NCBI GenBank assembly: GCA_026936335.1
Contig: JAPMXV010000049.1
Span: 1 to 64,000, forward strand
DNA: 64,000 bases
Origin: Mantamonas sphyraenae STR306
Lineage: Eukaryota; Protista; CRuMs
Direction: 5' to 3'
Below, in pieces: positions 1 through 64,000 of the stretch. Every line of letters begins with the position of its first letter. The stretch's first letter is position 1. The notes beneath the pieces were generated by a model. The model was given only the letters and a program-made list of their open reading frames with translations. It had not been told where the DNA came from and made no database searches. The position numbers were made by a program, and so were the translations under genes.

Positions 1-10279: not shown

Positions 10280-11253
10280 ATGGTGCGTTCCAAACTACCT
10301 ACCACACCCATCCATCCCTCCTCTCCTCCCTCCCCCCCATTCATCACTCCATCACCCTTCCACGCCTCTGCCTCCTCTCTCTCTCCTCAACCGCCCTTGC
10401 CGCGCATGCGACGGCTCTCGCTCCCTCCCGTTGCCTCCCACGGTCCCCCTCCCCCCCACATCCGCCATCCCACACGCACACACATTCCACACATCCTCCA
10501 CCCTCCAACCCCAGCCCATCCCGTCCCTCCCTCCGCCCTCACCGCACACCCCGTGCGCCTCAATTTCCCAGGCCGCCCCGCATGCAAACTCACACTTCCC
10601 GCGCCCCTCCTCACCACAGGTGAAAGCTCCGCAAAAGTCCAAGGAAGCCAAGGCCAAGGCTGCCGCCTCGTCTGGCAAGGGCAAGAAGAAGAAGTGTACG
10701 TGTTGCCCCCTCTGCCCGCACGAGCCCGTTTTCTTCCTCGCCCGCAACGCATCGCCACGGCCAAATGTGCTTTTTTCCCGGCGTCGTTTCCCCGGCCCAG
10801 GCGCACGTGTACCACCTACCCAGTCCACCCACACCCACCCTACCCCTCATCCTGACACAACCACACCGTATCCACCCTACCCTACCCCTCCCGTTGCCCA
10901 TCTCAGGGTCCAAGGCACGCACCAAGGACAAGCTGAACCTGGCCGTCCTTTTTGACGACGAGACCAAGTCCAAGTTCTTCAAGGACACGGTGAACATGCG
11001 CCTGATCACGGTCGCCACCGTCATGGATCGCTTCCGTGTTGGTGGGTCTCTTGCACGCGCTGGTCTGCGCGAGCTCGAGTCGCAGGGAGAGATTGTGCGT
11101 GTTGCCAAGCACCACAGCCAGTGGATCTACACCCGTACGCCTGAGCGTGAGGAGGCTGCTATTGCCGCCGCTGAGGCTGCTGCTGCTGAGGCTGCTGCTC
11201 TGGAGGCCAAGAAGGAGGCTGCCAAGCAGAAGAAGAAGAAGGCCGACAAGTAA
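10280..11253 (+). CDS. RPS25: 40S ribosomal protein S25, copy 2 (tandem duplicate, introns 10283-10619 and 10696-10906)
   Basis: Coding exons appear identical to copy 1 at a 1052-bp offset; introns are nearly identical. Confidence 0.95.
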
Positions 11254-11390
11254 ATCCCAAACCTTTGCACATTCCTCTCTCCGCCCCACTCATCTCCAAT
11301 CCCACCTACCTCCTTCCTTCTCCAACTTGCTCCCTCTTCTCCGGCCCCTCCACCCGCCCACAACCTCCTCCAACAAAACAACCCCTCCCA

Positions 11391-14300
11391 ATGTCCAACA
11401 ATTGGCTAAAGGGCCTCCTCTCCAAGGTGAAAACCACCCCAGAGGCTGGCTCCGGCCCGTCTGCATCCACAGTGGAAGGTGACACTCCTACCACGCAATC
11501 CGGCTCCTCCTACTCCGCCGCATCATCTTCCTTTTCCTCCAGCCTCTTTGGCTCCACAGACCAACTCGGCCGCTCCGCCGGCAACTGGAAGTGCGTCCCT
11601 ACCCGTTCCCTACCACCTTGCAATTCCCTGGCCCTCCTCTTCTCCTCCTCTTCTCCCTTTTGCCCGCCCAACCCGCCGCTCCCTCCGCCCTCTCGCCGCC
11701 GCGACTCTCCTTGCTCCGCCACTCACGCGTCTCCCCAACCACCTTGCCCACCCCCCACCTCCTCCTCCCCCGTCCCACACCCCACCCCCCTTCCCGCACA
11801 TCCAGCTCCGTCTCCAAAGAACTCCGCCTCGCAAATGAGTGGGCCCGCTACGGAACTCTCCACTCCGATCAGGTGCGCCCGCCAATTCCATTTTCACCGC
11901 CCCTCTCTCTCCACCCATCCTTCCCCCACTCACTCTTCCTCCTCACCGCCCCATCCCTCTCTAGGCCCGCCTCGACCTCCTCAACTCCATCCTCCCCGAG
12001 TTCAACCGCGTCCATTTTGGCAACTCTCTGCAAACTGTCGAGGCAAGCTTCGGCTCCCTCAAGACTTTCAGCTTCGCCGTAGGCCGTCGCCTCGTTCAGC
12101 AGGTCCGCCTCGTCGTCGACAAGCGCGTCTCCCGGCCCGAGTGTGCCACCATGCTTCTCGATCAGCTCTCTGCATCCCTCGTCGCCACAGAGGCCGCCTC
12201 TGGCACATCTTTGCGACGCACAGGCTCCACCCTCCTCCCTTCCACCCCGTCCCAGCCCTCCACCACATCCTCCTCCACCACATCCTCCTCCTCCTCCTCA
12301 GAGTCATGGGAGCTCCTTGTCGCCCTCCTCATCGTCGGCCTCGACGAAAACGTGCGCGACCTCTGTGAAGCCTCCGTCCCGTCCACTCTCGTCAAAGTCC
12401 TCAAGCTCTTTCTCGACCTACCCGACGACGCAGACGACGACAACGACACACTCGAACAGCTCGTCATCAAGGACAGCCCACGCCACACACGTGTCGAGGT
12501 CGAAACGGTCATCACAGAGATCCTCTGCAACCTCTGCGAACACACAGACGCCGTCCTCGAGCTCGTCAAGAGCGACTCCCTCAACCTTCTCCTCCAGATC
12601 GTCGCACGTCCATGTGCCCCTCACTCGGCTGGCATTCGCCTTCGCGCCGCACAAGTCCTTCTCGTCATTGCAGACTCGTCCCTCGATCGCGCAGTCGTCA
12701 ACTACCTCCACCGCAAGAGCTCCATCCATGGCACCATGACAGGTATTCAGGACTCTATGCAGGACGAGCATACCCTTCCCACCACCGTCATCGACATCTG
12801 GAACGTCATTCGCTACCTCCTCCACACCTCCTCCTCCTTCACAGACGTCCTCCTCAACGACGCCGACAACTGCGACACCTACGCCGTCCTGCACCAGTCC
12901 CTCGACTGGCTCCACGCAAATCCAAACACAACCACAGACCACCGCAAAGAGTTTCTCGACGTCATCGAAGCCCTCGTCTACGTCGGCCACAAGGACATCA
13001 ACCCGTCCTTCAACCAGGAGCGCGACCACCTCGAGCTCGAATCCCTGCAAAATCTTCCCGGTGACAAGGTCCGCAATCTCAACGCCTTCCAAATCCTCCA
13101 CCAGGCCTTCCTCGACGGCTCCGACCCAGACCTCCAGCAGCTCATCCTCGAGAAGATCCTCTGCGTCTTTGCCATGCATCCCATCAACTACTTTGTCGCC
13201 TTGCCCATACACACCCTCGCTCACATGGTCGAGGCCATTCCATCCCTACACGACGACGTCCGCGCCGGTGTCCTCCAAGTCCTCGAGTACGTCAGCACCG
13301 TCCTCAACTGCACTCCTGTCCAGGAGCTCTGCGGCCTCTGCTGTCTCCTCCAGAACCCCTCCATGTCCCACGCCTCCCTCATGGCCGTCCTCAACACCAT
13401 CTCAAAACTCATCCAGTTTGACGACAAGTTTCGCGCCTCCCTCGTCCAGGTTGGCCTCCTCGACATCATCTACTCCGTCCTCAACACCATCATGCAAGAC
13501 ATTCACCAGCACCAGCACACATCCTCCTCTCTTCCTTCCCAACAAGACGACAACCCCGACGACTCCCCCAACGACAACGCCGATGACTCCTCCACCCACC
13601 CGCAAAACCTCCTCCTCCTCTCCGCCCCGGAAGCCTCCCACATCCAGCAGGACTTTTACAACGCCCTCCTCACCACCCTGGAACTCCTCATCAAGCGCAA
13701 CCCCCACCACGTCGAGCTCCTACGTGCCCTCGAGGCCGTCCCTCTCCTCTTTGACTTTCTCAACTACGACCACACACGCGCAGGCGCGCTAAAGGTCGTC
13801 GTACGCATGGTCCTCGACGACACCCAACACCCAGAGACCGAGTTCACTCGCCTCATCTCAGAGCTACAACGCCAACCCTTGATCCTTACCAAAAAGGCCG
13901 ACCTCCTCACCCAGCTCCGCCGCCTCTTCCTCGCCGACCCCAAGTTCAAAGACTTCTTCGGCCAGTACGGCGGCTTCGAGTCCATCATCGCCATGCTTGT
14001 CAGCATGGGCAAGGCCTTCAACCCGCACGATCCCCCCGAGCATACCCAGGCAAAGGTCGACCTCCTCGAGTCTCTCATCCGCACCACCACCGCCGCCATC
14101 TACGCACACCAGCAAAACAGGGACCATCTCTCCCTCGACATCGGCGAGCACATCTGGACACAGGTCCTCCAGGACACAGGCGTCTTTGCAACCCCGCACG
14201 CAGACCTCCTCCTCGACGTCCTCATGGACCTCGCCATGGAGCGTGTCAAACTCTCCCAGAACGAGAGCTCCGCCGCCCTCACAGAGAGCACCGGCGTCCT

Positions 14301-17300
14301 CATCAACTCCTCCTTTGTCAACATCATCTTTGACCTCCTCCAGCTGACCCCGCCCGACGTCCAGGAGCGTCTCTTCAAGGACCTCAACATCCTCCTCGAG
14401 CACGAGCCACGCAACCTCCAGCTCCTTTCACGCCAACAGGTCGGCCTCAAGGTCATGCAGCGCTTCCGCCACGTTCTCCACGACCCCTCCGATTCTCGCC
14501 ACTTTCCCATTCTCCGTTTCGTCGAAACCATGGGTTCCTTCCGCTTCACCGGCGCAGAGGTCCGCGACTTTGTGCGCATCATGGGACCCAACGCAGCCAG
14601 CCCCAGCCTCCTCAACACCCTCCTCAACATGGTCCTTTGCGGACGCATGCCTCCCTTTGTCGAGTTCAACATGTTTCCCCTGCAGCACGCTGCCCTCGTC
14701 CTCCCGTCCCTCGGCGACTACGACCAAAAGTGGCCCCCGGCCTCGGGATACACCTACGCTGCCTGGATCCGCATTGAAAAGGGCCTAGACGAGTCCCTCG
14801 TCAACCTTTTCACCGTCTCCTCCGCAGACTCCAAGAGCTTTGTCCGCGCATCCATCCGCTCGGGCATCCTCGTCCTCCACACTTCCTCTGCAAAGGCAGC
14901 CCTCGAGCTGCCCAACTTTCGCTTTGCCGAGAAACGCTGGTACCACCTCTCCATCGTCCACACCCACAAGCGCTTCCAGACCTCAGAGGTTGGCCTCTAC
15001 GTCGACGGCGTCCTCGTCGACCAGGGCAAGCTTTCCTTCATCACACAACCCGCAAGCAACCAGCGCATACACGCCGTCATAGGTTCTCGCCTACCCGACG
15101 CCGACAATGCCTCCTCCACCTCCTCATCCTCCTCCTCATCATCCTCCTCCTCCAAGTCCACGACACCCGCCTCCGCCTCCGCCTCCTCAAACTCAAACTC
15201 CTCTTCCCCAGACTCCTTCCTCATCTGGCGTCTCGGCCCCGTCTATTTATTCGAAGACTCGCTCGGCGAAAGCGCCATCAACATCCTCTTCAACCTTGGC
15301 TCCTCCTACATCGGCCAGTTTGAAGCAGACCTCAGCAAGTACGCCTCCCCAAGCAACATCCACGCTGGAAACCTCCGTGCCATCGCCTCGGCACACGACG
15401 TCCAGGAGCAGGTCGACTTTATGATGCTCAAGCACGCAGATCTTCATCATCTCCGTGACAAGATTGTTCTTGCCTTCAACGCAGAAAACGTACGCCACTC
15501 CCAGCAAAACGACTCACTCTCCGCCACAGGCTACCGCACTGTCCATCAGCTCGGCAACATTCGCACTCCCTCCGACTGGGCCTCTCTCGAAGGCGGTGCC
15601 GACATCTTTCAGCCTTTCTCCGTCTTCAACGGCATCCGCCAGGTCGGTGGCATGCTCATTGTCTTCAACCTCATCCAGCAGAGCACGACCTCCTCCGCCC
15701 TGCGCTCTTCCGTCTCCCTCCTCGTCGCTCTCCTCAACGACAATCCCAAAAACTGCGCCGACATGCATCGCCTCCGCGGCTACGACATTGTCGGTTGTCT
15801 CCTCTGCACAAAGTCTCACCTCCTCGACCTCGAAATCGTCGACGCCCTCTTTGAACTCGTCGGTGTCGACGCCCAGGATCGCTCTCACGGCGTCCTCGCC
15901 AACGAGCATGCCCTCAACAACCTCGTCCTCAACTACTCCATCTGGAAAGGCAGTTCCAAGGACTTGCAACAGGGCGTTTTCCACCGTCTACGCGACCTCA
16001 TGGTCGACAACCCGCACGCAGACTTTAACATTCGCCGTCTCCGCAGCCTCGGTTCCATCGGCACACTCCTCGACATGCTCAGCGACCCCAAGCTCCACCC
16101 GGACATGGTCGATTTTGTCATTCGCGGCCTCCACCTCCTCCTTGACGGCCACATGACCCACGAGGACGTCCACCGCATCATGAGCTGGACCCTTGCCACA
16201 GTGCCCATCAGCGAGTCCGAAACAGACCAGCTGGCGACTGCTCATATCCGCAACAAGCTCCTCGAGCTCCTCCTCTTTCTCTTTACCCAGACCGACAGCG
16301 AACACCACGACATTGCCCTCGACGCCATCCACAAGGGACTCGACATGCGCCTTCTCCTCGCCATGTTCCAGCTCGACCTCCATCCCCAGACCGTCACCCT
16401 CGCCCTGAAGATTCTCGGCGCAGTTATGCAGCTTAAACCAGCCTTCCTTTCCGCCTTTCGCAACAGCGGCAGCTTCACCATGCTCCGCTACACCTTGCCT
16501 CGCTACTGGACAAATGTCGCCCTCTATCCCGTCCTCTTTGCCATGCTTCTGGGCAAGCCTACATCGACCATGCCCACAGACATGGACCGCTTCGACGTCA
16601 TCTCTCTCACCGCCATCTTCCGAGATACAGACTTTGAGATTGCCCTGCCTGAAGTCTCCCTCGTCATCCTCGAAATGGTCGCCCAGAGCTTCCTCGTCGA
16701 CCCTGGCACCTACGCCTCCTTCCGCAAGTCGCCTGCCGCCGATGCCACCTCGACCACAGGCTCCGCTTCCTCCTCCGCCTCTTCCTCCTCCTCCTCCTCC
16801 TCCTCCTCCTCCTCCTCGGTCACTGTCACTTCCTCGTCTCCCACTCCAGAGGACCGCGACGACGCGGGCGAGCGTGTGTCTCGCGCTCGCAGCTTCCGTT
16901 CGTCACGCAGTGGCTCCAACTCGGGCCTAAACCCGCTGGGAGACTCCACCGCGTCGTCCACCCACCTCAAGGTGGGCTCCTCCGGTATTCCTGCGCGCTC
17001 GGAAACGAGCATTGGCAGCGCACGCTATCGCGGTTCAGACCTCAGCCAGATCGACATGGACCAAGTGCACAGGCTGAAAGAGTCTCGCAACAACCAGCTC
17101 AGCACCTCGCAGGAGCTAAACCCGTCCGCCGTGCGTTCTCTACTGCAGGATGCCAGCGACAGCTCGGCCTCTCCCCTGCAGTTGCGCAACCAGGATCCAG
17201 ACACACAGCTCACGGTTGTCCGCTTTTTCCTGTACATTTGGCGCCACTGCGAAGAACTCGTCGACATTGCTCGCAAGGATGACTTTCTCCACGCTCTCGT

Positions 17301-20300
17301 CGACGTCCTCTTTGCTGCCTCTCCCACCCGTGTCACCTCTGTCCGCCCGGGTTCTCAAGAAGACGCCTACGCAGAGGCTGTGGGTGCCGATGCCGCAGCA
17401 GCAAACACCTCGACATCCTCGGCATCTTCGGCCTCCTCATCCTCCTCCTCCTCCTCCTCCTCCTCTTCATCGGCAGGTGCCCGCCCGCGACAAGACTCGC
17501 AAACAAGCACCAGCAGCTCCCGCAGCTACTCCCACCACGTCGATGCCTCCCCGATGGGTGATCTCGCCTCTCCTGAAATCCCTAGCATCAGTCTCACCGG
17601 CACCACCGCCTCGGACGACCCCTTTGTCTTTGCCGAAGCTGCCCCGCCCGTGTCTACCCCTGCGCCGGGTCCCACTCAGGCCGATCAGCCAGCTCTCGCT
17701 GCTTCGCCTTCCCTCGAGGAGGACGAGGACGACATCTTCAGCTCCCGCTCCCGACAGTACGCAAACGCCGTCAAGAACATCGACGCCACGGAAGAGCCCG
17801 AGCTCGCCATGATGGCTGAAGGGGACCTTGGACAAAGCTCCAGTGAGGCTGAACGTGCAGGCGCATCTCCGTTCCGTGTCAGCACACCCACGGCCGCGGT
17901 CATGGCAGACCAGAGCGAGTCGCGCGAGCGCGCCTCGCCCTCACCCTCACCCGTCGCACGCGCCCCGTCCTCCACTGCCGCCGCCGCTTCGGTGCTCGTC
18001 AACAACTTCAACACCCCTGCCTGTCGCCTCGTCCTCGACTTTGTCGCCGCCATTGTGCGCGATGCCATAGTCAATAGCAACAGCAAGGGCATGGCCACCC
18101 TGGAGAACGCCATGGACGCCGCCGACCTTATGTACGGCGAGCAGCTGCTTGTCTTCCAGACAACCCTCCTTGCCGACGCCATGCACGAGCTCAAGAATGC
18201 CGCCATGGCCAATCCACTGCACGAGCATCCCAAATTCGCCACAAACCTCGGTCGGTTCGCAACCCTCCTCGTCGACGTCGTCTACCGCGGCTGCTGGATG
18301 AGCTCGCGCACGCGTGTCTTTGACTTCCTCTGCGAAATCATCTACAAACTGGAGGTCGCCACCGAAACGCGAAACAAGCACACAAAGGCTGTCGATGCGG
18401 CCTGCAACCAGGTCCTCAAGGCTCTCAACCGCATGGTTGTTCTCATGCTCTCGCCCACTCAGACCTCGGAGCACCAAATCATCACCGCTCTGGGCCTCGT
18501 TGTCGACAACCAGCGCATTCTCCTCGGCGAGCGCAACGACGGCTACGATGTCATCAGCTCCCTGCTCAACCTGCTCTACCCGCTGCTGCTCGACGACAAC
18601 ACGCAGCTGCGCGAGTCTGCCATGACCATCCTCAAGCTGATGGTGGTTGCCAAGGAGGACCAGCTGCGCGACATGCTCACGGTGCGCAAGAGCAAGGATC
18701 TCACTGTCGATATGTACACCGATGGGTTCGCCATGCTGCTGGAGAAGAGCTTCAGCTCCTTCACCATGTGGCTTACAGACAACAAGGAGGAGCTGGATCA
18801 GCTCATCACCGACTCCCTCGGCAAGGCGCTCAAGAACAGCCAGCACGCAGAACAGAAGGCCATCATGGACTACAACAAACACGGGCCCAGCAAACGCAAC
18901 GGTCGCGCCATCAAGCGCCGCAAGAAGCGCACCAAACAGCTGCAGATGCTCGATCTAGTGCAGAACGACCGGGCAGACAGTTTCTACGCTGTCCAGCTGC
19001 AAGAGCGCAGGCGCATCCAACGCCGCCAGCAGGCCGTTGAAGATCACTTGCAAACCATGAGCAGCACCTGGCATCGCCTGCGCTCCCGCCTCATCCAAGA
19101 GCGTGGCGTATGGGGTCCCGTCGAGCCGGGCCACCACAAGCGAAAGTGGATGCTCGACTTTACCGAGGGCCCCTTCCGCATGCGCTCCAAGCTCCAGCTC
19201 AACCTTGTCCACTACGAGGTCTCCCCTTACAAGGCGCACAACGACACTGCCGAGAGTGTCGCTGCGCGTGTGCGTGTGCGCACGGCACGCGAAACCGTCT
19301 CTCCGTCCAATGCCGGCTCCACGCGACCCAAACGCTCTCACAGGCGCACGCGCTCTCTTGAGTTGCCCGTGGACCTCCATGTCCACGACGCAGGCACGGA
19401 CGACAAGCCCGACAACGACTCTCAACAGTCTCCCGAAACCCCCGTCACGCCCAAGCGCAAGGCAACCATTGCCGGTTTGTCGTTGGAAGCTACGTCTAGC
19501 CCTCGTCCCAGCCTGCACCCGTCCAGCTCAAGCGGGGACTTGCTTCGCCAGACAGCCTCGCTGTCCGCCACCGACACCAGCGGCAGTAGCAGCGGCTCGC
19601 GCGAACGCTTCGACTCGGATCTCGACCTGCCCTTTGACTTTGTCGAGATCGAGACGCCGTCTCGAAGGCGCAAGAGCGACACGGCAGCCAACAACACAGG
19701 TGAAGAAGGAGACGACGATGATCACGAGTCGGGCGCGGACGTCGAACCAGACGCTGACGCTGAGGTGGACAACGACCTGCAGATCTGGAGACTCCTGGAG
19801 CCGGACGACCCCATTGCCTTCCGCTGCAATTGCTCGACCGTCACGGGCCTCGAAAACACAGACGGCATCTTTCTCATCTGTCAGCGTAACGTGTACATCA
19901 TCGACAACTACCGCATCAACGAAGAGGGCGAAATCGAAGAGATGGAGGCCGAAGACGAGGGCTTCTGGGCGCAGGTCAGCACAAGCACAAGCGCAAGCAC
20001 CGAACTCACCGCAGCCGCATCGGGCAAAACAGACACCCTCAAGACAGGGCACCACTGTCGCAAGTGGAGCCATACGTCGATTCGAGAGGTGCATAAGCGC
20101 CGCTATCTCCTGAGGCCCGTGGCCATCGAGATCTTCTCCGAGGACGGACGCAACCACTTGCTGTTCTTCCACATCAGCGAGCGCGCAGCCGTGCTAAGCA
20201 AACTCAAGGCCGTGTTGAGCAACGCCAGCTTCGCCGAAAGTGAGGGTGTGGGCGACGACATGGACGCCGACCTCTACGGCTCAAACGTCGGGCGCAGCCT

Positions 20301-22520
20301 CGTGCGAAAGTCCATGACACAGCGCTGGCAAGCGGGCCAGGTGTCCAACTTCCAGTACCTGATGTACCTGAACACGCTGGCCGGCCGCACGTACAACGAC
20401 CTGACCCAGTATCCCGTGTTTCCCTGGATTCTGCGTGACTACGAAAGCGACGAGCTGGACTTGTCAAACCCCAACGTCTTCCGAGACCTGAGCTCACCCA
20501 TGGGTGCGCTCGACGAACGTCGCCGCGAACAGTACATGGAGCGGTACGAGATGTGGGAGCTTGACGAAGAAGCACCACACCACTACGCCACCCATTACTC
20601 GTCGGCGGCCATCGTGTTGCACTACCTCATCCGCATGGAACCCTTCACGGAGCAGTTTGTGCAGTTGCAGGGCGGGCGCTTCGACCACCCCGACCGCCTG
20701 TTCCACAGCATCCAAGAGAGCTGGGAGTCGGCCAGTGGCAAGAACATGGGTGACGTGAAGGAGCTCATCCCGAGTTCTTCTACCTGCCCGAGTTTCTGCG
20801 CAACACGAACGGCCATCGTTTTGGAGAGCGACAGAACGGCGAGTTTCTGCACGACGTGGTGCTGCCACGGTGGGCACACGGCGACCCGCAAGTGTTTATT
20901 CGCAAGAACAGGCAGGCTCTGGAGTCGGAGTACGTCAGTGCCCATCTGCACGAGTGGATCGACCTCATCTTTGGGTACAAGCAGCAAGGCAAGGAGGCCG
21001 CCGAAGCAGTCAACCTGTTCCACCCTCTGACGTACGAAGGGGCCATCGACATCGACGAGATCCAAGACCCCGTCGAAAAGGAAGCCACCATTGCACGCAT
21101 CAACAACTTTGGCCAGACGCCCAAGCAGCTTTTCAAGAAGCCACACCCGAAGCGTCAGTCGTCGACGCATGCGTTTGGCATCTACTCGCACCCTAGCATG
21201 CTGGAGGCAAGCCCATCCCGCGTTCTGGGCGAGAGCGTTCGCTCGTTGTACGCACAGAACGACAAGTGTGTGGCTGCCGGGCGCAAACGGCATGTGGTCA
21301 ACTCGAACATGGTGGTTGCATGGGGCTATGCGGACAGAAGTGTGCGTGTGCTCAGCACAGACAGCAACGAAAAGACTCTGCTTGTGCAGGAGAACATGCA
21401 TGACGCGCAGATCACGTGCATGGCGAGCACGGACGACGGCAGCCTGCTTGTCAGCGGAGGCGAAGACACGGTGGTGTGCGTGTGGAAGGAGGAACGGCAA
21501 GGCAAGAACCTTGTGGGCTACCAGCAGTTGAGTGCGCTGTGTGGTCACACCGGCAGTGTGAGCTGCGTGGCCGTGTCGCAACGCTACAGCATTGTGGTCA
21601 GCGCTGCATTGGACGGCTCGGTGATCATCTGGGATCTGAACAGGCTGTGTTTTGTACGCCAGTTGCCACACGAGGGCACTGGCGAAGCCGGCGCGGTGAG
21701 CAACATTGTCATCAACGATATCAGTGGCGAGATTGTGACATGCGCGGGTGCAAGCATGCGCGTGTGGTCCACCAATGGGGAGATGCTGGCGCAGATGAAT
21801 TCGATCAACAAGCGAGAAGCCATCCACAGTGTGGCTGTGACCATGGGCCCCGAATGGCTGGACACCAACGTGTTTGTCACTGGACACTACGACGGCGTGA
21901 TCCGCTTGTGGAGCTACACCTCGGCGGCAGGCAACAGCAGCAGCAGCAGCAGCAGCAGCTCGTTCGGGAACAGCAACAGCAGCAACAGCAGCGCAGGAAA
22001 AGGAGAACGCCAGTACCAAGGGGGAAAGGTGGATCCGTACACAATCGACCCCATGGAGCTGCACCGACGATCGATGAGCGCGTCGTTCGGGCTGACGCTG
22101 CGGCACGAATTGCGCGGCCACGACACAACCGTCAGTGCGTTGAGTGTGTCGCCCGATCAGAAACGATTGTACAGTGGAGACGTCAAGGGCAATGTCTTCC
22201 ACTGGACCATGCAGGACGGAGGCAAAGAAATCAGCCAGGTGACGGAGGCCGAGGTCAAGGAAGCAGCCATGTCCAAGGATGACTGGCAGAAAGATGGCGA
22301 AGTGGACGGCTGTGTGCTGTGTGGAACCAAGTTTACTGTCATTGAGCGGCGTCACCACTGCCGCCAATGCGGGCGCGTCCTGTGCAATTCCTGCAGCAAC
22401 ATGAAAATCGAGCTGCCGGAACGCGGGTACTACACCAAGGTGCGCGTGTGCACAGAATGCTTTGCAGGGATGGGTGGTGGCAGCAGCGGCGGAAGCACCA
22501 GCAACGCTTCGAACGACTAG
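11391..22520 (+). CDS. WDFY3: WDFY3/Alfy (LvsA-like) BEACH protein: helical region, ConA/LamG, PH, BEACH, WD40 and FYVE (introns 11591-11805 and 11873-11964; 1-bp frameshift at ~20770)
   Basis: BEACH motifs SNFQYLMYLNTLAGRTYNDLTQYPVFPW, HYATHYS and NNFGQTP; WD40 repeats; FYVE WQKD..RRHHCRQCG..VRVC. Adding one C at 20769-20771 restores ELIPEFFYLPEFL. Confidence 0.9.
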
Positions 22521-22529
22521 TGCTGCGGC

Positions 22530-23935
22530 TCACTTGTCCTTCCTTTCCTTGGCCTCGTCGTCAAACATTCCTCGCGACAGCATCCACAGGGAACCGAGAA
22601 TCACCAAGGCGCCAAACGCAGCCCAGGCAATGTAAATTTCGTTGGGGATGGACTCTGGAAACTCGGTGCTGCGGGCAAACTTGATCACCAGCAGCAACTC
22701 GACAAGCAGGCACGCAAAGGCAACCCAGCTTTGGGAGCCCAAGCGCTTGCAGCGTGAATCTGTTACATAAACATACATCTGACGCAAAGTTGGTCCTCCC
22801 CACGTGGTCTGTGTGTGAGTGAGTGGGGCGGGGAATGGGTGTGAGCGAGTGAACCGGGAATGTGTCGAGCGACCACATCGTCGTCATCGTGTGTCAGAAA
22901 CATACCCACAGAAGCATGCGGTACAGATTCAGCATGTTCTTGCTGGGAATCCACAGCACAGTCTTGAGGAAAAACGCGTTGAGGTCGCACAGGGTCACAA
23001 AGAGGACGACAGCAAACACGCTGAGGTAGCGTCGAACACTGCGGGTGCTGTCCCAGCGTACAACCGTCCATGTGGCTGGCGTAAACTGGAGCAGGGCACG
23101 CTTGACCTTCCCCGCAGTGCTCTCAATGTCGAGGATGCCGTGCCACTCGTACTCGCGCATTTCCAGATACTTGCAGAGCCAGATGCCAATGTAGATGCCT
23201 CCACCGTTGCAAATGATCACATCAAGGACCAGGGCGTCCCACCAGCACTCGTTAAAGTTGGGCAGCATGTACTTGAAGGTGATCTCCGTAAACTCCCAGA
23301 GGACGGAGATGACCCAGCACACCGTGGCGTTGCGGATCATGAGCGCCTTGACCACCCAGCCGAGGAGGTGGGCGACGAAAAAAGCGGTCCCAGACGGCAG
23401 CGCTGATGGTCTCCCAGCTGATGCTGCAGTCCTCTGCGTAGGACTGTTCCGGCAGGGGCTGGTTCAACGTCGGGTCAAGGTTTGTCAGCAGCCTGCGCGC
23501 CTCAGACGCGTCCTGAAAGAGGAGAAACACAAGAAATCCAAAGTAGACCATGCTGATGGCCAGTACGAGTCGCCACAGCGCGGGATGCGGGCGCGTAAAA
23601 GGGCCATTGGGAAAGATGATGAGGCCCGTGACAAGGAACGATGCAATCACCGCCTGCAGGCCCAGTAGGATGTTTTCAGTGGCCGTGCGGGTGTTCTCCT
23701 CCTGGAAGGCGAGGTAAATGAGTCCACAGATCAGCATGCCCAAGAGCGTGATGGTGTGAGGCTCGTAAAACCAGCTGATTGTGACGTCTTCGACCATCTG
23801 CTCGTTGGGATAGGCCAAACGATGCATGGGCTCGTTGTTGCGGTGCTTGCTGGCACTCTCTGCCTGTTTGGCCATGCTAGTCTTGCTGCTGTGGCTTCTG
23901 TGGCTGCTCACGGAGCCTGCGACACTGTGGGACAT
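22530..23935 (-). CDS. PTDSS: Phosphatidylserine synthase, base-exchange type (PTDSS1/2 family; intron 22905-22809; 1-bp frameshift at 23378-23383)
   Basis: Motifs PHTIT, NGPFTRPHPALWR, PLPEQSYAEDC, LPNFNECWWD and LNAFFLK. Removing one A from the A6 run restores FFVAHLLGWVVKALMIRN. Start codon is uncertain. Confidence 0.9.
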
Positions 23936-24058
23936 GGGGTGTTGCGAAAAAGTGGTGCGGCGGGCGCGCATTCATTCACTTGTTGATGGGCACCGTGTCT
24001 GTGGACAAAGGCAGCCACGCTGCCATCAACAACAGTTTGTCTGATTGTGGACGACGGA

Positions 24059-26095
24059 TCACGTGGTGGCCGTGCCTGCACGGGCACGCGTTTGAGCAGC
24101 AAGATCCAGTTGCAGCTCCTTGACAATAGCCTTGTTGACGTCGACGTTCTCAACGCTGTGGGCAATCTGATTCGTGTTGACGCTGTACAGGTTGACGTCG
24201 ACGCCCGTGTGTCCGTGAGTCGTCCATCCGATACGAGCCCGCTTGGCAATAATGCCCGAAATGTAGCGTGCCAGCATGGTCTGGTCACCAAAGAAAGCAA
24301 AGCCGTTGAGCTCCGATGCGGTGAGGTCTTCGATCTTTGCATAGTCCTTGAGAACAGAGGCCGGAGTCAAGTTGTCGTGAAGGATGGCCCCGGCCATCCA
24401 ATAGGTGGTGTGTGTGCAGCGAGTGATGATGTCCGGGTACCACGCATACTCGATGTTCGCCCCCTGGTCTGCGCCGAGGGTCAAGCCGCCGGTCTCGTGG
24501 TCGCTTGTGGAGATGACAATGGTGTCGTTGTGTTTCTTGACCCAGTCGAGCACGTAGCCGACGGTCAGGTCATACATGAAAGCGTCGCCGACAACACCGG
24601 GCGAGTCGTTGTTGTGGCAGGCGTGGTCGATACGCGAGCCCTCGATCATCAACACAAAGCCGTTGTCCTGGGCTGCTTTGTTGGACTCGAGCAGCCCGAG
24701 CGCCTTCTTGGTCATCTCCAACAGAGATGGCTGGACAGCTTGGTCACGGTCGATGTCATAATCCATGTGACTCATGGCAAAGAGACCAAGAACAGGGGTG
24801 CTCTTCACAGTGTCCAGCTCGCTCTTTGTCTTTACGGTGGTGTATCCCTTGGACTTCATCTCGGTCCACAGGTTTGTGTCTGGCTGCTTGCCGCCACTGC
24901 TTTGGTCCAGATAGTACTCCAAGCCACCGCCAAGCATCACATCCAGGCCCTGTGTGACCTGCTGGCGTGCAATCAGCGCTTCGTTCTGCCTGTTCTCGGC
25001 TGAAACGGTGTATGGTGAGCATCACGGACACGACCATCGCCCGGTTGGTCCAGAAAAAGAAGTGGGGAGCGGAGGACGAAGGGTGTGTTGCGGCAAGGAG
25101 TCAGCAAGTGAGCAGCAGCGGTCGCCCTCTCTCTTCAATCCACACACACACGCACACACACACCACACACACACACACGCCACACCACTCACCGTGTGCA
25201 GAGAATGCTGCTGGAGTAGCATGGGTGATTCGAGATGTCACCACAAGGCCAGTGGCCATTCCCTTGGCTTTGGCGGCCTCAAGCAGAGTGCCGCAGGGTC
25301 TCATGTGTTCGTCGACACCAATGGCGCTGTTGTTTGTTTTGATGCCACAAGCATAAGCGGTGGCTGATGCAGCGCTGTCGGTGACCCATGAGTTGGCCGA
25401 GTAGGTGTGCAGAGTACCAGAGTCGATGTTGTCCAGGTTGATTTTGCCGCCCCGGCCGTACTTGGCCACGCGGAGCATGGTCTGCTGGGCAGGACCAAAC
25501 CCGTCCGAGATCATCAAAATGACGTTCTTCCGTGTATTGGGCGCTTTCTTCAGCTCCTCCACAGAGCCAAACACAAGGAGGACGACCACAACCAGCAGGA
25601 CAATTGAGCACGTGGACACTCCCAGCTTGGTTTCCCAACTCCACGTGTTCGGGTCGCTCCACTTGTGGACCAGTTTAACGTGGCGCGAAGGTCTGTGTGT
25701 GTGTGTGTTTTACGCGTGTTGTGTGGTCACCGCATGAGTGTGCGTGTGGTGTGAGTGGAGACGCGATTTGAGAGGATGAGAAAGATAAGCGCACCCCTCC
25801 CTCGTTGCACATACGCCCTGTCGTGGAGCAACGACCGCTGTTGTTGCTGCGCATTCATCCCTTGTTCCTCGTCATAGCCAAGGGAGTCACCCATGGCATC
25901 GTCATGGTCGTCGTCCTCTTCGTCACTGTACCCGTCCAAGTTGTCGAGTTGAGCTGTGGTGTTGGAGCCCGGTCCTCTCGCCTGCGTGCCCTGAACGGTC
26001 ATTTCGACGTCGTGAGGACGGATTTCGTCATCATCGTCCGCGCCGGTGCCTTCTGCACGCATGGATCGAAACTGAGGCACTGCTTCGTTGCTCAT
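24059..26095 (-). CDS. Type II membrane alkaline phosphatase (Pho8/PhoA family; introns ~25794-25693 and 25192-25000)
   Basis: MISDGFG, catalytic VTDSAASATA, THATPA, EGSRIDHACHNND, TSDHETGG and HTGVDV; TM segment precedes the catalytic domain. The first intron is off by one base (probable homopolymer error). Confidence 0.88.
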
Positions 26096-26168
26096 GTTGT
26101 TGTTTCCACCGTTCGTCTGCGCGCGCCGTCGCCACCACACCACGACGCACGGGACAAACAAGTTTGCC
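26096..26168. promoter_or_regulatory. Putative bidirectional promoter (73 bp) between the phosphatase and coiled-coil genes
   Basis: Divergent ATGs; GT-rich left side, GCGCGCCG core, CA-rich right side. Confidence 0.45.
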
Positions 26169-29075
26169 ATGCCAGCCAAATCCAAACTTGAGCTTCTTCG
26201 CGAGAAAAAGGCAAAGGCGGCAGGGGCGGACACACAGAACGAGAAGGATGCGGGAGACGAAAAGGCCAGCAGCAGCAGCGAGCCCAAACTTGACACGACA
26301 CCGTCTTCTGATTCAGCGAGCACCGTCAGCAACAGCACGAGCAACTCTGCAGAGGAGACTCCTTCTGAAGACAACCACAAGGCAGAAAAGGCAAGTAGTG
26401 CGTCCAGCGACAATGTGGGATCCGAGTCTCAGCCCAAAGAGAAGGTCGAGGCCGCGGATGAATCGCCAGCCGTTACGCAAACCAGCGCGGCCACGAAAGA
26501 GGCTCCCACCAAGGCCAAGGAGGAGGTAGAGGACACAAAGGCCGTTCCAAGCGCTTCATCGTCCAAAGTTGCTGAGGCGGAGAAGGCCAAGAATGGCAAG
26601 GAGCTCCAGGGAGAGGAAGAGAAGCCGACGTCAAGGGGAAAGGCGTCTGCGGAATCCGCCGCGAGCGAAAGCAAACCCAAGGACAAGGAAGCCAGCGGCA
26701 AAAAAGACAAAGGCAAGGATAAAGACAAAGACAAAGACAAAGACAAAGACAAGAAGAAGAAGAAGAAGAAAGATAAGGACAAGGACAAGGACAAGGACAA
26801 GGAGAAGAGCAAGAGCAAGAAGAGCAAAGAAGACACCAAGCAAGACACAGGCATCACAGGAAAGAAGGAGGACAAAGGAAACGCTAGAACGGAGGAGGAG
26901 GTAAAGAAGGCGAGCAGCCCAGAAGAGGATACAGCAGCGGAAGCAAAGGTGGAGGCGAGCGAGGAGAGTGGCGGACGACGTCGCCAGCGTTCGCGGCTGC
27001 ATCAGCCTGCCGAGGTGGAAGGAGACCGTGCGCCTGGCTTACTTCGACTCCTGTCTCTGTCGGACAACGTGGATGCAATCCAGGCGGCCAAGAAGCTGGG
27101 CATGCGGTGGAAGAGGACGGCGGGGAAACGAGCAGAGGAACGCGAGACAGTGACGAGCGCGGACGTGCAGGTGATGTTCCACCCGAAAACGATCCCACTG
27201 GAGGAGTACCAACGAGTGCAGGAAAACCTGCGCATGCTTGAAGAGCGGCTGGATCTAATCCACGAAGAGAAGGAGGATGCGGGCGAGCTGCTGATCAACC
27301 TCCGCACCAAAGTACAGCAGATGGACGCCCTGATGGAGAGTCAAGACGAGGTTGTTTCACAAGTGGACGAACTGGTGGAGGTGGTCAGGCTGCTGCAAAC
27401 GTGCAGCGAGCAGCTGCAGGTGTGGAACGCCTACCGCATTGACTCAGACCACAAGGTGCGAAAGCAGCTGCAGGACCACAGCCTGTACACCAGTATGCGA
27501 TCTTCTAGGCGCTCTTCTAGGCGCTCTTCTGCGAGCAGCAGCAAGCGAGGAAGCCTAGTGGTGCCGGACAACATGCACAAGCTCATCCAGGAGCGATTGG
27601 CCACCATGGCCGACGCGCAAGATGAGGCCGATGTCCACGAGCACGTCGGTGCGGTCAAGTTCTCCGACGACGTGGAAGAGGAAGACATGGATCTCTCCTT
27701 TTCCGAGGACGAGGAGGAAGACGGTTCGCCTGGCGGACGCCACGGATCCAAGGCAAGGGGCAAGGGTCGCTCGGCAGCTTCTGCAGCCGCCATGAACGTA
27801 ATGGCCACAAAGCAGGCCCAGGCAGTGGCTGCGATGAAGGAAGAGGTGGAGGAGCTGAAGCAGCAGAACGCACAGCTGCAGGAGCATCTGCAAAAGGCGG
27901 CCCAGACGCAGGCGACCAACAGCAAGCTGCGCAACGCCATGCGCACGCTTAAGCAGGAGCACATGCGAGCTCTGCAGCAACTGGAACAGCTGCAGCATCT
28001 TCGAGTACAGTCTCAGTGGTCGTCTGTGATGAGCACGTCGTCGTCGTCGCCCTCGTCATCGTCGCAGAGTGGCTCCCCGAACAAACGCCAAGGGGCGAAA
28101 AAGACAGGCCTGCGCACACTGTACAGCCAGAAAAAGACGCAACAGGCGGCGCTCCAGGCACAACAGAACGCACAAGCGCAAAGCCAGCAGTTTGCAGCGG
28201 CTCAGGACGAGCTCGGTCTGCAAGTTGTGCACGACGGCGAGCCGGTGGACTACGAAACGTATCGTGCCGTGGCCAACGAACTCATCAATGCGCGCAAACT
28301 GCTCAAGGAGCAAATGGTGGCCAAGAACCAGCTGGAGATGCTGGCTGTGTCGTATGAGCGCATGGTCAAGGGCGAGGGAGTGCAGCGACAGCGCGCAGAA
28401 AACTCGGTCCAGGATCTCTCAGCCAAGTTGCAATCGGCCAAGCGAGACCTGAGCGGCGAACGCAAGCTTCGCAACGAACTACAGAACAACAACTACCAAA
28501 TGCAGCTGAAGCTGAGTGCAAGCGAGGCCGAGGTGGACAACCTGTCCAAGACGGTCAGCAGTCTGCGCGACGACAACGTCCTCCTCAAGAAGGAAGTCAT
28601 GGGCCTGCGCCGCCACGTGGACAAGCTTTCCCGCATCTACACGGGTGGTGCCACCGCCGAAGATATGGTTCTCCTCAACCAGCGCCTCCAGGAGCAGGGC
28701 CGTGCCGTCCAGGAGCTGGAAACCAGTCTGCACAACATGCGCGACAAGCTGTCCAACGAACAGCAACGACGCCGCGCCGCCGAACACAAGCTCAAGGAGA
28801 GCCTGAGCATGCTCGATTCCACCAACCTGGACACAGGCGCCTCTCCCATGCTCTCCATGAGCCACCTCTCGGGATTTGGTTCTGCGTCAGGCTACGGCAA
28901 CATCTCATCCGCCAGCTCCTCCTCCCCATCCGTTTCCCGCAGCATGGATCTTGGTCGCGGTAGCCCCATGCACCGCAGCATGACATCCAGCACCACCGGA
29001 CCCCGGCGTCTCGATCTCAGCCACGAAGAATTTGACGACGAGGACGACGGTCTGGTTTCCATCACCGACCTGTGA
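26169..29075 (+). CDS. Large coiled-coil protein with K/D/E low-complexity N-terminus, function unknown
   Basis: Long ORF; ATG in GCCATG context at 26169; extended heptad pattern; (DK)n and poly-K tract. Confidence 0.8.
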   Translation: MPAKSKLELLREKKAKAAGADTQNEKDAGDEKASSSSEPKLDTTPSSDSASTVSNSTSNSAEETPSEDNHKAEKASSASSDNVGSESQPKEKVEAADESPAVTQTSAATKEAPTKAKEEVEDTKAVPSASSSKVAEAEKAKNGKELQGEEEKPTSRGKASAESAASESKPKDKEASGKKDKGKDKDKDKDKDKDKKKKKKKDKDKDKDKDKEKSKSKKSKEDTKQDTGITGKKEDKGNARTEEEVKKASSPEEDTAAEAKVEASEESGGRRRQRSRLHQPAEVEGDRAPGLLRLLSLSDNVDAIQAAKKLGMRWKRTAGKRAEERETVTSADVQVMFHPKTIPLEEYQRVQENLRMLEERLDLIHEEKEDAGELLINLRTKVQQMDALMESQDEVVSQVDELVEVVRLLQTCSEQLQVWNAYRIDSDHKVRKQLQDHSLYTSMRSSRRSSRRSSASSSKRGSLVVPDNMHKLIQERLATMADAQDEADVHEHVGAVKFSDDVEEEDMDLSFSEDEEEDGSPGGRHGSKARGKGRSAASAAAMNVMATKQAQAVAAMKEEVEELKQQNAQLQEHLQKAAQTQATNSKLRNAMRTLKQEHMRALQQLEQLQHLRVQSQWSSVMSTSSSSPSSSSQSGSPNKRQGAKKTGLRTLYSQKKTQQAALQAQQNAQAQSQQFAAAQDELGLQVVHDGEPVDYETYRAVANELINARKLLKEQMVAKNQLEMLAVSYERMVKGEGVQRQRAENSVQDLSAKLQSAKRDLSGERKLRNELQNNNYQMQLKLSASEAEVDNLSKTVSSLRDDNVLLKKEVMGLRRHVDKLSRIYTGGATAEDMVLLNQRLQEQGRAVQELETSLHNMRDKLSNEQQRRRAAEHKLKESLSMLDSTNLDTGASPMLSMSHLSGFGSASGYGNISSASSSSPSVSRSMDLGRGSPMHRSMTSSTTGPRRLDLSHEEFDDEDDGLVSITDL
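26714..26801 (+). repeat. Coding microsatellite (GACAAR)n/(AAG)n encoding KDKDK..KKKKK..KDKDK
   Basis: Directly visible hexamer and trimer repeats. Confidence 0.9.
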
Positions 29076-29139
29076 GGTGACGAACAAACAAACAGACAAA
29101 TGAACAAGCAAAGTCGAGGTTGCATGGATGTGTGACTCT

Positions 29140-30210
29140 TTACTTGAGTACTTTAGACTTCAGTGTCTCACCTCTTGCGACGCCAATTGTGTTTACGGTC
29201 ATCAACGCCACCAACGACCAAAAGGCCACGTCAAAGCGGTGGTAACGGAACCATGAAGGCCCCACGGGCGATTCGTTGACGCGAACTTCGGCGTGGATTG
29301 AATCCTCCGGCACCTCGACAATCACATTGGCGTACTCCTCCAGAAAGAGATAGGCGAGTGACTCGAGGTCGCCGCCGGGCCGGGAGATGCTCCAGGTGGG
29401 AAGCGTGGCGCCGTAGCTCGGCTTGGCGTGCCAAATGCGCTTGTAGTACACGACATTGACGTTGTTGGGGTCCTTGAGGCCGTTCTGCTCAAAGACGTCG
29501 ATGAAGAGTTGCTTCGGAAACGAAGTCGACTTTTCGACAACCCCTGCGCGCACAAGGCCGCACGACGTCCAACGCGCACAGTTACCCGTTTCAATCGGAT
29601 TGTGCTTCGAGTTGATGTACTTTTTCCAAAAGTTGCCGATGGTGTTGAGGATGGGGCCGAGAATGATTTCGAAGCGTGCTTCCTCCCTCTTGTTCCGCGT
29701 CTGGATGTCCATGTAGAACTGGTGCATGGCCAAAAGTTTCTCGTCGGGTACGTTTTCCACGCGGACGCCCACCATGGCGCGGTTGTAGACGCCGAGTTGC
29801 TGTGAGCCCTGCAACACGCCGACGTTTGTCCCGTACAGGTAGTCGGCGGGTTTCAGAAAGTTGATCAGCTGAAACTCGGGGCCACCCAAGCCGACCACGT
29901 TCATCACGATGTCGTCCTTGCTGCCGTCGGGTTGGGGTACCCGGTAGCGCACCGCTGCATGGCCGTACATGTTCCATGGAATACCAAAGCCCAGAAAGCC
30001 CACGGACACTCCCACGCTCGGCTCCACAAAGATGTACTCCACATCAGGCGGTTTGTCCTTGCCCAGCGCACGGTCCACCTCTTCCAACACAGTGCTCTTG
30101 TTGTCCACCTCTGTTCCGCCCGTGAGGCCAAAGTCTTCTGGAACACCTCGACTGAACATTGCGGGCGGGAATGTTGGGGCAGGAAGCGCAGCCGGCTGCA
30201 GCACCTTCAT
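29140..30210 (-). CDS. Hypothetical protein, putative permuted papain-like (His..Asn-Cys) enzyme with C-terminal TM
   Basis: 356-aa ORF; YGHAAVRY precedes TGNCARWTS; hydrophobic C-terminal VAFWSLVALMTV. Confidence 0.65.
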   Translation of the reverse strand: MKVLQPAALPAPTFPPAMFSRGVPEDFGLTGGTEVDNKSTVLEEVDRALGKDKPPDVEYIFVEPSVGVSVGFLGFGIPWNMYGHAAVRYRVPQPDGSKDDIVMNVVGLGGPEFQLINFLKPADYLYGTNVGVLQGSQQLGVYNRAMVGVRVENVPDEKLLAMHQFYMDIQTRNKREEARFEIILGPILNTIGNFWKKYINSKHNPIETGNCARWTSCGLVRAGVVEKSTSFPKQLFIDVFEQNGLKDPNNVNVVYYKRIWHAKPSYGATLPTWSISRPGGDLESLAYLFLEEYANVIVEVPEDSIHAEVRVNESPVGPSWFRYHRFDVAFWSLVALMTVNTIGVARGETLKSKVLK

Positions 30211-31855
30211 TCATCTTTTTGTCCCATCTTGTCCTTGGCCATCATCCTCTGCTTGACCTCACGCTTGCGTACGCGCATGCTTTTGGCCAGCTGCGCCGCA
30301 CACGATGGACAACCGTCGCCGTTGTGCGCGACTTCTTGGATGTGCTCCAGACAGTGCGCATGGAATGTGTGGCCACACGACAGCACGGCGTGCGCGTACA
30401 CACTGCTTTGTGTGCGTTGTCCACATGCGTCGCACATCACTCGCTTCACCTCGTCCGCTTGAAAGGCGTGGAAGCGCGGGTCCACACGTCGACAAGCCAC
30501 CTTTTGCCGCTGCGCGTCGTATGCGCGTGAGCTTGATTGTATCCTCTCCACCAGTTCCTTCCACTGTGCCTTTACGCTATCTGCCGCACTGCTGCGGCTG
30601 GACGCATCCACATCCATTGCATTCGACGCTGTCTTGCTCTGAATCCCTGTCGCCCGCCGTTCCTGCTGCCCCTGTTGCATCCATCTGTACACGGTGGGAT
30701 TATGACGTGCCATCCCGCTTCTGTGGCGCGCTTTCACTTGTTCCATGCGGGACATGGGCACACGCGCAAACGCATTGTGTGACCCAAAGTCGTCAAATGT
30801 CAGATATTCCCACAACTGCTGCTGCTTCAACTGCTGCCGCGTAAGCCCACTGGACGCGTTCTGCCTCTGCTGAATCCTCCTTTCGTCATAATTGGCTCGT
30901 CGGATCAGCACAGGCTTCTGCCGTATGAACGACCTGCTACGCCGCACCTCCGACCCCTCGTCCCTCCCCCGGCCCAGGATGCTGTGCCGTCTGCCCAGAC
31001 CCAGGCCTTCGGCATCCATCCGTCTCCACTGAGATCTCGCGTCCTCCAGTTGCACAAGCTGCACTGCATCCCGTTCCACAGCGCGCTGGCGCACTGCCTC
31101 TTGCAACCGCATCAGGTGCTCCAGGCGCACCCTATGTGCGTGTGGAGCATGATCTCTCCTCCCCCGGTGTCCTTCTTCCTCTTCGGCCTCCCCCAGAGCA
31201 GACTGCACCGCCTGCAGACTTGCACGATGCCTGCGCTGCCGCCGTGCTTCTTGTCGTTCAAACGGGTCTCCAGTGTCCAGCACCATCCCCATCCCCTCAT
31301 CTCTTTGTCCGCCGTGTCGACGAGTCGATTTGGATGTGCCATCACCCCTTGCATGCACACCACTGCTGCTGTCGCTGCCGCTGCCGCCGCTCTGCGACAC
31401 CGTCGGTTGTACGTTCAGCCGTTGCCACGCTGCGTTCAGCCTTTGCTGATACGTGCTCGGCCTGCTCGTCCCCTGTTCTTCCTCTTTGCCCTTCCCTGCG
31501 CTCATGGTTGTCCGCTGGCCAACGTTCTCTTGCCGCACGTCGCCGAGGTGCTCGAGTCCGCCATCTTTCGCTCACCCTGCGCGTCCTCTGCGCCCTCTGC
31601 TTTGTTTTCCCCTTCTTCGTCTTCTTCCCCTTCCGATTTGTTGTGCACCACATCCAGTCGCTTCCAAGCGTCCTGCAGCCGCTGTTTGTACTTGCTGGTT
31701 CCTGAAACTCGCGCCCGCTTGCGTTCCTGACCACTCTCATCTTCCGCTCCCCCCTCTGCTCCCCCCGCATCTCCCACTCCGCTGTCTGCCCCCATTCTCG
31801 TTGGTCGCACTCCGCTCTCCACCTCCTCCGCCATCTCATCCGCCTTGCGCTTCAT
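30207..31855 (-). CDS. C-terminal RING-finger protein; probably one gene spanning ORFs 31502-32086 and 30207-31538
   Basis: RING CDAC..LSCGHTFHAHCLE..CPSC. A YxQRLxxAWxRLxV motif occurs in both ORFs. They join via a 1-bp indel at ~31567 or a short GTGAGC..AAG intron. Confidence 0.7.
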
Positions 31856-32164
31856 TCCGCCGGTCGTTGGCTCGCTCTGTGGCGAGAAGAATCGCGAAAA
31901 ATCCGGTGTCAGCAGAGCGGCTCCACCCCTCCCCCTGGCCAAAACTCGATCACAAAGTCCAGGCGAAAGCCCACGCCGTGCTGTTGCTCCCTCTTTCCTG
32001 TGTGACAACTCCAACTCACCATCTTCAAGCCCCTGGACCAGCCCGATTTCCGTTGACGCAACACCGCACCGTCTGCGCACTCCCATGTGCCCCCATCAGC
32101 AAGCTCGATCGAACGCATGGATATTTCCATTGACTCCTCCAACTCACACTGCCTCACACTGCAC

Positions 32165-35100
32165 TCACCCGCGCCTGGCCAATGCACCGAACCCTCCCGT
32201 CTTCTTCCCTGATCCAAACACCTTCTTGCCACTCCCTCCACTGCTGCCCTTGTTGGCAGAGCTGCGCGTAGCCCCACTGCTGTTATTGCCCAAGCGCGCA
32301 CGTTCTCCAAACCCTGCGCCTCCGCCACGCATCTTGCTCGCGTTGGAAGTTTTGAACCCGCTCGACTTGCTACTGCTTCCTCCACCGCTGCTCGTCCCTC
32401 CACGACTGCTCCCTCCACTTCGCATCTTGCTCGCATTGGAAGCCTTAAACCCTGATGTTTTGCCACCGCTGCTCGTCCCGCCACTGCTGCGCCGCGATGT
32501 GAATCCACTCGCTGCTGCTTTGGACTTGCCAAATCCACCCTTGCTCCCTCCGCTTGTCCCACCACCGCTCTTGCGTGCTCCAGAGAAAGGTCCGCTGCTC
32601 TTTCCTCCCTTGCTGCCACTTCCACCGCCGCTTGATCGCGACGCAAACTTGCCCCCGCTGCTCTTGCTCCCAAACCGGCTGCTCGTTGTCTTTTTCGGAG
32701 TTTCTGCCTCGTCTCCATCCTGACCATCCTCGTCTGCACTCAAGTCCTCTCCCTTGTCTTTCTCCGTATCTTCTTTGCCCTTTGTCCGAGCTCCGAATGT
32801 CTTGCCACCTGTGCTGCTCTTTTTCGCCGCGCTAAACTTGCCCGAGCTGCTTGCTCCCAGCTTGCTTGCTCCCAGCTTGCTTGCTCCCAGCTTGCCTGCT
32901 CCCAGCTTAGTCGCGCCTCCCACCTTGCTGGCCGCGGGCTTGACGGTCGACCCATCGTCTCCCTCCTTGGCCGAGGCCGCTGCGCCCGAACGAGAGGCCA
33001 CTCCCGCTCCAGCTCCGGTGTTGCCCGACATTTTTGGCAGGGGTTTGCTTTCCACCTTGGTCAGCTTGAGGCTGCCTGACGCACCGTACGACTTGACCTT
33101 GGCGTCCACCAACTCTTTGGGCAGCTTGCCAAACTCCTTCATCAGCGTGGCTGCGGCAACTCCTTTGCCTCCAACGCTCTGATACTCCTCCTGAAGCTCC
33201 TTCAGCTTCTCGCGGCGATGCTGTTCCCTTGCTTCTCTGCGCTTGCGCTCCTTCTCGCCCAACGCCTTTTGCGCCTCATACCGCTCCACCAGTTGCGAGC
33301 GTTCCTCTTCCGCCTTGCTCATGGACGGTCGCTTGGCGCTGGCCAAGCTATGCTCCACGTGCGACAGGCTCATGTTGCGCAGCGCTCGCGTCAATTCATC
33401 AGTGTGCGTCCTTGTGCTTGCACGACCACTGGGTCCACCTCCGCCATGTGTCTGTCCCTGAGCCTGTGCTCGCAATGCCTGTTTGGCCTGGACATTTGGC
33501 CGTCTGTTCTCTTGGGCCTGCTTCACCGCACGCAAGCGATGGTCCAGCACGCTCAGGTGCGACAGCATGTTCTGTGTGTACTCGTTCACATTGGCCGCTG
33601 TTTGTTGCATGTAGCCCACCTGTGCCTGAGCTTCAGCAGCCGAGCTGAACATGCTCCCTCCTCCGCTGTACGGCGACTGCCTCACTGTGCGTGCCCGTTC
33701 CCGCCTCACCTGCATCTCTTCCTCGATCTCTGTTAGCCGCGACACCACCTGCGCAAACAAAGGATCCATTTTGTCCTTTTGCGCTTGCATCTCGCTCGCC
33801 AGAGGCTGGCTGGCGAGGTAGGCCTCGCCTTGTTGCTTCTTGATTTCCTCCAGCCGCAGCCCCAAATCGTCCTTCTTTGTCGCCAACGACGCCTTGGTTG
33901 TTATCACTTCTGCCAATCGATGTTGCTGCGATTGGGTGTTCTTCAACACGTCTCCCAGCGTGATTTTCGCCTTGGCCAGCTCCGCATCGATCCCGTCCAG
34001 GTTTGCCAGGGTAAAAGTGTCCCCCTTGCTCGATGCTCCCTTGGTGATGGATGCAATGCGCTCCTGAGAAGCCTTGGAAAACCCGCGGACCTTCTCCATG
34101 CGATATTCCAGAAACTCCAGCAGATTGTGGAAGGATTCGCGCAGCATATTCTCGTCGGGCTTCTGCAATTCACCTTTCAGCTGCTTCACCAGGCCGGACA
34201 CGTCCTCGATTGCGTCGTTTGCCGCGGCTGTCCCTTGCTGTTGTGCTGTTGCATTCATGACCCCTGCAACAGTGCCCGTCGGTTTCGCCTTTGCCGCACC
34301 GCCCACCTCTGCCGAAGCGTCGTAGTTGTCATCGTCATCGTCGTCCGGCATTGGCGGCATAGGTGCCGATTTGATGCTCGCCTTGGCCGCCGCCGTGCTT
34401 CCAACCTTGGATGCAGCACCTACGGCGGCTGCAGCGTCGTAGTTGTCGTCATCGTCGTCGTCGGGCATCGGTGGCAACGGCGCGGCCGTGACACTCTTGG
34501 CTGCTGCCCCGCCTCCCAGCGTCCCACTCGACTCTTTCTTCAGCCCAAACTTGCTTGTACGTGACGTCCCCAGCTGCGATGCTTTGCTTGCCCCAAACCC
34601 TTTCGCCTTGACGCCCGTCCCGTCTTTCTTTGCTGCCCCAAAACGCGACTTTGGCTTCTCCTCCTTCGGCGGCTGTGACTCTCCCTCTGCACCGGCTTCC
34701 GATGCGTCGTAGTTGTCCTCATCGTCGTCGTCGGGCATCGGTGGCAACGGCGCGGCCGTGACACTCTTGGCTGCTGCCCCGCCTCCCAGCGTCCCACTCG
34801 ACTCTTTCTTCAGCCCAAACTTGCTTGTACGTGACGTCCCCAGCTGCGATGCTTTGCTTGCCCCAAACCCTTTCGCCTTGACGCCCGACCCGTCCTTCTT
34901 TGCTGCCCCAAAACGCGACTTTGGCTTCTCCTCCTTCGGCGGCTGTGACTCTCCCTCTGCACCGGCTTCCGATGCGTCGTAGTTGTCCTCATCGTCGTCG
35001 TCGGGCATCGGTGGCAACGGCGCGGCCGTGACACTCTTGGCTGCTGCCCCGCCTCCCAGCGTCCCACTCGACTCTTTCTTCAGCCCAAACTTGCTTGTAC

Positions 35101-37502
35101 GTGACGTCCCCAGCTGTGATGCTTTGCTTGCCCCAAACCCTTTCGCCTTGACGCCCGTCCCGTCTTTCTTTGCTGCCCCAAAACGCGACTTTGGCTTCTC
35201 CTCCTTCGGCGGCTGTGACTCTCCCTCTGCACCGGCTTCCGATGCGTCGTAGTTGTCCTCATCGTCGTCGTCGGGCATCGGTGGCAACGGCGCGGCCGTG
35301 ACACTCTTGGCTGCTGCCCCGCCTCCCAGCGTCCCACTCGACTCTTTCTTCAGCCCAAACTTGCTTGTACGTGACGTCCCCAGCTGCGATGCTTTGCTTG
35401 CCCCAAACCCTTTCGCCTTGACGCCCGTCCCGTCTTTCTTTGCTGCCCCAAAACGCGACTTTGGCTTGTCCGCGGCTCCCTCGCCACCCCACTTGGCTGG
35501 CACGCGCATGGCAGACCTACCTTTGCTCGCAGGGGTTCCACTCGCTCCGTCTTTGCCGTTGGCACTGATGAACCGTTGAGGCTGCTCCTCTTGGCTGCCC
35601 CCGCGTGTACGGAACAGAGACCGTGTGACTTCGTCATCTTCCCCGTCGCCATCTTCCTCGTTCACCTCCTCTTCCTCCTCGGTGTCCTCGTCATCGGCCT
35701 CCTCCTCTCCGCTCATTTCCCTTTCTTCCTCCTCATCGCCAGACAATCCTTCCTTGCCTTTGTCCAAGCCATGTGACAGGCTCACAAACTGCAGCTTGCG
35801 TTCGGGCTCCAGCTCGTGAGCCGGGAAGGAAGGCGGCTCAACACCGTCCTCAAGAGGCACCTTGTCGCCGTCACAAAGGGTGTAACCGACTAGTTTGACC
35901 TTGATCCCATTGTCCTCTTCGTCATCGTCCTCGTCTTCGTCGTTCACGCAGAGGATCCAGGCAGATGGATGCTGAACATCGAGCCCAGGGGCCTTGGCCA
36001 TGGTCACAGCGACCCCCAAAGCCTGGTAGTCGGTCATCACTTCGCCAAAGCTCAGCGAAGGACTCAAGTTGCCCAACTCGTCGGTGAGGCGCATGGTCCA
36101 GGTCAAGCCTTGGTTGTTGGGCAGCGGAGCGGCCTCAACTAGACAAACCTTCTCGCTGTTGGACGCACTCACGACCAGTGCTTGCCATTTGGGCAGGGCA
36201 GAGATGTACAGCGAGCGCATGGCCATGTCACCGTCTTCCATGTTCTCCATCTGGCTGTCCTCGTCAAACTCGATGATCTCTCCCACCGGATAGCGAAAAC
36301 ATTGGTCGGTGCCGACTCGCAAAACCTCGCAGTAGGCAAACTGGCGGATCTCTTCGTCGTTCACCACCTCCTCCACTTGCCAGCTGACCATGGCGAAGGA
36401 GTTGTGGAAGCAGCAAATGTCTGGGCGTACGTTCACGTTGATGTTTTCCGGCGGCTGCAGGGTCATGGGAGTCCTCTTGGTGTCGTACAAATCCATGACA
36501 GTGACCATGCCGTCGTACATGACCAAGCAAAGCAGGCCGGTGCCCGGGTCGATGTCCACTGCGTGTGTTTCGTGGTGTTAGCTGTGTTCCGAAACACTCG
36601 CGCACCCTTCATGCCCACAGCTGTGGCGTGCGGTCCACATGTTCAACTCACGGCTGGCTACATCCTTTGCCACATCCTTCTGTACGCTCTTGTCCATGGC
36701 CTGCCACAGGTGCATCGTGCCGCTCTCGCTCAACATGCACAGATTCAGGGGGCGCAAAATCTCGGGGTCTCCCAGGCGCATGGTCCGCCATGCGGATTTG
36801 ATGATTCGTTCACCGATGTCCAGAACATCGATGGCCTGCGGGTGCGCGATATCGCGTGCTTGTGTGAGTGTATTGTGTGGCACGGGCTCACGCTGACGGT
36901 TTGGCGCGCTCTTGCACGCGCAGCGCCCGTCCTCCGGACCACCACAGCCCGGCTGTACCCGTACTCACCTCTGCATCGATGTTGGCTGCATCCAAAATAT
37001 GCACACTACCGTCCACCAGAGCCACCGCGAGCAGCGGTGTGGCTTGCTGGATCGGTGGCAGCGTGGGCACAATGCTCAGATGCACAACTTCCGCGGGCAT
37101 GCGCCGATCCTGTTCGCTCACGTCTGCCAACGCAGTAAGTTTCGCATCATCGTCGTCGTCGTCGTCGTCGTCCGACAGGTCGTCTGTGATCTTGCCACCT
37201 CCTCCGTCGTCGTCGTCGTCGTCTTCCGAGGGCGCTGGCGCCCCGGCGTACAGCTTGTCGACTTTGCACCAGTACAGCATGTCACCACACGCCGCAATGA
37301 GCACGTTGTAAAAGGGCATGGACACAAGCAGATTGCTGCGCGTCTTTTTGACCGTGTCTGGCGTGAGCATTGAATGGCGCCCTTCCGTGGTCACCTTGGC
37401 CAGCACACGCTGATCAAAAGGGAACCTCATGGACGATTCACGGCTTCGTTCGATGTCCACGCACGAAGGCAGTGGGTCATCCGGCCCTATGACTCTGGTC
37501 AT
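32165..37502 (-). CDS. Nup214/Nup159-like FG nucleoporin (N-terminal beta-propeller-like region, FG repeats, coiled coil, FG tail); introns near 36968-36888 and 36651-36561; possible extra 3' exon
   Basis: N-terminal SNLLVSMPFYNVLIAA and LLAVAL; many RFG/GFG/KFG motifs flanking a central coiled coil; GTGAGT donors join ORFs 36888-37691, 36578-36883 and 32165-36559. Confidence 0.6.
34435..35467 (-). repeat. 270-bp coding tandem repeat (~3.8 near-identical units, 90 aa each)
   Basis: Units start at 34443, 34713, 34983 and 35253 with only a few substitutions; a degenerate partial copy lies near 34317-34360. Confidence 0.97.
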
Positions 37503-37572
37503 GGTTTCCTTCGAGCGGCGTTTGCTTTGTGGTCTTTGCGCCGGCACCCCACCACAACCACAACCCGCAACC
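37503..37572. promoter_or_regulatory. Putative bidirectional promoter (70 bp) between the Nup-like gene and USO1
   Basis: Divergent ATGs; T-rich left side, TGCGCCG core, CCACAA-rich right side. Confidence 0.45.
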
Positions 37573-40500
37573 ATGGATTGGGGGCTCAGCTTCATCAAAG
37601 ATGTGCTTGTGCCTGTCGAGTCGGATCTGGACGAGCTCGACGATGCCCTGAACCGCATCGGCAACCCGGCCGTGATGACCGAAGCACGCATTCACTCGGT
37701 GAAGGAGATTCGGGACCTTTTGGCCTCCCAGCATCGTCTGGTAAGTGTTTTCTGACCGTGTGCTTGCCCATGGTGGCCATGGAATGGGATTTTTGATGCT
37801 GTCAGTCGTGTAGGGGTCCAGCGTTGCAGAAGGCGCCGAACGCTGACCCTCTCCCTCCTGCACTGTGCCGCCACGTCATCACATCTGCGCTCAAACATTG
37901 CACAGGAGGTTGGGCGAAAGGCTCTGCCTGTGCTCATGGATGCACTTGCGTCCGCAGACAACGACACAGACCTGGCCGAAAACATCCTGGAGACGCTGTG
38001 TGTGATGTTTGGCAAGGCGTCCGGTTCGACGAGCACCAGCGCCGCGCAGCAGGAGCAGCTGCAGGACGACCCATACGCCCCAGAGCAGCTGCGCTTGCAA
38101 ACACAGGCTGCCATGCAGCTGACCAACGAATTCATCGACACGGTGAGTGTGTGCTTGCGTGTGGCCAAGGGCTGGCCGCGGAAATGGAGAACGACGACGA
38201 CCCGCTCACCTCTCTTCTCACACCGCAGAGCGACGAGTACCTTGCGCTGGTGCTGAGCTTCCTCGCCTCGGAAGCCCTACATGTGCGCTACTACGCCATC
38301 CAAGTGCTGACCGAGCTGCTGGGAAACAACAATCCAGCTGTTCAAGACGCCCTACTGCGCGCATCCGCAGTCAACACGGTGGTCGACGTCCTCGGCGACA
38401 AGGAACTCATTGTGCGCAACGGTACGTGGTCGTTGGAGCGACTGGGGAAACTGGAGCACGCGTGCGTGCGCGCGGAGCTGACACGCAGCCGTCACCCATC
38501 CTCCCGTCTTCCCACACACACACACACAGAGGGACTTGTCTTGCTGCGCGAGTTCACCCTGGACAATCCAGAGATCCAAAAGGTGGTCGTTTTTGAAGGT
38601 ACCTTTGACAAGCTGCTGGATATCATTGAGATTGACGGATTCCTCGAGGGCGGCATCATTGTCAACGACTGCTTGCGCTTGATGGTGACGTTGCTGGAAG
38701 ACAACGCTTTGAATCTGATGCAGTTCCGTGACAACGGCCGCATGGCCAAACTGGTGAGTCTGCTGTCGATGGCCGACATCACGGAGGAGGATGTGCGCGG
38801 CGACGACTTGCTCGCGGACAATTTGCTCGTCAGCCTGTGTCTGGTCAGCCTGCTGGTGAGCGGTGATCACGCTAGCATTGCAGACAATCAGCAGGACATG
38901 GTTCGTGTGGGTCTTCTGGAACACTTGGTCGAACTGGCCGTTGCAAAGAGCCCAAGCCAGGCGAGTGCGGCCATCCGCACGCAGGCTGTGTGGACACTGG
39001 CCAACGTGTTGCGCGCCAATGCCGATGCCCAACAGATGTATCTGAATGCTACGGTGCATGCCGGCCTGCGTAGCCAAAGTGCCACGCTGGCATTGTTGCA
39101 AGATGCGCTGCGCAACAGCTCCTCTTCAGAGCTTGGCGAGCCCGACGGCTTTGCAGCCGCAGCCTATGCCTTCAAGTGCCTCATGGAAAACAACTCGGCC
39201 GCTCAGCAGATTGTGGCCGACGCCATGGTGCACGGGGACGGAGGCGACGCGCAGGACAACATCAGCGTTGGCCCCTTGCTCCTGGACGCCCTGCTCCAGT
39301 GGGAGAGCGGTGCGGGGCCCGTGGGATGCTTCTTTGCGTCGGATATGATTTGTAGCGTGCTTCAAGGCAATGCGGATGTGCAGATCATGCTGCTGGAGCC
39401 AAGGAGCGTGGGTGGGACGTCCGGGACACTGATTGACCAAGTCACGCGGGAACTGATCAAGGCACAGCGAGTGGGTGGACACGTAAGCGTGCAAATTGCG
39501 CTACTCAAGGTCATCTGCGTGTCCATGCACAAGTGTCCCAAGGCTGTAGACGCCTTCCTGTCCAGTCTGAAGCACTTTACGTTTCTGGTCGACGTAGTCA
39601 AACAGACTGGTCTGCACCCGGTGGTGCTCGGTTTGGCGTCGTTGGCGCTGGGCATTTGCTTGGACTCGAACAAGGACAACGGCCGTGCGGGCATGGACAG
39701 CCGCTCGCTGTTTGAGATCATCCGCCAGCAGCTGGGTCAAGCCGAATTTCTGGACCGGCTTGAGCAGCTGGAGGCACACCCCAGCTGCTCGGGTGTGCTC
39801 AAGGAAACGTCCGTGGCGGTGTCACCGATCATGTTGGTGGAAGAGTCGTTCGAGCCGGCGTGGTTTGACACCGCATACGCTGCGTTTGTCAAGGCATGCC
39901 TGGAAAGCATTAACCTGCGCATCCTGTCGCTGTACTCTGCACCGAGCGAGGGTCCTGGAACCAGCGGCAACAACGAAGCCGGGCAAGCAGCACGGCAGGC
40001 CAAGGGGGCAGCAGCCACACGGATGACGAGGGCGAGGTGGACAGCGCAGAGGTGAGGCGTCTACGCGATCTTGTGCGCAGCCGAGACGAGGAGCTGCAAG
40101 CGCTGCAGCGAAAGAATCTTGAATTGAAGCGCAAGGCCGACGAAGCGCAGGAGGCTCTGGAGAACGCACCGGCGGCGGCCAAGGATGACTCGGAGCAGTA
40201 CCAGCTGAAACGCACTCTGCGGGAAGCACGTGCCGAGCTGGATGTGGCCAAGATGCAGCAGCGGCAGAGCGAAGACAAGGTTGTCGCACTGAGCCAGGAG
40301 GTGAACACTCTCAAATCGCAACTGGAGGAGAGTGTGCCCAAGAGCCAACACGAAGAGCTGGAACAGAGGCTGAAGACAAGCCTGGGCGACTACGACAGCA
40401 TGTCGGACATGTATGTGGACCTGGAGCGGACATTCAACGAACAGGCAGCTGAGTTGGAGGCGCTGCGTGAGGCTGGCACGCAGGCGGGGGCTGATCAAAG

Positions 40501-40846
40501 CACAAGCACGCCAGGGCCTGTTGGGAGCCACACGGACGAAGAGTGGGACGCGTTGGTGGAGCAGCTTGAGGAAGCAAAGAAGCAAGCGGCAGCCAAGGAG
40601 GAGCAGGCGCACGATCTGGAGGTGCAACTGGGCGAGGAGCGCAACCGAGTGCAGGAGGCTCGCAGCGAAACCATCCGCTTGCAGTCGCAGCTGGGCACCA
40701 AGCAAGAGGAGCTGGACAGCCTCAACCAGGAGTTTGCGGACATGCTGGAGATCCTGGCAGACGACGAGGAGCGCATCCACAAGCTCGAAGAGGAAATCAA
40801 GGTGCTCAAGGAACAGGGTGCAAACGTGGACGACGTTCTTGACTGA
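37573..40846 (+). CDS. USO1: Uso1/p115 vesicle tether (introns 37741-37905, 38143-38228, 38422-38529; 1-bp frameshift at ~39982)
   Basis: ARM head: VRYYAIQVLTELL, IVRNEGLVLL, EIQKVVVFEGTFDKLLDII, EGGIIVNDCL, LGLASLALGIC. C-terminal coiled coil ending DMLEILAD..GANVDD. Confidence 0.9.
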
Positions 40847-40899
40847 TGTGTGCTTTGTTCGGCAACAATACACCCCACACAGTCACTCACTCACTCACC

Positions 40900-42124
40900 C
40901 TACGTGCGAATCCCGGGCGGCCTGGGACGCACGGAACTGCGAGGCGGTTGCGTGACGCCTACGCGGTCACGCTGAGTGCTGGAACTGCTGCCACGTGTGT
41001 TTCGATGATGATTATTGGACACATGAGCGCCAGAGCCAATGGGAGGGAAGCGGGTTTGCTGTGGCAGGCGCTCGTCTCGGCTGGGTGGCCGAGGCTGCGA
41101 AGAAGCAGGAACTCGAAAGGGCTTTCGCGTAGCCGTCTTGCTGGGCCGCGCCTGCTTGCGCGTGGAGAGAAGGAAGTCTTCCACCTCTGTGGCTTGTTTA
41201 AACACTCCCGGCACGGCACGTGTGCTGATGAGGTGGTGCGAGCGTTGGGCGATTTCGTTGAGCCTCGCTTCGTCGCGTGCCAAGCGTTCCTCCTAATGTG
41301 TGGGCGGTGCACGGATTGGGACCACGATGTGTCAGAGCGTGCACGAGTGTTGTACATGTGTGCGCATGATTGTGCGAGTGGATGTGCAGAGAAAGTGGCA
41401 GTAGGACGCCGAAGAGCGAACCAATTCGCAGCGCACAACGGTCGAAAGCTCACCTCTTCTTTGCGCAGGTTTTCTCGTTGGATGGCGTCTGCCTCTGCAA
41501 GCAGCATCATCCCCTGTGTGTAGATGTGTGTCGGGGGTGTGCCCACGAGGCGTATGCGAGTGTGTGTCAGAGCCATGCGCCTGGGCTGCGGGAGGGCCGG
41601 GATGTGGCCACGTACCGTCTGCTTGGCTGTGTTCAACATGTTCTTGCGCTCATAATAGTCGTACACAAACTTGCGGATCCACCAGCCGCGATACCTGTGG
41701 CGTGTGTGCAAGTTGTGGACCAGACGCACGTGAGAACAGCCATGCCCCAGAGCAGTGGAGGGGTGAGTGTTTGTCTCGTCGACTTTGGCACCTTCCGCCA
41801 CCGCTATCCTAAGAAAACCTACGCTGCCTGGATCAGGGTCGCATTGTACGCAAAATATTCTTGATCGAGCTCCCGTTGCCGGGCCTCGTACAGCTTCTGG
41901 AACGCCCGCCGCCCCAGAAAGCCTCGAAACACGCGTTGGATCTCCGCCGCCACGCTGTGTTCCCATTCCAGCTGTGCGCGCGCCGCCGTTCCGCGCCAAG
42001 ACGCCTGGATACGGATGGATGCCTCGTACTCCTCCTTGCGAAACGCCTCTGCCTCTTTTGTCCGCTCAAAGAACTCCTGGACGTTGGCGTCTCGAGTTTC
42101 CCACAACGAACAAAAGTGAGCCAT
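40900..42124 (-). CDS. SPATA17: SPATA17-like IQ-motif protein (introns ~41822-41694, 41614-41514, 41453-41293)
   Basis: Three IQ motifs (IQASWRG, IQRVFRGFLGR, IQAAYRGWWIRK), then DYYERK and SHHLISTRAVPGVF, characteristic of SPATA17. Confidence 0.85.
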
Positions 42125-42162
42125 CTCTTGGCAAGACCCGCGCCACATCGGCAAAGCATCGC

Positions 42163-45100
42163 TCACCGATCTTTCTTGCTTTGTTCCCCCACCGAATCAA
42201 TCTCACCAAGCGCAACACGGCGCAGATAGGCTGCAGATTCCTCGCCGCTCGCGTCGACGAGGCCCGAAAACAACGAGCCTGGATCGCTGAGCAACTCTCG
42301 CGGCGACGCATACTCGGCCACCTGGCCTGCATCCATCACGAGAATGCGATCGTAGTCGATGATGGTTGCCAGTCTGTGCGCAATGGAGATAATGGTGGCG
42401 TGGCCAAAGTGCTCCCGGATGGCCTCCTGGATCACCTCGTCGGTTTTCCGGTCCACACTTGCCGTCGCTTCGTCCAGCACAAGAACAGACGGTTTGCGCA
42501 GCAACGCGCGTGCCAAACACACCAATTGGCGCTGTCCCACGCTCAGGTTGGCGCCTCCCTCGTCAATGTCTGCATCCAGGCCACCCTCCATCTCGCGCAC
42601 GGTCTCATCCAGCTGCGCCTGCTGAAGAGCCGTCCAAAGCACCTCGTCGTCGTCCACGGTGCCAAAAGGGTCCAGATTCGAGCGTACTGTGCCTGAGAAC
42701 ACGACGGGGCTCTGCGGAATGATGCCAATGCGGCAACGGAATGCACCCAGCTTCAGCTGCGCCAGATCGACGCCATCCACACGAATGTGCCCGTGTCCGT
42801 CCTCCAGTTCGACAGTACGGAACAGCGCAGCCAATAGTGTGCTCTTGCCCGCGCCTGTGCGTCCCACCACGCCTATGCGCTCGCCTGCCTCGACGCGAAA
42901 ATTGGCGTCTCGAAGCGCGAGATCCAGGCCCGGTCTGTAGCGCAGCGACACGTGATCAAACTCGATGGCACCCCTATTGGGCCACTCTTCATCAGGGATG
43001 TCCCCTACAGTGTGCCGCTCGACGGGCACAACCTCCGTGTCGCTGTAGGTCGCGACGCGTTCCACAGAGTTGAAGTGGCGTTCCACCTTTGTGATTTCCG
43101 AACCGAAGCGATTGAGCATCAATCCCAGCTGCATGCCATACGTCAGCGAGAGGGCAGCCAGCGACGGACTGATGGCACGTGGGTTCACTGCAATCAGCAC
43201 AGCAAGCACGCCCTCGATCGTCGTGCCGATCGCCTCCAGACGAAATCCATACCAATGCGTGGCCGATCGCAGGGCCCAGAACGCTTTGAGGTTCTCCACT
43301 TGGTGGGCAATATTCTTTTCCAGAAACTGTGGCACCAGACCAAACGTCCGGATGGCGTGCTGCCCGTTCAGCGATTCGCTTACGTGGGCGATGAGCGGAG
43401 AGTTGCTGATCGACTCGAGCCTCTGCAGCTCAAGACTTGTTGCGCGAAAGTACTTTTGCAGATGGTAGAAAAAGGCCATGAGGATGGCCACAACAATGAG
43501 CAGAAGCGGGGACAGCGTGCACAGGATGATCAACAGCACCGTGATCTGCATCATGGTGGCAATGAACGGCAAGATGGACTGTGGCAGCAGTTGGTCGATT
43601 TCGTCCAAATCCTTGCTGAAACGGTTGATGATGCGCCCTTGCGGAGTCGTGTCAAAGAAGGCCATTGGCGCCGCGAGCACCTGGGCAAGCATGCCCTCGT
43701 GCAGCACCATCGAGCTTGTGTACGAGAACACCGCATGCACCAGCGAGCGTGCATAGATCAGTGCACACGCGACCACTGTGATCACCCCGTACACCACCAA
43801 GTAGACCTCGTCGGTCCACCCAAACGCATCTTCCGTCATCCTCGACAACCACCAGTCCGCGCCAATGCGCGTCACAATATCCACGAGCATCATCAACAAG
43901 AACGCGGCTCCCAGCCATCTTCGAGACTTGGGTGTGAAATACAGCAGGTAGATGCTCCACGGGATGCGTCCAGCCTTGCGTTCCTCTTCGGTCATCAGCT
44001 CGTCGTCGCCGCCCTCTGACGATTTGGCCTTGTCCAAGGGTCGATCAACCTTGCCTACACCTGCGCCTAGGGCTGCTGCGCCGCCGCTGGAACCAGAGCC
44101 TGCATCGACATCCAATTCTGCCTGATCCGTCACCTCGGTCGCCTCACGCTGATGCACCTGAAATTCGTCCATCAGCTGCGAAAACTCGCGCCCCGAATTG
44201 TTGAGCTCGTCAAACGTTCCCTGTTCCGCAACACAGCCTCCATGCATCATGACAATGTGGTCTGAGCGAGCAAGGTAGTCGAGTTGGTTTGTCACGAGCA
44301 CTCGCGTCTTGCCTGCAAGCAGCTTGCACACGACCTGCTCAAAGATGTGTGCCCCTACGTGGCTATCAACAGCAGACAATGGGTCGTCAAGCATGTAGAT
44401 GTCTGCCTCGCGGTACACGCACCGCGCAAGGGCAATGCGAGCCTTTTGGCCGCCGGACAGGGTGATTCCTCGTTCGCCAATCATGGTGCGGTCCCCCTTG
44501 GCCATCATCTCTAGGTCTGGCAGCAGCGAGCACGCTTGGATGACCGCGTTGTATCGCTCCTCATCAAACGAACTGAAGAAGAGGATGTTGTCCCTCACAG
44601 TGCCGTTCAAGATGAACGGCTGCTGCGCTGCCAGACTGACTGTCCCCCGCAGCAGCACCTTGCCGCGTTGCACCATCATTGTCCCGGTCAGGGCTGCCAG
44701 CAGCGACGACTTGCCGCTGCCCACCTTGCCAATCACACTGGTCAGGTCGCCCGCCTTGATCAGCACTGACACGTCACGCAGCGTGTTGGTCACCCCACGC
44801 TCTCCTTGCTGTCCCTGTTCGTCGCCTTCTTCCCCTTGTGCCGAGTCCTGTCCCTCCTTGCCTGGTTCAAGCTGCACAGTGACCGCGTTCAGGGGCGTTG
44901 TGTCCACCTCGTTCTCCTCCTCATCACTGGCCACGCTCTCGTTGTCCTCTTCACTGCCATGCCACTCTTCCAGAGCATCCGAGTGGATTTCCGTCACTTC
45001 CAACAGTTCCACACCAGGCACAGCTTCCATGACGTGGTTGGCTTCCTCGGCTTCCTGCGCCTGTGTCTCTGCTTCCGCGCCTTCCTGCAACTCCTTGGCC

Positions 45101-46416
45101 GAGCGACCCCACGAAACGTACGCGCCACAAAACGCAGCCGCGACTTGTTTCCCGTCGCCCGTGACAAGCTCTCGCAGTTCGGTTTCGTTGCGCAACTGCT
45201 GCGCGTCCCGTTCGTCTTGCCCGGGCTCTTCGTCCAGGACAAGAAATTGTTCGATTCGCTTGAGAGACACACGTGTTTGCGCCAGAATTGCCAGCACAAT
45301 GGGGAGCATAGCCATGGGCACACGCAAAATGGCGAGCATGGCCAGGGCGGCAAACGCCGTCGAGGCCGGCGGCATGGACCCAGTGTCGGCCACAAGTGAC
45401 GCAAACATGGCCACTGTCATAATCAATGGCGTGCCCACAATCACGGTGATCAGCAGACCGCGCTGGGTCATCGACTTGAAAATCGCCTCCATCTCCAAAC
45501 GCCGGCGGTCCGACAGTAGCTGGGAGAATGAGGCCTCCCACGCGTAGAACTTGATCACCTGGATGCTGAGAAGCACTTCGTTGATGAGACTGGTGCGCTT
45601 TCCCGTCTGCTTGAGCGACTCTCGGCGGAGGCCGATGAAGCGCTTGACCACGATGGCGTTCAGCGGTCCGGACAACACCAATATACCAAAGGCAACAAAG
45701 CCATACCAACCGACCAGGTTGATAAGCAGCACGAGCGCAACCACGAGCTGCACGGGTGCAAACATGCCCAGGTTCAGCCACTGGGCAAGCTCTCGCAAGC
45801 GCTGCGAATCGTTGGACAGCAAAGTGACCACCTCACCCGGTCCATGCACACGCTGCGCCTCTGTAGTCAGCCGAAAACTCTTGGAATAGATGAGCGTGAT
45901 GATCAACGTCCGCGCTTGCGAGCCGATCCGCCAGACCATCTGCTGGCTCTGAAAGTTGCAATACGTGCCGATGATGGGCACGAACAGAAGGAGCAAGGCA
46001 TACGTGATGCCTTCGTTGCCCACTGCGCCACGTTCGAGCCATTCGATGAGAACCTGCAGAAGCAAGGGGCCCGCGAAAAGCGAACATGCAGCCACACCGT
46101 ACGTGAGCACCGAGCGGACCCATGGCCACAGGAACGTTTTGATCAGCGCGCCCACAAGGGATGTCTGGCCTGGTTTCCAGTGCTCTCGAAAACGCTCCAG
46201 CACAGCTTGTGGCATGTCTTCGGAGTCGAGCTCTGGAAGATCCGGCTGCTCCAGAGGCCGCTCATAGCCGAGCTTGATGAGGTCGCCGATCCAAAGAAAG
46301 TGCAGACGCGAGAATATATTGGAGGTAAACTCCTTGCTTCGCCCTTGGTGGTCTACACCCATCGTGCAGCAGGTCCGAAAGTGTTTGGTGGGGCCGCGCA
46401 AGTGCAACTTTCCCAT
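42163..46416 (-). CDS. ABCC/MRP transporter, short form (TMD1-NBD1-TMD2-NBD2)
   Basis: GKVGSGKS, LSGGQKARI, LDDPLSAVD; GRTGAGKS, LSVGQRQL, LDEATA; FFDTTPQGRIINRFSKD. Confidence 0.95.
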   Translation of the reverse strand: MGKLHLRGPTKHFRTCCTMGVDHQGRSKEFTSNIFSRLHFLWIGDLIKLGYERPLEQPDLPELDSEDMPQAVLERFREHWKPGQTSLVGALIKTFLWPWVRSVLTYGVAACSLFAGPLLLQVLIEWLERGAVGNEGITYALLLLFVPIIGTYCNFQSQQMVWRIGSQARTLIITLIYSKSFRLTTEAQRVHGPGEVVTLLSNDSQRLRELAQWLNLGMFAPVQLVVALVLLINLVGWYGFVAFGILVLSGPLNAIVVKRFIGLRRESLKQTGKRTSLINEVLLSIQVIKFYAWEASFSQLLSDRRRLEMEAIFKSMTQRGLLITVIVGTPLIMTVAMFASLVADTGSMPPASTAFAALAMLAILRVPMAMLPIVLAILAQTRVSLKRIEQFLVLDEEPGQDERDAQQLRNETELRELVTGDGKQVAAAFCGAYVSWGRSAKELQEGAEAETQAQEAEEANHVMEAVPGVELLEVTEIHSDALEEWHGSEEDNESVASDEEENEVDTTPLNAVTVQLEPGKEGQDSAQGEEGDEQGQQGERGVTNTLRDVSVLIKAGDLTSVIGKVGSGKSSLLAALTGTMMVQRGKVLLRGTVSLAAQQPFILNGTVRDNILFFSSFDEERYNAVIQACSLLPDLEMMAKGDRTMIGERGITLSGGQKARIALARCVYREADIYMLDDPLSAVDSHVGAHIFEQVVCKLLAGKTRVLVTNQLDYLARSDHIVMMHGGCVAEQGTFDELNNSGREFSQLMDEFQVHQREATEVTDQAELDVDAGSGSSGGAAALGAGVGKVDRPLDKAKSSEGGDDELMTEEERKAGRIPWSIYLLYFTPKSRRWLGAAFLLMMLVDIVTRIGADWWLSRMTEDAFGWTDEVYLVVYGVITVVACALIYARSLVHAVFSYTSSMVLHEGMLAQVLAAPMAFFDTTPQGRIINRFSKDLDEIDQLLPQSILPFIATMMQITVLLIILCTLSPLLLIVVAILMAFFYHLQKYFRATSLELQRLESISNSPLIAHVSESLNGQHAIRTFGLVPQFLEKNIAHQVENLKAFWALRSATHWYGFRLEAIGTTIEGVLAVLIAVNPRAISPSLAALSLTYGMQLGLMLNRFGSEITKVERHFNSVERVATYSDTEVVPVERHTVGDIPDEEWPNRGAIEFDHVSLRYRPGLDLALRDANFRVEAGERIGVVGRTGAGKSTLLAALFRTVELEDGHGHIRVDGVDLAQLKLGAFRCRIGIIPQSPVVFSGTVRSNLDPFGTVDDDEVLWTALQQAQLDETVREMEGGLDADIDEGGANLSVGQRQLVCLARALLRKPSVLVLDEATASVDRKTDEVIQEAIREHFGHATIISIAHRLATIIDYDRILVMDAGQVAEYASPRELLSDPGSLFSGLVDASGEESAAYLRRVALGEIDSVGEQSKKDR

Positions 46417-46536
46417 CGGCCCAGAGCGTCGGCATCACCACGGCACACTTCCATACATCGTCTACAGTGTACGCCCGTGTCCAAAAAACAACTTCATTCA
46501 GTTGTCGTCGTGTTTGGGCACACATGACCCCATCTT

Positions 46537-49500
46537 TCATCCCTCGGAAAACTCCTCGCTCGCCAGCGCCTCCAGCACATCGACCTCGCCCTTGGCCATG
46601 CGCTTGAGGTATGCACTGGTGGCAGGTCCCGTCTCCTCGACCATGGACAGAAACAAACTCTTGGGATTCTCCAGCAGCTCGGCCGGCGAGCCAAACTCGC
46701 CCACACGGCCCTTGTCCATCACCAGCACACGGTCCGAGTCCATGATGGTGTTCAAACGATGGGCAATCGTCAACACAGTGCACTCTGCAAACTCCCGTCG
46801 GATGGTCTCTTGGATCATGTGGTCTGTCTCGTTGTCCACCGCTGCCGTCGCTTCGTCCAGCACAAGCACACGTGCACGCTTCAGCAGCGCACGTGCAAGG
46901 CACATCAGCTGGCGCTGGCCCACCGAAAAGTTCTCTCCGTTTTCCACAACCTCGCTCTCCAGCATGTCCGGCAGATCTCGCACCGCAGCGTGCAGATGCG
47001 CACCCTCCAGCGCCTGCCAAAGCTGGTCGTCGCTGTACTGATGAAACGGGTCCAGGTTGCTCCTCACCGTGCCTGTGAACAGCACCGGATCCTGTGGGAT
47101 GATGGCCAGTTTCGAACGCAGATCCTGCAGGCCAATCTGGCTGATGTCCACCCCGTCAATCTCGATGCTGCCTTGACGCAGCTCCGTCATGCGGAACAGT
47201 GCCACAATCAGCGACGACTTGCCTGCTCCTGTGCGTCCCACAATGCCCACCTTTTCCTGGGCACAAATGTCCAGGCTCACGCCACGCAGCACGTCGTGCA
47301 GCTCGTCCCGGTAGCGCATAAACACGTTCTTCAGCTGCACGCGTCCCTGTGCAGGCCACGACTGCTCCGGTCGGTTGTCCTTCACAATCAGTGCTGCCTC
47401 TTCGGGCATGGTGCTGTACGCCTGCACGCGTTCCACCGCGTTCAAGCGCATTTCGAGCTCAGCGACGTTGCGAACGGTCATTTTCAGAGCCGTGCTCGAA
47501 GACAACGCGTACGTGATGGCCAGACCTGCCATCGATGCAGAGACATTGCCCACGGCCAACACCGCAAACAGAGCCGCAAAGAACACAATGCCGTTTGCGA
47601 TCAGCTCCAACCGCAGGCTCATCCAGCGATTGAATTGCTTCAGGCTCCAGAAGGGATGCACGTTCATGTCCAGACGCTCAAAGTGCTCTTTCTCAAACTG
47701 CGGCACACGAGCGAATGCCCGCACTGTCACGAGGCCGCTCAGCGTCTCGGAAAAGTGGATGAAGATGGGAGACCTCGTTGTTGATTCGAGGCGCTTCAGC
47801 TCGCGCGATGTGCATCTCATGCGCTTTTGCATCAGGTGGTATGCGTACGCAAAGCCCGTCAACGGGATCAGGAACAGCGGTGTCACGCCTGCAATGAGCG
47901 CCGCCGTGGACAGGAGAGTGAGGCACGTTGCCAAGAACTTGGACAACGACGGCATGATGGTGTTGTCCACATCATCCATGTCCTTGGAGAAGCGATTCAG
48001 AATGCGTCCGATGGGCGTGACGTCAAAGAACATCACCGGCGCGCGCATCACGTTGTTCATCAGCATGTTGTGCAGCTTGGTCGACGCGCGGATGCCCGCA
48101 TAGTTGATCACATAGCCACGCGCAAGCATCACCAGACTCACCAACACTGTCAAGCCAAGGTAAACCTCGATGTACGACACCGTCTGTGCATCCGTCGCGT
48201 CTGTGTCCGCTGCCCAGATCGCAAGCCACAGGTTGATCCCGATCCCGCCCGCCTCTCCACCCACCATCAGCAGCACAATCACAATCCATGTCAACACAGA
48301 CCCTGCACTCGCCATGTAGTCTAGGTACACGCGCAGCTTCACAGAACCCGTTTCACGCTCCTCCTCCTGCACCAGCTCGCCCTGCTTCGCCTTGTCCTCC
48401 GCCTCGTCCTCGCCTGCAATTCCGCTGCGATCTGCCGTCTTGCTGTTGGACAAACTGCGTTCGCCTGCCGTATCGCTTGTGACGCTGTCCGACGTCTTGA
48501 CACGCACCGTCAGCTTGGCTGCGCCCGCGCCTGCTCCTGGAGGCACAGCCACAGGTTCGGTTGCCGCAGCCGCCGCATCCACGTCTCCGTCTGCTGCCTC
48601 GCTTTGGTCCGTTTCCGCTGCACTCTCGTCCTCCAGCAGCGAGCCAAGATCCATCCCTGTGGCCAGCAGCTCCTCGTACGTGCCCTGCGCGAGCTGCGAC
48701 CCTCCCTCGTCCATCGCCAGGATCACATCGGCACTTTCCAGGTACTGCAATTGGTGGGTCACCAGCACCCGTGTCTTGTTTGCCAGCACCCCGTTGATGC
48801 ACGCGTTGAAGATATGCTTGCCCACATGCGCGTCCACAGCACTCAGAGGGTCGTCCAACAGGTAGATCTGCGCATCGGCATACACAGCACGCGCAATCGA
48901 CACCCTCTGCTTCTGTCCGCCGCTCAGGTTGATGCCACGCTCTCCAATCTCCGTCATGTCGCCCGCAGGCAGCATGTCCAGGTCGGCCGTCAGTGCACAC
49001 GACTCCACCACGCTGCGGTACCGTTCCTCGTCGTATGCGTTTCCAAACAGGATGTTGTCTCGCACCGTGGCGTTCTGGATCCACGCCTGCTGGCTCACGT
49101 ACGCCACGCTTCCGCGCACGCTGATGTTTCCCTTCACCATCGGGATTTCGCCCAGGATGCCCGCCAGCAGCGACGACTTGCCACAGCCCACACGGCCAAT
49201 CACCATGGCCAGCTGGCCTGCGTCCACAGACAGACTCAGGTCGACCACTGCTGGGCCGCGCTTGCTCGTCTCGCTGTCCTCCGTGTCGTCGTCCTCCACG
49301 TCCTCCACGTCATCGTCCGACTCGTCTTCTTCCTCCATTTCCTCCCCGTTGCTGTGCTCGCCTTCTCCCTGGCCCTTGGCTGCCTTTTTCGCGGCCTTCT
49401 TCTCCGCCTTGGCCTTCTTCTTTTCTGCTTTCGTACGCAGATCCAACGCCTGGGCCTGATTCCAGTCCAGGGTAACGTTGTCCACAAGGATCCCCGTGGT

Positions 49501-50841
49501 GTCATCCTTGACATGTGCGGTGTAATCCACGCGGTTTTGCATGTCCTCACTGTCCAGATAGGCGGCCAGACGCACAGCCGACACGCGTGCCGACTGCAGC
49601 TCGTCCATCACCATTGGCAGCGCGTACAACGGGTAGCGCAACAGCGAAAACAGAGCCAACGAAGTGAACACCACCTCGGGCGTCAGCTCGTTGCCCAGTG
49701 CAGCAAACACGGCAAACGAGCCAGCGGATCCCAACAACGGCGCAGCTTTTGTCACGATTGAAAGCAACGTGAGAAGGTTGACGCGACGTCGAAGCACCAA
49801 CAGCTCGGCAGCACGCACACCAAAGATGCGCTCCAGAAAGTCCTGTTCCCAGGCGTAATATTTGATCACGCGGATGCCTTGCAGCACTTCGTTGACGCAT
49901 CGAATCCGCTCATCCGTCCGCTCCCGGTTCTTCTTGTGCAGCCTCCCCACAATGGACATACATCTCACATTCACAATCATGGATCCCACCAGGAGAGCCA
50001 CGCCAATGAGCGCAGCGGGCCCGAGGAAATCCAGCAAAAGAACCAAAATCACAAACACCCGCACAGGCAGACTCCACAGCTCATGGGCTGACATCAGAAA
50101 CACAGACACACGCTGGGCATCGGTTGACATCAAATTGACCACCGTGCCAACTGTTGTGCCTCCACGCGAACGTGCACTGAGCCGCAGTGCCTTGCGAAAC
50201 ACGGCAGCCATCAACGCAGCTCGCATCTTCATGTTCAGGCCCGCCAAGTTGAACACATAGTTGTTGATGACCAGAGAGTTGACCATGCCCGCAAGAAAGA
50301 ACAGCACAGGGAAGAGAAGCCCCACCCAGAGCGACCCGGGACTCTGGAGCCAGACGATCAAGGCGTGCAAGATGTAAGGCGTCACGATCTGCGTGGCCGC
50401 GTTGACAACCTCCTCCACCGCTGTCCAGCGCATCTGCGAGCCCCACACAAGAATGAAGGCAGTGGCGATCTTCCTGTTTCTCGAGTCAGCAGCTGAAAAC
50501 CTCGAGCATCTCTCGAGCTCTCCTCCCCCTTTTTTGTGCTCACACACACACACACCTTGACCCACGCAGGTCGCTGCATCGCTCCCACGCATCACTAAAC
50601 AGCGTGGCAGAACACCTCGACGTCTCTGAAGACAGAAGCACAGGCAGATCGCCGTGCGTCGGCACACGTCGCAGGGCGATGTCTATCAAATCGCTCACGT
50701 GCCCATAAGTCCAACGGTGCAGCAGCTTCCGCTGTTCAGGACGACGACGACGATATCGATGTGGTCCATTCCCCTCCTCTTCTGCCACGGGTCGAGAAGC
50801 AAGCAATTGAACCTGGTCGCGCTTCGTTTGCAGAATTCCAT
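46537..50841 (-). CDS. ABCC/MRP transporter, short form, tandem paralogue (intron 50561-50474; start uncertain)
   Basis: GRVGCGKS, LSGGQKQRV, GRTGAGKS, FSVGQRQL. The N-terminal lasso-like exon LLHRWTYGHVSDLI..DLPVL is spliced in frame. ATG 50841 needs one extra G to be in frame. Confidence 0.92.
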
Positions 50842-50894
50842 TTCGCCTGCTTCCCCCGGCGCTAGCGCACCGGCAACCTCTCCACTCTCACCCC

Positions 50895-53800
50895 TCACCC
50901 AAACAACGTCGTGCCTGCAGGACTCTCCCACTCGTCTTCCTGGCTCCACAGCGCGTCTACATCTACATGCGTGTCCACGGCCTGTGCCAACACACTGGTC
51001 ACGTGCTCCGTACTCAACGCCTTGTCTGCAGCTGCAATCAAGCGTGCCTGGATCTCCTCGCTGCTTTCGGTCGGCTGCGGCTCCGGTTCGGGCGTTTCGT
51101 TGTCGTCGCTCTTGTTCTTCTCACCGTGCAGCTCCTCTGGGGCTGCCACGACTTGCGGAACACCTTCCAGCGCACCCACGCGCTCGTCGTCACCCGAAGC
51201 ATCGCTGTGGCCATCGTCTTCGCTCGGTTGCTTGCCCAGCGGCCTCTGCCCGTGCACGTTGATAGACCCTTGCTCCTCCACCAGATCCCCGCGCGAGCGC
51301 AACGGATCCAACACAGGGCGCGGCGCAACCATATCCGCCTCTTCGCCCACAGGATGCTCGGGCTGTGCTTCCGGTTCTTCCACAACGAGCCCAGTATGCT
51401 CTCCCTCTGCGGCGTCTCCCTCCTCGTCATCTTCCACAGGCGCCGGCTGCGACTCCCGCAATCCTTCAGCCTCGTCCTCTTCGTCCTCCCCGGGTACAGG
51501 CACCTCCTCCACTTCGCCTCCCAGCGCAGGAATCGCAGGGATCGCTCCTTGCGACTGTTTGTGCTCGCTCTCGAGCGCCTCCATCTTGTCGCTGCGCATG
51601 CCTCGCGACGCACCCACGCTTTCCTCCTCTTTGTCCTCGGGGCCCACGATGTGCATTGTTGGCAGTGCGGTTGCGTTGAATGTGTTGCCAAACAGGTGCA
51701 GCTTGCGCTTCCCACCTGCACGTCCTGCCTCGGCCTCGTCTGCGGCCTCGTCATCGGCGTTTGTGCCGCGCAGCTGACGCTCACGCTCGTGCTCCTCTTC
51801 GAGGCTTCGCCACACACGTCGCCACGCCGTGATGAAGCCAATCATGATCGGCTCATACACCAGTATAGACACCAGGAACGCGGCCCATACGTTCGCAAAC
51901 CAGCCCGTCAGACTCATGCTCTCGTTCCAGCATCGCGAGTACCACATCACCATAAAAGCAGATACGCCCATGCACAGATACGCAAGGAAAAGGGCCAGCT
52001 CGCGCATGTAGAACGGAAACCACGGCCGCGACATCAGCAGCACCCACGAACGATCTCGCTGGTGCTCTTCCTCCTGCACTTCCGGCGTGGGCGATCGCTT
52101 GCGCTTCACCAGCAGCAGTGTAAACAGCCAGCTGGCTGCCACTCCGAAGCACGCACTCTTGAACGCGCTCGACACGCTGAACGAGCTCAGCGCGTCCTCG
52201 TTAAACATGAATGTCTCCGCTGCCATGATCACAAACACGGCCACAACAAGCCTGTGCTCGCGCTGAAGCTCGGTGAACATGTCACCCACGCGCGCTTGAG
52301 ACGATCGCAACACTGAGAACACCATGTGATGGTAGCGCCATGCCATGCGGTACTCCTGCCACAGCGACACTCCGCCGCCTCTAGCGCCCCCAGCCATGGG
52401 TCCACTCTTCTTGGCGCCCTTGCGCTCCTGCACGGCCTCGGGGACAACCACGTTGTTCGACGAGCGCATCCACAGCACAAACGCAGCCAGAACGTGCACC
52501 GCAAACATGCCCACAATGGTCATGGTCGGCACAGACCACGTCTCTTCCTCACAACCACCAAACACAGGCAGCGTCAAACCACGCAGATCGTCAAACTTCA
52601 CCGCGCCTTCGGCGCTCGGCGTGAGCCGCACCGCAAACGCAGTCAAGTGGTTGCATTCGCACACAACCGCATCGCTCGACGTGCTACCAGTTGTGCATCC
52701 GCTCTTGCTCCACGCCTGCGTATTTGTGTTCCAAAACTCGCAGCTGGCCGTGGATGTGTTGGCTCCACTCAGCCCGCTGAATCGGATCTGCACCGGATTC
52801 AGCAACGAGCTGATGTCCAGCGCGGTGCCATCGAGGCCACGCAGCGTCAGATCCGAAACGTTGCCTGAAATCCCTGTGCTCGAGACCCCAGCAACCCATT
52901 GGTAAGGGTTTGCCGCCCACACCGCCATTTGCGAATCCAAACACGTTGGCTGGCTCGTCAGCTGGTCCAGCACAGACGCAGGCAGCGTAAACTGCGCGGA
53001 CGCACCCACAGCACGTGTGCTCGCCGACACTTGGTTGCGCAGCGCACGTTGGCTGGACACACTCACCGCGCTGCCCACAATGTTGCTTGGCGATTCTCCG
53101 CACGCCTGGCGTGAGGACAGAAGTGCCAGCACGTCATTGGCCACAACCAGCAGCCGTTGGTGCGCTACCGCCGCTGTTGTTGCTCCGGCCGCATCCCAGT
53201 CGCTACGTCCTGCTGCTGCATCGGCTGCTTGCATCACAGCCACCATTGCGTCCAAGTCCGCCTGGGCACGCGTCGAGCTGTCCAAGTTCTGCGTCAGCTT
53301 CCACAGCGCTTCCACAGCCACGCTGCTACTGTTCACCTGGATTTCGGAACTCCTTGCCAGAAGCAGCGAAATCAGACGTGCGTTTGCAGTCAGCCCCTGT
53401 GCAAAGTCCGCACGCGTCACGCCCAGGCACGCGCTCGCCAGCGCCTCCACCACGCTTGCGCGTTCGCTTTGACGAGCCGCCAACGTACTGTTGCCCAGGC
53501 CACCCGCGTTCCAACTGCTTGCCAGCGCCAGAGCAACCTCCACTGCGCCCCGACAATCTCCCACACGAGCGAGTGCACTCACTGTGCTGCTGCTTGTGCT
53601 GCTTACACTGCTGATGTTGAATCCAATGCTCACCAGCGATCGCGAACGCGCGCCCGTCGTCGCGTCGTACACGTACGCACTCATGTGAGTAGCCTCTGCG
53701 GGCACCACAAACGATCCACCTGCAACAGCTGTGCGCTCGCTCAACGGCACCTCTACGCCTCCACTCAGCACATATCCGTATGCGTACTGCAACGTCGTCC

Positions 53801-56800
53801 CCACCCACGCCAAACTCTGCATCTTGACCCGCCCTGCGGCTGCGTCCCAGCTCACCGTGTGCGTGCCCGACAGCGGAGCAACCTCCACCATCAGCGTCAC
53901 GTTGGCATATCCAGATACAAAGTTGCCGTTGGTGGCAATGGCTTGCAACACGTACGTGCGTCCCACTGCCAGCTGGTTGGCGTTGATTACAAGCGCCGCG
54001 TTGCTCGTGCCACTGGAAAACAGACCCGTGCTGCTCATGTCCAATGCACTGCTCAACGACACCCAGTTCCACGTCACGACCTCATTCGCACTTGCTTCCA
54101 GCACCACACGCTCATGCGCAAGCACACGCGCACTGCGTCTGCTCACGCTCACCTGCGGCACGGTGGCGGCCACAACTTGCAGTTGCACGCGACTCGTCGC
54201 ACGCCCGTCCACCGTCAGCACAACCTCGTGTGTGCTGCCTGCCGCCAGTGTGTTGGCCGCAATCGTCTTTGTCACCTCGTTGCTCGTCGTGTTCAGTTGC
54301 ACGCCGCAAGTTGCACAGCTCCACACAAATGTGCTGCCCACACTCTTGCTTCCGTCCAGAACCACAGCTTGGCTGCGGCTCACCACACGGTCGCCGCCGT
54401 CCACAAATGCAAATGATTCATCCGCAACCACGGTCACGTTGAAATCCAGCGTCGCATTCACGCTGGCATCTGCTGATGACCACACGCTCACGCGCAGCAC
54501 GTACCACTCTCCTACACTGTGCCACAGGTTGTTGCCCAGCCACAGGCTGCTTGTAGTGCGCGTCACTGCGTCCAGCGTGAGGGTGCGGTTGCCCGAGGAT
54601 CCCACCTGCGTCCATGCAAACGACAGACCACCTGCTGCGCTGCTGCTTCCGTTCACAGCTGCCAGTGCACAAGCGGGCTGTGACGCTGCCACGCTTACGC
54701 TCAGTCCCTGCGATCGTGCAACAAGGCGCTTTGTGCCGCCGCCAAGTGCGCTCACACGCACCACGTCGCCGCTTGTCTTTGTCAGCGTGTGAGTCGCCAC
54801 AGTGCTGTTGTAGCCGTACACATTGAGCACGCGCAGGCTCAACGTGTGGCTGCCAGTTGTCAGCGCGCCCGTGTTGACCACAAGCACGTCGCTCGTGCTC
54901 GCCTGCACCTCCGAGCCGTCCACGCTCCAGTAGAAGCGCACCGCCGCCTCATTCTCCACCACGGCCTGAACTTGCACTGTGTTGTCGCATGGGCCCACGC
55001 GTGCGGGCGCGACAATACGCACAGCCATGCCGTTGGGCGGACTTGGAAGTGCCACTGTGGCAGAGACCCCCAGCAGACTCGCCGTGGGTGCAGACGCAAG
55101 GCGTACGCCTCCCTCGGCAAACGACACCGTGCTACCAATGGCTACAGTGTGACCTGTGCCAAGCAGCACCCACAGCGTCCGAGCGTCCACAAACACACAC
55201 TGCGGCGAGGTGCCAAACGCAGCCACGCTTGCAAACACCCCACCGCAGCTGCCCACGCCTGTCAATCCCGCGCGGTTGGTGTCCTGCGAAAAGGCAACCA
55301 ACAGCGCTGTCTTGTCGCTTACCAAGCGCACGCTGCTCACGGGCACCTGCTGGCCCACCGTCACTGTCATCAGCACAGGTTGCACAAACGCAGCGAGCGT
55401 CACGTTGTTCACCAGCACGCTCACGTTGTAACTACCACCCACCGTGGGTGTGTACGTCGCCGTGTACTTGCCGTTGCCATTGTCCTGCACGCTCACTGCG
55501 AACGAAACGCCAGTGAGTTCGTTTTGCACACGCGCAGAAAACGAATCGCCGCCCGCGCTCAAAAAGTTGCCAAACGCATCGCGAGCTTGAATCTGAAACG
55601 TCGCCGCCGAGTTGAGGTTCGACGCGGTGAGGCCCGCCCCGTTTGCGTCGGAAGTGAGGGCAGAGACGGCGGCCGGAGTCACCCTCAGCACCTGAGGCGA
55701 ATTGGCCACCTGCGCACCCCCTTGCACACGTGCAATCAGTGCGTAGTCGCCCACCTGCGTCAAGTTGACGTTGCGCGAATAGACACCCGCTGCGCTCGCA
55801 CTGCGCTGCAGCTCAAGCGCTGCACCGCTGGCACCAACCTGCACCGTAAAGACATCTGCAGCCATGGTCGTGACGTCACGTGTGTTGTTAAACTGGTCGC
55901 GAGACGTCACAGAGACGAGCGCCAGCTCGCCCGCGCGTGTGCTGATCGACGCCAGCGCAAACGGCGAGTTGGACGCAACCACAGCGTCCGGCAGCACGGC
56001 AAACGTGTACGGCGACCCCAGCACAGGGTTGTCATTCAGCGAAATCGCAGCTGTGACACTGCTAGCCACTGTGGTGCTGAACGACACCCTGTAATGGCCA
56101 GGCAACCCTGTGTACGTTGCGTTGCGCAGCGTTGTCGCACTTGTGGCTGCCACAGTGAACTGCACGGTAAACACGTCGTCCGTGGATGTTGCGTTGTTCC
56201 CAAACGAATCTCTGGCCTGCACCACAAAAGACGTCTGCTGCCCTGCCACGGTGCCTGCAATCGAGCCGCCGAGCACGCGGGACGTGCTCGCCACAGTCGT
56301 TGTCGCCGCAACAATCGTCACCGTAAACGGACTCCCATCAATATCCAGGCCACCAACACGCACGCGCAGGACATTTTCGCCCAGCACCGTGATGTTGTAC
56401 AGCACCATGTACACGCCGTTGCCCACAGCGTTGACCTCATTCTGTGCAACGACGCTCGGGTTGCTCCAACTCACGGTCGGCACGTCGCCCGTGCCCAACC
56501 GCTGGTTCCCAAACCGATCGCGCATCGTCACATTCACCTGTGCCACAAAGCCGGCCACGGCGTTCACCAACGCGCCCGTCGCCGTGCTATTGACCGCACT
56601 CACCACATCTGGCACCACCGTCAGAGCAAGCGGCGATCCAACAAAGCTCTTGCCGTTCACTTGCACAGGCATGGCATACACCCCTGCGGCTGTCAGCACA
56701 ATGGTCACGTTGATCACGCCTTGTCCCGAGTCCGTGTATGAGGTCACCCCGCTCACAAATGGCGAAGTATAGCCGCTCGCGCCGCCAACCACATTGCCAA

Positions 56801-59800
56801 ACACATCGTACAGTTGGATGGCGCCCGAAACTCCCTGGCCAGCCACAGTCGATGTCAACGGTGCCACCAGCAGTCGCGACAACTCTCCCCCCACGTTGGG
56901 GCTGTGAACCACACTCGCGGTTGCGTTGTGCACCTCGAGACCGCTCACGCGCACTCCCAGGCTATACGTACCCGCCACCGTGGCGTTGTAGGACAGCACA
57001 TATTGCATCTCGGTTGACGAATACGTCACCGCCATCGCCAACGTCTGCGCGCCCGCCACGCTGCCACTCACCACGTCGTTGCCCACCGTGCGGTTGTTGC
57101 CAAACACGTCTCGGGTTTGCACACGCAGCTGCGCAACTTCACCCGCACGCGCGCCAGCCAAACCCGCGCCGTACACGACGCTTGCGCTCGCAAACGTGGC
57201 CGCAGCCTGTACTTGCACCGACAGAGGGGAGCCTTGCAACGCCACGCCGCCCAGAGAGGCTTGCACCGTGTATGTGCCCGCCACAGTCGCGTTCAGCACA
57301 TACGAGACGTTGTCGCTCCGCAGCTGCAGGCTCGACGCGCCCGGACCACTCGACACGCTTACGTCAAACACCGCGCTGCTGACGTTCACAATGTTCCCAA
57401 ACACGTCTGCAGGCGTCACACGCACCACGTTGGCCTCGCCTGCGATCATGGCGCCTCCCTGGCCCACGATCACCTGCGACTGCGCGCTCACTGCGCCCGG
57501 CACAACATTCACCGCAAAAGGGCTCCCTGCAACGTGTGCGCCGTTGATCACCACGCTCACTGCGTTTGCTCCTGCTTGTGTAACGTTGTACGTCGACACG
57601 TACGTGTTGTTTGCCACGTACGCGGCCGTACCCTGCACCACGCCGTTCACAAGCACCTGCAGCACCTCCTGCCCGCTCGTTTGCATGTTGTTGAACCGGT
57701 CGAACACGCGCGTCACAATGCTGTGCGCCGTACCGGCAGAGAACGTGCCTGCCGTCTCGCCCGACGACACGCTGTTTGGTCCAAACCCTGACGCCGCGCT
57801 CACCTGTACGGTTGCAGGCGACCCGCTCACGGGGAATGGGCCATACTGCAGACTCAGCGTGTCCACCGCAAACGCGTCGCTGATCGTAAAAGAAAACAGC
57901 GACTGGTAGAAGCGAAACTTCCACTCTGTGGTCGGTGACAACGTCACCGTGTTGGCTGTAAACGTTGCAGGTCCGCTGTGCAGCAGCTCGTCCACCGTCG
58001 TCCACGTGTCAAACGTAGGCCCAAGTGCTATCTGGAGCTCCAATTTCTCCGGTGCCTCGGGCGTGTTGCACGCGTTGTCGTTGGGGTTCGATCCACGCAG
58101 CCAGTAGAACGACAGCGTGTGCGGCCCCGCTGGCTGTGCTTTGGACCGCAGCACGCGTCCACTCGTGTCCCCAAACGACGACCAAGCATTCGCCCCCGCC
58201 TGCACGCCGCACAGTGTGCTCACCGTCGGGCTGTTCTCAAACATTTCCGCTGCCTCTGCGTTGCTGCCAAACCCGTTGCTCTGCACACTGCTCGAGTTGT
58301 ACAGCACCGTCAGCACGTACGAGCCGGCTACGGTTGCGCCAAACTGCGCACTGAATCGCCCGCCGCCTACGTACGCGACCTGCGCTGCAAGTGTCGCGTT
58401 CGAGTTGACCTGTACAAGGGAAAATGACATCGGGTCGTTGCTGCTGCTCCTGTTGTTGCCAAACGCGTCGCGTGTCTGCACCACCACCGTGTCGTTGTTG
58501 CCTGCGACTGCGCTGGTCAGAAGCGCGCCCGAGAACGTCGTCTTTGATGGGTTCAGCTCCGCTGCAACCACACGCATCGCCAGCGACGCCCCTTGCTGGA
58601 TGACCACGCCGTCAAAGCGCACAGCCACGTCGTACGTGCCTGCCACAGTCGCCTGCACAGCGTACACCTGCTGGCCTAGGCCTGCGGCGTGCACGCTCAG
58701 GTTGGCGCTTGCGCTTGTGCTCGCGCCGCTCAGCGTGATGGAGAAGCGTTCCAACGCGCTCACCGACGTGCGGTTGTTGCCAAACGCGTCTCGTTCCTGC
58801 AGAAAGAGCTGTGTCTGCACGCCAGCCACAACGTCTCGCTCCAGAACTGGACCAAATGCGCTGACCAGCGCCCCGCTTGTGGACGCCTGCGGCGCAACCG
58901 TCAGCGAAAACGGCGAGCCAACGACGTGCACGTTGCCGTACGCCACGCGCACCGCGTACGTGCCTGCCAGCGTCACGTTTAGAACTGCTGCCTGTTGGCC
59001 CGCTCCCAGAAACTGCTGCGACGCCGTCGTGCTCACTGCATCGTTGGCATCGATCTGCAGCGTGTATGCCTGGCTCACCAGATTCCCAAACAGATCCCGC
59101 AGCTGCACCGTGAACGAGGCCCCCTGGCCAGCCACCGTGTTCGCCACCGTCGCTGTGCTGCTCAGCGGCGCATACGGCGCACCTGCGATCACCCGCGTGG
59201 CAAACGGAGATCCGAGGATCTCCACTCCCGACACGCCACGCACACTCAAGCTGTAGTTGCCAACCTGCGTCACGTTGAACACACCGCGGTAAATACCCTG
59301 TGCGCCCGAATACGAAAACGTGACGTTGACGCTGACAGTACCCTGCGACTCTCCCTGCAGCATGCCTGTAAACGCGTCGCCTCCCACCGTGCGGTTGTTG
59401 CCAAATGCGTCCTTTGCTTGCACGTAGATCTCGTCCGCCACTGCGCTCACGCTCACTTCCCTCAACGCAACTCCAAACGCACTGCTCGCTGCGTACGCCA
59501 CTGCTCCGGGCTGCACAGTCACCGCCGACACTGCTGTCGACACGCTCACGCCGTCTAACCTCACACTAGCTGCATACACACCAGAGCGCGTGCCATTAAA
59601 CACGCCCGCCAGCGTCGTCTTGCCGTTCACCGCAACAACCACAGCTCCGGCGTTCTCATTGCCCAACCTGAGTTCAACCAGCACACCGCTCGTCCCCGTT
59701 CCCGTGGCGTTGTTGCCGAATGCGTCCCGAAGTTGCACCGTGTATGATCCCTCGATCCCGGCCACATCTGCGCACAGCCCGTGTCAGCAAACTCCCCAAC

Positions 59801-62800
59801 CCTCTCCCTCCCTCCCTCCCTCCCTCCCTCTCTCTCCCTCCCTCCCTTCAACAACGTACAGGTGCCAAATCCATACGCCTTTGAATTGGCAAGCGACACC
59901 GGAGCGGCCACAATCGAAATATTGCTGCGCGGACTGCCAGGTACATCCACGTTGTCCACCTTGATGGACAGGTCATACACGCCGGCTACCGTCATGTTGA
60001 TGCTCGCACGCACCACACCCGGCACTGTACCATGACTCAACACACCTGCCACGTTGCCCAGTGCCACAGAAAAGCGTGACACATCTGCCACGGGGCTCGT
60101 GCGCAGGTTGCCAAACACGTCTCTGCTCTGCACATCCACCACATATGCTTGTCCTGCCACGCCAACTGTGTTCAGCGTGCCATCCACAACCGTGCTTGTT
60201 GTCGCGTCTGCCTGAGCGGCGGCCACAATCAGGCCATCCACTGTACGCGTCGCACCTCCGTTTACTCGCACAGCAAGCGAGTAGGTGCCGCCTTGTGTCA
60301 GATTCGCCACAATTTGATACTGCCCCATGCCCAGCGACTGCACGCTCACGCCTGCTGTGCTCCCGTTGAACTGCGCCCCAAACACGTCCATGTTGCCGGT
60401 GCGGTTGTTTCCAAAGCTGTCCCTTGACTGCACGTCGATGAGCAGCGGCACGCCGGCCACTCCACCCGCAAGTCCTGCTCCGCTCAGCAAACACGTCTGC
60501 ACGTCCACGGCGCCCGCGCTCACCACAAGCGTGTACGGAGACCCAAGCAGGCTGCTGTTCCCGTTCACATAGTTCACGTGCACTGCGTGCACACCACTCT
60601 CCGTCACGTTGTACTCGGCCGTGTGCACTCCCGTGTTGCCTACGTTGACCACCTTGCCACTCACCTCCTTTCCGCTTCCGTTGCTCACAATGCGCACCGA
60701 AAACACGTCGGCCACGCCATTCATGTCGCCCGAGTCGCGCGGTACCGCGTACGTGTCCACCGCTTGGATGGAGAATGTCGACACGCTGCCCGCCGACGAG
60801 CTGTTCAGCCCGTTCCCCGACGCGTAGCTCAGCGAACCGTTCGTGGGGTAATTCACAACCACGCGGTAAGGGCTGCCTGCGACACCAGGCGGATTGGCCA
60901 GCACAAACAGAGCAGGCGCATCGGCGCTGAAGGAAGCACCGTTTCGCAGCTCGCCTCGGATGCTCGACGACGTCGTGTCCTGTGCTGCGCTGCCCGAACC
61001 CTCATCAAACGAAAAGAAGGCCACCAAGTTGCTCTCTGTCGGCAGGACAATGCGCGACACACGTGCTTGGAGCACAGCATCGCTTGCGACCGTGTTCCAG
61101 ATGCGCAGCTCGTCCAGCTGGCCGTTGAAGTATTGCGGGTCCGAGTTGGTCATCTGCCGCCCGATGCTGGCTCCTGCGTTGGCTAGGAAACTGATCGTCG
61201 TCGTCGTGGCCAGGGATGCCACAGCCTGCCCTTGCACCAGCAGCCGCAGTGTGATGCCATTAAAGGTGCACGCCGTGTGGTGCCACGCACCATCTGTGTA
61301 CAAGGTGCTTGCAGGCGATGTCACGCTGTACTGCGCTCCAAGCACATCAAAAATCGAGCACTTCACCTGCCCGTTGATCAGCTGCAGCCAGTAGCCCTTT
61401 TCTAGCCAGCGGAAAATCGTTCCTGTCCCGTTGACGCTGCTCTTGAACCACGTCTCCAGCGTAAACACATTGTTGGTCACCGCTGCCGGGTAGCCCAGAT
61501 ACACGTAGTCGTTCACTCCGTCCAGCGCAAGTGAGAAGCGGTTCACCAGAGGGCCCTCCCGCCCGATTGCCGCGTTGTACACCGCTCGCTGTGTTGCGTT
61601 GAACACAATACGATACCTGCCATCCAGCAAATCGGCCACCGAGCCCACCACGTCCGTGCTCACGTGTTTGGCCGCCCCAAACACAGCCGAGTACAGCTGC
61701 CCTCCGGATGTAAGGTTCGTGCCTGCCCGTCCCGTCGATTGCAACACCAACTCCTTGTTCATGCTCGGCTGTGTTGTTGACAACGGCAAGCCCGTCACCG
61801 ACGATGGTTCCGCGCTCACCTCCACCGTAAATGGCGATCCCTGGATGTGTTTCCGCGAGTCAAACAGACTCGACGGCGTATCCTGCACGTATGTAAGGCT
61901 GCCCACGTGTGTGCCGTTGTGCTTGCCCGTCACATCCACTGCTATCGAGCCGCTCTGTTCATCCATAGCCCACGCAGCAACCAGCCCGACATCGTTTGCG
62001 TTGGCTCCGATTTCCATGCTGAACTGCAGTTCTTTCTGGTTCAACGTGCGGTTCCACACGCGCACGTCGTCCATCAAACCCTGATACACAAGCGCCCCAG
62101 TCGACGCCCCAATCGTCAGTTCCGACGGAGAGCCGTAGTCAAGCGTCGCCGCAAGGGCGCGCGAGTTGATCAAGCCCCCGTCCACGTACAGAGACATGGT
62201 CTGTCCGTTGTAACCACACGCAACATGGTGCCATGTGCTGTCTGCGTACGATGCTGTGGGCGACTGCAGCCGCTGCAGGCCATGCACCTGCACAAAGAAG
62301 ATGCACTCCAGGTAATTGTCAAACAGTCGCACACCCCATCCGTTGCTAGCCCAGCGCAGCAGAAAGTTGTTGCTGCCCACACTGGTCTTGAACCACGCCG
62401 AATACATCACTTGCGCGCTCTGAAATGCGCTCGACGCCGCTACGCGCACATAGTTTGTTCCGCTCGCGGGCCACGAAAGTGCGCTCAACGACGGCCTCGG
62501 GCCTGTGTGACCCATCCATCACAACACATACGCGTCCCAGTCCATGCAAGACACACGCATGCACACATGCATGTTCACATCGTCCCGTCAACCGCCGCCA
62601 TGCGTGTGTGCAGAACGCACGTAAGCGTGTGCCCGTTTTCGCCCCAGCCGGTGTCAGCCTGCTGCCCGTTGAACGCGTTGCCTTTGCCCGCCTCGTGCGC
62701 CCTTCTGCATCACCCCCACGCCCATTTCTGCTCCGTGTACACCATGATGCTCGCCAATGCACATCCTCACTGAATGGCCATGCCTACCATGCCCTTCATA

Positions 62801-63364
62801 CCCCCTCGGGGGTCGTGCAAGGACATGCGTCGTCCTCTTCACACTCTTTGCTCGCGCCAAACACCTACCTTGCAATGTCACTGCCAGTTCGTATGTCCCT
62901 GGCGTGTATGATGTATATGTTGCCGTGTATGTTCCGTTACCGTTGTCCACCACAAGGGCCGTGATCGACGCCGGCCCGGCAAACGACACCACAAACGAAT
63001 CTCCACCGACCGAGATGGCGCTGCTCGCGTTGCGCGCCTCAATCATGAACGACCGGTCGTATCCAGCGATGTGGCTGGTCAACCCCTCGCCTGATGCCCT
63101 CGACAGTGCTGCCACTGTGCCTACCGTTGTCGTTTGGTCGATATCTGTGTGTTGCGGTCACGTTTTCAACACCTCCGTCAGCTCGCGTTTTGAACGTTGG
63201 GATCAATCCCGAAACCGTCCCGGCAACAACCCGTCTTCCATACCCTCCCACACACACGCACCCCCCCCCCCTTCCCCCCTCCCCTCCACACACACACACA
63301 TCCACATACACTGCGCATGAGCACACAAGCTCAAGCAGAGCAGAAGTACCGCGACTCGCAGCAT
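50895..63364 (-). CDS. Giant polycystin-1-like surface protein (~3,950 aa): signal peptide, ~18 filamin-type Ig repeats, 2 LamG, reelin-like domain, REJ, GAIN-GPS, ~5 TM and acidic tail (introns 63309-63145, 62868-62503, 59859-59768)
   Basis: Leader MLRVAVLLLCLSLCAHAQ; repeated RDxFGN..GSPF units; LamG WHH..C..G.MDD/LDE.R.WN; REJ-type GGDRVVS..LDGSKS; GPS CEFWN..W...GC..CECNHLTAFAV. Exons sum to 11,847 nt in frame. Confidence 0.88.
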
Positions 63365-63415
63365 CTCCGGTTTCTTGTTGGCTGCCACTGCGCCGCCGCA
63401 AGCAACGACACCAGC
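63365..63415. promoter_or_regulatory. Putative minimal bidirectional promoter (51 bp)
   Basis: The only sequence between two divergent ATGs: T-rich left side, TGCGCCG core, C/A-rich right side. Confidence 0.5.
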
Positions 63416-64000
63416 ATGCGCGTGGCCCTTTGTGTTCTCCTTGTGTTTGCTGTTGTGCTCCACGCCCACGGCGAATCTGGTGCGTTCCATCCTCTTCCCC
63501 CCGTTCATGCTCAACGAACCCCCTTTCCCCCCCCCACGGATGGGTGTCTCGTTCCCGCCATCCGCTCCCGCCACACACACTGACAACCCCAGCACCTCGC
63601 CTCACAGTCACCTCACAGGGCACCCAGGCTTCACAGTCTGTTGCCACGGGCTCGGGACTCGCCAGCCACATTGCCGGCTACTTCCAAACCTTCACCATCT
63701 CTGCACGCACCGCCGCCGGCGCTGCCGTCGCATCCGGCACCGACAAGTTTCGAGTTCACCTCCAGTCCAACACAGATGCCACCACCATCACCGGCTCTGT
63801 CGTTGACTTTGCAAACGGCACCTACGCTGTCCGCTACGCCTCCTACAATCCAGGCTCCTTTGCCCTCAACGTCCGTCTCGCAGGTCCGTTCACCTCGCCT
63901 CCCCGCATTTTGCCGTTTCCCGCATCCCCACTCGAACATCCCCCCGTTCCCCTTTCCCCTCGCTCCCTTGCACAACCCCACCCCACCTCCACTCTCCGAT
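63416..64000 (+). CDS. 5' end of a paralogous filamin-repeat surface protein (exons 63416-63479 and 63609-63883; continues beyond the window)
   Basis: Signal peptide MRVALCVLLVFAVVLHAHGES. Exon 2 translates VTSQGTQASQSVATGSGLASHIAGYFQTFTISAR..VVDFANGTYAVRYASYNPGSFALNVRLA, homologous to exon 2 of the adjacent gene. Confidence 0.85.

What the first reader, a model, noticed from the sequence alone, without database searches (positions are those of the whole stretch)
62869..64000. Head-to-head pair of paralogous filamin-repeat surface proteins sharing a 51-bp spacer
Seen: the giant minus-strand gene starts at 63364, and a plus-strand gene whose second exon is missing from the ORF track starts at 63416. 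Both have a signal-peptide exon ending in a phase-1 intron, a homologous first filamin repeat (GEGLTSHIAGYDRSF..VVDNGNGTYTATYTSYTPGTYELAVTLQ vs GSGLASHIAGYFQTF..VVDFANGTYAVRYASYNPGSFALNVRLA), and a second phase-1 intron at the same point. DNA divergence is substantial, so the inverted duplication is old. Known: head-to-head paralogue pairs such as collagen IV genes encode co-expressed heteromers. Inference: a co-regulated, possibly heteromeric adhesion or mechanosensory surface system in a protist.
Basis: partly seen in the sequence, partly recalled or inferred. Interest (0 to 1): 0.8.

Follow-up and report, generated by a model that had tools for sequence, protein, structure and literature searches.

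The report
Divergent pair of polycystin-1-like receptor paralogues
Two giant, anciently duplicated surface-receptor genes of a protist sit back to back with 51 bases between their start codons and are both transcribed, but nothing shows that their products pair up, and unrelated genes nearby sit just as close together.

Summary
Gene A (minus strand, ATG at 63364) and gene B (plus strand, ATG at 63416) are 51 bp apart.

- **Shared structure:** each has a signal-peptide exon (55 nt in A, 64 nt in B), a phase-1 intron, a 276-nt filamin-repeat exon and a second phase-1 intron at the same codon.
- **Expression:** a transcript assembly (run X3) contains both mRNAs, spliced exactly at these sites.
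- **Architecture:** both proteins are about 3,900 aa and collinear (29-47% identity). The order is signal peptide, 18 filamin repeats with two LamG domains, REJ, GPS (HL/T), five TM helices and an acidic tail. The TM bundle superposes on human polycystin-1 TM1-5 (Z 20.5).
- **Family:** a third paralogue, C, lies 18 kb downstream of B. It has no paralogous partner; an unrelated esterase gene starts 90 nt from it. A and B are sister genes (98/95 support) and synonymous sites are saturated.
- **Frameshift:** the apparent frameshift in B at 64870-64873 is an assembly artefact. A second one near 74.45 kb is unchecked.

Best reading: an ancient local inverted duplication in a compact genome, probably Mantamonas sphyraenae, leaving a shared minimal promoter region. 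A heteromer is untested and has no support. An overlapping window noted the same pair (s1-604114). Short divergent gaps were noted on other contigs (s1-608015, s1-586134).

The parts
63365..63415 (.). 51-bp spacer between the two start codons. It is the presumed shared minimal promoter and 5'UTR region.
   Evidence: Read directly. The X3 transcript contig of A ends at 63369 and that of B begins at 63419, so the two did not merge. There is no significant dyad: 138 of 300 shuffles do as well. No Rfam match.
63310..63364 (-). Gene A exon 1: a signal peptide of 18 codons plus the first base of a split codon (phase 1).
   Evidence: The peptide has a positive n-region, a hydrophobic core and an A-H-A cleavage motif (by eye; no predictor was run).
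63145..63309 (-). Gene A intron 1 (165 nt, GT..AG, G-rich on the sense strand, contains a poly-C/CA simple repeat on the + strand).
   Evidence: X3 record 10 skips it. Composition, tandem repeats.
62869..63144 (-). Gene A exon 2 (276 nt, phase 1-1): the first filamin repeat.
   Evidence: Pfam PF00630 1.1e-12. Borders from X3 record 10.
62503..62868 (-). Gene A intron 2 (366 nt, phase 1), at the same codon position as B intron 2 and the corresponding intron of paralogue C.
   Evidence: skips 366, CT..AC on the + strand. for C.
59860..62502 (-). Gene A exon 3 (2643 nt): LamG, filamin, LamG, then three filamin repeats.
   Evidence: Pfam Laminin_G_3 3.1e-40 in 2 stretches and Filamin 6.9e-25. Repeat map. 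Donor read.
50895..59767 (-). Gene A exon 4 (after a 92-nt intron, 59768-59859): 13 filamin repeats, REJ, GPS (HL/T), 5 TM, acidic tail and stop codon. The whole protein is 3948 aa.
   Evidence: REJ 1.2e-11 at 53853-54503. GPS 2.8e-9. TM bundle matches PC1 at Z 20.5. The 11,926-nt X3 contig fits a CDS of 11,847 nt.
63416..63479 (+). Gene B exon 1: a signal peptide of 21 codons plus the first base of a split codon (phase 1).
63480..63607 (+). Gene B intron 1 (128 nt, GT..AG, 49% C).
   Evidence: X3 record 11 skips it. Composition.
63608..63883 (+). Gene B exon 2 (276 nt, phase 1-1): the first filamin repeat.
   Evidence: Pfam PF00630 6.5e-11. Borders.
63884..64000 (+). Start of gene B intron 2, which runs to 64261 beyond the window (378 nt, phase 1). 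Exon 3 then runs 64262-75669 and carries LamG, filamin, LamG, 16 filamin repeats, REJ, GPS, 5 TM and an acidic tail.
   Evidence: skips 378, GT..AG. Domains. C-terminus.

Best explanation
A and B are sister paralogues in a three-gene, lineage-specific cluster (A, B, C on one contig) of giant polycystin-1-like surface receptors.

- **Architecture:** each protein has a cleavable signal peptide and an extracellular rod of 18 filamin/Ig repeats carrying two LamG (ConA-like) domains near its tip. Then come a REJ domain, a GAIN/GPS autoproteolysis motif (HL/T), a five-helix membrane bundle with the fold of polycystin-1 TM1-5, and a long acidic cytoplasmic tail.
- **Origin:** an ancient local inverted duplication put the two 5' ends together. 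In this compact genome (probably Mantamonas sphyraenae) only 51 bp remain between the start codons. Both genes must therefore be transcribed from one minimal, overlapping promoter region with very short 5'UTRs.
- **What is shown:** anatomy, paralogy, splicing, transcription of both genes, and fold.
- **What is inferred:** the shared bidirectional promoter, and a function in substrate adhesion or force sensing. In that model, pull on the rod acts through the GPS-cleaved stalk on the TM1-5 bundle and tail.

The head-to-head layout is most simply a relic of how the duplication happened plus genome compaction. It is not evidence that the products assemble with each other.
For: - **Starts, spacer and exon borders:**
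- **Expression:** both mRNAs are present and spliced in transcript assembly X3 (record 10, 11,926 nt, for A; record 11, 7,814 nt, for B). Their ends lie 49 nt apart and the contigs did not merge.
- **Collinear paralogy:** 47% identity in Fil1, 35% in LamG1, 37% over the next 600 aa, 29% over 2,000 aa and 44% in TM4-5.
- **Age:** pS is 0.69-0.77, which is saturated.
- **Repeat count:** 18 filamin repeats in each protein.
- **Domains:** REJ, GPS and LamG by Pfam.
- **Fold:** the model has mean pLDDT 81. Its TM part aligns to PC1 residues 3063-3622 at Z 20.5, rmsd 2.6 over 208 residues. Its N-terminal part aligns to GAIN subdomain B at Z 8-11.
- **Family size:** in this genome the GPS-5TM module is found only in A, B and C, all on contig C49.
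- **Tree:** (A,B) 98/95, with C as sister at 91/85.
- **Introns:** C shares intron 2 but lacks intron 1.
- **Other close pairs:** unrelated genes sit head to head at 90 nt (a DUF676 esterase next to C) and at 5 nt between first ATGs (a DEAD-box helicase next to a NuA4 subunit).
- **Organism:** the assembly statistics match the published M. sphyraenae genome, which is 25.06 Mb in 78 contigs at 59.2% GC.
Against: - No TSS data exist, and contig ends are not transcript ends.
- Expression rests on a single RNA assembly, and its depth figures cannot rank genes.
- The reference shows a second frame change in B between TM3 and TM4 (about 74437-74466) that I could not check against reads. If it is real, the reference allele of B would lack TM4, TM5 and the tail.
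- The organism is identified from assembly statistics only.
- My ORF-based census of divergent spacers over 310 kb was noisy and gave only three validated examples.
- Function is inferred purely from domain homology.
Confidence: 0.75

Rival explanations
1. A and B form an obligate heteromeric receptor, and the head-to-head layout is kept by selection so that the two chains are made in fixed proportion, as with collagen IV alpha1/alpha2.
For: Both genes are expressed in the same sample from a 51-bp shared region. They have kept the same overall architecture and the same number of filamin repeats (18) since an ancient duplication. COL4A-type head-to-head pairs with a bidirectional promoter are a documented precedent (bioRxiv 10.1101/2023.10.18.563013, title and abstract listed).
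Against: - No binding test was made.
- The closest relative, C, is not paired with a paralogue.
- Equally short divergent gaps join unrelated genes here.
- The part of polycystin-1 that contacts polycystin-2 in solved complexes (TM6-11; my own knowledge of those structures) is absent, since the proteins end after TM5 plus a tail.
- Word depths differ about 2-fold (63 vs 146), although depth is a poor measure.
Confidence: 0.1
2. The arrangement is only a by-product of genome compaction. Each gene has its own core promoter, embedded in the partner's first exon or intron, and the two are regulated independently.
For: Unrelated genes on this contig are also nearly abutting head to head. Other first-stage notes report many 52-62-nt divergent gaps on other contigs (unchecked). 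The spacer holds no significant shared motif or dyad. The two first introns share no conserved inverted element.
Against: With 51 bp between the ATGs, and transcript contigs that do not overlap, two fully independent promoters are hard to fit. In other eukaryotes, transcription at such short divergent gaps is usually coupled (general knowledge, not tested here).
Confidence: 0.3
3. B is a decaying pseudogene copy. It is transcribed but carries frameshifts.
For: The reference sequence has two frame changes in B exon 3, at 64870-64873 and at about 74437-74466.
Against: - All three read sets lack the first one. They show two in-frame alleles (TTC-CTC and TTT-CTC), and the reference is a chimera of the two, which marks it as an assembly artefact at a heterozygous site.
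- No stop codon occurs in any of the roughly 3,900 codons of the corrected frames.
- Downstream of the second shift, 400 codons stay open and TM4-5 are 44% identical to A.
- REJ and GPS score well.
Confidence: 0.06

Closest known systems
Polycystin-1 / PKD1-REJ family (human PKD1, PKD1L, PKDREJ, sea-urchin REJ proteins)
   Same: Both have a large modular ectodomain followed by a REJ domain, a GAIN/GPS site with HL/T, and a membrane bundle. That bundle superposes on PC1 TM1-5 at Z 20.5, rmsd 2.6 A over 208 residues.
   Different: There is no PLAT domain in the first cytoplasmic loop and no TM6-11 channel-like domain. The ectodomain is a rod of 18 filamin repeats with LamG domains instead of PKD/LRR/C-lectin modules, and the tail is long and acidic. 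The best sequence relatives of the module are protist proteins: Ancoracysta, Capsaspora CAOG_06609, Picozoa and Rhodelphis, with E 5e-26 at best.
Adhesion GPCRs
   Same: The GAIN subdomain B and GPS motif match at Z 8-11 in structure and E 3e-10 in sequence.
   Different: There are five TM helices, not seven. No 7tm_2 match was found, and the TM part scores only Z 5-6 against class B / adhesion GPCR bundles.
Head-to-head paralogue pairs with a bidirectional promoter (COL4A1/COL4A2 type)
   Same: Two paralogues from an inverted duplication are transcribed divergently from a very short shared region, and both are expressed (precedent listed).
   Different: In collagen IV the products are known to co-assemble. 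Here no assembly is shown, the family's third member has no paralogous partner, and short divergent gaps also join unrelated genes.
Filamin (actin cross-linker)
   Same: The same Ig-like filamin/ABP280 repeat, PF00630.
   Different: These repeats sit behind a signal peptide and are therefore extracellular. There is no calponin-homology actin-binding domain. The genome has at least 172 such repeats in many giant secreted or membrane proteins.

Membership tests
Polycystin-1 / REJ family | REJ domain (PF02010) | tested here: met
   B: 1.8e-29 and 1.8e-40 in the six-frame search. A: 1.2e-11, over the cut-off. C: 1.2e-34.
Polycystin-1 / REJ family | GAIN/GPS autoproteolysis motif with HL/T just before TM1 | tested here: met
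   PF01825 scores 2.8e-9 in A and 6.7e-12 in B. The HLT motif is present in A, B and C. The fold matches GAIN subdomain B at Z 8-11. Cleavage itself was not tested.
Polycystin-1 / REJ family | TM1-5 bundle of PC1 | tested here: met
   Model residues 141-401 align to PC1 3063-3622 at Z 20.5, rmsd 2.6, 208 residues aligned. The next unrelated bundles score Z about 6. Model mean pLDDT is 81.
Polycystin-1 / REJ family | PLAT domain in the loop after TM1 | tested here: not met
   No Pfam PLAT match at E <= 0.1 in the GPS-TM pieces of A and B. The loop is about 80-100 residues and is modelled at low confidence.
Polycystin-1 / REJ family | TM6-11 channel-like (PKD_channel) domain | tested here: not met
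   Only five hydrophobic helices are present, followed by an acidic tail. None of the 33 PF08016 hits in this genome lies on contig C49.
Adhesion GPCR | Seven-helix 7tm_2 domain after the GPS | tested here: not met
   No PF00002 match. There are five helices. Z is 6 or less against class B / adhesion bundles.
Bidirectional-promoter paralogue pair (COL4A type) | Paralogues in divergent orientation with a short shared 5' region | tested here: met
   51 bp between the ATGs. Paralogy. The junction is confirmed on an independent short-read contig.
Bidirectional-promoter paralogue pair (COL4A type) | Co-ordinated expression from the shared region | tested here: inconclusive
   Both mRNAs occur in the one RNA assembly available, and their contig ends are 49 nt apart. 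There are no TSS data and no second condition.
Bidirectional-promoter paralogue pair (COL4A type) | The two products assemble into one complex | not tested
   No complex prediction was sent. I do not claim binding, there is no rationale for which domains would touch, and B's TM module cannot be given unaltered because of the reference frame change.

The most novel reading that the evidence does not exclude
A and B could be the two chains of an obligate heteromeric, channel-less polycystin-1-type mechanoreceptor of a deep-branching (CRuMs) flagellate. In this reading their stoichiometry is fixed by a 51-bp minimal bidirectional promoter. That would make the PC1 TM1-5 module a free-standing, self-associating signalling unit that predates its fusion to a channel-like domain.
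Probability: 0.08. Interest if true: 0.65.

Novelty: new member of a known kind. Interest (0 to 1): 0.4.

Why it matters
The pair is a clean, transcript-supported example of an ancient inverted duplication that left two giant receptor genes sharing a minimal promoter region. It lies in what is probably the only sequenced genome of the CRuMs supergroup.

The proteins themselves are probably the more interesting part. They show that the REJ-GAIN-TM1-5 half of polycystin-1 exists on its own, without PLAT or a channel-like domain, behind a filamin/LamG rod. That bears on how polycystin-1 was assembled in evolution and on what TM1-5 does.

For the specific claim of a co-regulated heteromer the evidence is thin, and the short spacer is a genome-wide habit. 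As a regulatory or complex-forming system, this finding is therefore ordinary until TSS, co-expression and binding data exist.

Tried and rejected
- **Inverted DNA repeat:** a search around the spacer gave only short 70-93% arms of 14-22 nt, and no trace of the duplication survives at DNA level.
- **Dyad in the spacer:** the best is 7 of 8 bases, matched by 138 of 300 shuffles, so I rejected it.
- **Rfam and tandem repeats near the heads:** no RNA family. Only poly-C/CA simple repeats in the introns.
- **Census of divergent ATG-ATG gaps on 310 kb of the contig:** long ORFs are too noisy in this GC-rich genome with its short first exons. A codon model trained on A, B and C was too narrow, and a GC3/RNY filter left few pairs. 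Most 47-52-nt candidates looked non-coding. Only three neighbours were validated by Pfam. The census is inconclusive and the examples are anecdotal.
- **Word search for relatives of A's GPS-TM region:** one weak coral ADGRV1-like hit.
- **Search for mantamonad orthologues to date the duplication:** none among the best 20 profile hits that I looked up.
- **PDB sequence search:** only GPS matches, and no TM match by sequence.
- **Misassembly of the junction:** rejected, because an independent short-read contig spans it.
- **Complex prediction:** not sent. I make no binding claim, there is no rationale for a contact domain, and B's TM module is not available unaltered.
- **Spliced models:** all exons were searched separately by reference.

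Full report
**1. Observation**

The window is contig C49:1-64000 of a 25,061,354-base, 78-contig genome. On the minus strand an ATG at 63364 opens a typical signal peptide. On the plus strand an ATG at 63416 opens another. The 51 bases 63365-63415 lie between them.

I fetched the sequence beyond the window and laid four public runs on C49:62001-68000. Runs X1 and X2 behave as genomic assemblies, because their contigs keep the introns. X3 behaves as a transcript assembly.

- **X3 record 10** (11,926 nt) follows gene A. It skips 62503-62868 and the first intron, and it ends at 63369.
- **X3 record 11** (7,814 nt) follows gene B. It starts at 63419, skips 63480-63607 and 63884-64261, and then runs uninterrupted through exon 3.

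This fixes the exon borders.

- **Gene A:** E1 63364-63310, E2 63144-62869, E3 62502-59860. A 92-nt intron follows, then E4 59767-50895.
- **Gene B:** E1 63416-63479, E2 63608-63883, E3 from 64262.

All introns are GT..AG and phase 1. Both second exons are exactly 276 nt. Both match Pfam Filamin and are each other's best match, at 47-49% identity and E 8e-16. X1 record 1 (26.5 kb), built from short reads, spans the junction, so the arrangement is not an assembly error.

**2. What the genes encode**

I searched each exon separately by reference.

- **Size:** A is 3,948 aa. B is about 3,915 aa.
- **Collinearity:** Fil1 47% identity, first LamG 35%, the next 600 residues 37%, a 2,000-residue stretch 29%, and TM4-5 44%.
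- **Repeats:** an HMM iterated from the Pfam-detected repeats finds 18 filamin repeats in each protein.
- **LamG:** each has two LamG (Laminin_G_3) domains near the N-terminus.
- **REJ:** scores are 1.8e-29/1.8e-40 for B, 1.2e-11 for A and 1.2e-34 for C.
- **GPS:** both have a GPS motif with the canonical HL/T.
- **Membrane part:** five hydrophobic helices, then a long acidic tail ending in an acidic-Trp motif.

An AlphaFold model of A's GPS-to-TM5 part, built on a 20-row alignment, reached mean pLDDT 81. Its N-terminal sandwich matches GAIN subdomain B of adhesion GPCRs at Z 8-11. Its helical part aligns to human polycystin-1 residues 3063-3622 in ten PC1/PC2 cryo-EM entries, at Z 17.7-20.5, rmsd 2.4-2.8 A and 183-211 residues. 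The next helical bundles score about Z 6.

No PLAT and no PKD_channel domain is present. A and B are therefore polycystin-1-like 'half' receptors: REJ-GAIN-TM1-5 behind a filamin/LamG rod.

A profile of the module finds full-length relatives in Ancoracysta, Capsaspora (CAOG_06609), Picozoa, Rhodelphis and in metagenomes. Several of these carry REJ, but none is close, with a best E of 5e-26.

**3. Family and history**

In this genome the module occurs only three times, all on C49: A, B and a third gene, C, at about 93.5-106 kb on the plus strand.

- **Introns:** C keeps the intron after Fil1 at the same codon and phase, but its signal peptide and Fil1 lie in one exon. A's third intron is absent from B.
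- **Tree:** a maximum-likelihood tree of the module puts A with B (98/95) and C as their sister (91/85). Terminal branches are about one change per site.
- **Divergence:** synonymous differences between A and B are saturated (pS 0.69-0.77), and DNA identity is 46-53%.
- **DNA trace:** no inverted repeat survives.

The simplest history is a local duplication giving C and the A/B ancestor. A later but still ancient inverted duplication then put the two 5' ends together.

**4. Is B intact?**

The reference has an extra base at 64870-64873 that breaks the frame. X2 lacks a T there, and X1 and X3 lack a C. The two resulting sequences are in-frame synonymous alleles (TTC-CTC and TTT-CTC), and the reference is a chimera of them. 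This is a consensus artefact at a heterozygous site. It is plausible for a polished long-read assembly of an organism for which the genome paper reports biallelic SNPs.

A second frame change lies between TM3 and TM4, at about 74437-74466. Downstream of it, 400 codons stay open, and TM4-5 are 44% identical to A. I therefore expect another artefact, but this remains open.

**5. The spacer and regulation**

The two X3 contigs stop 49 nt apart and did not merge. Long antisense overlap at appreciable coverage is therefore unlikely, and the 5'UTRs are probably shorter than about 50 nt. Contig ends are not TSSs, however.

The spacer has no significant dyad, and Rfam finds nothing.

The short gap is not peculiar to this pair.

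- Gene C's start lies 90 nt from the start of an unrelated DUF676 esterase gene on the other strand.
- A DEAD-box helicase gene and a NuA4-subunit gene have first ATGs 5 nt apart at 125.5 kb.
- Other first-stage notes report many 52-62-nt divergent gaps elsewhere in this genome. I could not verify those, and my own ORF census was too noisy to count them.

The 51-bp spacing therefore reflects genome compaction, and by itself says little about functional coupling.

**6. Organism**

The size, contig number and GC content equal those published for the FALCON assembly of Mantamonas sphyraenae: 25.06 Mb, 78 primary contigs, 59.19% GC (PMC10492846). This is an inference from statistics, not from sequence identity.

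**7. Verdict**

The anatomy is real and well supported. The pair is an ancient inverted duplicate of a polycystin-1-like receptor gene, and both copies are expressed from a minimal shared region.

The idea of a co-regulated heteromer is not excluded, but it has no positive evidence. It is weakened by the paralogue C, which has no paralogous partner, and by the genome-wide short divergent gaps. It is also weakened by the absence of the PC1 domain that mediates the known heteromer, a point that rests on my own knowledge of the solved complexes.

I rate it a new member of a known kind (a head-to-head paralogue pair). It is of moderate interest, mainly for the proteins' architecture, which other notes of this scan already cover (s1-603714).

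Noticed in passing
L003:2870-2873 (C49 64870-64873): The reference carries one extra base in B's exon 3. The read sets show two in-frame synonymous alleles, and the reference looks like a chimera of both. This is an assembly or polishing artefact at a heterozygous site, and it may recur elsewhere in this assembly.
   Followed up: yes
L005:2437-2466 (C49 74437-74466): There is a second apparent frame change in B between TM3 and TM4. It has no intron signals and the downstream frame is conserved. It was not checked against reads.
   Followed up: partly
window 44000-64000 and on to C49 84000: The + strand is C-rich whatever the gene direction. A (minus strand) has G-rich third codon positions (G 0.42, C 0.30) and G-rich introns (39-57% G). 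B (plus strand) has C-rich third positions (C 0.52, G 0.21) and C-rich introns (49-53% C). The strand bias therefore does not follow transcription, and the two paralogues have opposite codon preferences.
   Followed up: partly
C49 93520-~106000 (+), loci L006/L007: A third paralogue, C, has SP and Fil1 in one exon, the conserved phase-1 intron, two LamG domains, a filamin rod, REJ, GPS, 5 TM and a very long acidic, coiled-coil-like tail. Its frame changes near 94.8 kb, at the place where B has its artefact. Whether that is an intron or an indel was not resolved.
   Followed up: partly
L006:203-1429 (-) (C49 92203-93429): A DUF676 putative serine esterase gene starts 90 nt from gene C's start codon on the opposite strand.
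   Followed up: yes
L009:2522-6273 (C49 122522-126273): A DEAD-box helicase gene (minus strand) and a NuA4/EAF6-like gene (plus strand) have their first ATGs only 5 nt apart. This is an extreme divergent gap between unrelated genes. The true start codons were not verified.
   Followed up: partly
window 50898-50960 (-); L005:3620-3666 (+); L007 ~3300 (+): All three cytoplasmic tails carry an acidic cluster with a single Trp. In A and B it sits at the very C-terminus. It resembles the acidic Arp2/3-binding motif of WASP-family proteins (also noted in s1-604259).
   Followed up: no
G000, many contigs: The genome holds at least 172 filamin repeats in more than 30 loci, with open frames up to 10,900 aa. 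It also has 33 PKD_channel hits and further REJ genes on C42, C71, C1, C8 and C4. This amounts to a large polycystin/TRPP toolkit.
   Followed up: no
G000:C43:96740-100901 (-) and G000:C59:215931-221691 (+): Filamin-repeat hits on these two contigs have identical scores pair by pair. This suggests a very recent segmental duplicate or an uncollapsed haplotig.
   Followed up: no
window 59768-59859 (-): A's third intron is 92 nt and made almost entirely of GGGA/GGGAG repeats on the sense strand (57% G). It has no polypyrimidine tract, only a CTGAC-like branch site near its 3' end.
   Followed up: no
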